Assembly: GCF_038025025.1 (NCBI RefSeq) | Contig: NW_027117345.1 | Span: 744,001 to 808,000 of the forward strand | Direction of reading: 5' to 3' | Source of the DNA: Phyllosticta citribraziliensis | Lineage: Eukaryota | Length of the DNA stretch: 64,000 nt | Position numbers and translations under genes: made by a program | Part shown: piece by piece, positions 1 to 64,000 of the stretch | Numbering within the stretch: position 1 is the stretch's first letter | Layout of the letters: every line of letters starts with the position of its first letter | The notes under the pieces: generated by a model | The model's input: only the letters and a program-made list of their open reading frames with translations | Database searches by the model: none | Told to the model about the DNA's origin: nothing

Positions 1-2348
1 CTACTATACTAGTAAGGGATCTCTAGGGCTAGGGATAATTTACCTACTTATTTTATTTAAGGATTACTATCTTTTAACTAGGTATATACCTTATATAGGA
101 AAGGCTAGCTAGCCTTATTACTAGAGATAACCTCTAGTTAAGAGAGTAGGAACTAATACTAGAAATATTATATAGTAGAGAGGGTACTATCTTATTTAAT
201 CTTTTAGAAATAGGATAAGTTAAGCTAATAGTAATATATAGGTTCCCTATTAGGATAATACTATATAAGGCCTAGAGAGTTAGAGTATTATATATTTTAT
301 AAGCTAAAATATAGTATATATTTAACTTACTTACTACTTAGTAAGATATAGGGATTATTAAGTACTACTCTAGTTAATATTATAATCCCTAGATAGTCTT
401 ACCTAAGAAGAATAGTATATATAGGTAGATTAATAATTTATAAATACTAAATAATATTACTATTTAAGATGCTAGTATACTAGGACTAATAGATAATTAT
501 ATAGAATACTAGAGAGGGCTTATAATATATACCCTTATAGACCTATACTCTAGTTTTAATTAGTTTATAGTTACTAAAAAGTACTAGGATCTTACTAGAT
601 TTATTACTCCCTAAGGATACTAGTATAACTATATACTTTCCTAAGGTATAACTAATTCTCTAGGATAGGTAGTTTATAGCCTAAGATATATACTAGATAA
701 CTAATAGGATAAGGCTAACCTTTTTATAGATAATATTATAGGAGGCTAATAAAGGAGCTAATATAATAATATAGAAAGTATAATTATAGGAGTTAGATAA
801 TTTATACTTAAGTATATCTATAATATTAATAATATACTATAGAACCTAGAACTAGCTAGACTTATAATCTTAGGAGAGAAGTCCTTCTTTAGTATACTAG
901 AAGTAGAAGTTATTAGGTTTAGATATAAAGAGTTTAGATACCTACTTATTAAGTCTAAAGTAGATAAGATTAATAATTAGGATACTTCCTAAGACCTTAA
1001 ATTATTAAGAGGCTTTCTAAGAATAACTACCTATTTTTACTACTAGGTTAAGAAGTACTTATATAAGGTAGCACTACTATATACTCTAATAAGGAAGAAT
1101 ATACTATTTACTTAGGAAAATAAGTATAATAAGGCTATAGCTAAAATTAAGGAAGCTATTATAATAGTACCTACCTTAGTATCTATTATATATAGAGAGG
1201 AATTTACTAGAGATATTATTATAGCTATAGATAGTAGTAGTATAGGATAGGGAGTAGTTTTAATATAAGAGAAGGATAGTACTAGGTATCTAGTAAGGTA
1301 TAAGAGTAGTATTTAGTCTAAGATAGAATTATTTTATAACTCTAGGAAGCTAGAATACTAAGTACTAGTATATATAATTACTAAATTTAAACTATAGCTA
1401 TTTAGATAGTACTTCCTTATTAAAATAGACTATTATATCCTATAAGATTACCTAAATAGTAGGACTAAATCTATAATAGGTAGAGTCCTTAAGTAGTAGC
1501 TTAGCTAGCTATCTATATAGGATTTTAAGATACTATATATTACTAGGATAAAGAATAGGGTAGTAGATATACTATTAAAAAGGCTAAATTTTAAGGAGTT
1601 AAGTAAAGAAGATCTATAGAAATAGGTAGAGAAGATAGAAAATAAAATTATTAAGTTATTATTATTCCTATAGCTAAGTATATATATAGTTAGTTCTATA
1701 GACCTCCTACTAACTATCTACTAGGCTAGAGGAGAGTTAATATTAGCTAATTAAATACTAGTACTAGGCCCCTCTAGCCTACTAGGAGAGGTTATTCTAT
1801 ATAGAGTACTATATAAGGAGTACTCCTAAGAATCTAAGGACCTAGCTAAATTTATTACCTATAGCCTACTCCCTCCTAAAGTTATATAATTAGAGGCCTA
1901 GAAATGGTAATAGAAGGCCTATAGGTACTAGGTCTATAACTAGTACCTATTTTAGTAATTATTAAAGAATATACTACTAAAATAAGTAGTAGATAATCCT
2001 ATAGCTTAAAGATAAATAGTATAATAGCTACTCTATAAGTTTAGCTATTATACTAAAGAAGGAATATTTAGGAAAGTCTTAGATTAGTACTTTTAGGAAG
2101 GACTATAGATTAAGTATAAGTAAGAATACTAAGATTATTAGACCTATACTTTTTATAGTTTATTATATAATAAGGAGGCCCTCTACCTATCTCTTAAGAT
2201 ACTAGTCCTAGGTAATAAATAGTATATAGATATTATCTATATACCTAGAGGCTTCTATATTAATATATAAGAAGTAGTTTCTAGCTAGGTTAAAGAATAG
2301 ATCCTATACTTATTAAAAGCTACCCTAGTAGCTAACTTCTTATATAAG

Positions 2349-5300
2349 TGTCACGGCGCCTAGCAGAGCGAATCAATGCAGACTACTAATGATTAATAGG
2401 TGAGGAGTAAGAGTAGTTATTATATAGCCTATATAGAATAACTATCTACTCTTAAGCTAACTAGAAGTAGCTAGTATATATAGAAGAAGTAAATACTAAA
2501 TACTAGATACTAAGAAATATAAGCTATATATACTATAGTATATAATACTACCCCCCCCTCCTAGTAAGTAATATCCTTATTACTTAGTTATTAGTCTAAC
2601 TAGCTAGTAGGTAAAGGTTTAGGTACCTTTTATAATACTATAAGATAATATTATAAGTATTATTAAACTTACTATTATTAGTATTATAAAATACTTAGTC
2701 TAGTAGATAATTAGTCTAGTTTACCCTAAACTAAAGCCTCCTATTAGCTAGTATCTAATAGCCTATAATCTCCTCTACTTCCTAATTAGTATCTTTATTT
2801 TTATTATTATTATCTTATAAGGCTAGGCTATTAGCTAGTTATTAGCTAGGTAATAGGTTATTACTAGTAATAATAAGGTATAAGATATTAAATTTATTAT
2901 AGGTATATAAACTAGGAGGTAGTTATAGTATAGCCTAGTTACTATATATATTAGTAACTTAATATAGACTATTATTATAAAAATTAAGTATAGTAGGATA
3001 GCTATAGAGTATATATATATAGTCTATATAGATATATATATATTTACCTAGTTTAATAATGTGATCCTAATACTAGTAGTTAGCCTAGATAGTTATTTAC
3101 TATTATATAACTATAAGGCTATACTTAGTCTTATCCTATACTTATTATATAGTATAGGTAATAGCTTAGGTAGTTTATAGTTATATAGAATAGGTATCTA
3201 TAATTAGTCTATAGATACTATAAATAGTAGCTTTAGTATTAAAATTAAATTATAGCTTATAGCTATAATAAATATAAAAAGGGGAGTAGCTATTAAGGCT
3301 CTTATATAGTATACTATTAGCTATAAACTAGGTAATAGATAGTAGTAGTTATTAATTATCTTAATAGAACCTAATAAACTATCTTAAGTAGTTCTTAAGG
3401 TCCTAATTAGCTTATTTAGTCTAGCTATTAGTTTAAGGATAATAGCTAGTAGATAGCTTTAGGCTAATACTAATAATATAAGTAAGGCCCTCCTATAGGT
3501 AAGAGATAAATTAGTTACTATAGTCTAAGATAATAGAGAGAGGGAAACTATATATAATAAAGATATAGTCTATAAGTATATAAGCTATAGACTCTACTAT
3601 AGTCCTATTATTTATTATATCTATAGTAATAAGGTATTATACTTTATTAAAATAGTTATAAATAACTAGGATAGTATCTATCCCCTTACTATATAGTAGT
3701 AGGCTAATAAAGTCTATAGTAATATACTACTATAGCTATAATAGAATAGGTAGTAGCTATAGCTAGCCTAAGATAGCTAGATAAGTTTTATAAATATAGA
3801 TATAGTTTAGATAGTTATCTATAACTTAGGATATAAGTAAGATAAGGTAAGGAAACTAAAATTAAGGTACTAGGAGGTTATATAACTAAGTTTAGCTAGG
3901 ATAGCTAGTAAGTAGCTACTTATAGATATAATAGATAAGGAGTAGCTAGAGTTTAGTAGGTATAATAAGGTATCTATCTATAAAGATATTCTACTACCTA
4001 TTAATAGTAAAGGGTAAGTCTAGCTTACTAGTATAATACCTCTAGTTATTTATTTTAGTATTATCTATAGTATTAGCTATAAGTAATTACTAGAGTATAA
4101 ATATATTATTATTATTATTATTATTAATAGGGGCTACTTCCTAGTCCTTATATATACTAGCTAAGAGCTTACTAGCTAGGAGTAGGGTTTAGTATTATAT
4201 TTACTACTAGGGGTTATTAGTAGTAGGGGTATCCTAAGGATAATAAGTAAGTATATTAGCCTTAATATTAGTATAGCTAGGGTAATATATAATCTTAAAG
4301 TTATATTCTAAGAGGAGTTTAGCCTAGTAGGCTTAATAATAAGTTAGCTACTTAGTTATAGTAAATACTATAAATAATATTTAATAGGCCTTAAGATTAG
4401 GCTCCTATAACTCTAAGGTATAAATAATAGCTAGGAGCTCCTTATTATAGATAGTATAGTTAAGCTTAGCTAGTACTATAGTTTTAGAGTAGTATATAAT
4501 AGGGTAAAGATATTACTTATTATTATACTAAGAGAGAAGGCTACTATTAGTCTAATTAGATAAGTCTATTTCTATAACTATCTTATAAGATAGGTTAAAG
4601 TAGATAAGGACTAGTACTATTATAAGGGTATACTTAAGACTATTAAATAACTATTATTTAATATTAGTCTACTACTAATTAGTACCCTTATATATTAGTT
4701 ATATTAATAGCCTAGTAGTCTTACTATAGTCCTTAATAAATTACTAGTAAAAATTAGTAGTACTAAGAAAGGACTAGACCTATTTTACTATTATAGGCTA
4801 CTCCTAAGATATAATTATATTAATCTTAGAGGGGTCTATATAAATACTATTAGTAGAGATAATAATACCTAAAAACTAGGTTTCCTAGATATAGAACTTA
4901 TACTTATTAATATTAACTTATAAACTATACTTATATAGCTAAGTAAGGACCTCCCTAATATACTATTAGTAATCTATAAGTATTTAGCTATAAATAAGGA
5001 TATTATTAAGATATATAGTAGTATACTTACTAAGATAGTAGAATAGGTACTTATTAATTAACTATTACTAGGTACTAGGGCTATTAGCTATACTAAAGGG
5101 TATAACTAAGTACTTATAGGTACTATAATAGGTCTAGAATATAAGTAGGTCCTTAGTCTACTAGTCTATAATATAGATTTAGTAGAAAGCCTACTTAATA
5201 TTAAGCTTAGTAATATATTTAGTACCTCTTATCTAGCTAATTATCTTATCTAATAATAGAAGATGATAGTAGTCCTTCTTTATAAGTTTATTAAGCTTAT

Positions 5301-8300
5301 AATAATTAATATAGAAATAAATACTACTATTAGACTTAGCTATAAGTAAAATAGATAAGGCTATACCTACCTTATTAGGCTCTAATATACTAAGATTAAT
5401 ACCCTTCTATATATACTACTTAATCTTAGCTAATTAGATATTATTAGTATACTAGAGTAGTATATAACTAAGGTCTTTAGATTTAGTACTATCCTTTAGT
5501 TCTATATAGAAGTTAGTCTATAAATAGGCTTAAGGGAGTAGGTTAGTATTATAAAATATATCTAAAAGGTTATAATACTTATAAGGGATAGTATAATAGA
5601 GGTAAGGTTTATTACTACTAATACTAAAGGCTTATAAGATAGGCTCTAATAAATAAAGTTTAGTATACTCTAAATTATTAATAGGAGTAAAGGTATAGAT
5701 AGAGTAAGCTTTAGTACTAAGCTATTATTAGAGTAAGACTATATTAAAAGCTATAATTAATACTATATTAGCTAATAAGCTTACCTAGGATTAACTCTAT
5801 TTATTAAGCTAACTTATAGTCTCCTTAATAATAGAAATATCTTTAGGTACTTAGTAGTAGTATTATAATTAAGAGAGCTCCCTTAGTAGGCCTACCTTAT
5901 AATATATTAACTAGTATAGCTAGCTAACTTATTTAGTACTAATATATATAGGAGAGATTAGTAAGTTATTATAGAGAGGTTTACTATAATATAAGATCTT
6001 AATAGGAGTTATAGTAGTAGGCTATAGTAGAGATAAGGTAATATTATTTATAGATAATAATAGTAGTAAGGAGTAGTTATTAGATAACTAGCTACTAGTC
6101 TAGAGAAGAGTTATAGTTATAGTTATAAGTAGTAATAGGCTAGCTATAGATATAGATAGGTAGACTATACTAGACTATAATATCTAAGATAATATTTAAA
6201 TAGGTAGTAAAGGTTTAATTAGCTTAAAGGCTATCTAATACTAAACTAAAATATCCTAGAATTTAGCTAGAAAATTATCTCTTAAATTAGTACTATACTA
6301 ATATAATCTACCTAACTTTACTCTACTAATCTTTAATAATATATAGCCTAGATTTAGTATAAAACTAAACTAGTATATATACTCTAAGCTAATAAATAAA
6401 TTATATAAAGGACTAATTTAGATAATTATTATAGAAGCCTATAAATTAAAAAGTATAGAATCCTCCCTATATTCTAAGCTAAATAATAACCTAGTTATAA
6501 GCTTATAGATAAGATATTAGGTCTAGCTATAAGTATAGTTACTAATTATCTAGGGCTTATATAACTATTACTTCTAAGTACTAGTAGTAATAAGTTTACT
6601 CTTAAGAGACTAGCTTATATATAGGCTACTAGTATAGCTAGAGTTAATAAGGATATAAATAGGCTATAGTAGAATATTAAGATATATATAGATATATATA
6701 GTATAAGAGTAATAAGAAGGACTAGAAATTCTATTCCTTAATTATATTAAATAACTAATAGCTATCTTATAGGTATTACCTCTTATAGTAGTTTTATAGG
6801 AGGCTACTTATTTCCTAATATCTTATCTAAATCTATAATATTACCTCTACTAATAATAATAATACCTAGATTATTCTTAACTATATCTATAAACTCCTTA
6901 GTAACCTCCTTTATACTAGTAGCTATATAGGTATAAATTAGCTAGTAATATATAGGTTTACTATAGGGGTAGTCCTTAATTTAGTACCCTAGGCTACTAT
7001 AATACTAATAGCTATAATTACCTAGTATATTAGAATACTCCTATTTAATACTACTAGTAGTATCTTTAGTAGTAGGAGTAGTCTAGTAAGAGGGCCTAGC
7101 TAGTATAGCTATATAGAGGGTACCCTTATAGTAGGGGGTTATCTATAGTATTAGTACTATCTTATACTTATAAGCCTAGCTAATATTAGTAGCTTAGCCT
7201 AAGATATCTAATAGCTCTATATAGCCCTTTATAATATTAGTAATAGTAATATTATAGAGTAGTCTATAGAGCTTATAGATTAATTAATCTTTAGATATAT
7301 AGCTATTCTAGCTAGTATAGTAAGCTAATAAATAGAATATATATAATAATATCTTAAAAGCTGCCCTAGAGCTAGAGATATAATCTATAGTAGTAAGCTA
7401 GGTAATAGTATAGCTTTATTAGTCTAAAATACTATATAAGCTATCTAATAAGGCCTAGAGGGTATTAGGGTTATTAGATTTATCCTTACTATTATTATTA
7501 TTAATAGTAATAATAGCTAAAGTAGCCTTACTAGCTAGATAAGAGTAGATATATATAGCTTAGTCTATATTACCCTAAAACTAGCTATTAAAGAGCAGCT
7601 TATCCTTAATACTACTATACTAAATATAGTAGTTATCTAGTATACTATTATTAGACTAGTACTTAGGATTAGTAAATTAGTACTAGACCTCTTAGCCTAG
7701 TATATTACCCCTATTATAAATTACCTATATAAGCCCTAGGATCTACTCCTAGAGCTATATTATTATTAGAGTAGTAGTAGTAGGTTATTTATTATTATTA
7801 TTACCCTAAGAGGTAATAGGTTAGCTAGATAATAGGCTAGTAGTTAAAGATAGCTAGCTAGCTATTAGTATTATCTAAGGAGTAGCTAATAGTATAGTAC
7901 TATTAGTAGACTAGCTACTCTTAGCTATTATATAGGTTATTAACTATATAATATAATAAGATATTATATCTCTATTACTAATAGGACTATCTTAGTCTAG
8001 AATCTTACTTATATACCTTATCTAAGGCTATAGACTATAAAAATAATAATACCTAGTACTTCTAGTATATCTAAAACTATAGTATTTTAACCTAATACCT
8101 TATAGGGTATAATTAAAGTAAGAAAACTTATTAGTAAAGGATAGATAATAAGTCTTATCCTCTTATAAGTAGTAAGAGACCTATTAATAGTATTATAGTA
8201 CCTAGTAGAGTAAATTAATATAGACTACTAATAATTAATAGGTAAGGAGTAAGAGTAGTTATTATATAGCCTATATAGAATAACTATCTACTCTTAAGCT

Positions 8301-8389
8301 AACTAGAAGTGGCTAGCATATATAGAAGAAGTAAATGCTAAATACTAGATACTAAGAAATACAAGCTGCGCGCGCTGCGGCGTGCAATA
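2349..8389 (-). mobile_element. Chromovirus-type Ty3/Gypsy element A1, full length, 199-bp LTRs
   Basis: LTRs 2349-2547 and 8191-8389; TSD ATAAG at 2344-2348 and 8390-8394; PPT complement ctacccccccctcct from 2548; RT relic YLNNILIYS (from YLDDILIYS) at ~4986-5013 on minus. Confidence 0.95.
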
Positions 8390-9961
8390 ATAAGGAGCTA
8401 ATTTATTACTATAGTACCTTTTAATATCTTATTATAGATAGAGGTAGTAAGAATATAAGCTATACTAAACTTATTATAGAACTATACTATATATCTAAGG
8501 TTAATATTTTAGTATACTACCTAGAGTTAAATAGTATAGTTAAGAGAGGGTATAGGTAAATTAATAATATACTAGCTAAGCTATCTACTAGTAATACTAA
8601 GCCCTAGAGGCTATACTTTTATAGTATCCTATAGGCTAATAGGACTATAATTTATAGAATAACTAGAATAACTCCTATAGAGGTCTTATATAGGAGGGAC
8701 TATATACTCCCTATTAAGATAGAGATACCTATATAGTAGCTTATACTATAATAAGATATAAAAAGTACTAAAGACCTACTAGCCTTAGAAGTAAAGTAGA
8801 TTAACTTATATAATAAGAAGCTTTAGGAGATTATATTATAAGTATATTACTTATAGAAGTAGAATAAGGAATAGTTTAATAACTACTATCTATAAGTTAG
8901 AGAAGTAATAGATAAGGGATTTAATAAAGGAGATTAGGTACTACTCTACTATACTAAGCTTAAGGATAAGTATAATATAAAGCTTTACTTCTTCTAGAAA
9001 GGGCTATTTAAAATCTATAAGGCTAATAGGGAAATTAGTACTTACTAGCTTAAAGAACTTAGTAGAGAGAAGGTAGTAAATCTAGTTATAGGAGATAAGC
9101 TTAAGAAGTTTACTAGTAAGGATAAGGACTTAGCTAAGATAGTCTACTAATAGGTTAATCTATTACTAAGAACTAGTAGGAGCTAATAGGACTAACTACT
9201 ATACCTATTATACCTCTTAAATAGACCCTAGCCTAAAACTAGGATTATATACCCTAAGACCCTAAAGGGTATATATATTCTATAATATTCTAAGTAAGTA
9301 TTAGACTAGTATAAGGCTATTAATAATAGCTAGGATAGTAAGGATAAAAACCTAGATAAATTAAGTAAGTAGGATATCTAGATCTTTAGAGTTTTAGTAT
9401 TTTAAAGTAAAGTTTATATATTTAAGAGAGGTAGTAGTACTAAGAGAGTTTAAATTAATAAGGGTATAGTAAGTTTAGTACTAATAGGCTAATAATAATA
9501 TTTACTAATTATAGTTTAGTATACTACTAATAACTCCCCCCTAAGACTAGGGGATAGTTATTAGGCTAATTAGGAGCTATAAAATAACCCTATACTATAC
9601 CTATAAGCTTATATATCCCTAAAAATCTTTAGGACCCTAATAACTAAACTATTAGGTCCTAAGCTAAAAATATATCTTTATTAAGACTATAAGTAGGAAT
9701 AGAGTTTTAGTATTATTATTTAGTTTACTAGGCTAGTAATAATATAATATATAACTATAAGCTAGCCCTCTTATTAATCTAGTACTATTCTTTACTAAGT
9801 ATTTTACTTTTAAGTAGTTATTTCTCTTACTTATAGTAAGATATCTTAAAAATTTTCCTAATTAGGCTTAGTATAGGTAGTACTCTTACTAAAGAATTAC
9901 TACTTAACTACTATAACTACTACTCCTATAATAATTCCCCCTTATTATTATAATAGAGGAT

Positions 9962-12900
9962 ATACCTATTAACCCTACTATAAATATTACTACTACTAAA
10001 GATACTAATAATACTATTATCTTAGCTAATAGTAATATTATCTATCTTTATAAAGCTTCTATTACTAATATTATCTAATATACCTATAAGGCTAATCCTT
10101 ATAGGGCTATAAAGGAGCTTATTTATTATTAGTATATTCCTAGTACTATTACTTAGAAAGACTAGGAAATTATACTAGACTATATTAGTACCTATTTATC
10201 TAGTAAAGAGTACCTAGATAAGTACTATAATTTTATTTACTAGCTATATAACTTCTATAAATTATAGTAAGAGGGCCTAGTTAGGCTAGGTATAATTATT
10301 AATAATACTATTAACTAGGGAACCTTATTCTATAATCTTAAGAGCTATAGCTATAATATAGCCTAAGACTTCTAGATCTTTAAGAGGGACTATAATTTAC
10401 TTAAAGAGAACTAGTAGTATAAAGATAAGTACTACTAGGATATATAAAATATAATTAATAGTAACTTTAACTTTACTAAGCTTAATCTAGATAAGAATAG
10501 TAAAACTAGTATATATAATACTAAGGTAGGCTTATAAAAATATATTAATAGCTTTATAAAGATTATAGGTCTTTAGAGGGGTATTATCTATATAGATTTT
10601 CTTAAGAAAGAGCTAGCTAAGATTATACTACTAAAGCTAGTAGTTAAGGATAGAGGCTATAAGGCTCTACTATTAAAGTTAGCTTCCTAGACTATATTAG
10701 ATAAGCTAATCTATTATATTAATTAGTATATTACTATTATAGAGCTATCTTATAACCCTAAAGTTATAGGTACCTAGCTAGTCTATAATAAGTATAGAAT
10801 ACCCTACCTTTACCTAGACCTTATAATATAATAAGGGTCTCTATAGTAAGGATATCTATATTATATAGCTATTATTACTCTAGAGCTTATAGAGATACTA
10901 CTAGAATAGGCTACTTACTATAATTCTCTAATAAATACCCTTATAGAAATAGATACTAGCTAGTTTACTACCTTATTTAAAGAGTACTTAGGTAAGGGAG
11001 ATTTTATTAGGGCTATAACTATAGGCCCTAATAAGGATATAGATAAAGCTTTCTATTACTCTACTTATAAATTAGGAGTAATATTTAGTAAGACTACTAG
11101 TATATTATCTATATAACTAAGTACTAGTATAATAACTCTCCCCTAGGCTAGTAGTAAGTTATCTACTACCTAAGCTAATAGTAATATTAACCTAGTACTT
11201 TTTATAAATAAATTAGCTATTAGTTTTATTAGTCCTAGTAATAATTTAGTAGATATCCTTAATATATTAAGGTTATCTAATAATATTATAAATATAGCCC
11301 TAAGCTATAACTTACCTAGTAATAATATCTAGAATACTTTAAAGTAATAGAGGTCCCCTCCTTAGGAGGAAGAGCCTAGTAAATACTACTATCTTAATAT
11401 CCCTCCTATTACCCCTAATATATACTAGTAAATTATACTAACTATTAAAAGTTTAGTCTATAGAAGTAATAATAATAATACTATTCTCCTAATAAATAAG
11501 GATAATAAAGAAGAGGTCTATAGTAATAAAGAAGTAGATTTAGACCTAGAAGTTATTATTATATCTCTAACTAATAGTACTAAGAAGATTTATATAGCTA
11601 AGTACTATACCTATACTAGAACTAATAGCTAGATCTTATCTACTAAATTTTATAAGAAATTTCCTACTAAGGCTATCCCTATATCTAAGGAGTCCTAGTA
11701 AAAGAAGCTTTATAAGCTTAGTAAGGCTAGAGACTAGTATAACCTAAATAATTATTATAACTCTTATATCTATAGAATTAGTAAATACTTAGGTCTTTAG
11801 ACTAAGTAGGGAATAGATAACCTTATTTACCTCTACTTAGAATATATTTAGTATAATTATAAGAGATTATCTAATATTCTATCCTATAAGGATAGGTATT
11901 ATTAGTTTATACTATCCTTCTACCTAGTTTACCCTACTAATACTATAGGCCTATATATATTTAGCTATAACTATAATACCTAGTTTAAGGCTATTATAGT
12001 TATAGTTTAGAATATAATCCCTACCCTTAATAAGAGCCTTATTACTCTATTTAGTATAGGCTATAGCTAGTATCTAGACCTTACTAATACTTTACTTAGT
12101 AAGTTTAAGGCTACTAGTAATTTAATTACTAATAGCTCTCTCTTTAGCTTCTTAAATAGTATATACTCTAGAATTAATAAGGAGTTTAGCTACTATCTCT
12201 AGTACTAGTAAGAGATTAATATTTACTAAAACCTAGGCTAGAACTATATAATATTTTACTTACTAGTATAGTAGCTTATTTACTAGTACCTAGTATACTA
12301 GCTCCTATATATTTTACTTAGGCCTAATTATACTTACTAGCTCTATATAATACTATACTATATAAAGGACTAGAAGAAGGGTAACTATACTAAGTTCTAC
12401 TACTTTAATATTAACTTAAATAACTATACTAATACTAATAGGGGTATTAATATAATTTAGGGTACTATCTCCCTTAATAGTAAGACTAATATAGACTATA
12501 TAATTTTAGTAGAGGGCTTTATACCTTATTTTAAGGATTATAGGGATAGTACTATTACTAAGAAGGTATATAACCCTATAAATATAACTAGTATTACTAA
12601 TATTAAGAAGGGTCCTATTCTTAACTATCTTATTAAGTTTACTAAAGATAGAGGCCTAAGCTAGTCTAATAGTAAGGTAGTAGCCTATAGTACTAGGATT
12701 TCCTACCTAATAATACTATATAGAGCTAAGGGCCTAGTAAAGGGTATATATAAGATAATCTTCCTATAGTACTATAAAGTTAACTAGGAGTATAATTACC
12801 TAGAAATTAATAAGATAGGTACTTAGGTAGAGCTAGTAGTATACTATAAGAACTAGGTCCCTTCTAAAGTTATACCTACTAGTTTCCTATATATATATAG

Positions 12901-13357
12901 CTATTACCCCTATAAGTTTCTAGTATTAGTAGAGATAATTAGTATTAATCTAATTAATAATACTTTAGTCTACTCTTATTACTAGGACTCCCTATTAGTT
13001 ATAAAGAAAGTTAAGAAGGTTATAGATATAGCTAGTAATCCTAAGGTACTAGCTAGCTATTTCTATAATATAGAGCTAGATATAATTAATACCTATAATA
13101 AGCTATTCCTAGTCTTTATTAAAGAGGAGAAGTATACCTTTAGTAAGAAGTCCTACTTCTACTATAAGGATAATAATATTACTAGGCCTACTCCTAATAA
13201 GCCTCTACTAACTAATAAGGATATTATTAAAGCTATAGGTATCTAGTACTATAATAAGTATAATAAGGATAAGGACTAGGATAATATCTTACCTACTAGC
13301 CCTATTTATAAAAGTATATATAATCTAGGTAGGTAGTATACTAATTAGCTACTCTAA
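9962..13357 (+). pseudogene. RIP-inactivated long ORF (~1,100 codons) of unknown function downstream of G1 pol
   Basis: The same frame is codon-like in the segments read (9962-~10,830 and ~12,240-13,357), and its only stops are TAG/TAA that RIP of CAG/TGG/CAA/CGA would explain; begins ATA(ATG)-CCT-ATT-AAC-CCT. Ends approximate. Confidence 0.65.
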
Positions 13358-14054
13358 CCTAGCCTCCTATAGACTATAGCTTATACTCTCTCTCTTACCT
13401 TTTATCCTTATTTCTTCTTACTTACTAGGGGATAGTAAAATAAGGAGTACCCCCCTATATATAGTACTACTAGCTAGTATAGTTTTTATAGCTTTTAATA
13501 GTTACTTTTAGTAATTATTATTCTTATTCTTAGCTATAGTTTTAGCTTAGATATAAGTAGAAGATTAGGCTAGTAAGAAAATAAGACTATAGATAGCTCT
13601 AGAATACTAGAAAGGTATAGTTCTATATAGTTTAGTAGTAATAATAATAGCTAATAAAAGTATAAGTAAATTTAGTATCTTTAGTAGTAATAGGAGGTTT
13701 TATACTATTTATATTTTTAGTAGTAGATTAGCTAGTTATATACCCCCTTTTATAGCTGCTTATTAAGAGGTAGTACTTATATAAATAAAGTCTTTTATAC
13801 TTAGTTAAACTATTATCTACTAAATACTTAGTTATTTATTTATTTATACTTATTATTTATACCTAAATCTTATACTGCTTAGATAATAAAGCAATGGCTA
13901 GATAGTAGCTTATTTTAGTTAGTTTAGTAGTTATTTTATTCCTATCCTATAGAGCCTACTTATTTACTACTAGTTACTATCTCTTATACCTCTTCTAGTA
14001 CTAGTATCTTAGCCGGCTAAGTAAGCGTACTAGTAAGTAGCTAGTCCCGCCTAC

Positions 14055-15020
14055 ACTAGTACTTAGAAGTAATAGTTATATAAGCCCTAGATAATTAGTA
14101 ACTATACTTATAGCTAGACCTAATATCTTACCTATAAGCTTATTACTAGGTTATTATTTAGTATAGAATATAGGAAGGATTCTATACTTTTTAATCTATA
14201 GGCTTCTATAATAATTACCTAGATTAGTCCTTTATATAATTTATTTATTAGCTTAGAGTATATATATTAGTTTAGTTTTATACTAGATCTAGGATATATA
14301 TTATTAAAGATTAGTAGAGTAAAGTTAGGTAGGTTATATTAGTATAGTACTAATTAATAAAATAATTCTTTAGCTAAATATTAGGATATTCTAATATAGC
14401 CTTAGGTAGCCTCTAAGCTAATTAAATCCTTACTACCTATTTAAATATTATCTTAGGTATTATAAACTAGTATAGCCTATCTATATATATCTACTATAGA
14501 TATACTACTACCTATAACTATAACTATAACTCTCCCCTAGACTAGTAGCTAGTTATCTAATAACTATACCTTACTATTATTACTATCTATAAATAATACT
14601 ACCTTATCCCTACTATAGCCTATTACTATAACTCCTATTAAGATCTTATATTATAGCTAACCTCTTAATAATAAACTAATAATCTCTCCTCTATAAGTTA
14701 GTATTAAATAAGTTAGCTAGCTATACTAGCTAATATATTATAAACTAGGCCTAATAAGGGAGCTCTCTTAGTTATAATACTACTACTAAGTACCTAAGGA
14801 TATTTCTATTATTAAGGAGACTATAAGTTAGCTTAATAAATAGAGCTATTCCTAGGTAAGCTTATTAGCTAATATAGTACTAATTATAGCTTTTAATATA
14901 GTCCTACTCTAATAATAGCTTAGTACTAAGGCCTACTCTATCTATACCTTTACTCCTATTAATAACTTAGAGTATACTAAACTTTATTTATTAGAGTCTA
15001 TCCTATAGGCTTTTAGTATT
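14055..15020 (+). mobile_element. Inverted internal fragment of family A
   Basis: Matches A3 ~31001-31968 in the same orientation and A2 ~17530-18495 as reverse complement; fused directly to the truncated end of A2. Confidence 0.85.
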
Positions 15021-18000
15021 AGTCTTATCCTATACCTATTATATAGTATAGGTAATAGCTTATATAGTCCTTAGTTATATAGAATAGGTATCTATAATTA
15101 GTCTATAGATACTATAAATATTAGCTTTAGTATTAAAATTAAATTATAGCTTATAGCTATAATAAATATAAAAAGAGGAGTAGCTATTAAGGCTCTTATA
15201 TAGTATACTATTAGCTATAAACTAGGTAATAGATAGTAGTAGTTACTAATTATCTTAATAGAACCTAATAAACTATCTTAAATAGTTCTTAAGGTCCTAA
15301 TTAGCTTATTTAGTCTAGCTATTAGTCTAAGGATAATAGCTAGTAGATAGCTTTAGGCTAATACTAATAATATAAGTAAGGCCCTTCTATAAGTAAGAGA
15401 TAAACTAGTTACTATAGTCTAAGATAATAGAGAGAGGGAAACTATATATAGTAAAGATATAGTTTATAAGTATATAAGCTATAGCCTTAGCTATAGTCCT
15501 ATTATTTATAGTATTTATAGTAATAAAGTATTATACTTTACTAAAATAGTTATAAATAACTAGGATAGTATCTATACCCTTATTATATAGTAGTAGGCTA
15601 ATAAAGTCTATAGTAATATACTACTATAGCTATAATAGAATAGGTAGTAGTTAGAACTAGCCTAAAATAGCTAGATAAGTCTTATAAATATATATATAGT
15701 TTAAATAGTTATCTATAACTTAGGATATAAGTAAGATAAGGTAAGAAAACTAAAATTATAGTATTAGGAGGTTATATAGCTAGGTTTAGCTAGGGTAGCT
15801 AGTAAGTAGCTACTTATAGATATAATAGATAAGGAGTAGCTAGAGTATAGTAGGTATAATAAGGTATTTATCTATAAAGATATTATACTACCTATTAATA
15901 GTAAATAGTAAGTCTAGCTTACTAGTATAATACCTCTAGTTATTTATCTTAGTATTATCTATAGTATTAGCTATAAGTAATTACTAGAGTATAAATATAT
16001 TATTATTATTATTATTACTATTTATAGGGGCTAACTCCTAGTCCTTATATATACTAGCTAAAAGCTTACTAGCTAGGAGTAGGGTTTAGTATTATATTTA
16101 CTACTAGGGGTTATTAGTAGTAGGGGTATCCTAAGGATAATAAGTAAGTATATTAGCCTTAATATTAATATAGCCTAGGTAGTATATAATCTTAAAGTTA
16201 TATTCTAAGAGTAGTTTAGCCTAGTAGGCTTAATAATAAGTTAGCTACTTAGTTATAGTAAAGTAGTATAATATCTAGTAATCTATAAATACTATAAATA
16301 GTATCTAGTAGGCCTTAAGATTAGGCTTCTATAACTCTAAGGTATAAATAATAGCTAGGAGCTCCTTATTATAGATAGTATAATTAAGCTTAGCTAGTAC
16401 TATAGTTTTAGAGTAGTATATAATAGGGTAAAGCTATTACTTATTATTATACTAGGAGAGAAGGCCTTTATTAGTCTAATTAGATAAGTCTATTTCTATA
16501 ACTATCTTATAAGCTAGGTTAAAGTAGGTAAGGACTAGTATTATTATAAGGGTATACTTAAGACTATTAAATAATTATTATTTAATATTAGTCTACTACT
16601 AATTAGTACCCTTATATATTAGTTATATTAATAGCCTAGTAGTCTTACTATAGTCCTTAATAAATTACTAGTAGAAATTAGTAGTACTAAGAAAGGACTA
16701 GACCTATTTTACTATTATAGGCTACTCCTAAGATATAATTATATTAATCTTAGAGGGGTCTATATAAATACTATTAATAGAGATAATAATACCTAAAAAT
16801 TAGGTTTTCTAGATATAGAACTTATACTTATTAATATTAACTTATAAACTATACTCCTATAGCTAAGAGAGAACCTCCCTAATATATTATTAGTAATTTA
16901 TAAGTATCTAGCTATAAATAAGGATATTATTAAGATATATAGTAGTATACTTACTAAGATAGTAGAATAGGTACTTATTAATTAACTATTACTAGGTACT
17001 AGGGCTATTAGCTATACTAAAGGGTATAACTAAGTACTTATAGGTACTATAGTAGGTCTAGAATATAAGTAGGTCCTTAGTCTACTAGTCTATAATATAG
17101 ATTTAGTAGAAAGCCTACTTAATATTAAGCTTAGTAATATACTTAGTACCTCTTATCTAGCTAATTATCTTATCTAATAATAAGAGGGGATAGTAGTCCT
17201 TCTTTATAAGTTTATTAAGCTTATAATAATTAATATAGAAATAAATATTACTATTAGGCTTAGCTATAAGTAAAATAGGTAAGGCTATACCTACCTTACT
17301 AGGCTCTAATATACTAAGATTAATACCTACTTAATATTAGCTAACTAGATATTATTAGTATATTAGAGTAGTATATAGCTAAGGTCTTTAGGTTTAGTAC
17401 TATCCTTTAGTTCTATATAGAAATTAGTCTATAGATAGGCTTAAAGGAGTAGGTTAGTATTATAAAATATATCTAAAAGGTTATAATACTTATAAGGGAT
17501 AGTATAATAGAGGTAAGGTTTATTACTACTAGTACTAAAGGCTTATAAGATAGGCTCTAATAAATAAAGTTTAGTATACTCTAAATTATTAATAGGAGTA
17601 AAGGTATAGATAGAGTAAGCTTTAATACTAAGCTATTATTAGTGTAGAACTATATTAAAAGCTATAATTAGTACTATATTAGCTAATAAGCTTACCTAGG
17701 ATTAACTCTATTTATTAAGCTAACTTATAGTCTCCTTAATAATAGAGATATCCTTAGGTACTTAGTAGTAGTATTATAATTAAAAGAGCTCTCTTAGTAG
17801 GCCTACCTTATAATATATTAATTAATATAGCTAGCTAACTTACTTAGTACTAACCTATATAGGAGAGATTAGTAGTTTATTATAGAGAGGTTTACTATAA
17901 TATAAGATCTTAATAGGAGTTATAGTAGTAGGCTATAATAGGGATAAGGTAGTATTATTTATAGATAGTAATAGTAGTAAGGAGTAGTTATTAGATAACT

Positions 18001-20303
18001 AGCTACTAATCTAGAGGAGAGTTATAGTTATAGTTATAGGTAGTAGTATATTAGCTATAGATATAGATAGGTAGACTATACTAGACTATAATATCTAAGA
18101 TAATATTTAAGTAGGTAGTAAAGATTTAATTAGCTTAGAGGCTACCTAAGGCTAAATTAAAATATTCTAGGATTTAGCTAGAAAATTATCTCTTAAATTA
18201 GTACTATACTAATATAATCTACCTAACTTTACTCTACTAATCTTTAATAATATATAGCCTAGATTTAGTATAAAACTAAACTAGTATATATACTCTAAAC
18301 TAATAAATAAATTATATAAAGGACTAATCTAGGTAATTATTATAGAAGCCTATAGATTAAAAAGTATAGAATCCTCCCTATATTCTAAGCTAAATAATAA
18401 CCTAGTTATAAGCTTATAAGTAAGATATTAGGTCTAGCTATAAGTATAGTTACTAATTATCTAGGGCTTATATAACTATTACTTCTAAGTACTAGTAGTA
18501 ATAAGTTTACTCTTAAGGGACTAGCTTATATATAGGCTACTAGTATAACTAGAGTTAATAAGGATATAGATAGGATATAGTAGTATATTAGGATATATAT
18601 AGATATATATAGTATAAGAATAGTAAGAAGGACTAGAAACTCTATTCCCTAATTATATTAAATAATTAATAGCTATTTTATAGGTATTACCTCTTATAGT
18701 AGCTTTATAGGAGGCTACTTATTTCCTAATCTCTTATCTAAGTCTATAATATTACCCCTACTAATAATAATAATACCTAGCTTATCCTTAACTATATCTA
18801 TAAACTTATTAGTAAACTCCTCTATACTAGTAGCTATATAGGTATAAACTAGCTAATAATATATAGGCTTATTATAGGGGTAGTCCTTAATTTAGTACCC
18901 TAGGCTACTATAATACTAATAGCTATAATTATCTAGTATATTAGAATACTCCTATTTAATACTACTAGTAGTATCTTTAATAGTAGGAGTAGTCTAGTAA
19001 GAGGGCCTAGCTAGTATAGCTATATAGAGGGTACCCTTATAGTAGTAGGTTATCTATAGTATTAGTATTATCTTATACTTATAAGCCTAGCTAATATTAG
19101 TAGCCTATCCTAAGATATCTAATAGCTCTATATAGCCCTTTATAATATTAGTAATAATAATATTATAGAGTAGTCTATAGAGCTTATAAATTAACTAATC
19201 CTTAGATATATAGCTATCCTAGCTAGTATAGTAAGCTAATATATAGAATATATATAATAATATCTTAAAAGCTACCCTAGAGCTAGAGATATAATCTATA
19301 ATAGTAAGCTAGGTAATAGTATAGCTTTACTAGTCTATAATACTATATAAGCTATCTAATAAGACCTAGAGAGTATTAGGGTTATTAGAGTTATGCTTAC
19401 TATTATTATTATTAATAATAATAGTAGCTAAAGCAGCCTTACTAGCTAGGTAAGAGTAGATATATATAGCTTAGGCTATATTATTCTAAAACTAGCTACT
19501 ATTAAAGACTAGCTTATCCTTAATACTACTATACTAGATATAGTAGTTATCTAGTATACTATTACTAGACTAGTACTTAGGATTAGTAAATTAGTATTAG
19601 ACCTCTTAGCCTAGTATATTACCCCTATTATAAATTACCTATATAAGCCCTAGGATCTGCTTCTAGAGTTACTAAGTTATTAGTATAATAATAGTAGGTA
19701 GTTTATTATTATTATTACCCTAAGGAGTAATAGGTTAGTTAGATAATAGGCTAGTAGTTAAGGACTACTAGCTAGCTATTAGTATTATCTAAAGAGTAGC
19801 TAATAGTACTATACTATTAGTAGACTAGCTACTCTTAGCTATTATATAGGTTATTAACTATATAATATAATAAGATATTATATCTCTATTACTAATAGGA
19901 CTATCTTAGTCTAGAATCTTACTTATATACCTTATCTAAGGCTATAGACTATAAAAATAATAATACCTAGTACTTCTAGTATATCTAAAACTATAGTATT
20001 TTAACCTAATACCTTATAGGGTATAATTAAAGTAAGAAAACTTATTAGTAAAGGATAGATAATAAGTCTTATCCTCTTATAAGTAGTAAGAGACCTATTA
20101 ATAGTATTATAGTACCTAGTAGAGTAAATTAATATAGACTACTAATAATTAATAGGTAAGGAGTAAGAGTAGTTATTATATAGTCTATATAGAATAACTA
20201 TCTACTCTTAAGCTAACTAGAAGTGGCTAGTATATATAGAAGAAGTAAATACTAAGCACTAGATACTAAGAAATACAAGCTACGCGCGCCCTAGCACGTA
20301 ACA
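15020..20303 (-). mobile_element. Element A2 (family A variant, 3'-truncated)
   Basis: 5' LTR 20105-20303 ending ...cacgtaaca; colinear with A1 ~3128-8389 apart from small indels (extra ~18 bp at ~16261, deletion at ~17325); lacks chromodomain, PPT and 3' LTR. Confidence 0.9.
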
Positions 20304-23300
20304 CGTGTTAATTAGCTAATAGTTAATAATTATAAGGTAGAGTAGTAGGGAGGATATAGAGCTATAGCTAACTTAGCCTATAGTTTACTTAGGTATACAT
20401 ACTACTATATAACTAAGGTTTTAGCTAACCCTATATCTTAGTATCCTTATAGGCCTTATACCTACTCTACTACCTATCTACTCTATCTATATTAATTTAT
20501 CTTACTACCCCTCTCCCCTTTAGGTCCTTAACCTAAGGACTAGCTATTAGGTAGGTATAGTCCCTTTTTATTATTTATCTAATACTAATTTAGGATAGTC
20601 TTAGCTACTCTATTAAATAAGCTATTATTAGTATTCTACTAGGTTATATTAGGTAGATATCCTATCTAATAGACCTAAAACTATAGTATACCTCCCCTTT
20701 ACTTATTTATCTAGGTATCTAGGACCTCCTATATATACTACTCCTCTTTACTCTTATTATTTAGCTCTAGTAGTAGGGGTAGCTCCTATTAACTAGATAG
20801 TAGCCTATTATTATATTAGTATAACTACTCTATATTAAATTAGTTTATAATATAAGAACCTTATAGTAGGTCTAATATTACCTAGTTACCTCTTATAGAG
20901 TCTACTTAATATAGCCCTAGATTAGGCTATCTAAGCTTCTAGGGGTATCTAGTATCTATATACTTTACTTTAATAAAGATAAGGTCATTCTCTTAAATAT
21001 TATAAGTATATTAGTACTTATTAGCTTAGTATACCTATCTCTCCTTTATAAGTATAAGTACTAACTAAGTCTTTAACTTAATATCCTCTATTAGTTTTAC
21101 CTATTCTATAGCTAATACCTTAGCTCTTAACTTCAGTTTTACTTTACTATAATTAAAGCTTATATATAGTTTAAAGCTATAGTATATAAAGAAGGGGGAT
21201 ATACCTATAGATATATTAACTAATATATTAGTTATAAGTTTAGTAATTAGTAGCTATATATCCTAGTTATCTTATCTCTAGTTAATAAAGCTATATAAGT
21301 ACTTCTTAAGCTCTTAGTTAGCTTACTCTATTTAGCTATCTAACTATAGGTAATAGGGAGTTATTAGCTTAGCTATTATCTTTAGTTACTATAGTACCTC
21401 TTTCTATAAGTTAGTAATAAACTATAGGCTATAGTCTAAGATAATAGTCCTTAGTAGGCTATAGAGGCTAAAGACCTACTTAATTATTATTTTAGCTATC
21501 TTAGCTAATCCTATCCTACTATCTTCTATACTATACTTAATATAGTACTTAGATTTACTAAACTAGTTATATACTATAAGGATAGTATTATAACCTTACT
21601 TAGTCTTCTTAAGGCTAGTTATAAAGTCTATAGTAAGGTCCTCCTATAGGTGCTCTCCTACTAGTAATAGTTATAATAGGCTATTTATCTTATTATACTT
21701 CTAGGTATAGCTATAAAGTATATAGTTCTTTATAAGTTAGGTAATTAGCTCCCTTATCTTAGGAAATAATACTAGCTTAATACTATAGGGTATATCCTAG
21801 CTATACCTAGATATCCTATTACTAGCTACTTATATATATACCTAAGTAAGTAGATATATAGGTTATCCTCCTCTAGGATATATAGCCTATTAGCTATATA
21901 TAGTAAGCTATTATAGAGTATATATACTTTATACTCTCTTACTTACTTATAGAGAGAGTCTATCTCTAGTATTATCTTATAGTTATACTATTTAATTACT
22001 TTAATAATATCCTCTAGGTCTACTAGGACTTTAGGGTTCTTTATCTAGGTACTACTATTATCTTTCCTTCTACTAGTTATTAGGTTTACTACGCTAATAG
22101 GAGGTAAGATAGGTAGGAAAGGAGTATTATAGTCTACTCCTCCTTATTTATAGTTACTATTATTATTACTTATAAATTATATTAAGAGAGGGGGAAGTAT
22201 AGAGCTAATAAGTAGTATTAGCTACTTATTCTCTAGCTTTACCTTAGTATACTCTAGGTTATCTTTAATAATATTAGGTTTATTTATAATAGAGTTAGCC
22301 TAGTCCTCCTTTAAGGGTAAGTCCTACTATTTATAAGACTTATCTAACCTCTTAGGGGGGAGTAGCACTTAATACTAGTACTAGTTATAATTATTATTTT
22401 TAGTTACTTAGTCTTATATTTAGTAGGTAAGAGTATTAGCTTTACTATTTACTTTTCTAGGTTAGTAGATAATCTTAAAATAGTATCCTACTAGTTCTTT
22501 ATTCTACTAAATCTAATACTATTAGAGCTTCTTAGTTATTATAAACTACTATAGTATCTAGTAATTAGTATATATAGTAAATAGTCCTAGGTCTACTAAC
22601 TTTAGTTCTAGCTCCTAGGCTTTAAGTACTATAATAATAGCTAATAACTCCTTATTATAGATTATATAGTTTATTTTAGCTAGAGTTATAGTATATAAGA
22701 AGAAGGCTACTAGGTATATTTATCTATTAATCTTCTAAGAGAGGACCCTACTAATATTAATATTAGATATATTAGTTTCTATAATAGTCTTAAGCTTTAG
22801 GTTAAAGTAGTATAATATAGGTATACTTATTATAGTATTCTTAAGAGCCTTAAATACTTACTACTAATCTAGTCCCTATATAAATAGGATATCCTTCCCT
22901 ATTAGCTATATTAGTAGCTTAGCTTTACTACTAAATCTATAGATAAAATACCTATAAAAGTTTATAAATCCTAAGAATAACTAGATATTATATATAGAGT
23001 AGGGGGCTTACTAGCCTATAATTACTTTAATCTTTATAGGGTCTATCCTTAGTCCCTTAGTAGTAATAATTACTCCTAAAAACTTTATTTCTTATATATA
23101 GAAATTATACTTATTGATATCTACTTATAAACCCTAGTTATATAGGCGTTTTAGTACTTTATAGATATATTACTAGTACTCTTTAAGTATCTCACTATAG
23201 ATTAGTATATTATTAAGATATACTATATAGAACTTATTTAGGAACTCTATAAGATACTAATTAATAAGTTATTACTATATAGCAGGCCTGTTTACTATAC

Positions 23301-26300
23301 TAAAAGGTATTACTTTATAGTAGTAAGTACTAAACTTAGTTTAGAATATTATAAGATTATATAAATCTTTATTAACTAGGATATAGTTAAAAGCTTATCT
23401 AATATCTACTTTTATAAGATATTTAGCTCCCTAGATAAGGGTAATAGTTTTATTAATTAGTAGGATAGTATATCTGTCCTTCTTTATTATATTATTAAGT
23501 TATTAGTAGTCTATATAGAACTATACTCCTCCTCTAGGCTTATAGACTAATAAGATAGGAGATAAGATAGATAAATAGCTCTTCTTAATAAAGTCTTTAG
23601 CTTTATTCTTCTAGATATACTATTTTACCTTACTAGCTATTACCTTAGATATATATAATAGCTATTTATACCTAATACTATTAGTATTACTACTTAGTTT
23701 AATCTTAAAGTCTAAACTAGGGTAAGAGGGTAGTAGCTTATTAGATACCTCTTTAGAAAATACCTTAAGTAAGTTATAATACTCTTTTAGTACCTTAGTC
23801 TTTAGGTCTATAGCCTCCTTAGAGTACTTATCTTATTAGAGATTAAGGTCCTTCTAGCTAATATAGTTTATACCTTATTCTTATACCTAATTAATAGCTT
23901 TAGGGTAGTTAGTATTAATAAGGTAGTAGACTATTATCTCTAACCCCCTTTCTTTATCTATAAGTAGGAATATAGTACTATAGGCCTTTAGGCTATACTT
24001 CTTAACTATCTTTTTATATATAGACTAGAAGATAGGGGTAATATCTTTAGTACTATCCTACTTTACCTATATCTTATATAGTAATAGTAATAGAGCCTTA
24101 TATTAGATTATTACTATAATTAATTCTTTACTATAAGTACGCCTAGTATTAGTTTCTATTAGAGAATTCCTACTTTTATCTTAAGTCTTTTAGTTATCTA
24201 GTTCTACTAATAGAACTAGTTAGCCTAGCTACTTATACTCTAATTAGTCTAATTCTACTAGTAGAATTATTTCGTAAGTTTCTTTATTATTTAATTAGCT
24301 AGATTCTACTAGTAGAATACTCTTTAGGATTTTAGATATTATCTATAGTTTTTTATTTTTATAGAGTAATCCTATATTTATATTTACTAGTTATTAAATC
24401 TCTAAGGTACTAGCTCCTATATTAATTATAAAGCTATACTACTTTTAGTACTCCTAGCTAATATATATATTATAATCCTTACTAAGTAGTATAATTATAA
24501 ATAGTATAGAAAGGTTATAGTATAGACCTACCTATAAGTAGAAGTTTAATTAGTATATAAGTTAGTAGCGGTCTTTTCTAGTAAAACCTATTATAATATA
24601 AGGCTTTTCTAGAGGCTACTTATATACTCTATACTAATAGAGATAATTTACTAATAAAGTATTAATATATATATATCCTCTATAACTAGTATCTACTAGT
24701 ACTTAAAGAGGGATAGCTTATCCTATAATATATATATAAATAATATAAGAGTAGGATAAAGAGAGTCTATTACTACTTAATCTATCCTTACCTAAACTAT
24801 TATTTTATATACCCTACTCTATAACTTTAAGTAAGGCTACTTATTTTCTAAGTTAGTATTAATAATATAAATAGACTAGACCTTATGCTTAGTCTTATCT
24901 AGGTAATTATAGGAGATGTAGCCTAGCTTATTATAGTTATAGTACTTTACTATAGATATATTATATTTACTAGTAATATCCTTATCCTTCTCTATATCCT
25001 TATTATCTATATAAGTAGTATTAGTACTAGTACTATTATTACCTTAACTACTATAGAATCCTCTATATCTACTATATCCTCTATAGGAGGTATATCTACT
25101 AGTATATATATTATTATCTCTATTCTTATAAGTCTTAGTACTAAAGGTATAGTTATAGGTAGCCTAAGTATTAATAGTCTCTATAAGGAATAAGATTATA
25201 TTATTAAGAGAGTTATTATATTAAGTAAGTATAAGATAGTAGTTACTTTATAAAAGCTTAACTAATAGGCTTTCCTTTATAGTTATATTATCCTAGCTAG
25301 TAGCTATAATAAGAGACTAGAACTTAATAAGGAACTCTTTTAGTAGGGTTATACTTTATAAGAGAGTACTAAGCTTAGTAATAGTATTACCTTACTTATT
25401 CTTAATACTATATATAGAGTTAAGCTTATACTTTAGTTTAAAGGATAAGATAGTAATAATACTATTCTTTTAGTATCTAATAAAAGCTTTACCTACTTTA
25501 GTAGAGAGGTAGGATAAGATATAGGCTATAACTTTAGTATTATTATCCTAAGTAAGTATATTAAGGTAAAGCTTAGTATTAAGTTTACTATACTAGTCTT
25601 TATATTTATCTAGGTTAGTATTAAACTTATTAGGGTTATAGACTTAAGGCTTAGGGTAGGAGCTACTATTATTAGTAGAGTAAATAGTAGCCTTATTATA
25701 GAGGGCTTTAGTATTATCCTTACTTATAGCTAACTAGTTATAAAGGTTATTAATTACTATATATAAGTTATTAGGCTACTAAGCCTTATACTTATTATAC
25801 TTATTTTAGAGGGCTATTAGTTAGTTTTAGAGTATATTAACCTTAGTTTTATAGTTATAGTAATACTTATCTTTATTATAGTAGTTAGTAATAAGCTAAT
25901 TAAGGACTACCTAGTACTTATTACTCTAGCTATTAGTAATTATTATATTCTTAATACCTCTAAATTTATTAATTATATCCTTTATTAATTTAAGGTCCTT
26001 TATACTAATTATAACTTACTCCTTAGAAGCTATAATATTAATAGGTATAGCTATCTATACTACTTATAGTACTATATCTTATTTTAGTAACCTATCTAGT
26101 TAGTATTATATAGTGACTAGGTTATATATATTATATATATATATAGTAGTTTTAATCTAAACCTACCTAATAGAGTAAAAGAAGAGTTATTAGCTTAAGT
26201 CTTTAGCTAGGATAGAAACCTAGGCTCTTACTTAAGGAGATAATAAAGTAACCTTATAATAATATTATAAAGCAGCTAAATTAGTACCTAAGTAAGGTAT

Positions 26301-26521
26301 ATTAATTAGCTAATAGTTAATAATTATAAGGTAGAGTAGTAGGAAGGATATAGAGCTATAGCTAACTTAGCCTATAGCTTACTTAGGTATATATACTACT
26401 ATATAACTAAGGTTTTAGCTGTTATAATAGGCGTACACGCGCCTATATAAGCACTAAGGCCAGCATAGATAAACCTAGCGTCACGCAGTTATAAGAAGTA
26501 CAAGCCTTACCTTAGGCAGTA

Positions 26522-26580
26522 ACTAGCTACTATAGCCTAGTACTAGCCACTATAGCCTAGTACTAGCCACTATAGCCCTA
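26522..26580 (+). repeat. 20-bp tandem repeat x3 in C LTR (actagccactatagcctagt)
   Basis: Directly visible; repeated in the 3' LTR at ~47449-47507. Confidence 0.85.
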
Positions 26581-29196
26581 GGTAGATATAGTATAATAGC
26601 CTATTAATACCTTACCTTTATAACTTACCTAATAATAACTAAGGACCCTTATATAAAGGATAAGAGGTAGAATAATATAAAGAGAAGGCTAGGGAATATA
26701 TAGGTAGTAAGTATCTTTTATCTTTTATTCTTTTAACTTATTAGATTTAATTAAGATATATATATATTCTCTAGTAGTTTACCTTTAGCCCTTACCTATA
26801 TAATAAGAAATCTATAAGTTATAATAGATATAAAAAATTATTCTAAGTTTTAGCTCTATCCTATTTCTTTACCTATAAAGGTATTATAATATTTAATCTA
26901 AATAATATTATATATAGCTATAATCTTATATAATACTATTTATTACTTTTCTCTAGTAAACCTAAGTTATCTTTATTAGGTATATTAGTATTATCTAAGG
27001 ACTAAGGAGTATTAAGTATATATTAACTATAGAAGTCTTTAGTTAAGGCTATAAGGTAGTATATAAATATCTAGAAGGTATCCTATTTATAACCTACTTA
27101 AGGGATATTTTAAGTAGAAGACTATAAAGATAGTATAGCTAAAAATAAAGCTAATATATCTAATACTACTAAAGGTATTAGTACTAGTCTATCTACCTAA
27201 TAAGACTTATATAAAGGAACTAAAGATTTATATAACTTTAGACCCTTATTAAATAATAATAAAAGGAGAGCTCCTCCTATTCTTCTTTATAATTTCTATA
27301 TAGTTATAGTAGTAGAGATAAAGGAATATACTTAAAACCTAGGACTAACTTATATAATATAAGCTCTAGTTATAGAGGTATTTATAAAGGTACTATATTT
27401 AGATATTAATTAATTTAAATCTAAGATTATATCCTTAAATAAGCCTTAAGTATAGTAGTAATTAAATTATATATAAAGGTAAAACTAGGCTCTTAAGTAA
27501 ATACTCTTAAACTATACTAATAGCCTAAGGGAAGCCTTAAAGGAAGGATATATTAGGCCCTCTTTATCTAACTAGAACTTAAGACCTATTACCCTTTTAT
27601 AAGATCCTTTTATTAATAGGGTAGTAAGGATTCTTAAACCTTTAATTATCTATATAAGGGAAACTACTATTAAAACCTCTATTTCTTCTTTTAATAAGAA
27701 ATATAAGAGTAGGAAGGTTCTTAATCCTTCTCTTTTTATTAATAGAGAAGACCCCTTATATAAATACTAGACTCTTCTTATATAAAATAAAATTAAATAA
27801 AATTATAATTACTTTATTAAAGGTATAGTAGAGGAGACTAAATAGAATATTATAAAATATATTATCTCCTATATTAGTAGAGAAGTCTTATAATACTTAA
27901 TTCCTTTTCTTACTTCTTATATAAAGGCTAATAAAATTACTCTAAATAAGAATATCTTTAAATTCCTAGATAATCTCCTCTAGAGTCTATATAAGTATAA
28001 GGATATAAAGAAGTAGTTATACTTACTTATATACTATATTCCTATAGACCTTTAGAAGTTTTAATCTAACTTTATATAATTAGCCTTAGATATAGATCTT
28101 CTCTAAGAATAATAGAAAGAGGATTTTTATAATATAATAGACCTACTCCTTTAAACCTATATAGTTACTATAGAGTAAGATAAGGATATTAACTTTTATA
28201 AGTACCTTTAAAGAGCCTATTCTATTACTTAAAGTCTTAGTAATTACTAATCTAATTATAGAAAACTAATATTTATCTTATATAAGGAATAAGCTAAGAA
28301 GAGATAATAGGAGAGAGTAAAGATAACTACCTTAGGTAGTATAAGTACTTTATCTTCTAGTTATACTTATATATAATCTATCTTAAGGGCTTCCTTATAT
28401 AATATAATATATAAAAGTAAAGTAGAACTCTATATAAAGATTAGACTATATAATTACTATAGCTAATTTAGCTATTTATAGAGATAATACCTATAACTAG
28501 AGATAAAGGTAATAGAGTTAGTAGAAGAAGAGAGTACTAAGAATATTTATATAAATATAGAAGATTAGTCCTTATTAGAAAATAATAAGACCTAGGTAAA
28601 GTTTCCTATCTTAGGTCTAAACTTAGAGTAATATATATTAAGGGTTCTTATATAAATCTTAATTACTTTATTAGAGGTATATCCTTTACTATATAAACCT
28701 TAATTATATCTAATAGCTATACCTTAGAAATTTATACCCTAGTTAATATTAGTACTAGTAGTATAAGTTTTATTTACCTTAAGCTACTACTAACTCTCTA
28801 GTCTATAGGTACTTTAAAAAAGAGAATAATAGATAATAGGCTTAATATTACTAAGTTTAACTAATATATAAATAAGAAAGTTAATTTTTACTTTTATCTT
28901 TAACTCTATTTCTAAGATTAAATAGTTTCTACTTATAATTTTATTTATAATATTAGCTAGAATAATATAATTCTTAGGTAATAGTTTTTTAACTAGTATA
29001 ATATTCTTCTAGACTATAAATAATATAAATTAGTCTAAAGATAGCTACTAGTTAACTAATCCTTTTAATATCTTTTATACCTACTAAAAGTCTCTATATA
29101 AAGTAATATACTATAGAAAGAATACTAAGTAGATATAGACTATAAAGATAAAAACTTTAATAAGTACCTTCTTCCCTTAGTATAGGTTATTAAGGG

Positions 29197-32100
29197 TGTT
29201 ACGCGCTGTAGCGCGCGTAGCTTATATTTCTTAGTATCTAGCATTTAGCATTTACTTCTTCTATGTACACTAGCTACTTCTAGTTAGCTTAAGAGTAGAT
29301 AGTTATTCTATATAGGCTATATAATAACTACTCTTACTCCTTACCTATTAATTATTAGTAGTCTATATTAATTTACTCTACTAGGTACTATAATACTATT
29401 AATAGGTCTCTTACTATTTATAAGAGGATAAGACTTATTATCTATCCCTTATTAATAAGTTTTCTTACTTTAATTATACCCTATAAGGTATTAGGTTAAA
29501 ATACTATAGTTTTAGATATACTAGAAATACTAGATATTATTATTTTTATAGTCTATAGCCTTAGATAAGGTATATAAGTAAGATTCTAGACTAAGATAGT
29601 CCTATTAGTAATTGAGATATAATATCTTATTATATTATATAGTTAATAACCTATATAATAGCTAAGAGTAGCTAGTCTACTAATAGTACTATACTATTAG
29701 CTACTCCTTAGATAATACTAATAGCTAGCTAGCTATCTTTAACTACTAGCCTATTATCTAGCTAACCTATTACCTCTTAGGGTAATAATAATAATAAATA
29801 ACCTACTACTACTACTCTAATAATAATATAGCTCTAGGAGTAGATCCTAGGGCTTATATAGGTAATTTATAATAGGGGTAATATACTAGGCTAAGAGGTC
29901 TAGTACTAATTTACTAATCCTAAGTACTAGTCTAATAATAGTATACTAGATAACTACTATATTTAGTATAGTAGTATTAAGGATAAGCTACTCTTTAATA
30001 GCTAGTTTTAGGGTAATATAGACTAAGCTATATATATCTACTCTTATCTAGCTAGTAAGGCTACTTTAGCTATTATTACTATTAATAATAATAATAGTAA
30101 GGATAAATCTAATAACCCTAATACCCTCTAGGCCTTATTAGATAGCTTATATAGTATTTTAGACTAATAAAGCTATACTATTATCTAGCTTATTACTATA
30201 GATTATATCTCTAGCTCTAGGGTAGCTTTTAAGATATTATTATATATATTCTATTTATTAGCTTATTATACTAGCTAGGATAGCTATATATCTAAAGATT
30301 AATTAATTTATAAGCTTTATAGACTACTCTATAATATTACTATTACTAATATTATAAAGGGCTATATAGAGCTATTAGATATCTTAGGCTAAGCTACTAA
30401 TATTAGCTAGGCTTATAAGTATAAGATAGTACTAATACTATAGATAACCCCCTACTATAAGGGTACCCTTTATATAGCTATACTAGCTAGGCCCTCTTAC
30501 TAGACTACTCCTACTATTAAAGGTACTACTAGTAGTATTAAATAGGAGTATTCTAATATACTAGGTAATTATAGCTATTAGTATTATAGTAGCCTAGGGT
30601 ACTAAATTAAGGACTACCCCTATAGTAAACCTATATATTACTAGCTAATTTATACCTATATAGCTACTAGTATAAAGGAGGTTACTAAGGAGTTTATAGA
30701 TATAGTTAAGAATAATCTAGGTATTATTATTATTAGTAGAGGTAATATTATAGATTTAGATAAGATATTAGGAAATAAGTAGCCTCCTATAAAACTACTA
30801 TAAGAGGTAATACCTATAAGATAGCTATTAGTTATTTAATATAATTAAGGAATAGAATTTCTAGTCCTTCTTATTACTCTTATACTATATATATCTATAT
30901 ATATCTTAATATTCTACTATAGCCTATTTATATCCTTATTAACTCTAGCTATACTAGTAGCCTATATATAAGCTAGTCTCTTAAGAGTAAACTTATTACT
31001 ACTAGTACTTAGAAGTAATAGTTATATAAGCCCTAGATAATTAGTAACTATACTTATAGCTAGACCTAATATCTTATCTATAAGCTTATAACTAGGTTAT
31101 TATTTAGCTTAGAATATAGGGAGGATTCTATACTTTTTAATTTATAGGCTTCTATAATAATTATCTAAATTAGTCCTTTATATAATTTATTTATTAGCTT
31201 TAAGTATATATACTAGTTTAGTTTTATACTAAATCTAGGCTATATATTATTAAAGATTAGTAGAGTAAAGTTAGGTAGATTATATTAGTATAATATTAAT
31301 TTAAAAGATAATTTTCTAGCTAAATCTTAAGATATTTTAGTTTAGTATTAGGTAGCCTTTAAACTAATTAAACCCTTACTACCTACTTAAATATTATCTT
31401 AGATATTATAATCTAGTATAGTCTACCTATCTATATCTATAGCTAGCCTATTACTACTTATAACTATAACTATAACTCTTCTCTAGACTAGTAGCTAGTT
31501 ATCTAATAACTACTCCTTACTACTATTACTATCTATAAATAATATTACCTTATCCCTACTATAGCCTACTACTATAACTCCTATTAAGATCTTATATTAT
31601 AGTAAACCTCTCTATAATAACTTACTAATCTCTCCTATATATATTAGTACTAAATAAGTTAGCTAGCTATACTAGTTAATATATTATAAGGTAGGCCTAC
31701 TAAGGGAGCTCTCTTAATTATAATACTACTACTAAGTACCTAAAGATATTTCTATTATTAAGGAGACTATAAGTTAGCTTAATAAATAGAGTTAATCCTA
31801 GGTAAGCTTATTAGCTAATATAGTATTAATTATAGCTTTTAATATAGTCCTACTCTAATAATAGCTTAGTACTAAAGCTTATTCTATCTATATCTTTACT
31901 CCTATTAATAATTTAGAGTATACTAAACTTTATTTATTAGAGCCTATCTTATAAGCCTTTAGTACTAGTAGTAATAAACCTTACCTCTATTATACTATCC
32001 CTTATAAGTATTATAACCTTTTAGATATATTTTATAATACTAACCTACTCCTTTAAGCCTATTTATAGACTAACTTCTATATAGAACTAAAGGATAGTAC

Positions 32101-33457
32101 TAAATCTAAAGACCTTAGTTATATACTACTCTAGTATACTAATAATATCTAATTAGCTAAGATTAAGTAGTATATATAGAAGGGTATTAATCTTAGTATA
32201 TTAGAGCCTAGTAAGGTAGGTATAGCCTTATCTATTTTACTTATAGCTAAGTCTAATAGTAGTATTTATTTCTATATTAATTATTATAAGCTTAATAAAC
32301 TTATAAAGAAGGACTACTATCCCCTTCTATTATTAGATAAGATAATTAGCTAGATAAGAGGTACTAAATATATTACTAAGCTTAATATTAAGTAGGCTTT
32401 CTACTAAATCTATATTATAGACTAGTAGACTAAGGACCTACTTATATTCTAGACCTATTATAGTACCTATAAGTACTTAGTTATACCCTTTAGTATAGCT
32501 AATAGCCCTAGTACCTAGTAATAGTTAATTAATAAGTACCTATTCTACTATCTTAGTAAGTATACTACTATATATCTTAATAATATCCTTATTTATAGCT
32601 AAATACTTATAGATTACTAATAGTATATTAGGGAGGTCCTTACTTAGCTATATAAGTATAGTTTATAAGTTAATATTAATAAGTATAAGTTCTATATCTA
32701 GGAAACCTAGTTTTTAGGTATTATTATCTCTACTAATAGTATTTATATAGACCCCTCTAAGATTAATATAATTATATCTTAGGAGTAGCCTATAATAGTA
32801 AAATAGGTCTAGTCCTTTCTTAGTACTACTAATTTTTACTAGTAATTTATTAAGGACTATAGTAAGACTACTAGGCTATTAATATAACTAATATATAAGG
32901 GTACTAATTAGTAGTAGACTAATATTAAATAATAGTTATTTAATAGTCTTAAGTATACCCTTATAATAGTACTAGTCCTTATCTACTTTAACCTATCTTA
33001 TAAGATAGTTATAGAAATAGACTTATCTAATTAGACTAATAGTAGCCTTCTCTCCTAGTATAATAATAAGTAATATCTTTACCCTATTATATACTACTCT
33101 AAGACTATAGTACTAGCTAAGCTTAATTATACTATCTATAATAAGGAGCTCCTAGCTATTATTTATATCTTAGAGTTATAGGAGCCTAATCTTAAGGCCT
33201 ATTAAATACTATTTATAGTATTTACTATAATTAAGTAGCTAACTTATTATTAAGCCTACTAGGCTAAACTCCTCTTAGAATATAACTTTAAGATTATATA
33301 TTACCCTAGCTATACTAATATTAAGGCTAATATACTTACTTATTATCCTTAGGATACCCCTACTACTAATAACCCCTAGTAGTAAATATAATACTAAACC
33401 CTACTCCTAGCTAGTAAGCTCTTAGCTAGTATATATAAGGACTAGAAGGTAGCCCCT

Positions 33458-33491
<34 letters not shown>

Positions 33492-35245
33492 TATTTATAC
33501 TCTAGTAATTACTTATAGCTAATACTATAGATAATACTAAAATAAATAACTAGAGGTATTATACTAGTAAGCTAGACTTACCCTTTACTATTAATAGGTA
33601 GTAGAATATCTTTATAAATAGCTACCTTATTATATCTACTAAACTCTAGCTACTCCTTATCTATTATATCTATAAGTAGCTACTTACTAGCTACTCTAGC
33701 TAAACTTAGCTATATAACCTCCTAGTACCTTAATTTTAGTTTCCTTACCTTATCTTACTTATATCCTAAGTTATAGATAACTATCTAAATTATATCTATA
33801 TTTATAAAGCTTACCTAGTTATTTTAGGCTAGCTATAGCTACTACCTATTCTATTATAGCTATAGTAGTATATTACTATAGACTTTATTAGCCTATTATT
33901 ATATAGTAAGGGTATAGATACTATCCTAGTTATTTATAACTATTTTAGTAAAGTATAATACTTTATTACTATAAATACTATAAATAATAGGACTATAGCT
34001 AAGGCTATAGCTTATATACTTATAGACTATATCTTTACTATATATAGTTTCCCTCTCTCTATTATCTTAGACTATAGTAACTAGTTTATCTCTTACCTAT
34101 AGGAGGGCCTTACTTATATTATTAGTATTAGCCTAAAGCTATCTATTAGCTATTATCCTTAAACTAATAGCTAGACTAAATAAGTTAATTAGGACCTTAA
34201 GAACTACTTAAAATAGTTTATTAGGTTCTATTAAGATAATTAGTAACTACTACTATCTATTACCTAGTTTATAGCTAATAGTATACTATATAAGAGCCTT
34301 AATAGCTACTCCCCTTTTTATATTTATTATAGCTATAAGCTATAATTTAATTTTAATACTAAAGCTACTATTTATAGTATCTATAGACTAATTATAGATA
34401 CCTATTCTATATAACTATAAACTATATAAGCTATTACCTATACTATATAGTAAGTATAGGATAAAACTAAGTATAGTCTTATAGTTATATAATAGTAAAT
34501 AGCTATCTAAGCTAACTACTAGTATTAGGATTATATTATTAAACTAGGTAAATATATATATATCTATATAGACTATATATATATGCTCTATAGCTATCCT
34601 ACTATACTTAATTTTTATAATAATAGTCTATATTAAGTTACTAATATATATAGTAACTAGGCTATACTATAACTACCTACTAGTTTATATACCTATAATA
34701 AATTTAATATCTTATACCTTATTATTACTAGTAATAACCTATTACCTAGCTAATAACTAGCTAATAGCCTAGCCTTATAAGATAATAAGAATAAGAATAA
34801 GGATACTAATTAGGAAGTAGAGGAGATTATAGGCTATTAGATACTAGCTAATAGGAGGCTCTAGTTTAGGGTAAACTAGACTAATTATCTACTAGACTAA
34901 GTATTTTATAATACTAATAATAGTAAGTTTAATAATACTTATAATATTATCTTATACTATTATAAAAGGTACCTAAACCTTTACCTACTAGCTAGTTAGA
35001 CTAGTAACTAAGTAATAAGGATATTACTTACTAGGAGGGGGGGTAGTATTATATACTATAGTATATATAGCTTATATTTCTTAGTATCTAGTATTTAGTA
35101 TTTACTTCTTCTATATATACTAGCCCCTTCTAGTTAGCTTAAGAGTAGATAGTCATTCTATATAGGCTATATAATAACTACTCTTACTCCTTACCTATTA
35201 ATTATTAGTAGTCTGCATTAATTCGCTCTACTAGGTGCTATAATA
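29197..35245 (+). mobile_element. Element A3, full length, 199-bp LTRs, non-matching flanks
   Basis: LTRs 29197-29395 and 35047-35245; PPT (agga + G-run + tag) at ~35033-35046; RT YLNNILIYS at ~32573-32600; chromodomain (WEVEEI.G....FRVNW..Y) at ~34810-34900; near reverse complement of A1; flanks AAGGG and CTATA. Confidence 0.95.
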
Positions 35246-36637
35246 CTATATAACTACCTATCCTAGTATTATAAAGATATAAAAACTCCTTAAGTAATAT
35301 TACTACTAGCTAGCTATAAATTATATAATTAATATTTATAGATAGGGATACTATATCTACTATTAAATAAAGGAGTTCTATAATAAAGACCTAGGCCTTT
35401 TATAACCCCTAGAGATTCCTACTTAACCCTAGTAATACTTAGCTATAGATTTTAAAGAGATACCTAAGGATTAGAAAGGCTATAATATAATCCTTATTAT
35501 TATAGACTAGTTAAGTTAAAGAACCTTTAGCTTACCTTATATAAAGAAGATTAATATTAAAGGAGTTTCTAGGCTCTTTTATAAATATATCTACTATATT
35601 TATAGAAACCTAGAGTTTATCCTTTTAGACTAAGGCCCTTAGTTTATCTTAGCTTTTATAAATAAACTATATAAGCTAACTAGTATAGAATAGTATTTTA
35701 ACTTATCTTATTACTCTTAAACTAATAGTATTACTAAGATTATTAATTAGTATCTTATATAAAGATTAAGACCCTTTATTAACTACTTTTAGAATAATTA
35801 GTCTAATCTTCTACTATTAATAGACCTTATATAAGTAATACTTTCTTATAAAGCTACTAGACTTTTATCTTTTAAGATTAAATTAGGATATTCCCTATAA
35901 ATATATTATAACTAGTAATAATAAATTAAGACTCCCTAGTAACTAGAAAAGATAGCTTATATAGTAGTATAAATACTATAAAAGAGAAGATAAGAAGCTT
36001 TTAATTTTACTAAGAACCTTATTCTTAAATCCTAAGAGTATATATATTAATAAGCTAATAAGTACTATTATATACTAGACTTTATAGTTAGAGATTATAT
36101 CTATATTAAAAAAATAGGATGGTCTACTAATTAGCTAAACCTTAAATTAGACTTCCCTAATACTAGACCTTTTAAGATTATAGGAATAGAAGGACCCTTC
36201 TATATCCTTAATCTTCCCTTATATATAAAGATAGTTAACCTTTTCTATACTAATAGACTCTATAAAGCTAAAATAGAATAGCTTCCTAGTTAGGAATATA
36301 CTAAACTAGAACCTAAAATTATTTAAGATAAGCCTAAGTAGGAAGTAGACTATATTTAAGCTAGCTAAGTCTTATATAAAAAGCTTTAATACTAAGTCTA
36401 ATAGACTAGATATAACTAAGATAATTAGTAGTATAATATAAGTTCTTTTAATAGTATACTATAGAAAATTAAAGAGTTTTACTCTTTATACCTAGCTATA
36501 GTAGGACTACTAAAAAATCTAGAAAAATAGAAGATTACCTTCCTCTAAGAAGAACTATAGATAGAAATAGAAAGTAATAGTAAAATAAGTTACTTAGGCC
36601 TAAAGTAAATATTATAAAGATATAGAAAGTAGACTAA

Positions 36638-38217
36638 TTAGTTTACTATCTACCCTTATATAAATACTATTAACCTTAACTTCTACTCTCTAGTCTCTCC
36701 TTTTTACTACTTATTTCCTACTATCCCTTTCTTTATTTTCTCTATTTACTTCTTCCCTTTTCCCTTTCCCTTCTTCTTATTATAACTATTATTATATAAG
36801 ATAGTTTCCTCTAGCTCCTCTAGCTTATTAGGTAAGAGGTCCTACTTAGCTAAAGCCTAATTAGTATAATCTTTAGGTATAGCTTAGTTATATAAACCTA
36901 GAAACTCTCCTATATAAATCTTATCTTTATACCTCTTATAACAGGTAGGCAGCTTTATACCCTTTAAGTTACTAATAGTATAGTTAAGGTTACCTATACT
37001 CTAAAGGCAGTTAGTATAGTAGCCCTATAAGAAACTAGGTAGGTAGTAATAACTAATAAATATATAAGTATTAGTATTATTATAATACTTAGTATAGCTA
37101 ATAGGATTATTAATTCTAGTATACTAGATAAGAAAAGTATTATATAAGCTAGTATAGGTTTTAACTAATAAGTAGTTAAATTAGTAAGTAGAAACTATAA
37201 TATATAAGTAAGGTATACTATTACCTAGAGCTAAGATATACTTAGTATACTCTTATACTTTAGGACTACCTAGATAAGCCTATATAGTCAGTTAAGATTC
37301 CTAGTATTAGTAAAGTAAACTTACTTATATAATACTCTCTATATTCTTATAGGGAATATAAAGTATTAACTTAAAGTCCTACTTAATAGGCGCCTTATTA
37401 GAACTAACTAGTAATACTATAATATAGATCTTACTATTACTACTATTATATAAACCTATAGGTACTAAGTACTCAGCTACTAGGACCTAATAAGCTATAG
37501 GATTATAATAATAGTGTGTATAAATAGGCTCCTTATCTTCTTCCTCTAAGATAGGCTATATAACAGTAAACTAGTAATAATATAGTATAATAGTAAGAGA
37601 AGTAGACTAGCTAGTAGCAGGCTATATAGCTAATAGTAATAAACCTTATATAATAACTAATAATACTAATTATATAGAACCTAATACTATAGAATAGTAC
37701 TAGTAAAGTAATAAGCCTATAGCTATTCCTAGCTAAATAAGTAAAGCCTAGCCTAAATATATATTTATATAAGTGTCCTCCTCTATAGTTATATTAGTTA
37801 GTAAGATAGGATAATAAAGCAGTAAAATCTAGATATATAAAGCTACTTAGTAACCTAGATAACAATTAGTAATAGTTTTAAAGAGATAGACTTTACTTAC
37901 CTTATATATAATAGTTCTAATAGATACTACTAGCTAAAATAGCTCTCTAAGTAAGTAGTAACTATAATAGATTATAAATAATACTATATAATAATAACTT
38001 AAGTAGATAAGTCTTATATAATAGTAAGGAATCCTAATAGACTAGACTATAATAAGTAATAGGCAGAGCTAGTATAGCTAGTATAGTAGGTATAGAACCT
38101 TCTTTATTACTCTTAGTAGAGTATAGCTCCTTTAAGCCTATATATAATAGTTAGTTTACTAGATTATAGCTAATTTAGACTAGATAATAATATACTTTAG
38201 TAGGGAACTCTAGATAT
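36638..38217 (-). pseudogene. RIP-inactivated antisense spliced gene in C1 encoding a DUF3716-like Cys6 domain
   Basis: Minus-strand 37150-36975 de-RIPs to NAFLIQ.TG....GC.KC......F.SCR.LPGF..GCCANCLW......CT (one intact TGC codon); introns GTAAGT...CTGAC..TAG at 37324-37280 and GTAAGT...CTAAT..TAG at 37900-37855; basic KKGKGKGK tail at ~36750-36776. Start and stop inferred. Confidence 0.72.
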
Positions 38218-38489
38218 AGCTAAGATAGATAGTAACCTTCTATAGGTTATATAGTAATAGAAGATAGTAATAGAGAAAGATAGTTAGATAATAAAGCTAG
38301 ACTAATAATTATACTTTATAACTATATAGAATACTTAAATTACTAAATTACTACTATTATATATTATAAGGCTATACCTATATAAGCACCTATAGCTACT
38401 AATTCCTATAATTTTAGCTTCTCTTTAGGGGGGGCATATTATAATAGGTATATATATACCTATATAAGTACTAAGGCTAGTATAGATAA

Positions 38490-41400
38490 TGTTATAGGCT
38501 AATAGGTCACCTGATTAGTAGGCTGGTTCTAAGTGACTATCTATCTAATACTAAGGTATATAAGTATAGGAGATAAAGCTAAGTAAGAAGGCTATATAAT
38601 AAGGTATAAGTTAAATTAGTAGGGAGTCTACTTAGGAGTATTAATTATAAGAAAATAAAGATAGCTATTTATAGTATTTATATAATAAGATCCTTTTTAT
38701 ATTCTATTATCTAACTTATCTTAGGAATTATAATAGAAGAAAGGTAGGTACTATAAGAGAAGAGATCTTATCTTAATCCTAAATTATATAGTAGTTTACT
38801 AGCTTATTAGTAGTAATATACTTCTTAAAATTAACTACTTAGCTAAGTCCCTACTATAGGTATAGGAGGTTCTATTCTTATTTCTATTATTATATTAGTA
38901 ATATATATATAGGTATTAGGGTTAAATTATCTAAGTAGCTATAGCTCTTAAGGAGTTAGGTAACTTTAGTATATATAGCTTATAGTTATAGCTAGTAGTT
39001 ATAGTATAGGTATACCTAGTACTTAATACTAAGTAGTATTTAATATAATTATAGGTTTTTTTACTAACCTATAATATTACCCCCCCCTAGGTTTAGCCTA
39101 AGGTATACCTATAAGTAAGAGTAGTTATCTTATTTAGGTATTATACCTTAGTACCTTAGTAGGTATAGATTAGGTTTAAGTATTTAACTCTATATAGGGA
39201 GTTAGTTTATCTTAAAGCTTTTATATATCTAGGATACTAGAGTAGGTACTCTAGTAGGTATACCTATAGCTATACCTATAGGTATAAGTCTAGTATAAAG
39301 GCTTTCTACCTCTATTTCTAGCTCTAATCTTTATTACTATACTTATTATACCCTACCTCTTATCTTCTTTAATAAGTTTACCCTTAGCCTATAGTATAGT
39401 CTTAACTAATTAATAATCTAAAGCCTTTATTATAACTAGCTTTACCCTAATTAATTATCCTATAGGTTCTAGTAGTTCTAGTTATTCTAGTAATATAAAT
39501 AGTAGTTTATAAGGTAAGTAAAACCTTATCCTTAAGGTTTAAGTATTTAGTACTAATAATTTATATAGCTAGTAGTAATAGTTCCTCTAATAGCTCTTTA
39601 GAGTTTATACCTTTATATCCTTTAATACCTACTCCTACTAGGTAGCCTTATACTACTAGTCCTATATATACTCTTACTTACTTAGTTACTTTATCTATAT
39701 ATACTATACTATATAACTATACTACTCCTTCTAGTAGTATTTCTACTACTACTTATTATTATCCTTAGGCTTATTAATCTAAGTATATATATCCTAGTAT
39801 TAGTCCTTCCTATAGCTCTATTAGTCTAGTTATAGGCCCTTCTAATTATTTATCTTTACCTTATTACCTTTACTATTACCCCTTACCTATATATAAAGGA
39901 AAGGGAAGAGCTAAGGAAGAGTTTAGTTTTAAGAGTTTTAGTAGGGGTTCTTTAAACTTATCTTTACTAGAACCTAAACTTAAAGGATTTAATAAAGGTA
40001 GTATATATATCCTATACTTAGGGGAGGTTTAGGCTACTTTAAATAAGGTAAGTAATCTATCTATTCCTTTAGCCTTAAGTTATACTAATAGAATTCTAGG
40101 CTCTAGGAAGTAATATTACCTATAGTATATATAAGGAGCTCCTATTATTACCCTATAGCTATATTAGTATTTTTATAATTCCCTCTATTTTAATAAATAA
40201 CCTAGTATATTATTATTTATAAGCCTCTATTATAGCTATTTAGTTTACTAGTATCCTATAGGCTATAGATTATAAGTATTATATATATATAATACTACTA
40301 GGTAGTATTTACTATCTATTTATTAGTTATTACTAGGTCCCTAGCTCCTTTAGTAGTAGCTATAGTAACTATAAGTAGGATAATAATACTTTCTTTTATA
40401 GTATATATAATCCTAATAACTATATTTATAATAGCTAGTATAATCTATTAGGTAAGGTCCCTAATTATTTAGATAACTTTATAGCTAGTCTTAGTAGTTT
40501 ATCCTTAAAGGATAAGCCTATACTAGATACTAGAGCTTCTTTATCTAAAGAGACTAAGGCTAGCCCTACTAGTCTATTTATTAATATACCTTTACCTATA
40601 TATATATTAACTATTCTATCTACTAGTCCTATTTCTACTATATTTACTACTTCTTTACCTAGTAGTACTACTCTTCCTAAGTAGGAGGTAATAGTTCTAT
40701 ATATACCTATAGAACTTCCTAGTTATATAGCTCCTATAGTCCCCTTAATAGCCTACTCTTCTTTATCCTTACCTATACCTAGTAAGTATATTCCTTCTAA
40801 TAAGCTAGGCTCTTCTTCTTTATCTAGTATATCTTCTTTATCTAATAAGTCTAGTAGTAGTAGTACTAGCCTACTAGCTCTAGTATATATAGCTTTTCTA
40901 TCTACTCCTAGTTCTTCTACTACTATACTACTATAGATTTCTAGTCTTAAGATATCTTCCTTATCTCCCTTATTATTACTATTACCTACTCCTATAGTAC
41001 CTATTTATACCTATACCTATATCTAGCTTATATATAGTTCTAGTACCCCTTATAGTTTCCTAGTTAGTTATTTTAATAATAATACCTTTATAGACTACTA
41101 GGGTATACCTCTACTATTATATAGTTTAGGTAATTAGCTTTAGGCTAAGGCCCTTACCTATTAGTCTAAGGCTAAGAGTTTATAGGAGGGGGAGGAGGAA
41201 GAGCCTTAATAGTCTATTTTCTTAGTATATAGTAGGTTTCTCCTAGGGGTATCTTACTTTTTCTAGTAGTATTAGAGGGTATAATTTTAGTTAGTAGCTT
41301 AGAGAGTAGGCTTATTATCCTTTATAGTATCTTTATAATCTAGCTTATATACTACTATATTCTTCTAGTCTTATAAGTATTTTAATAGTCCTAGTATCTT

Positions 41401-44400
41401 AGGAAACTTAGTATAGTACTCTTTAATTTAATTAGAGATACTAACTATATCTAAGGTCTTATACTATATATTATCTTAGTTATATCCCTTCTACTAAACT
41501 TAATACTTTAGGGTACCTTATTTTACCTTACTATTATATATAAAGTTAACTTTATATTCTTCTTAATTCTAGTAGATAGTTAGAGGTTTAAGAATAGGGA
41601 CCTAGCCTAATAAAGAGGGATAAGCCTTTTATAAGTAGTCTATATAGAAGAGGTTTATAACCTTAGTATATACTAGGAGGTCTAGCTTATAGGAGTATCT
41701 CTTTTTCTTAATAATATAGTAGGGCCCTTAGTTCTAGGTATTAAGCTTAATACTAGGTTAGTTAGTACTTATACCTTATATAAAGATATATACCTTATTA
41801 CCTTTCTTAAAGTTAGGTTTTTACTAGAATTAATTTATAGCTTATACTATTTATTCCTAGATAAGACCTAGCTATTATTTAGCCTACTATATACTTTCTT
41901 ATATATATTTAGTAAATCTTTCTATAGTAATATAAGATAGTTTCTCTATAAGTTCTAGATATATAGTATATTTCTCCTAATTAAATAGGAAACTAGGCTA
42001 GTAGCTAAAGATTAACTTATAGGGGGATATACCTATAGATTTATATAGGAGTATAACTTATATAAAGTCTAGTACTAGGAGCCTTTCTACCTAGTTATCC
42101 TAAAAATAGTTAATATATAATTATAGGTATAGGTTAATAACCTAGTTTATAATTTTAGTAGTACTATTTATCTAAGAGTAGTAGGCTAAGGTAAGCTTCT
42201 ATTTAACTCCTATAATTATATATAGCTTATTCTAGAAATCTAAAATAAATTAGGGTCCTTAGTTAGAAACTACTAATTTAGGTATACTATATATTCTCTA
42301 GATATACTAGTAGTATAGTTAGGTAATACCCTTAGTATTAATTACCTTATAGTAGGGAAGGCTAAAGGTTTACTTATTTAACTAATCTATAAATATTAAA
42401 ATAATATTATATCTAGATTTATCCTTAGATATCTCCTTAAAGTCTATAGTAATATACTACTATACCTAGTCTAGGATTAGGAGGGGTTAGAGTAGTTCTA
42501 GCTTTTTATTATAGAAGTTTATATTTCTTTAGTATATATAGTAGGCTTTTATAATATTATTAATTTATTAAGTAATATCTAGCTAGTAGTAGTATCTTCT
42601 TACTACTTCCTAAGTTTTATTTTATCTAGTATATATAAATAAGGGTAATAAGTAAATTTTATTTACTAGCTCTATATATAATATATCTTACTTAGGAACT
42701 ATAAGTTACTCTTTAAAGAAGAGGTAGTTATTATAGAAGGTTTAATCCTTCTTATTAGGTTTATAGGCTTATATATACTATTCTTCTAATAAGGTAGACT
42801 TTTTATCTACTTCTAGTACTCTATTTAGGATTAGGAATAAGCTACTAAAAGTAATATTAAAGGTATTTAGGTTAAGGATCTAGTCTTTAGCTACTAGTTA
42901 TATTATATACCTAGTAATACTCTTATTCTTCTAAATTTATAGCTCTTCTTATTTCTAAATAAGAGTATTAATAATAATATTATCTCTTCCTAGCCTATAT
43001 ATAAATTTAATATAGTATTTAGTAAGTTTCTCTAACTATTAGGCTTATTAAGTATTAAGTTAGTATTTAATAGAGAAGTATTTAAGTACCTAGTAATTAG
43101 TAATAGCTATAAATAGCTAATTTAGGCCTAGGAGTATACTTCTCTATTCTTTAAATCTATATATAATAGTAAGGAACTCCTTATTATAGATTTTATACTA
43201 GAGTTCTATATCTAATATTAATTTAAAGTAGAAAGTTATAGGTCTCTATTCTCTAGTTTCTTAATATTATAATAGGACTCTAGCTACTACTCTATTATTT
43301 ATATCTATTTCTATATATATAACTAGTCTAGAATTATAATATACTATTATTAAGGAGCTAGTTATTATCTTCTTTAGTTATTAGAATATCTAGACCTTAA
43401 AATTATTAAGGGTATAAAATTTCTATTTAAAGTAGAGTTTCTCTAGTAGTCTAGCTATTCTATTATATTTAGGGATAAAGTTTTAGTAGAAATTATAAAA
43501 CCTTAGAAAGGCTTAAAGTCCTTTAAGGGTTATTAGTAGGTTCTATTTATATATAGTAGATATCTTATCTAGATCTATAGAAATTCTATTAGTAGAGATA
43601 ATATATCCTAAAAACTTTATATAGATAATAGAGAATTTAGATTTTTTAATATCTACCTATAAATTAATATATTATAGTTATTTAAGTACCTTCTTAACCT
43701 ACTACTTATATTCTTAAGGGTTCTTTAAGATAATAAGTAGGTTATTATCTATAAAAGTAATAATAAAATTATCTAGGTATAGTATAAGTTCTTTATTAAT
43801 AAAGTACTAGAATAAGGTAGGACTATTATAGAGCCTAAAGAGGAGTATAATATACTTAAAATATCTATACTATATATAGAAGGTTATTAGGTCCTAGGAT
43901 TCTAGATCTATAAGAATTTAGTAAAATACTTATTAAATATCTAGCTTAATATATACTTTACCTTTAGTAATTCTTTAGAGAATTTCTTAGATAAGAGGTA
44001 GAAGGTATAGGTCTTTCTTAGTATAGGTATTTAAATATTAGTAATTTATATAGAATCTCTAGTTACTACTACCCTTCTAGACTATAAGAATTAGTAATAT
44101 ATATAGTATAGTACTTTTAACTATAAAGCCTTTTTTAAGATTTTTAAGGATATACTTCTTTATAGCTTATAGTTATTCTATTATTATTCTATATAAGGGG
44201 CTTAGAGAGAGGGAAAAGGGTTTATTTCTATTAATAATAATCTTATAATTAATACCTAGCTAGTATAGGGGTAGGGTATCTAATTATTATTTAAAAAAGA
44301 TATCTTAGTATTCCTTATACTATAGTAGGAGGTATTTATTAAGGAATTATATAGTTTCTTTATCTTCTTTAAGTAAAGTAAGTTCTTAAATTCTTATATT

Positions 44401-47394
44401 AACTTCTTAAAGAGTAATAACTTAGACTTCTAAAATTTTATTTTATATAAAAAGAGAGTTTAAAGGAATAAATAAAGAGTTAATTCTTAAATTATCTATT
44501 TTCTCTTTTATATCTTTTTAGACTTTTTCTCTTCTTTTTAGGTCTTTTTAATATATTTCTAAGATTTTTCCTTATTAGTATACTATTAAATAAACTAGGA
44601 GAAGTATTTTTTTATATATAGATAGAGCTTTATTATCTTAGCTAAAAAGCTTATATTTTTTATAATCTAGTAAAAGATTATTCTAAGAAAAGAAATATTT
44701 CCTAAATATAAGATTATTATAGCTAATTATTATAATAAAGGCCTATATTTTATATATTTTTTAGTTAAAGGTAATAGTAAGGAAATAGGTATACTTTAAT
44801 TTAATAGCTACTTATCTATTAAATCTTAAGGCCTTAAGTATACCCCTAGTAATTTTATATTTATATATACTAAGGGTATTAAGGTATTATATAAATTATA
44901 GATAGATAAAGTAGGTCTTAAGAGTACTAATATTAATTAGTACTTTAATATAGAGAGCTTTCTTATTCTTATAGATCTTAGTAGGTATAGTAAAGGCTTA
45001 TCCTCCTATAAAATTATTAATTCTAATATTTATATCTTTAAACTAGAGGGTCTTAATTATTATCTCTAAAATAGATCTAGAGTTTAGAGAAGGGAGTTTT
45101 CTAAGTTACTACTCTTAAAGAATTTTTCTAGTTTAAGTATTAGCTTATCTTCTTTAGGCTATATATCTATTTCTTTAATAGAAACTATATAATTTTATAC
45201 CTAGTATCTCTTTTTCCTATAATTATAGTAGGTATCCTTTCTATTATTATTAATAGGCTTCTTAGGTTCCTTAGATTTAGTAGTATATAAGGAAGTACTA
45301 GTATAACTAGATTTCTTAGAAGTAATAGAGCTAATACTAGCCTTCTTTCTAGAATATTCCTCTTATTATTATTTAGCTTTAGATTTACTTACTTATATAT
45401 ATAAAGCTTAATAGTCCTTTAGGTTATATATAATAGTAGATACCTTATTAATATAGTCCTAGAATTTAATATAGTTATTATCCTTATAGAGTATTATATA
45501 TATTTTTAATTAAGGGTTTAAAGAGGTATAAAACTCTTCCTTCTATTAAGACTAGGGTAGGTCTATATTAAGGGCTAGAGCTATAAATTTAGTAATATAT
45601 AATTAGAAATTATTATTAATATAGAAGTAGAGGTATTAAAGGCTATCCTTAGCTTTCTTTCTTTTAAAGGGATTATTAAACTTATCCCCTAAAAAGGTAT
45701 ATAAATTAGTATTAGTAATAAGTAATTATTCTTTTTTTTTAGTATTAAGGAATAGAAGAAGGTAATTAGCTACTTTATTATTTATTCTAAATATAATATA
45801 TACTATAATTACTATCTTAGTATCTATAGGGTTATTTAAAATAAATTAATTATAGTTAGTCTAAATTTTATTCTTAACTTAATAGAGCTAGATCTAGTAC
45901 TTAGGTACTTTTCTATTTATAAGGAGAGGTAGATCTAGGATTTTAATATAGTACTTCTAAATAGGCTAGCTAATAGTAGTATAAACTAAATTATAGGAGA
46001 ATATAGTTTCTTTATAAGATAAGTATTTATAGTAGGTTTATTCTTTAATAATTTTATCTATTATATAGACTAATAGGATTATTAAAATCTTATTCCTATA
46101 GTAGTCTATAAACTATTTATAATAGGAGATTACTCCTTCTATAGTAGCTACTTAATACTTCTTATTAAAGAGTAATTTAATAACCTCTACCTTATAAGTT
46201 TTATTATACTAACTCTTACTAGCCTCCTTAGATCTTAAAAGTTTATTAAAGAGTTTAAGAATAACTTCTATATAGGGCCCCTATTCTATTACTATCTTAA
46301 GTAGCTTTAAATTATCTAAATTAACTTTATAAATTTATAAAGGGATAAGATTCTCCTCTAGTTTTAAAGAAGAATTATTAAGGTTTCCTTCTATTTATAT
46401 AGAAGGAATTAAAGGAGTTATAAAAGTTAATCTTATTACTCTATCCTCTTAACTAGATTCTAGATTAGTTATAATTAACTAATTCTTAATTTAGTCTAAT
46501 CTATATAGTATAACCTTATTATTTATAAGGGTTTTAAAGTAGGAGACTACCTATATTCTCTTTATATACTAATCTCTATTTCTTATATAAAGTAGCTCTA
46601 GCTATATACCTAAGGGTCCTCTAGACTTATAGGGGTATCTACTAGTATTTATACTATAAGACTTAGAATAGGGCTTAGCTAACTAGTATAGGTATAATTC
46701 TTAGAATATATATCTAGTATTTTTAGTAGGGGATATTTTAGACCTTTCTAAGTATTAGAAGAGTTAGTATAAGAAAAGATATAGTAACTTAATAATCTTT
46801 ATTTTTCTATTATAGGCTAATAGATTATCTAATTAATAGGCTAGTTTAAAATAATTATCTATCTAATACTAAGGTATATAAGTATAGGAGATAAAGCTAA
46901 ATAAGAAGGCTATATAATAAGGTATAAGTTAAATTAATAGGGAGTCTACTTAGGAGTATTAATTATAAGAAAATAAAGATAGCTATCTATAGTATTTATA
47001 TAATAAGATCCTTTTTATATTTTATTACCTAACTTATCTTAAGAATTATAATAGAAAGAAGGTAGGTACTATAAGAGAAGAGACCTTATTTTAATCTTAA
47101 ATTATATAGTAGTTTACTAGCTTATTAGTAGTAATATACTTTTTAAAACTAACTACTTAGCTAAGTCCCTATTATAGGTATAGGAGGTTCTATTCTTATT
47201 TCTATTATTATATTAGTAATATATATATAGGTATTAGGGTTAAAGTATCTAAGTAGCTATAGCTCTTAAGGAGTTAGGTAACTTTAGTATATATAGCTTA
47301 TAGTTATAGCTAGTAGTTATAGTATAGGTATACCTAGTACTTAATACTAAGTAGTATTTAATATAATTATAGGTTTTTTTACTAACCTATAATA
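38490..47394 (-). mobile_element. Chromovirus element D, full length (8.9 kb), 587-bp LTRs, inserted in the C1 3' LTR
   Basis: LTRs 38490-39076 and 46808-47394; TSD GATAA at 38485-38489 and 47395-47399; PPT complement (C-run) from 39080; RT relic YLDNFII at ~43760-43780; chromodomain (EEY.V.FI....LKY.V.WKGY) at ~41480-41565. Confidence 0.95.
39432..41209 (+). pseudogene. RIP-inactivated antisense spliced gene in D encoding a DUF3716-like Cys6 domain (~556 aa)
   Basis: Exons 39432-39513, 39569-40047 and 40100-41209 join in frame (1671 nt); introns GTAAGT...TACTAAT...TAG of 55 and 52 nt; de-RIPed MASFTPIN start, KGKGRA motif, and AIQ..G......C..C.........PF.SCR.VPGSFGG.CGNCKWD....CS at 40235-40402; Ser/Pro-rich tail. 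Confidence 0.8.
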
Positions 47395-47837
47395 GATAAA
47401 CCTAGTATTATATAGTTATAAGAAGTATAAGCCTTACCTTAGGTAGTAACTAGCTACTATAGCCTAGTACTAGCTACTATAGCCTAATACTAGCTACTAT
47501 AGCCCTAGGTAGATATAGTATAATAGCCTATTAATACCTTACCTTTATAACTTACCTAATAATAACTAAGGACCCTTATATAAAGGATAAGAGGTAGAAT
47601 AGTATAAAGAGAAGGCTAGGGAATATATAGGTAGTAAGTATCTTTTATATTTTATTCTTTTAACTTATTAGATTTAATTAAGATATATATATATTTTCTA
47701 GTAGTTTACCTTTAGCCCTTACCTGCGTAATAAGAAATCTATAAGTTATAATATTAGCTAACCCTATACCTTAGTATCCTTATAGGCCTTATACCTACTC
47801 TACTACCTATCTACTCTATCTATATCGATTTATCTTA

Positions 47838-48797
47838 GATACTATAAAATATAAGTAGTATATGCCGTGTCGTATAATAGTTAGTAATAATCTTTAAGTA
47901 AGATAGAGTCTCTTACTATAGTACTACTCTATATAATAGTCCTAGTAGATACTACTAGTAGGAATAGCTCTCTAAGTAAGTAGTAATTAAGATAGATTAT
48001 AAATAATACTATATAATAGGATAGTAGTATATAAGGATTTCTAACTACTAGTATAGCTTATAGCTATACCTATAGGAGATAAGAGACTTAAAGAGGTATT
48101 AGGGTTAGTTTCTATCTTATATAGCTCTTTTAAGCCTTTATATAACTATTAGTTTACTAGATTATACCTAATTTAGCTAGGATAATTATATATTTTAGTA
48201 GGGGGCCTAGGATATAGCTAAGATAGATAGTAACCTTTTATAAGTTATATAGTAATTAGAAGTAGTAATAGAGAAAGATAATATAGTAATAAAGCTAGAC
48301 TAATAATTATACTTTATAACTATATAGAATACCTAAATTACTAAATAGTACTACTATATATTATAAGTCCATACCTATATAAGCGCCTATAGCTACTAAT
48401 TCTTATAATTTTAGCTTCTCTTTAGGGGGGGGGTATATTATAATAGGTATTATATACCTATATAAATACTAAAACTAGTATAGATAAACCTAGTATTATA
48501 TAGTTATAAAATACTAGCTATAGCTTAGGCTAATACTAGCTACTATAGCTTTAGGCTAATATATTATAATAACCTATTAATACCTTACCTTTAGATTAAT
48601 CTAATATTAACTATTAACCCTTATATAAGGGATAAGAGATAAGTAGATATAAAGGAAAGGTTAAGAAATAGATAGGAAGTAAGTATCTTTTATATTCTAT
48701 TCTTTTAACTTATTTAATAAAGATATATATATATATATTCTCTAGTAGTTTACCTTTAGCCCTAACCTATAAAATAAGAAACTTATAAGTTATAATA
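47838..48797 (+). mobile_element. 3' remnant of a diverged C-family element (C2) with 3' LTR 48436-48797
   Basis: 47880-48435 aligns with C1 ~37865-38436; G-run PPT at 48424-48433; LTR begins and ends like the C1 LTR but is shorter (362 bp). Confidence 0.85.
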
Positions 48798-49165
48798 TAT
48801 ATATACTTATATAGGTATATCTACTAGTATACTTACTACCTACTATTATAATAGTAAACTATAGACTTAGTATTAACTAAGTAGAAATATATACTTAGTA
48901 TAGAGTACTATCTTATAGCTATAGTTTTTCTATAACCTCTTTTTAGTTTCTAATTTTTTAAACTAGTAATATAAGACTTATAGAACTTAGTAGTCTTAAT
49001 ACTTAAGAATATACTTTACTAAGTAACAGTGCCTAGTATTATAGCATGTGAAGATAGAAGAGCTAGAGGAACATAGATAGGTATTAGAACATAAGATACT
49101 AAATTCTTTACGAACATGTACAACTCAATCCATCCAACTAACCACATCGACTAAACCCCTCGACC

Positions 49166-51801
49166 TTAGTTCCCAGAGCCAAGGTCCATAACACCACCCT
49201 TGCCGATGTCCATACCGTATGGTGCGCGTGGTTGGAGCGGGCTTCCACCAGAACCACCGCGCTTGCGAGCCTTCGGCCTGAAATCGTAGCTTCCAAGACT
49301 GGGAGGCAAGTCGTCAACGCTGGTACCCCACGTACTCTCAGTCTTGCCCAGGGTAAGAACGAGCTCTTTACCTTCAGTGAAGAAGGAATGGTCGAGCCAG
49401 TTCTTCGTGTACGGCTGCCCGTCCAGGGTGGCGTTCTGAATGTAGATAGCTTCGTACTTTGGGTCAAAGTTGATGTTTCGGATCGTAGCAGTTCGGTTCG
49501 TGGTTGGGTTTGTAATGTTGACGCTCTCAAAGAAGGGCGGGGTGATGAGGTACACATTCTGGCCGGGCATGACAAGCGTACCCATCATACAGAAGGCCAC
49601 GTAGGCACCCAGAGTTCCAGAATCGTCATTGCCTGGAAGGCCGTCGTAGGTGATACCAAACGAGCGAGGGATGTAGTAGTGAACGCGACGCGCAGACTCT
49701 GCAGGTCTTCCAGCGTAATGGAATTGATAGACTGTGAGGAAGGAAGGCTCGTTTCCAATGTATGTGATATTTTGGTCGTGAAGGTAGTTAAGTCGACGCA
49801 CGTACTCGGTTGGCCCACCAAGCGTGCTGATCAAAGTGGCCTGGTCGTGAGGAACATAGAACATGTACTCCCAGATGCTCGATTCATATGACTCCACCGA
49901 GTTAACTTGCAGCGAGCAAGACCTGCCCTGGACAGGATCGACAAGCGAACAAGCCAAAGGATCCTGGAAACCAAACGTGCCGTTCAGATAACGTGGCTGG
50001 TAGAAGCCCGTGAAGCCGGTATTAGAGCCGTTGCCGAAGTTCGACGTCTGTGTATTCTTGAACAAATTCCGCCAATTGCCGCTTCGGTCCCGGTACTTCG
50101 TGACGTCAATGTCGCGACCACCCGCGGCACGAGCAAATTCCGAGATGCAGAAGTCGTTGTAAGAATATTCGAGGGTTCGCGAGATACTTCGCGTGAAGGT
50201 TCCGAAACCCTTAAAGTCAAAATCTTCGACGGGAATGTAACCAAGCCTCTTCCAGCTATCAAGGCCGCCGCGACCCTGGCAGCACCAGTCGTATGGCTCT
50301 TCTTCAGCATCCTTAACGATGGCCTTGTAACCGTCGTCCCAGTTTATGCCGGACGTGAGACCCTTCAAGTAGCCGTCGGTCAACACCACATCCGCGTTGG
50401 AACCACCTAGTCAAGGCTCAGTAAAGTGCGATGAGCAAGCTGGCTCGGGAGACAAACCTTGAGTGTAACCCTTGGTTAGGGTCATGCGACAATCTGGCAG
50501 CCAGCCAACGTAGCGGTAGGTGTCGATGAGGGATCGAATCATCCTTTCTACTTGACTAGGGTCAACTAGAGTAAGGAATGGAAGCTGGGATCGGAACTGA
50601 TCCCAGAGACAGTAGAATGAGTCAAAGTACGGCTCGTCACTCTGCCATAGTGGGTTCTCTCCCGTGTAGTCCTGAGGGTTGACAAACGTCCGGTAGATGC
50701 CACTGTAGAAATTGACCAACAAGTCTCGGCTGACGCCGTTGGTCGACGCAGAGATAGGGCTGAGTTTGGCTCGCCATTCGTCAACTCCTTGATTTTGAGT
50801 CGTCTGGAAGTCGAAGTCGGGGATCTCGCGTTCGGCGCTCTGACAAGCTTGGTTCTCACTGATCAAGCTAAGTCCAATTCGGGCCAAAACTTCGCCTGAC
50901 TGAGTAAAGCGCGTGAAGCCACCGCCGGGAAGCGGGTAACCGTTGATGCCCTTGGAGATGGTCAACTCCTTGACGTCCGCACTCGCTCTGCTGTTGACAA
51001 AAATTCCATTGTCTCGAATACCGCCGCTTCTGTAATCGGCGCAGAAGTATGCAACATAGCTTCCCTGTCCGAAGCTAGCGTTAAAGCGGGCATTGCCTGT
51101 CATTCGTCCAGTAGAACCATCGACTCGAATGGTGCCGTTGTCGCCTCGCGAGTCTTGCAGGTCTGTCAGGTCCAAGAGCAACATCGGGCTCCTCGCATTG
51201 ATGCTAGCATCGGGTTGTGGAAACTTGAACCGGAAGAGTGATGCGTGCACTGCAGATGTCATGTCGACTGTAACACCATTCTCAAGTTGAACTGAAAAAA
51301 AGTTTGGCGAGGCCTTGACCGTATCGTTGCGATATTTCAACTTTCTGGCTTTTTTGGGGAACTTGCAATTGTTGATGTCGTCTTGTGGACACCCGGGCTC
51401 CGGGAAAAAGGCGAAGAGACCGAGAGAAGGGGAGCCTCCAGTGCCAGAATCGTGCATGGCTGAGAATCCAGTAACGTTTGATCCATCAGAAACGAACCCG
51501 CCTTGATTGAGCTGACTGTCTGTGTCGGGACAGGCTTTGGCCATTCCTGACATCCAATCAGCAACTATCCTTGCGCCTCTGCAATTATCGTATCCTTTCG
51601 AGCTTACCGTACGGTCTCGTTGCGCCCACGAAGACGTTGCCTGGGTCATATTAGCGATAGTCGGAGCCAGAAAAAGAATGACAAACCTCCGTTCAGGGAA
51701 CCAATCAGCTGATTGACATATTGGAGAATGTCGTCGCCGAGCTGTGCGCTGGTGGGGACGACCGTAAGGGCCACCAGCAGAAGTTGAAAGGCTGTTTTCA
51801 T
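49166..51801 (-). CDS. Secreted glycoside hydrolase family 92 alpha-1,2-mannosidase
   Basis: Exons 51801-51687, 51640-51608, 51546-50458 and 50406-49166 with GT-AG introns; signal peptide MKTAFQLLLVALTVVPTSA; GH92 motifs HDSGTGG, TQGGSNAD, YESSIWEY, GNEPSF, PGNDDSG. Confidence 0.95.
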
Positions 51802-52919
51802 ACCGCCGGGCACGTCAGGATTCTTCGGCGAGGAAAGCAGTCGATTGCCTTTTCACTGCACACGAGGACGACAGCATAGAATTTAAGCACACATATAACC
51901 ATCCAGCCTTGTGTGCGGGGTTAATTTCCCATCCCCTAGCCATGGACAAAGAAAGTAATGGCCTTCAAAATGGCAGGGCGGGATGGGAGTGCCAAGGAGG
52001 CACCTAAAGCGTGAACATGCATATCGTTGGTTCTACAGCAGAAGTTGAATTAGGAAGGTTCTCTTCGGGAGGATTTTTGCAGCCGTGAAGCTCTTGAGCT
52101 AGGGATCCTGCCAGACTAGCGGCTCCAAGCGAGACGAAGAGCCTGGGGAAACGACATGGGTTGGCTTGGAAACGGGCTGGCTGCTAGAGCAAAAGGGAAA
52201 TTACAGTTATAGCCAGTCGGAGGCGATGAAACGGGACAATAAACCAGTAACGAAGCTTTGCCCAAGACTGTGAGTCGGAAGAGTGCGGATGGATAAAGAA
52301 GATGGCTGGCGTGAGGTAGGCTTGGTGAAGTGTTGGGTCGCTTTCGTTGGCATTGGTCGACATTGCCAGGACATGAATTACGAACTACGAAGAAGCGGGT
52401 AAGCGTCCGTGTTTGTCGTGCCGTTGAAGCAGCTGTCGTGCACGTCATCCAAAAGACTAAAATGAGAATTGAGGACGGCGACGGGAGGCGGAGCAGCAGT
52501 AGCGTCGCTGTTTACCTATGCCCAGGCCGGCAACCTTTTTTGTTTTTGATCCCCAAGCTTCGCCTGCTCTATCGACGTTATGGTTAAAGGTTGTCGTCCA
52601 CACCGCCAACTTTGACCTTGTGCCGTCAAGGTAAGCTTGGGCTCCCGAGCCCGTCGACACTGACAAGCCGTAAAGCCAATCTTCGTCAAACTTTTTCCAC
52701 CCGCCGTAGAAGTTCACAGTCTCTCAAGAACACAAGGGACGCACAGACGGATCTGCCGTCCATCTCCCGCAGCCATCCCAGACTGGTGGTTTTTGCGCAA
52801 CAACGCCCCCTTACTGTCCCCTTGTTGCACACTTCTCCGAGAGACAAACACAAGTCGCGTTTAGTGACCGTTGTGTTCTTACTGCGCCCGTGAACATGAC
52901 ATAGCTCCCGCTTGCTCTT

Positions 52920-53987
52920 TTACAATGCCAACTTCCTCGCGATCGCATCTGCAATTTCCCCAAATACCCTTGCTCTTACACTGTCCGGCTCCGCCACCAC
53001 AGTTGGACAGCCACGATCAGCATCTGCACATATTGTCGGATGCAGTGGAACACTTCCCAACAGCTCGGTCCCGAGCTCTGAGAAGCGCTCACGCATGTGG
53101 GTGGCACCTTTGGCTGAAGCAAAGATTGGCGTTTCTGTGTTGCAATGCGGGCAGTGGAACATGGCCATGTTTTCCACAAAGCCCGTGATGGGGACGTTGA
53201 CTTTGCGAAACATGTTGATGCCCTTGACAGCATCTCGGAGGGCGATATCCTGGGGCGTGGATACAATAACGGCGCCATCAAGCTCAATCTGCTGGGTGAT
53301 GGTGAGCTGGACATCTCCAGTGCCTGGTGGTAGATCGAGCACGAGCACATCGAGACCGCCCCATTCCACTTCGTGGAGCAGCTGCTGCAATGCTTTCATG
53401 ACCATCAGCCCGCGCCAGACGACCGGAGCATCCTCGCCGACTAAATAGCCCATGGACATGGACTTGACACCGTAATTGGACAGAGGGACCAGTTGGTTAT
53501 CTTGGGATCAGGTCAGACGATGGCGAAGTGGCCAAGATGGCTCCCGTGCGTAACTAACTTGCGGACAGCCTGGGTTCTTCAGAGAGGTTGAAGAGAGTAG
53601 GGATAGATGGCCCAAAGATGTCGGTGTCGAGAATGCCGCTCCGCAGACCGCGACGGGCGAACGAGAGGGCAAGGTTTGCTTTGGATGCGGTCAACAAAAG
53701 CGGTCACAAGGTTCAATTGAGAAAGCCAACCTGATATCGTTGACTTTCCGACCCCTCCCTTGGCCGAAGAAACGGCAATCACTTTGCCAACATCACGGAC
53801 TCGCCGCTTCTGAGGGAGACCTCGTTGCATCCGGGGAAGCTGTGGCGGTGCGCCGGAGCGCGGCAGGCCCTGCGGAAGTTGTTATTACAAACCCAGCACC
53901 CCACCCCGTGAGTACTGTTGGCCGTGGACTTACCAATGGATTTTCATGCCTCAGCGATCTCAATGTCGAAAAAAAGCGCTCGCGCAT
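52920..53987 (-). CDS. IND1: Mrp/NBP35-family mitochondrial Fe-S P-loop NTPase (Ind1/NUBPL)
   Basis: Exons 53987-53934, 53869-53731, 53678-53559 and 53500-52920; [11 protein letters not shown]-loop, [34 protein letters not shown]-terminal [18 protein letters not shown] resembles a mitochondrial presequence. Confidence 0.92.
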
Positions 53988-54194
53988 GACGGTGTGAGGT
54001 TGTTTCGGTGTGTGGCGTCGTGATGATGGAGGAGCCAGCCCAGTGCTGTGCCGGCCGAACGCCCCGCCGCCCAAGGAGGAAGGAAGGAAAGGCCCGACCG
54101 CGGCCGCTCGGACCCTAGCAGTCCCATTCGCCGTCCCAGAAATTTTGTGGTCGCAACAAAACACCAAGCCCACGCGCCAGCCATTGCACCCGAC

Positions 54195-55791
54195 ATGGCC
54201 AAGCCGAAGCGTTCCAAGACTTTGGCAGAACAGCTCGCCGACCTCGACGGTCCAGCGCCCAAAGGTCAGCCTCCACGCCCTACCCTGTTCGCGGGAAAGC
54301 GCGTTTTCTAACCATCTTGACCAGACTTCGATCCTGAGGAGCCCGACACTTTCGCGAGCGGCAGCGATGACTCGGAGAGCGGCGAGGATAACACCGTCGC
54401 TGCGAGGGAACACTATGTCGAAGTTGGGTGGGTAGTCTTCTGGGAAACCCGTTGCAAGACACTCGCTGATCCGGAACAGAGAGAGCAAGCTGCGCAAGAA
54501 GGACGCTGCTCCGCTAGGGCCCAAGTACAAAGGTTCCCGCGTCACGCGGGATGCCATCGAAGACGACGAAAGTGACGACCCTTTAAGCAAGGGATTCGAA
54601 GACGGAAGCGACGAAGAGGATGGAGATGACCTGTCGCAGGATGGCACTGGAACCGAAGATGAAGAGAATGATGAGGAGAACAGCGACTTCTCAGACGAGG
54701 ACGAAGAAGAGAAGGAAGATGGGTCTGGCTCCAGCGACGAAGACGAAGAAATGGATGGCGCAAAGCCGAACAAGGGAGCCTTTGATCGCTCCGAGCTGCG
54801 CAAGATTGTGAGCGAAGAGCAAAAGACGGTGGCTGCGACGCTCTCCGAGGCTGCTCGAGCTGATGCCGAAAAAGGTCGCGCTGTGAAGACGCAGCGCAAG
54901 ACTTTCGACTCGCTCCTCAACACTAGGATCAGGTTGCAAAAGGCCCTTGTCGCGACCAACTCGATGGTCGCCCAACAAGCTGCAAATACCGACGGCAGCA
55001 GCGACGGCCACGACGACCCAGTCCGGGCAGCCGAGGAGGCAGCTTGCAATCTTTGGAACACCTTGAACGACCTCCGTGAGAGTCTCTACATCTCGCGGAC
55101 GGGTGAGAAGCGGAAAAGGGTTGAAATCAGCACATCAACACCGGTTCAAGAAGCGTGGATCCATATGAATTCCTACGAAGATGCGAGTGTACCGCATCGT
55201 CAAGTTGTCATGGAAAAATGGAATGCCAAAGCTCGAGGCGTCAGTGCTCTCTCGACCAAGAGTAAACTCAACAACACGGCGCAACAGGGCTTGATAGACG
55301 TGCTCGCCTCGCAATTGGCTGATTCGACACGTCTGGTACAAAAGACGCGCATGCCGCGCTCGTGCGCCCCGGTCCAGGCAAACGCCGGCGTCACGGAGTC
55401 TGCCGAAATCTTTGACGACGCGGACTTCTATGGCTTGTTGCTCAAGGAGTTGTTGGAACGGCGCAGTGAAGAGAGCGCATCTGGTGCTCTTGCTGGCATG
55501 AGTTTCAACGTCCCGCACTGGCAAGCTGCGCGCGAGGCCAAGACCAAGAAGCATGTGGACACGAGGGCCAGCAAGGGCAGGAAGCTGCGGTACACGGTCC
55601 ATGAGAAGCTTCAGAACTTCATGGCCCCTGAGGATAGGGGGTCGTGGGGAGAGAGGCAAGCAGAGGAACTGTTTACCGGCCTGCTTGGCAGAAAAGTCGG
55701 GTTGACTGAAGATGCGGTCGAGGAAGCAGAAAGGAGCGAGGATGAGGATCTCGGAGAGCAAGGTTTGCTACTATTTGGCGGATCAAAATGA
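54195..55791 (+). CDS. BFR2: Bfr2/AATF (TRAUB) small-subunit processome protein
   Basis: Exons 54195-54264, 54325-54427 and 54480-55791; acidic N-region, KGRAVKTQRKTFDSLLNTRIRLQKAL, IFDDADFY..LL, VDTRASKGRKLRYTVHEKLQNFMAP. Confidence 0.95.
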
Positions 55792-55906
55792 GGAGACCCC
55801 TCGAGACGCAATCTCCAGATATAAAATAACATTCAATTATCCAGGGTATCAAACGCCTTCAAGTCATGCCAGTTTTCGTGCCTTCCCAATGCTTCTTCAA
55901 TGCTTT

Positions 55907-57043
55907 CTAGTCGTCATCAGACGCGTAGGCGACGAGTGTGGTGACACTCGTTCGTGAGATACTTGCAGGAATTGGCGACATCTTCTCGGTCTGACCATCC
56001 AAGGAACGGCTGCCATCTGCGTCATCTGCATCCGCGCGCCTCCTCTTGATGCCCGCAATGATGTGGGTAGTCGATCGCGGTTTTTCGGACAGGAAGGGAT
56101 CCAAGGCGGCTCGAGTATTGCCTTCAAGCGTCTGTTGCAGTGCTTTCTTACTGCGTTCGATGCTTTGCGCAGCTTTGGTCTTCCCCCTGGACTTTGGTTG
56201 TGATGGTTCTCTCGAAGTTGTATCTCGTTGATCCTCGTTAGTGCAGTATGGAACCAAGGTCTGCTCACTAACAGACTCACCGAAGAGAGGCCTCTTTGCC
56301 ACACCCAGAAAGTCTCCTTCGTCTTCATCTCGGCCAAACTCGATCATCTTGGCCCTTTCCGCATCCTCTTCTCTTCCGTCAACGATGTCGAAACCAAGTC
56401 CATACTTTTCTTGCAAGCCCTCCTTGAACTCGTCGTCCTTCTCTCTTTCCTTCCTCGCCTCACGAAAAGGCCTCCTCAGACGCTTGTTCGCCGCATACGG
56501 ATCCGCCCAGTCTTTCTCCCTCCACGCCTTCAATTCCTCAATCCGCCGCTCCTCCATCTTGCCCTGTTCTGCCTCGGTCTTCTTCCCTTCAAACGCCGCA
56601 AACGCATCTTGTCTCCTCCGCTCCTTCTCCTCGGCCGTCACTATCTCAAACAGGCCGTCCTTGACATCATGCTGATACAGCTCCTTGGACCCCGTGTCAC
56701 GGCGCCGCGCGCCCTCAGTCACCACGTATTCGCTGTTCTGAGGATCGGTACGAATGGCGATGGTCCCACCGCAGGCCCCGTGTCGCATGCGAAATTCCCA
56801 TATCGGCGTGCTGTGGTACTTGCCCACGCGCTGCTTCTCCGCATTGAAGCGGACGCCCTGGCCAATGATGTTTTCGGGATCGCACGTCGTGCACCAAACG
56901 GCAAAGGGCATCTCGAAGCGAACGGTGAGGATTCCTTGGTTGATCTTGCGCGCGCGCTGCCCGAGAGGATGCGACGACGTGTTGAAGCGCGGCGGAGAGG
57001 ACGTGCTGGGCGCATAGTAGCGCCCCATGTTGAAGCCCTGCAT
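55907..57043 (-). CDS. Cwc16/Yju2-family (DUF572, CCDC130-like) splicing factor
   Basis: Single 378-aa ORF; MQGFNMGRY, VRFEMPFAVWC..C, GVRFNAEK, IRTDPQN.EY motifs followed by a coiled coil. Confidence 0.93.
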   Translation of the reverse strand: MQGFNMGRYYAPSTSSPPRFNTSSHPLGQRARKINQGILTVRFEMPFAVWCTTCDPENIIGQGVRFNAEKQRVGKYHSTPIWEFRMRHGACGGTIAIRTDPQNSEYVVTEGARRRDTGSKELYQHDVKDGLFEIVTAEEKERRRQDAFAAFEGKKTEAEQGKMEERRIEELKAWREKDWADPYAANKRLRRPFREARKEREKDDEFKEGLQEKYGLGFDIVDGREEDAERAKMIEFGRDEDEGDFLGVAKRPLFGESVSEQTLVPYCTNEDQRDTTSREPSQPKSRGKTKAAQSIERSKKALQQTLEGNTRAALDPFLSEKPRSTTHIIAGIKRRRADADDADGSRSLDGQTEKMSPIPASISRTSVTTLVAYASDDD

Positions 57044-58206
57044 TTTGGCGGTTGATTTGGAGGAGCCCTGATAGAGGTTGGATGCCTTTGTCCAAGTCGG
57101 AACTTGAAGATCGGTGTGGAGAACAGAGACGTCGGGTTATGCGCGTGGAAGCGGTGTTGAAAACGGTCAGGGAACATGGATGGATCATCCATGGATCCAT
57201 GGCTGGTTCGGAGCCTGTGAATGTCCGAAACGCCGATGCGCATCAGAACTGGGCTTTCACGTGAAGGCGCTAACGTCGCCCAATTAGGCAGTTTTGCGCA
57301 AGCGAGGATCACGAACGTTGAAGACCACGAACATTGAACTGCGATCTTGTACTTGGAAGATGGACAAAGGTGTACTTGGAATCAACGTCTCTGAGATTCC
57401 CAGATAGTCGTGCGTTGTTGATAATTGTCTATCCTCGAAATTGGACCATCTTCATTGTCCCCGTTCAATCATGATGCCAGCAGCAAAAATTTGCTTGACA
57501 CCGGCGGAACGTCCTCTTACGTACAGTGGCAAGATCCGGCTAGACCTTAAAGGTGATATGGCAAAGGAACTATCGTTTGCTCTGCGAATTTCCTTGAGGA
57601 ATTCAAGGAGCACAGCCTGTGACGCATCCCTTTGTTGGCAGCCTTTCCTCCTTGCTTTCTTTCTTGTGCGAGTGCCGCCCATGTCGGCCAAAGAGAAGTT
57701 GGAACTGGAGCTGTGTCCACCAGCTGGAGTATCCTACATTGGAGACGGACTATGCTTCATGTTTGACCTGGTGTGAGAGGTGGTATTGAAAAGGCGGACC
57801 AATGTATGCAGGGTCGAAGGTTGGAAAAAGGGAAGACTCCCGCAAAAACGTCCTCATCGCAAATCTCCTGAGCGCTCCACCCCGTGGCCGAGGAAGCGCC
57901 CTTCTTCGACAAAAAACCGAGCGTCTTGAGAAGCGGAGAAGGGAAAGATAAGTGGTTTCCATCGCTATGCATCGCAAAAACATCAACCAAAAGGGACGAC
58001 GGTCAAAATTACCACAATGATCCTCCCGTTATCTTGTGGCCCGATTGGTCTCAAACTAAATCATCTACTGTCCACTGGCTAGCATGAAACTCTGGTAAAA
58101 TATCGACGAGGTATTCGCACGTCCTATTGCATGCGATCGCTTGGTGCCCAGTTTGATGCCCGAAGAAAGGCGGTAGATGCCAAATGGGTCGTGCCCATTT
58201 AGCCAA

Positions 58207-61200
58207 CTACCACATGTCGTGGCCTTCGCCGTCATCTTCGTCATCTTCGTAACTCGGAGTTCTTGCCTGTCCATAGTATGGTTGCTGTTGGTGCGAGTGG
58301 CTTTGGCCAAGGTAATGCTGACCACTCGAGACGCTATAGCCATTGGAAACGGAGCGACCTTGATGTTGGTATTGGGAGGACATGTGAGGCTGGGGTTGTG
58401 GAGAGTGCGGGGATTGTGACTGTTGGTACATGGCATATGATTCCGAACGGTTCTGAGCCATACTCGAGCCTTGGTCATGCTCTGGCGACTCGGCGTGATT
58501 GGCATAGTGTTGCGCAGCTTGGCCGGACCCTTCGTAGGAAGACGAGTCATGTGTATCAGCCTCTGCTTGTTGCTGCATATCATGTTAGTGGCCGTTTGCT
58601 CTCCAATGTTTCGTGGCTCTTACATCTTGATACCGCTGGTAGGTGTTGAATTCTTCAGGCTGCTGCTGCTGCTGCTGCTGCTGTTGACGCCGTTGCTGCT
58701 CTTCCTCCTTCTTCTTCTGCTCCTGGGCCTGACGCTGCTGCTGCTTCTGCTGTGCAGTCTGGCCGATTTGGATGTGTGGGTGCATCTGTTGCACCTTTGC
58801 AAGGTAAGAATACATGAAGTTGCTTAGGAGCACCTGGGAATAGAGTTCACGACGTGGGTTTGCCAGCTTGATGTGAGCCATGCGGTATATTGCGCGTTCC
58901 TCGAGGATGGAGAATCGGGTCCAGTTGTAATCGACGTCTGGCTTGAGAATGCGTGGTGGAGGATCCGGCGAAAGTCCGCGTTGTAAGCTAATTTTCTTGC
59001 CACCAGAATCGCGGTCACCCTTCTTCTTGCTTCCTCCAAATATGGATGAGAAAATGCCCTCCTTCTCCTTCTTTTCCCCGCCAGAAGTCTTGCGGCTGCT
59101 CGTCTTTTGCCGTTCTTCGTCGAGCTTGATGTTATTCCGGTCCAACACGAGGCTTTCCCTTCCGCGCCCCTCGTCAATTGATGACTGCAAGACATCCAGG
59201 CGGGTAGCGTCGTGGGACTTGTCGGTCTTTGTGAGCTTGGATTTGGTCTTTCGCTCTTCCTTGTCCTTCTTATCCTTCTTCTCGGCTTCATCGTCGTCAT
59301 CTTTGTCATTTCCTTTGGCCCGCGAGAACCATCCCCAGCTGGCCTTTCTAGAGCCTCCTTCGGAGCCGTCATCCTTGTCCTTGGACTTTTTGTCTGCTTT
59401 GTCTTTCTTCTCATCAGCAAATGTCGGTATGATGGACAACGAATCCGTCCGGGTGGCACTGGTATGTCCAGGTATTGCCGAGGGGTGAGATGCCATATCA
59501 TCGAGAGTCTGAGTTGGTGGCTTACTGGCCTGGGCTTTCTCCCGCAAACTTTGTCTTCCAGGAGGTGGGCGAGGAACCGGAGTGGGAGGCGGTATCCTTG
59601 GAGAAGTGAGAGCTGGGGGATTCGCCTGTGCGCGATCGACCGAGGACTTTGAGGATTTGCGTTCGGGGTGCTGTGCTGGGATTGGGGGCGGTTGATCCGC
59701 AGGCGGCGGCGTCTCCACGATCTGGGGTATTGGGGAGGCGGGAGTTGATGGTGTTGAACCTGTGGACTCGGGCCTGTTCGCACTGTATCCTGGTAATGTT
59801 GCTGTGGTACGTCCATTAGATCCAATACGTGAGTGGAATGCTCGAGGTTGTTGCGGTGCCATGTCCTCACGGTTTACTGAAGTTTGTTGCGCGGGCTCTT
59901 CTGCCGATCGCGGGCGTGGCTGTTCTGCGCCTGTAGTTTGAAGTCCATTGGAGGGCGAGCGTGTTCTGTGCGGCCGGGAAAAGTTCTGGGGTGATTCATC
60001 TTTGGTGGTGCCGGTATTCGAAGGGATAGGGTCCGTGTGCACTCGTTGCAGACCTAGCTTGATCTCGGGACTAGACGAGGAGACTGGCGACGAAATTGGC
60101 GAGTCTTCGCCATCAGTTAGGTCCCCTTGCCTGTTGGCCATCCTGCGACTAAAAGGTATTCGCTCGCCTTTTCTGAGGCTGCCTCTCCGGTAGTTCGTCC
60201 TGGTTGAACGTTTCAAGCTTTGACCAGCGGGTTTGACGGGGAGGATCGGCACGTCGTCGTTTTCCTGGGATTCTGAACCCGACTCGCCTCCTTCGTTCAA
60301 ACTCACTTTCCTTACTAGGGATGCCGGGTCTTCTGTCAGGCTTTCAAGCTGCTGCAGCGTTGGGTTGTGCGCCATTCCATTTGGCTGGGACAGGGATCTT
60401 TTCCTCTCCAAACGCTCGGCACCATCGTGATAGCCGTTTGGTCCGTCCACCTGCTTCGAGAGCATGGACTTCTTTCTCCGCAATCCACCGACAGACCCAT
60501 CTCTGCTCAAGCCTTCGGGCGACAGCATACCTTCGTCAATGTCTCCGGATCTGCGCCTGTGACTTGCAACCTTTTCCTCGATGAAAGTCTTGAACTCCTT
60601 GGGAGCCAGCTCGGGGTGGACCCTGGCGGGGACCCAAAACATGCGCGAAGGATCGTCATCGTCGGCAGAATGGGAAGGAGCGACGGCGGGCATGGGGACA
60701 TTTGAGGCAAACGAGGGCAGATCTGGATCCGAGCCATGCACGTCCATGGACATTCGTCGTATTGCCTGCAGGTTGCTGAGTTCCTGGGCGACGGCAGCGG
60801 GGCTCGACTGGGCGTCTATGTCCTGAAACTCAAAGGGCTGGTTGGAGCCATCCGAGTCGTGCCTCGTGAATCGCGGGGGCGACATGGGCGACCTGTCGTA
60901 GGCGGCGCTGCGGCGGTTGTGTGTGTTTTCCCTGGGGGAGCCATTTGTGTAGTTGCGGGGTGGCGAGGAGGCGTGAGCGGAGGGAGGGGAGCTGGGGTGT
61001 TGTTGGTAGAACGAGTCGGCGCTGTCAAACGAGTCGGTGGTGGGCGAGCTGATGAAGCTCAAGGGTCTCGATTCGCGGCGAGTGTAGTCATTTTCGCCGT
61101 ACATGTCTCCAATGGCCTCGGTAATGTGGTGGGCGTCGTCGGTTATGGAGAGCTGGGGAGCATGGCCACGCCTGGCCTGGTACAAGCGCTCGAGGTGTTG

Positions 61201-61369
61201 CTTGCGGTCTGAGACCTGAAGGGCGAGAAGGGGGCAGAGGTCAGCGAGGCAGAGCGAGGCGAGACAGACAGCGAGGAAAGGAGGGCGGTGGACAGGACGG
61301 GCGATCTGCTGTGTAGCCCGGGGCCTGCATTTGGGGGAGCGAGCGGAGGGCGGGAGGACCAACCTGCAT
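58207..61369 (-). CDS. ZDS1: Zds1-like PP2A-Cdc55 regulator / telomere silencing protein
   Basis: Exons 61369-61364 (ATGCAG), 61215-58624 and 58572-58207; FWVPARVHPELAP.EFK motif; C-terminal Zds_C domain RFSILEERAIYRMAHIKLANPRRELYSQVLLSNFMYSYL; poly-Q tail. Confidence 0.92.
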
Positions 61370-61545
61370 GGCTGCTCGAGGAATACTGCAGATCCTCGTC
61401 GCGACTCGACCTCGGCGACGTTGCGGTCACAAGGGGGCAGCGGGTGCTGAGCGCGAGCGCAGGCGAGGCTCATGGATCGGGGGGTAGAGGAGCAGAGCAG
61501 ACACCGAGGCTGGGCATGACCGCAGTGCAGCAGAGGAGGGCGCGC

Positions 61546-61596
61546 GGGCGTGGTGGGCGTGGGCGTGGGCGAGGGCGAGGGCGAGGGCGTGGGCGA
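61546..61596 (+). repeat. (GGGCGT/GGGCGA)n hexamer microsatellite
   Basis: About eight units upstream of the ZDS1 start codon. Confidence 0.9.
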
Positions 61597-62333
61597 GAGG
61601 TGAGGATGGTGCGGCGGCGGTGGTGGATACGATGGATTGCAGGTGTGTGGGCGGCGGGTGGTGCTGTGCTGGGGTGGGCTCGGCGGCCGTCCGTCACGTC
61701 GAGAGTCCGACGCCCCCTCGGTCGCGCAGTGGTCTTTTGGGATGGCGCAGAAGGCGAGGAAATGATTTTATTCCCGAGCGCAATCCAGATGAAGTTATCG
61801 ACGTCTGGATGCTGCTCGCTTGTCCCTGTATTGCATGTATGTATGTGTGTATGTATGTATCCAAGGGGTCTGGTCTGGTCCCGCCAGCTCAACTCACCAT
61901 CAAAACCACATGGGCAGGTAGGTACTACTCTGCTCTCACTATACCTTTTCTTCTTCGTCAATATCTGCAGGCTCCATGTTGTCTGCTTAGGCTGATTGAG
62001 TGTGTCTGTAGCTCGCCGTCAGGATGGTGAACCTTATGCTCCTACAATGGGACCGACCCTTCAGTTGGATTTGACAGCTGCCATGCAAATGTCACCACCA
62101 GACGGACGGCATCCTTGCATGGGTCATCAAAGACCAAGGCCCGCCGTGCCTGTCCACGAGCTCGCGAGTTTGCCGTCGTCTCACATCCGTCTTCGCGTCC
62201 GTTGCTGTCCCTGTTTCACGTGCGACCATGCCATGCCATGCCATGAGCTGAGGGAGCTGACGGGACCCGGACGGGACCTCCCACATTTCCCTTCTCGCCC
62301 CATGCCATGGCCACGCCCAGGGCATGCCGCCGC

Positions 62334-62362
62334 CTCTCCTCTCCTCTCCTCTCCTCTCCTCT
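62334..62362 (+). repeat. (CTCTC)n pentamer microsatellite; also (CCATG)4 at 62226-62245
   Basis: Directly visible in the ZDS1-GEM1 intergenic region. Confidence 0.85.
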
Positions 62363-62827
62363 GCCAGTCCAGTCCAGTGGCCCCCGTACCTCTTGGTGGT
62401 TTCCATTATTGTACACCCCTCCTTGTCCCGCTTACCTGGCTCGGCCTCCTACTTACTGTACCTTGGCGACTGCTGCGACGCCGGCGCTTCTGCAGCACCC
62501 ATCACCCCCATCCATCACCGTCTCTCCCGTTGGACCCTCCAAGCGCCGACTTCAAGCCACGCACCGTGCACGAGCCTTCTGCGATGCGCCCGTCGCCCGT
62601 CGGCAAAAAACAACCTGTGCCATTCGCCGTATCCTCCATGTCTAAGCCCCCCGGAACCCAAGAACATGGTGACAAACCTTAATTTTCGCGTGCATCTGCC
62701 GCCGTCATGCTTAACTGCGTGTCCCGCCTGATTTTCTTCACCTTTGCACTGTGACCGCCTTCCGGGATTCTTGGTTCCTCTTGAATGGGAACAAGTTGGA
62801 TCCCGAGACCACATCTGACTTCGGTGG

Positions 62828-64000
62828 CTACACACCTGCAGCATTCTTCCTCCAGATGAATATGAAAGCTGCCGCCGCACATACCGTCGCCCCCAGCGCC
62901 AAGTACAGGCTCGTGTTGTCCACTGGCTCCTCGTCCGACTTGGGAAATGCAGTCGATGGGTGCGTGGCGCATTCAGCAAGCTGCAGCACAGCCGCGGTCA
63001 GCACACTTGCAAGGCAACAGCCGGCGGGTTACTCACATGGACGAAGAATTCGGAAATTGTGCTCCAAGTGACGCTGACGTGCAAAGGTGCCGCCATGTTC
63101 AAGGCGCCCGTGTACTCGTCTGGCTGCAGTTCGCTCCGCTGCATCGTCTTGTCTTGGTCAGCTTTGAGGGCTGTATACACTGCTGGTATGGCGTCGACAT
63201 GAGGATAGCGCCTCCGGAGCTGGACAATGTACTCGAAGCTGTCGGGATCGCTCGAGTCGTACGTGTAGCAGAGCAGGTCGCATGCGTCGAGCTTCGCTTG
63301 ATTCTCCAAAATGGCCGGCTCTAGCTCGCCCAGCTCTTCAAGAATCAGGTAGCACTGCTTCCCGCCTTGAAGCTCGACACTGTTTACGGCCGATCTCGGC
63401 TTGATGGTGGGATGATGCATGCCGCTAAAAGGTCGATTCAAGAATGCATTCAAGAGCGAGCTCTTGCCACTCCCACTCGCCCCCAGCACGTAGCAAAGGA
63501 TTACATTGCGCTCCACTCTCCCCGGCCTGTTGCGCCTCTTGCGCGGTTTAGTGGCTTTCAAAGCGGCAGTTGTTCCACCCCGCTCAGCGCTCTCGAATCC
63601 CAGGTAGGCGAGGTACTCCAGCGTCGTCTTTGGCTCTTCGAATGTCGTCATGCTCCACTGCGCCAACCAGCCCTGCAAGGTAATGTATCCGGCCTCGTTA
63701 CGCACTGCGCACGAAGGGAACGCCGAGTCAACCCAGGATGCGGGCAGCCCTGGCGTGGGAGCAAATAGAGCCGCCAGTTCGGCGTCATTCAGCCCGCCGT
63801 CATTGTCCTTGTCGTGTAGGAGGAATAGGTCTACAAAGAAGCGGTATCCAGCTGGACTTAGCTCGGCAGATGCGTGCTGAGGTACGTCGAACTTGGGGTG
63901 CAAAAAACTGTCCTTCAGACTAAGGCTGTCAGTGTAGTGGAACTTTCTCAGGATGGTCCATATCGTCTCGTGCCGGCCCTTTTCTGCAAAAACCTTGTGT
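62828..64000 (-). CDS. GEM1: Mitochondrial Rho GTPase Miro/Gem1 (3' part; 5' end beyond window)
   Basis: EF hand [25 protein letters not shown], second GTPase domain GASGSGKS; intron 63036-62981; last exon 62980-62828 encodes tail anchor [22 protein letters not shown]. Confidence 0.96.

Follow-up and report, generated by a model that had tools for sequence, protein, structure and literature searches.

In the window, by which we mean the whole 64,000-nucleotide stretch of Phyllosticta citribraziliensis DNA that was analysed, the minus strand from 37372 to 36746 can be read, with a probability of roughly 0.8, as a RIP-dead accessory gene internal to the family C Ty3/gypsy chromodomain retrotransposon, situated after the pol end and ahead of the polypurine tract (PPT) as in family D, a reading which includes a proposed role of the product in expression or DNA binding. 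The gene carried a DUF3716 domain (PF12511), ran opposite to pol inside the element and died by C-to-T and G-to-A mutation. The cassettes of C1 and D are RIP-inactivated fossils in an AT-rich RIP block and nothing functional is left there; for the window itself the finding is that of a fossil with no present function. The features on which the argument is built are collected in Table 1.

Table 1. Features of the C1, D and C2 copies and of their surroundings, in window coordinates
Feature	Position	Strand	Basis or remark
Family C 5' LTR	26420..26826	+	407 bp; begins TGTTATAATAGG; self-BLAST 26465-26826 ~ 47392-47753, 95%
Nested copy of another gypsy family	29204..35253	+	98% to the reverse of 2340-8382
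C1 pol remnant, integrase to chromodomain	35259..36473	+	RIP-aware Smith-Waterman
Cassette, C-terminal part	36746..36979	-	NKKKGKGKGKK tail; stop TAA 36748-36746
DUF3716 cysteine-rich domain relic	36980..37150	-	RIP-aware profile scores 90.2 and 99.5
Cassette, N-terminal region (KLILY...ILAL...)	37151..37372	-	Family-conserved, contains the 45-nt segment; profile alignments
45-nt GTAAGT...CTGAC...TAG segment, candidate intron	37280..37324	-	Sequence signals
46-nt GTAAGT...ACTAAT...TAG segment, candidate intron	37855..37900	-	Some 480 bp upstream of the coding part that the family conserves
Family C polypurine tract	38425..38434	+	AGGGGGGGCA; sequence reading
C1 3' LTR, first 53 bp	38437..38489	+	38439-38489 ~ 26422-26472
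Family D element, complete	38490..47394	-	LTRs at 38490-39076 and 46810-47394; insertion site within the C1 3' LTR; target duplication GATAA (5 bp)
Family D cassette, DUF3716 gene relic	39980..40522	+	RIP-aware scores 90.6, 113.3, 113.3; antisense to D pol
Family D pol, protease/RT to chromodomain	41335..44508	-	tblastn E 1e-34; RIP-aware score 1128
C2 fragment	47874..48487	-	Homologous only to C1 37859-38489; no DUF3716 domain part

The C1 cassette, on the minus strand at about 37372-36746, lies between the integrase-chromodomain remnant and the PPT with the 3' LTR, the order being the pol end (at or before about 36473), the stop of the cassette (36746) and the PPT (from 38425); D mirrors it with a pol end at 41335, a cassette at 39980-40522 and a PPT at about 39079. 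Position and orientation are thus those of the original prediction, which was likewise right about the length of the LTRs (407 bp in C, 587 bp in D) and about the lysine/glycine tail that runs into the stop codon. The termini of the C and D LTRs are alike (TGTTATA...). In RIP-aware Smith-Waterman alignments the C1 remnant scored 394 against residues 819-1216 of the L006 pol and 348 against residues 620-1031 of the L025 pol (background at most 82), the alignment extending from the integrase to the start of the chromodomain only (residues 819-1216 of an intact chromovirus pol). Directly 5' of the integrase the C1 pol is split by the nested gypsy copy; no RT was found for C1 by tblastn and RIP-aware alignment, and no pol or gag signal rose above background in a RIP-aware search of its 5' part (26827-29203), so that C1 is an incomplete element. 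The rest of its 3' LTR (47395-47753) is found beyond the inserted D element. For the D pol the alignment spans residues 164-1257 of an intact chromovirus pol, and the D cassette is enclosed in an element that has an LTR at either end and the GATAA duplication and was inserted 1.7 kb from the C1 cassette. It is supported that in both families the cassette belongs to the element itself, in antisense orientation. Families A and B had been said to lack it, consistent with the finding that no further site of the window reaches cassette-level scores.

Read on the minus strand (codons at 38299-3k), the C1 cassette gives ...NTFLI*YTRINNPISYTKYYNNTNTYIFISYYYLPSFL*GYYTNCL*...NKKKGKGKGKK*, with eight in-frame stops in 177 codons. 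The three C1 minus-strand frames, read with X at the stops, matched no Pfam family and did not attain the PF12511 gathering score of 22 bits, and a word-based protein search with the X-read frame returned 68 candidates, none of which scored. Because of the missing Pfam match and the eight stops the locus was filed as the relic of a PF12511 gene and not as a member of the family, and since the raw translation matches no Pfam family, the DUF3716 assignment rests on scores that permit RIP reversal. Reversal was permitted only at TpA, the profiles were derived from ORFs and proteins matching PF12511, and 49 kb were scanned in six frames. With the first profile D (90.6 bits) and C1 (90.2 bits) ranked first and second and the next site reached 54.5, the per-shuffle maximum in 100 dinucleotide shuffles having a mean of 47.7 and a highest value of 55.9. 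When the eight columns used for fishing (see below) were masked, the two sites kept the first two ranks (52.9 and 52.4) and none of the 100 shuffles reached 52.4, the margin over other real sites of the window being small (52.4 vs 50.4). An independent profile, made from 103 database homologues, gave 113.3 for D and 99.5 for C1, against 81.3 for the next site and a shuffle maximum of 80.9; the full-length profile scored 101.8 on C1 (HMM columns 5-140, window 37357-36953), and the homologue-profile alignment begins at KLILY. At the nine strongest profile columns, which hold conserved Cys, Trp and Phe residues at fixed spacing, C1 agrees directly at three and by TpA reversal at five with one unmatched, and D directly at two and by reversal at five with two unmatched. 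Less mutated copies in two public DNA runs, X1 and X5, carry the predicted codons at two mutated positions: T>C at 37020 (plus strand) gives TGC, that is Cys, at 37021-37019 where C1 has TAC, and T>C at 37138 gives GCT, the Ala of the N-A-x-L-I-Q block, at 37138-37136 where C1 has ACT. These codon changes come from the 40 best-supported of 138 differences; in X1, 81 of the 95 differing places are transitions.

Two introns had been predicted in C1. The GTAAGT...YAG segments of 46 and 45 nt are present, with CTGAC in the shorter one, but their status as introns is not borne out by the profile score, which stays the same or falls after removal, that of the 45-nt one in C1. The supposed conservation of the upstream intron in C2 is only partial: C2 has GTAAGA and TACTAAC with a 10-bp insertion, and its homology to C1 stops before an acceptor. 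We consider the chances even that in C and D one exon ran through the whole cassette, in which case the GTAAGT...YAG segments would be no introns but coding sequence or products of RIP acting on GC-containing hexamers. Cutting the segment out brought no gain (101.8 to 100.9 and 101.4 to 100.5 in C1; 113.3 to 109.1 and 113.3 to 109.7 in D), and the region is uninterrupted in most family members, e.g. L053/L057 and L024; against this, an intron is well supported in L006a and L006b near the equivalent position of the protein. GTAAGT and YAG followed by GCT stand at homologous places in C1 and D with poorly conserved stretches of 45 and 52 nt in between, which speaks for splicing, as does the differing codon phase of GTAAGT in the two families; however, the distance between the homologous upstream codon and the downstream GCT, 69 nt for C1 and 84 nt for D, is divisible by 3 in each case. 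In D 32 nt precede the GTAAGT, thus splicing would break the D frame, and its read-through, P.VILIEF.AL, resembles the NPVLVVGGQQLA of the family. The C1 segment, on the other hand, has four stops in 15 codons compared with five in the next 92, and intron-like patterns are scarce (13 in 98 kb, both strands), both GTAAGT of the cassette span having one. Among the contigs from sequencing runs there is none that links the two flanks of 37324-37280 or of 37900-37855; the runs presumed to be RNA, two in number, yielded one and four short contigs. One DNA contig skips 37216-37298.

The preferred reading, an accessory gene that belonged to the element, has intact parallels. A fishing pattern built on the residues common to C1 and D retrieved 57 metagenome loci, and at 44 of them the match lies in an open frame 130 aa or more in length; PF12511 was matched by 9 of 10 fished ORFs tested and later by all 35 that were aligned. 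In L006a, L006b, L037, L025 and L022 pol comprises RVT_1, RNase H and integrase, with a chromodomain in all but L022, and an antisense DUF3716 gene lies just downstream of it. The DUF3716 genes of L006a and L006b are identical at 147 of 234 aligned residues, and with a dN/dS of 0.289 (0.068 for pol) the gene is under purifying selection in this intact pair, as had been foreseen. Both contain an intron at the same position, 46 nt long in one and 70 nt in the other, whose removal is needed for an ATG-to-stop frame, and in L006a a TATA-like box is situated about 90 bp upstream of the ATG.

It was further proposed that C and D testify to a selected three-gene chromovirus architecture, of which co-divergence of the extra gene with the integrase would be a sign. 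The integral antisense layout, the intact parallels and the selection stand; co-divergence is not established. The direct comparison of C with D, expected to align, remained without significance on its own at the DNA level: a similarity of 59 bp (80%, 46.4 bits) has to be seen against 42.8-43.7 bits for the same C1 stretch with an unrelated family, and in a purine/pyrimidine alphabet the best score of 55 fell below the control maxima of 57-61. At 19 metagenome loci with a recognisable mobile element, DUF3716 adjoined a hAT transposase in eight cases, an OrsD-helicase in five, a chromovirus pol in four, a copia-like pol in one and NDC10_II/Tc3 in one; LTR elements were thus the neighbours at only 5 of the 19, the majority outside LTR elements which the original prediction itself had named as evidence against it, and the domain is therefore not specific to chromoviruses. 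In the DUF3716 tree the four chromovirus genes are not grouped (three changes), so that a single ancient acquisition with co-divergence is not supported.

Only a little short of even odds do we put the possibility that the cassette is a passenger, DUF3716 having been captured repeatedly and independently by many elements with no single ancient three-gene chromovirus lineage co-diverging with its integrase. Besides the variety of its neighbours, this would agree with the two DUF3716 genes that a passage of PMC8232023 places in REP9, an IS3EU DNA transposon of Zymoseptoria. On the tree the element type needs 13 changes compared with a shuffled mean of 14.3, but resolution is poor in the tree, which is that of a short protein and has 14 of 31 branches open, and the AU test does not reject one chromovirus clade (p 0.062). 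By identity the L025 gene stands no nearer to the chromoviral gene of L022 (49%) than to genes linked with hAT or helicase (51-54%); on the opposite side, the gene has been retained under selection within one lineage, that of L006a and L006b, and C and D, with their similar LTR termini, agree in where it is placed. A history in which the gene was captured repeatedly and then retained explains the data no worse than one ancient acquisition. Finally, it is most improbable that the DUF3716-like reading arose by chance from many permitted reversals in AT-rich, low-complexity RIP sequence, since, even if no part of the window exceeds 16 bits in raw translation and reversals lift the background to about 45-80 bits, C1 and D exceed all other sites and all 100 shuffles by 34-36 bits with the first profile and stay 18-32 bits clear with the independent one, the pattern derived from them pulled out a real Pfam family, and predicted codons are present in the less mutated copies.

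Concerning the product of the accessory gene, the predicted model has six cysteines with two C-x2-C pairs, each of which opens a short helix. For the full-length model Foldseek gave no match at E ≤0.001 and a wide VIA search no chain at Z ≥2; for the domain-only model Foldseek gave none and the best VIA match had Z 2.2. The A1 profile matched no solved chain among the PDB sequences, Zn2Cys6 structures included. The ESM Atlas offered a single weak lead (0.77). An intact gene would have had about 180-240 codons, encoding an N-terminal alpha/beta region, the six-cysteine DUF3716 domain and a charged tail, and in active elements a promoter of its own, close to the 3' LTR, would drive its transcription. 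An antisense intron could not be spliced from the sense-strand genomic RNA and would therefore be passed on through reverse transcription. The protein probably binds zinc and double-stranded DNA; it would then mark or choose chromatin sites, or regulate the transcription of the LTR or of the host. A far broader proposal appears doubtful to us, namely that DUF3716 proteins are widespread accessory factors of fungal mobile DNA: six-Cys double-stranded DNA binders with an acidic, SUMO-interaction-like tail, repeatedly acquired or exchanged by unrelated classes of elements (gypsy, copia, hAT, IS3EU and helicase-bearing) and kept under selection for steering to, or protection in, telomeric or heterochromatic chromatin, the 'host' genes being largely element-borne or domesticated.

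To our knowledge few LTR retrotransposons carry extra genes, most of them of unknown role. A fungal antisense extra gene is now placed in a named, uncharacterised domain family, DUF3716, with 1633 cluster representatives at E ≤0.001. Several classes of fungal mobile elements, unrelated to one another, carry this small gene, and in one chromovirus lineage at least it is maintained by purifying selection; DUF3716 thereby gains a setting in which a role as accessory factor of mobile elements, possibly a DNA-binding one, can be tested.

The spacing of the cysteines in DUF3716 is one which we take to resemble that of the Zn2Cys6 (Gal4-type) cluster, and six cysteines with two C-x2-C pairs are common to that cluster and the predicted model; the spacing of the third cysteine differs, however, the folds do not match, and the ten Pfam families listed do not include Zn_clus. 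With PF12511 itself the cassettes share C-x2-C ... F-x2-C ... G-x-C-x-N-C-x-W ... C together with a flanking S-Y-x-N-A-x-L-I-Q-S-R-G block, but the copies of the window in their present state stay below the Pfam threshold. Recombinant NCU05718 of Neurospora crassa, called the orthologue of a DUF3716 protein in one sentence of PMC10776026, directly binds double-stranded TTAGGG repeats in vitro according to a passage of PMC4650311. REP9, in the part of PMC8232023 that deals with it, is a multicopy class II transposon of Zymoseptoria tritici whose DUF3716 genes have no known function, except that the REP9-1 gene affected pycnidia formation; like C and D it holds this Pfam domain in a gene that is not the transposase, within a mobile element present in many copies, but as described there it is a DNA transposon and not an LTR element, and its gene arrangement is another one. 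Among plant LTR retrotransposons Grande, RIRE2, Retand and PvRetro13 are listed in a passage of PMC7264820 as having antisense additional ORFs of unknown function between pol and the 3' LTR. Judged from that description, and by architecture only, they share the layout with C and D as well as the argument that conservation implies a role in the life cycle. Their hosts are plants and not fungi.

A close likeness is also to the Boty-like retrotransposons of Botrytis cinerea and Sclerotinia, in which an additional antisense gene, brtn, was reportedly described by Zhao et al. in 2011 (Virology 417:248). The antisense extra gene of fungal chromodomain elements has thus been a known kind since brtn. 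In layout C1 and D agree with it, having an opposite-strand gene between the pol end and the PPT; they differ in their host, here a Phyllosticta-like Dothideomycete, and in that both copies are RIP-dead. According to passages of PMC7264820 and PMC4227169, Boty-like elements are Ty3/gypsy elements of fungi that have a chromodomain and, between pol and the 3' LTR, one additional gene on the opposite strand; in the supplements of PMC8365987 neither DUF3716 nor brtn is mentioned. Botrytis DUF3716 proteins, encoded on contigs of 4-6.7 kb, have 60-61% identity to the L025 cassette, and this hints that brtn may encode a DUF3716 protein: a concrete question is raised for the brtn gene of Botrytis.

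It could be established that the antisense cassette of family C, a DUF3716-type gene relic between pol and the 3' LTR, is real, that the cassette of family D is its homologue in kind and position, and that it is dead; family C itself belongs to an already known type, the fungal chromoviruses that carry an additional gene in antisense. The surrounding positions 1-49000 (about 25% G+C) consist of nested LTR retrotransposons, with transitions as the main difference between copies, and positions 49000-64000 (about 55% G+C) carry genes usual for a fungus (GH92, AATF, Yju2, Zds and a Miro-type GTPase). The Yju2 protein shares 95% identity with its counterpart in Phyllosticta citribraziliensis and 91% with that in P. 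citrichinensis, so that the host is a Phyllosticta-like Dothideomycete. The LTR lengths given for families C and D in the original prediction proved exact. C1, the copy of family C that carries the cassette, is an incomplete element, since no reverse transcriptase, protease or gag was found for it in the searched interval 24000-29204. Its integrase region reached RIP-aware scores of 394 and 348 against intact chromovirus pol (background at most 82), and plain tblastn gave E 0.045 at best. The pieces of family C within 26420-48800 form the array LTR-internal-LTR-internal fragment-LTR, and the stretch preceding the 3' LTR is similar to the 43 bp ahead of the 5' LTR (26422-26464); this layout and likeness suggest tandem or recombined elements, not one insertion.

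Features of the families C and D elements, of an intact relative (L006a) and of helicase-type ORFs adjoining DUF3716 genes
Feature	Sequence	Position	Strand	Remarks
Family C 5' LTR	window	26420-26826		407 bp; starts TGTTATAATAGG
Nested copy of another gypsy family	window	29204-35253		6 kb, inside C1
C1 integrase to start of chromodomain	window	35259-36473	+	directly after nested copy; RIP-aware alignment to intact chromovirus pol
C1 45-nt segment	window	37324-37280		candidate intron
C1 upstream 46-nt segment	window	37900-37855		candidate intron
Family C polypurine tract	window	38425-38434		AGGGGGGGCA
C1 3' LTR	window	from 38437; rest 47395-47753		first 53 bp before D insertion
Complete family D element	window	38490-47394		splits C1 3' LTR; 587-bp LTRs; target duplication GATAA
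D 52-nt segment	window	40048-40099		candidate intron
D pol	window	44508-41335	-	
C2, fragment only	window	47874-48487		homologous to C1 37859-38489
Pol ORF	L006a	884-4747		RVT_1, RNase H, Integrase_H2C2, rve, Chromo
Cassette	L006a	TATA-like box near 5505; ATG 5418	opposite pol	exon 1 of 89 codons
Cassette intron	L006a	5151-5106		46 nt; GTACGT...CTAAC...CAG
Cassette exon 2	L006a	to stop 4647-4649		overlap with pol tail about 100 bp
OrsD zinc finger + DEAD/Helicase_C giant ORF	L040	418-4806		
OrsD zinc finger + DEAD/Helicase_C giant ORF	L058	3357-8024		
OrsD zinc finger + DEAD/Helicase_C giant ORF	L008	4197-8261		
OrsD zinc finger + DEAD/Helicase_C giant ORF	L055	1457-3853		
OrsD zinc finger + DEAD/Helicase_C giant ORF	L017	3-1337		

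One minus-strand frame of the C1 cassette gives the text quoted in the original prediction, with an NKKKGKGKGKK end and a stop at 36748-36746. The unedited translation has 8 stops in 177 codons, and it matched no Pfam family and returned nothing from a word-based protein search. Given RIP reversals (TAT/TAC from TGT/TGC, AGT from GGT, TAG from TGG), the spacing F0, C3, P7, G12, C14, N16, C17, W19 is common to C1 and D. A degenerate DNA pattern for these eight residues found one locus in viral contigs and 57 in metagenome contigs; in 44 of the latter an open frame of 130 aa or more spans the match. Most of the loci also have long motifs outside the pattern (S-Y-I-N-A-x-L-I-Q-S-R-G upstream, a C-x2-C pair, R-D-H-A-x-R-C downstream). 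PF12511 was matched by nine of ten tested ORFs (E 1e-9 to 1e-15; L010 was the exception) and by all 35 ORFs of an alignment made without L010 and near-duplicates such as L013, L021, L028, L045, L035, L037, L044, L056 and L057.

A first profile of 34 unique domains was run over all six frames of the entire RIP block, and every codon was given whichever residue scored highest among those its pre-RIP forms could have encoded. When any transition could be reversed, D scored 105.0, C1 94.5 and the next site 68.7; with reversal at TpA only the values were 90.6, 90.2 and 54.5, and the per-shuffle maximum in 100 dinucleotide shuffles had a mean of 47.7 (sd 2.7, highest 55.9). Because the sequences of this profile had been picked by the pattern, its eight columns were masked in a retest, where D (52.9) and C1 (52.4) still ranked first and second and 0 of 100 shuffles reached 52.4, the margin of C1 over other real sites (50.4) being narrow. 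A second profile, built from 103 database homologues of the cassette of L025 (only 56 of which have the pattern), gave D 113.3, C1 99.5, next site 81.3 and shuffle maximum 80.9; at its nine strongest columns C1 agrees three times directly and five times by TpA reversal, and D twice directly and five times by reversal. Additionally, short DNA contigs of two public sequencing runs cover the cassette, with transitions at 81 of 95 (X1) and 83 of 108 (X5) differing places. Among the 40 best-supported of 138 differences, both runs have C at plus-strand 37020, turning coding-strand TAC into TGC, and at 37138, turning ACT into GCT at a nearly invariant Ala. Within the domain the sole DNA match between C1 and D was 59 bp long (80%, 46.4 bits), the same C1 stretch reached 42.8-43.7 bits with an unrelated family, and alignment of C1 and D in a purine/pyrimidine alphabet was not significant. 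Since these direct comparisons are weak or not significant, the relation of C and D rests on one common profile, the equal place in the elements and similar LTR termini.

Several metagenome loci hold undamaged chromoviruses laid out like C and D. Upstream of its cassette promoter L006a has a polypurine tract and an LTR. The contig carries another element, L006b, whose pol protein is 79% identical; it too has the gene, and the intron, here 70 nt long, is placed as in L006a. Their cassette proteins are identical at 147 of 234 aligned residues, and dN/dS is 0.289 for the cassette and 0.068 for pol, both rough values with dS above 1. L025 has a pol including the chromodomain, and L022 a pol with RT, RNase H and integrase and no chromodomain match; in both, the cassette lies downstream of pol on the opposite strand. 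These intact relatives, together with the dN/dS values, support the proposal that such chromoviruses contain the gene as a selected component. L037 (6370 bp) is an almost identical copy of L006a. Its two ends share an exact 89-bp repeat (period 6281 bp), and the first 300 bp of L006 recur after 6281 bp; here the assemblies have collapsed two chromovirus LTRs into a circle-like or tandem contig.

DUF3716 is not specific to chromoviruses. A recognisable mobile-element gene stands beside the DUF3716 ORF in 19 of the 57 metagenome loci: chromovirus pol in four (L006, L037, L025, L022), copia-like RVT_2 pol in one (L015), hAT transposase (Dimer_Tnp_hAT) in eight (L003, L005, L039, L041, L048, L053, L056, L057), an OrsD zinc-finger/DEAD-helicase ORF in five (L008, L017, L040, L055, L058), and NDC10_II plus Tc3-type genes in one (L020). 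Element gene and DUF3716 gene stand tail-to-tail at all five LTR loci and at six of the eight hAT loci; in the helicase group the orientation is mixed. In the AT-rich L027, L029 and L034, which hold pol remnants, the simple arrangement is not seen, and other loci adjoin non-mobile genes (NLR, HET, LysM) or are not long enough for judgement. In L015 the DUF3716 gene lies tail-to-tail at the 3' end of a 1677-aa ORF (491-6303) with a copia-type reverse transcriptase, therefore the antisense arrangement is not limited to gypsy elements. The hAT arrangement is repeated on three separate contigs (L053, L056, L057), as for a multicopy element. The helicase loci may be telomere-linked helicase-type elements, since a DUF3716 protein is reported as a telomere-repeat binder. 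At L009 a LysM gene adjoins two neighbouring DUF3716 genes with larger products (347 and 412 aa; L009:4800-5840 and L009:6599-7834), which fall with L018 in a divergent group of long branches in the cassette tree; in the Blastomyces protein P0032 DUF3716 is fused to GCR1_C (PF12550).

Element type does not cluster on a tree of 35 cassette proteins: it takes 13 changes, and 14.3 on average after shuffling. The four chromovirus genes take 3 changes, with an AU test p of 0.062 for one clade. Because of this and the weak resolution of the tree, co-divergence of cassette and element was not shown, and repeated capture of DUF3716 genes with subsequent retention accounts for the data equally well.

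The two GTAAGT introns of the original prediction are candidates only. Both coding-strand GTAAGT hexamers of the C1 cassette span begin intron-like patterns (13 such patterns occur in 98 kb, both strands), but excision of the 45-nt segment did not raise the profile score (C1 101.8 to 100.9; with the corresponding 52-nt segment of D, 113.3 to 109.1). The odds that these segments are an intron are about even: their positions are homologous, GCT...CTAGG[A/T]AGT, read A(Y)LGS, immediately follows each of them, their interiors are poorly conserved, the GTAAGT codon phase differs between the families, and the C1 segment is stop-dense. However, most family members are uninterrupted at this place, the D segment read through approximates the family motif NPVLVVGGQQLA, the distances from the homologous upstream codon to the downstream GCT (69 and 84 nt) are both in frame, and the upstream piece in D, 32 nt long, is out of frame if spliced. 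The upstream 46-nt segment is some 480 bp 5' of the coding part that is conserved in the family; of its supposed conservation in C2, GTAAGA and TACTAAC are present, but there is a 10-bp insertion and homology stops before any acceptor.

The AlphaFold model of the L025 cassette is confident, having a mean pLDDT of 80.9, with 10-residue block means above 85 from residue 31 to 120, and the domain-only model reaches 87.0; each C-x2-C pair is predicted to begin a short helix. No solved structure was matched by the fold of either model or by a sequence profile. The aligned family proteins have a C-terminal N-P-I-V-L motif and a hydrophobic run followed by an acidic Ser/Asp/Glu stretch (e.g. IVVLSSDSSDDD), which may resemble SUMO-interaction motifs. 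We favour a zinc-dependent DNA-binding accessory factor as the probable product, because the only experimental lead is NCU05718 of Neurospora: the recombinant protein binds double-stranded TTAGGG repeats (PMC4650311) and is called the orthologue of the DUF3716 protein PSC58 (PMC10776026).

Among known systems, the REP9 DNA transposon of Zymoseptoria carries two DUF3716 genes (PMC8232023), and brtn, published in 2011, is an extra antisense gene that Boty-like chromodomain elements of Botrytis and Sclerotinia have between pol and 3' LTR (PMC8365987, PMC7264820, PMC4227169, PMC5987419). It is plausible that brtn is a DUF3716 gene, since Botrytis DUF3716 proteins on contigs of 4-6.7 kb have 60-61% identity to the L025 cassette. 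A literature search of main texts in journals outside subscription gave no statement that the antisense genes of fungal chromoviruses are DUF3716, nor any of DUF3716 recurrence across element classes. The useful additions to these systems are that the antisense gene is DUF3716 and that it is also found with several other element classes.

Follow-up and report, generated by a model that had tools for sequence, protein, structure and literature searches.

The window analysed here is the whole 64,000-nucleotide stretch of Phyllosticta citribraziliensis DNA, of which bases 1-49000 are RIP-type AT-rich DNA (GC 0.21-0.30). This part contains an LTR retrotransposon, D, whose family has one copy in the window. 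The two LTRs are 95.6% alike over 585 bp by self-BLAST (38492-39076 versus 46810-47394), and their limits were shifted by 2 bp from the self-BLAST result after the flanks (TG/TA) had been read. The components of the element are:

38485..38489, no strand: target-site duplication GATAA, left copy (the same five bases flank both LTRs)
38490..39076, minus strand: 3' LTR of D in the orientation of the element (self-BLAST and flank reading)
39080..39090, minus strand: polypurine-tract-like G-run beside the 3' LTR (eight G on the minus strand, directly before the LTR)
41372..46700, minus strand: gag-pol of D, heavily degraded, with approximate limits (RT_RNaseH_2 and RT_RNaseH matches, RT similarity)
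46808..47394, minus strand: 5' LTR of D (self-BLAST and flank reading)
47395..47399, no strand: target-site duplication GATAA, right copy (the same five bases as the left copy)

The pol gene lies on the minus strand, where one of three frames matches RT_RNaseH_2 at 2.5e-10. The RT_RNaseH_2 and RT_RNaseH matches are found at about 43015-43386, and the RT similarity to the pol genes of two intact Gypsy contigs, L019 and L039, spans 44319-43147. The integrase-chromo part of the same two contigs, compared by tblastn with the pol ends of D and of a second element (E, described below), gave nothing at E<=0.01; a chromodomain-like stretch of D at about 41404-41570 was recognised by eye only. The dinucleotide ratios of D are extreme (TpA/ApT = 1.76; (CpA+TpG)/(ApC+GpT) = 0.01). 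D is a complete, heavily RIP-mutated LTR retrotransposon of the Ty3/Gypsy type whose window copy has lost the capacity to encode protein. Its TpG and CpA dinucleotides are all mutated, so that presumed Cys codons read as Tyr and presumed Trp or Gln codons as TAG. The locus is a dead copy within a RIPed isochore.

The initial annotation had described a spliced gene antisense to pol inside the element, and this placement was confirmed: the gene occupies the plus strand at 39432-40936, between the minus-strand pol and the polypurine tract and within the LTRs, and its ATG lies 356 nt inside the element from the LTR edge. Its parts are:

39432..39513, plus strand: exon 1, with ATA at 39432 as the mutated ATG (the Met of the homologue P0003 stands opposite this ATA; 1 stop in 27 codons)
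39514..39568, plus strand: intron 1, 55 nt, GTAAGT..TACTAAT..TATAG (sequence signals; P0003 is continuous over the junction)
39569..40047, plus strand: exon 2, Ser/Tyr-rich (4 stops in 159 codons; P0003 match)
40048..40099, plus strand: intron 2, 52 nt, phase 0, GTAAGT..TACTAAT..TCTAG (sequence signals; P0003 is collinear across the junction)
40100..40936, plus strand: exon 3, to the likely stop TAG at 40934-40936 (P0003 matches and ends there)
40208..40414, plus strand: RIP-degraded DUF3716-like six-Cys core (RIP-aware profile alignment; codon-class profile, 34.0 bits)
40937..41209, plus strand: extension of the frame proposed initially, probably 3' UTR (7 stops in 91 codons; past the end of P0003)

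The proposed arrangement of three exons opposite pol that join in frame over two canonical short introns was borne out, with introns of 55 and 52 nt. The 49-kb RIPed part contains only 11 intron-like patterns, seven on the plus strand and four on the minus; the two introns of the gene are among them, and both sit exactly at frame changes. In-frame stops number 1 in the 27 codons of exon 1, 4 in the 159 of exon 2 and 15 in the 370 of exon 3 when it is read to 41209; in 95,782 windows of 370 codons the mean was 47.1 stops, with an sd of 13.7 and a minimum of 15.

Further support came from a protein. A phmmer search of 1.84 billion representatives with the exon-3 read-through returned a single match (E 3.6e-16), P0003, an annotated protein of Phyllosticta citribraziliensis (XP_066651715.1). 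P0003 shares its initial Met with the window gene and follows it collinearly over both exon junctions. By tblastn, its residues 1-26 are 65% identical to 39432-39509, residues 27-89 match 39565-39747, residues 130-169 match 40121-40240, and residues 159-333 match 40415-40933 (E 2e-33), where P0003 ends. At the junction of intron 2, '..LSR|SPSG..' in P0003 stands opposite '..LNK|ALGS..' in the window. The support for the predicted introns consists of splice signals and of collinearity with an annotated protein. The public sequencing runs X1, X2, X3 and X6 (the last guessed to be RNA) contained no joint at the two introns; the listed public runs matching the window included no RNA run, and all had shares <=0.14. 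With the exon-3 read-through as query, none of 8000 candidates in the word-indexed protein search reached E<=10; with P0003 as query, the only match was P0003 itself.

The homologue also corrected several details. The gene had been extended to 41209, and we rejected this coding frame: the homologue ends opposite the TAG at 40934-40936, and reaching 41209 requires reading through 7 more stops in 91 codons. If it ends at 40936, the gene has about 465 codons. Of the flank described as Arg/Ser-rich, the Ser part stands (24% S in the less-mutated homologue), and the label 'Arg-rich' was rejected, Arg being outside the eight commonest residues of the homologue. The basic segment KGKGRA was found at 39896-39913, within exon 2. 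The product would probably have consisted of a Ser-rich N-terminal part, then the six-Cys DUF3716 domain with the spacing C-x2-C ... C-x10-C-x2-C-x8-C, and finally a Ser-rich tail. The P0003 model lacks the Cys-rich core, 58 codons long, has no hit in Pfam and showed no similarity by hhalign to A1, our alignment of intact DUF3716 proteins; the core could thus be absent from the P0003 copy.

The assignment of the core to DUF3716 (PF12511) had been made from a Cys motif read by reversing RIP. We located this motif at 40271-40396, where 17 of 23 pattern positions agree (next best, 11 of 23), the spacing of its N-terminal half having been given slightly wrongly. The suggested HMMER/Pfam check, applied to the raw translation of 40202-41101 with X in place of stops, gave no family at E<=10. 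The absence of a Pfam hit is expected because the copy is destroyed by RIP; since the raw read-through falls below the PF12511 gathering cut-off of 22 bits, we classify the core as a derived relic rather than a member of the family.

Two lines of evidence argue for this descent. The 10-residue motif, once back-translated, matched 41 metagenome loci, and all 27 of the ORFs scanned at such loci hit PF12511 at 25.6-62.1 bits. We also built a codon-class (purine/pyrimidine) profile from 33 natural domains, which is blind to C/T and G/A differences. With this profile the D core ranked first of 97,564 positions at 34.0 bits (mean -72.4, sd 12.9), 45 bits above the best unrelated position (-11.4 bits). 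Without the 10 motif columns, D was still first at 12.9 bits, a value not significant by the log-odds bound; under the max-over-options score without these columns D was second at 78.2, with an unrelated window at 77.3. In the D core the six conserved Cys columns hold TAT or TAC, and TAG occupies the Trp column, as TpG>TpA changes on TGY and TGG would give, with His, Arg and Tyr ancestors equally allowed. On this evidence the Cys-rich core is, as judged from sequence, a descendant of a DUF3716 domain.

The domain itself is conserved. Across 60 relatives the identity of the core is 40-77%, its Cys, Trp and Gln columns are invariant, and the spacing C-x2-C-x9-17-C-x10-C-x2-C-x8-C is found in 56 of the 60. 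Binuclear clusters of the Zn(II)2Cys6 type have the spacing C-x2-C-x6-C-x5-12-C-x2-C-x6-8-C. Membership of that class was rejected: the spacing of the relatives differs, and HAP1 appeared in Foldseek only at a probability of 0.06-0.08 with E>5. As a lead to the function of DUF3716, the AlphaFold model is confident (pLDDT 83.8). Fold searches for a solved structure that would support a zinc- or DNA-binding role found none, with no Foldseek match at E<=0.001 and no VIA-align match at Z>=2 against 48,161 chains; the best score in the protein atlas search was 0.77, below the useful level. Viral contigs contained neither matches to the motif pattern nor relatives of A1.

The region is not confined to the single copy of D. 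A related element, E, carries a paralogous core at the same place and in the same orientation, and pieces from the public runs X1, X2 and X3 cover the antisense gene region. The features of E are:

35274..36630, plus strand: 3' fragment of pol from the related element E (truncated at 35253 by a copy belonging to a different family)
36749..36778, minus strand: basic run (K/G) after the core of E (sequence reading)
36965..37165, minus strand: a further DUF3716-like core, on the strand opposite to E pol (RIP-aware and codon-class scores)

By blastn, 35297-35856 of E is 68.8% identical to 42595-42036 of D. A purine/pyrimidine alignment of E with D 42618-41260 gave an identity of 0.72-0.81, which is credible over pol only and noise beyond. 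The E core was second of 2166 windows by the RIP-aware score (99.5) and second of 97,564 positions by the codon-class score (0.8 bits versus -11.4 for the best unrelated position), and fell outside the top eight of the codon-class test once the 10 motif columns were removed. It retains one intact Cys codon, at the ..NC.W position, which corresponds to the fifth Cys. Comparison of X3 with the window gave 215 A>G and 199 T>C differences against 32 G>A and 34 C>T, an excess which indicates that X3 holds less-mutated copies. One X3 contig has 184 other letters in place of 39667-39853, i.e., the middle of exon 2 varies between copies. None of the contigs listed from these runs bridges the junction between pol and the antisense gene.

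Intact DUF3716 genes adjoin the ORFs of four different kinds of mobile elements. In three intact Gypsy contigs (L014, L019 and L039, the last a permuted relative of L019), pol is followed by a DUF3716 gene on the opposite strand, and loci of the Copia, hAT and helicase types likewise have a convergent DUF3716 gene. The spacer between pol and the convergent DUF3716 gene measures 200-336 nt (L014, L019, L003, L009). At two further loci (L012 and L016) the gene and the transposase of a DNA transposon are co-directional. The intact Gypsy-borne genes have about 175 codons and no intron in their coding part; compared with them, the D form is long and spliced. A DUF3716 tree of 31 rows, with 16 of its 28 inner branches unresolved, showed no clustering by transposon class: the class label required 11 changes, against 12.3 in shuffles, and was as low in 29 of 200 shuffles.

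Taken as a whole, D is probably a RIP-killed, complete Ty3/Gypsy-type element that carried its own antisense, spliced, protein-coding DUF3716 accessory gene between pol and the polypurine tract. The analysis shows the anatomy, the descent from DUF3716 and the presence in related elements. Introns survive retrotransposition only when they are antisense to the genomic RNA. As the gene has this orientation, its introns are not spliced from the RNA that is copied and are inherited by each new copy. The initial proposal of an element-encoded accessory gene thus stands as regards its position inside the LTRs, its orientation, its spliced form and its occurrence in other elements.

Three other explanations have to be weighed. 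The gene could be real and act through antisense transcription, with convergent transcription or dsRNA damping the element by RNAi or chromatin and the protein being secondary or dispensable. The convergence on pol across a short spacer, as in the four contigs with spacers of 200-336 nt, is consistent with this, and the mechanism has been raised for plant antisense ORFs, at least in the available portion of that report (PMC7264820). Against it speak the conservation of the protein, whose core keeps its Cys, Trp and Gln columns invariant at 40-77% identity over the 60 relatives, and the occurrence of the same protein beside DNA transposons, at L012 and L016 co-directionally with the transposase; we consider this explanation unlikely. 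We also consider it unlikely that the gene is a passive passenger, derived from the host or from a different transposon and acquired by this single lineage through insertion or capture. It is enclosed by the LTRs and by the target duplication, no sign of a nested element, such as a transposase or terminal repeats, was observed, and the same layout recurs in the diverged sister E (68.8% in pol) and in the intact contigs L014 and L019. These observations outweigh the signs that DUF3716 genes move between contexts (four kinds of mobile-element neighbours, a tree without clustering by transposon class) and the lack of the core in P0003.

Could there be no gene at all, the open frame arising from strand composition and the motif from selection among many RIP reversals? 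Each RIPed codon has up to eight possible ancestors, the max-over-options background is high (mean 44.4), and two other frames of the window are equally stop-poor. Yet an independent annotated protein matches the three exons (E 3.6e-16 and E 2e-33), the introns coincide with the frame changes, and the codon-class test, which involves no choice of reversal, sets D 45 bits apart from the best unrelated position. The protein matches and the codon-class test have already largely refuted this explanation, which is extremely improbable.

If D encoded such an accessory gene, then in the live element a promoter in or close to the 3' LTR would have driven its transcription towards pol. The gene product, in which basic runs are present, may have entered the nucleus, where the DUF3716 module could have bound zinc and DNA and acted in trans for the element. 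Its roles might have included tethering or targeting the element, regulating it, or blunting host silencing, beyond any effect of antisense RNA alone. A broader and doubtful reading is that DUF3716 is a six-cysteine DNA-binding module that serves as an exchangeable 'transposon helper', a small and usually convergent accessory gene in at least four unrelated kinds of Ascomycete elements, influencing host chromatin or defence to the advantage of whichever element carries it. The kinds in question are Ty3/Gypsy, Ty1/Copia, hAT and OrsD-helicase elements, with IS3EU added from the literature. Under this broader reading, the transposon-borne proteins, which have an acidic, SUMO-interaction-like tail, might for example tether to repeat or telomere-like DNA or counter silencing in the sexual phase, and the window would hold two RIP-killed examples, D and E.

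The significance of the D locus alone is modest. Very little work has addressed the accessory genes that fungal transposons carry, and if one small, well-folded, fungus-specific, Cys-rich protein is common to retrotransposons and DNA transposons, it probably serves a shared need, which could be chromatin access, targeting or escape from genome defence. If this is so, the dealings of fungal elements with their hosts would become open to experimental test.

Several known systems resemble the D gene in part. HBZ of HTLV-1, a spliced gene that runs antisense at the 3' end of its retroelement, encodes a bZIP protein and is transcribed from the 3' LTR. The D gene is likewise antisense, spliced and at the 3' end of a retroelement, and the likeness proposed initially finds no support beyond this architecture: no bZIP was found, the window read-through and P0003 having no Pfam family. 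Unlike HBZ, the D gene is Cys-rich (its sole recognisable module) and has its ATG inside the element. In fungi, Boty-like Ty3/Gypsy elements of Botrytis cinerea are said to carry an antisense gene, brtn, reportedly described by Zhao et al. in 2011 in Virology 417:248. The precedent of antisense genes in Boty-type elements, which had been raised at the outset, holds, and its publication in 2011 lowers the novelty of the architecture. The accessible parts of two further sources describe brtn as an additional gene on the strand opposite gag-pol of a fungal Gypsy-type element (PMC8365987, PMC4227169), a description that D shares. Compared by description and not by sequence, the D gene is long, spliced and RIP-dead. 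On contigs of 4.1 and 6.7 kb, Botrytis species have proteins that share 60-61% identity with the DUF3716 protein borne by the Gypsy element of L019. The DUF3716 identity of the antisense gene and the spread of this domain across transposon classes appear to be undescribed.

Plant Ty3/Gypsy elements offer a further parallel in the aORF-3R, antisense ORFs between pol and the 3' LTR according to the available text of PMC7264820. They share position and orientation with the D gene and pose the same question of element regulation; they differ in their plant hosts, and the same portion of that source makes no mention of DUF3716. Among host genes, PSC58 of F. graminearum, a DUF3716 gene called the orthologue of N. 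crassa NCU05718, is required for ascogenous hyphae (PMC10776026, as far as its accessible part goes), and NCU05718 binds double-stranded TTAGGG directly (PMC4650311, likewise in part). This binding appears to be the only experimental lead to the function of DUF3716. Both are single-copy host genes, unlike the D gene, and belong to the same domain family according to the accessible part of PMC10776026. Another transposon-borne case is that of REP9-1 and REP9-2, which the available part of PMC8232023 describes as DUF3716 accessory proteins inside the Zymoseptoria tritici REP9 class II (IS3EU-type) transposon, without signal peptide or known function, altered expression of REP9-1 affecting pycnidia formation. 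Like them, the D gene is a transposon-encoded DUF3716 accessory; the host of REP9-1 and REP9-2 is a DNA transposon, whereas D is an LTR retrotransposon.

GC content is 21-30% over bases 1-49000 of the window versus 50-62% in the remainder. Element D, the LTR retrotransposon at 38490-47394, has a TpA/ApT index of 1.76 and a (CpA+TpG)/(ApC+GpT) index of 0.01, versus 0.53 and 1.26 in the GC-rich part, and TGA makes up 0.02% of trinucleotides versus 6.3% for TAA and 6.4% for TAG. In practice, virtually all TpG and CpA have been converted to TpA in the RIPed DNA, which leaves no surviving Cys (TGY) or Trp codon and turns the codons for Gln and Trp into stops.

D is a complete Ty3/Gypsy-type insertion on the minus strand, as several lines of evidence indicate. 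Self-BLAST gives a single 585-bp direct pair (38492-39076 and 46810-47394, 95.6% alike); reading of the ends places the repeat starts two bases earlier, at TG or TA, with five bases, GATAA, on the outer side of both repeats. A run of eight Gs on the minus strand adjoins the left repeat. Between the repeats, one of the three minus-strand frames matches the Pfam domains RT_RNaseH_2 (2.5e-10) and RT_RNaseH (7.4e-8), the stretch 44319-43147 is similar to RT from intact pol genes of the Gypsy type, and the ~640 codons after RNase H are consistent with Gypsy gene order. The stretch between pol and the PPT is 39077 to about 41370. A chromodomain-like stretch (~41404-41570) was recognised by eye only; tblastn of the integrase-chromo part of two Gypsy-bearing metagenome loci (L019, L039) against the pol ends of D and of the related element E gave no match at E<=0.01. 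The DNA to the right of the 5' LTR of D (47392-47753) shares 95% identity with 26465-26826 and 82-83% with 48512-48798, so D inserted into yet another repeat family. Another LTR element, with LTRs of 168 bp, is present in three copies that are 92-98% alike (2340-8382, 15019-20304 and 29204-35253), and none of them carries a DUF3716-like signal.

Antisense gene of element D
39432, plus strand: start codon position, ATA, opposite the Met of P0003, its database relative
82 nt from 39432, plus strand: exon 1, 1 of 27 codons a stop
39514-39568, plus strand: intron 1, GTAAGT at 39514, TACTAAT, TATAG ending at 39568
39569-40047, plus strand: exon 2, 479 nt, 4 of 159 codons stops
40048-40099, plus strand: intron 2, GTAAGT at 40048, TACTAAT, TCTAG ending at 40099
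From 40100, plus strand: exon 3, 15 of 370 codons stops

The three exons in frame over two introns that had been proposed for this gene were recovered, with exact joins on the plus strand. In the 49 kb of RIPed DNA, the strict intron pattern has seven plus-strand and four minus-strand occurrences, two of which are the introns of the D gene. Across all six frames, windows of 370 codons hold on average 47.1 stops (sd 13.7), and the minimum of 15 is common to three places, exon 3 among them. Thirteen of its 15 stops are TAG, the expected product of CAG and TGG mutation. The other stop-poor frames of the RIPed part lie on the plus strand at 12302-13411 and 24927-26036 (15 stops per 370 codons each) and at 10577-11686 (19), and have no Pfam match at E<=1; intron-like patterns are found by such frames at 12099-12147 and 25225-25282. 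The minus strand at 24654-25763 is likewise stop-poor, and one frame of the pair it forms with 24927-26036 may be the shadow of the other.

Read through with its stops as X, exon 3 has a single phmmer match among 1.84 billion representative proteins (E 3.6e-16), i.e., P0003, an uncharacterized Phyllosticta citribraziliensis protein of 333 residues. The Met of P0003 aligns with the ATA of the window, the protein is 65% identical to exon 1 over 26 residues, matches exon 2, and is 47% identical to exon 3 over 189 residues (E 2e-33), and the alignment is unbroken over both proposed junctions. Through the Met position, the exon matches and this continuity, an annotated gene model appears to corroborate the start codon, the two introns and the reading frame. 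The 3' end needed revision: P0003 stops at the codon corresponding to TAG 40934-40936, after which 91 further codons contain 7 stops, and the gene probably ends at 40936, the initial 41209 being less likely. P0003 lacks the 58 codons at 40241-40414, exactly the Cys-rich core of the D gene, and has neither a Pfam match nor profile similarity to intact DUF3716 proteins. Either this stretch was damaged and removed as an intron during annotation, or the copy lacks the core. P0003 is also ~55 residues shorter in the middle of exon 2 (39667-39853), a stretch that varies among copies: in one contig of the public run X3, 187 nt are swapped for 184 other letters.

The initial annotation had likened the core to DUF3716 (PF12511). 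By Pfam's own criterion the raw core is not a member, as its read-through matches no family at E<=10; its descent from the domain is supported by motif and profile tests, none of which took RIP-reversed sequence as search input. The ten residues of the proposed motif that are best defined were back-translated, and public contigs were searched with the resulting degenerate pattern. The pattern had no match in viral contigs and identified 41 loci in metagenome contigs; all 27 ORFs scanned from these loci match PF12511 (25.6-62.1 bits, cut-off 22), so the motif is a DUF3716 signature. The rest of the proposed pattern (L-I-Q-S-R-G, C-x2-C, P-F-x-x-C and the last Cys) also occurs in these natural domains. 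Two tests were then applied to the RIPed 49 kb in all six reading frames. When each codon is scored at its best pre-RIP meaning, which gives a high background, 40232-40501 is the top of 2166 windows (120.6; mean 44.4, sd 8.9); without the ten columns used for fetching, D is second (78.2, an unrelated window scoring 77.3). A codon profile in purine/pyrimidine classes, immune to RIP and analyst choice in either direction, places D at the top of 97,564 positions with 34.0 bits (mean -72.4, sd 12.9; best unrelated -11.4), and again at the top without the ten columns (12.9 bits, next unrelated position 2.1). The six conserved Cys columns are all TAT or TAC in D, and the Trp column is TAG. From these sequence comparisons, we conclude that the D core descends from a DUF3716 domain.

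The core of element E (36965-37165, minus strand) ranked second in both tests (99.5 and 0.8 bits), and drops out of the eight best positions in the codon-class test once the ten columns are removed. Its raw reading shares an F-I-S-Y-Y run with D and keeps one Cys codon intact, at the N-C-x-W position, followed by a K/G basic run. It lies antisense to, and just downstream of, a plus-strand pol fragment (35274-36630) homologous to the pol end of D (68.8% by blastn; purine/pyrimidine identity 0.72-0.81) and interrupted at 35253 by the 29204-35253 copy of the other LTR element. The same layout is thus found in two diverged elements. An intron-like GTAAGT..CTAAT..YAG on the minus strand (37900-37855) spans the edge of a repeat (37859-38489, ~81% like 47874-48487), so the first exon of E might lie inside an LTR.

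We compared contig pieces of four public runs (X1, X2, X3 and X6) with window positions 38400-43000. X2 and X6 include pieces with 0 differences and therefore probably come from the organism of the window; further X2 pieces, which lie over 40208-40877 and show 9-31 differences, represent other copies. All 30 bins are covered by X3, with 215 A>G and 199 T>C versus 32 G>A and 34 C>T, a bias indicating less-mutated relatives. Among the pieces listed, none bridges pol and the antisense gene and none is joined at the two introns; no run is recorded as RNA.

We scanned ORFs of at least 200 residues in 19 of the 21 fetched loci of at least 2.9 kb (L021 and L031 excluded), and found a mobile-element-type ORF adjoining the DUF3716 ORF in 17. 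These loci were selected by the motif of a transposon-borne gene, so the survey is not unbiased, and near-duplicates make the independent families fewer than the loci.

Neighbours of DUF3716 ORFs in metagenome loci
Ty3/Gypsy pol (RVT_1, RNase H, integrase; chromo in two): L014, L019, L039
Ty1/Copia pol (RVT_2): L003, L009, L020
hAT transposase (Dimer_Tnp_hAT): L001, L004, L010, L012, L016, L029, L040
Long ORF (OrsD, mostly with DEAD/Helicase_C): L006, L022, L036, L041
No mobile-element-type neighbour among ORFs of at least 200 residues: L017, L035

The DUF3716 ORF is convergent with pol in L019 and L014 (200 and 336 nt from the pol end), and likewise convergent in L003, L009 and five hAT loci; L012 and L016 are co-directional. 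In L039, related to L019 (75-79% in pol), the gene precedes gag, a position that permutation of the contig through a shared LTR would produce. No grouping by transposon class appears in a 31-row tree, most of which is unresolved. The Gypsy-borne L019 protein has 103 relatives at E<=1e-5 (377 candidates), all with PF12511, including Botrytis, Blastomyces, Histoplasma, Coccidioides and Fusarium proteins. The natural proteins of the loci have ~175 residues and an intronless coding part, which makes the long, spliced, Ser-rich form of D a variant. In the fourth class, OrsD (PF12013) is N-terminal in ORFs of 798-1556 residues, three of the four also having DEAD/Helicase_C; this is an unclassified helicase gene, possibly mobile or telomere-linked. 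A relative of DUF3716 proteins in Neurospora reportedly binds telomeric repeats.

An alignment of 60 natural DUF3716 proteins has invariant L-I-Q, G, four Cys, F, K and W, and 56 of them keep the spacing C-x2-C-x9-17-C-x10-C-x2-C-x8-C. An AlphaFold model of a DUF3716 protein is confident (pLDDT 83.8, above 90 for residues 30-120), and fold searches with it matched no solved structure. The tails after the core are acidic and Ser-rich with hydrophobic V/I/L cores, found in 23 of 55 tails versus 5.0 +/- 2.1 in shuffled ones, which we take to resemble SUMO-interaction motifs. A P-I-V-L-like motif forms the C-terminal end of many of these proteins. On our best reading, the antisense product would be a zinc-dependent DNA-binding accessory protein acting in trans for the element. 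According to the respective papers, two DUF3716 genes of Zymoseptoria tritici reside in the DNA transposon REP9, and REP9-1 expression affects pycnidia (PMC8232023); PSC58 of F. graminearum carries DUF3716, is required for ascogenous hyphae and is termed orthologous to N. crassa NCU05718 (PMC10776026); and NCU05718, described there with no annotated DNA-binding domain, binds double-stranded TTAGGG directly (PMC4650311).

The D locus is a dead copy, and its interest lies in the wider association of DUF3716 with transposons. A full-text literature search for DUF3716 and PF12511, with bioRxiv supplements outside its reach, found no report that connects this domain with retrotransposons or with transposons of several classes. 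The antisense architecture is itself already known: brtn was reported in 2011 as an antisense gene that Boty-like Gypsy elements carry in Botrytis, and antisense ORFs in the same position are reviewed for plants (PMC7264820).
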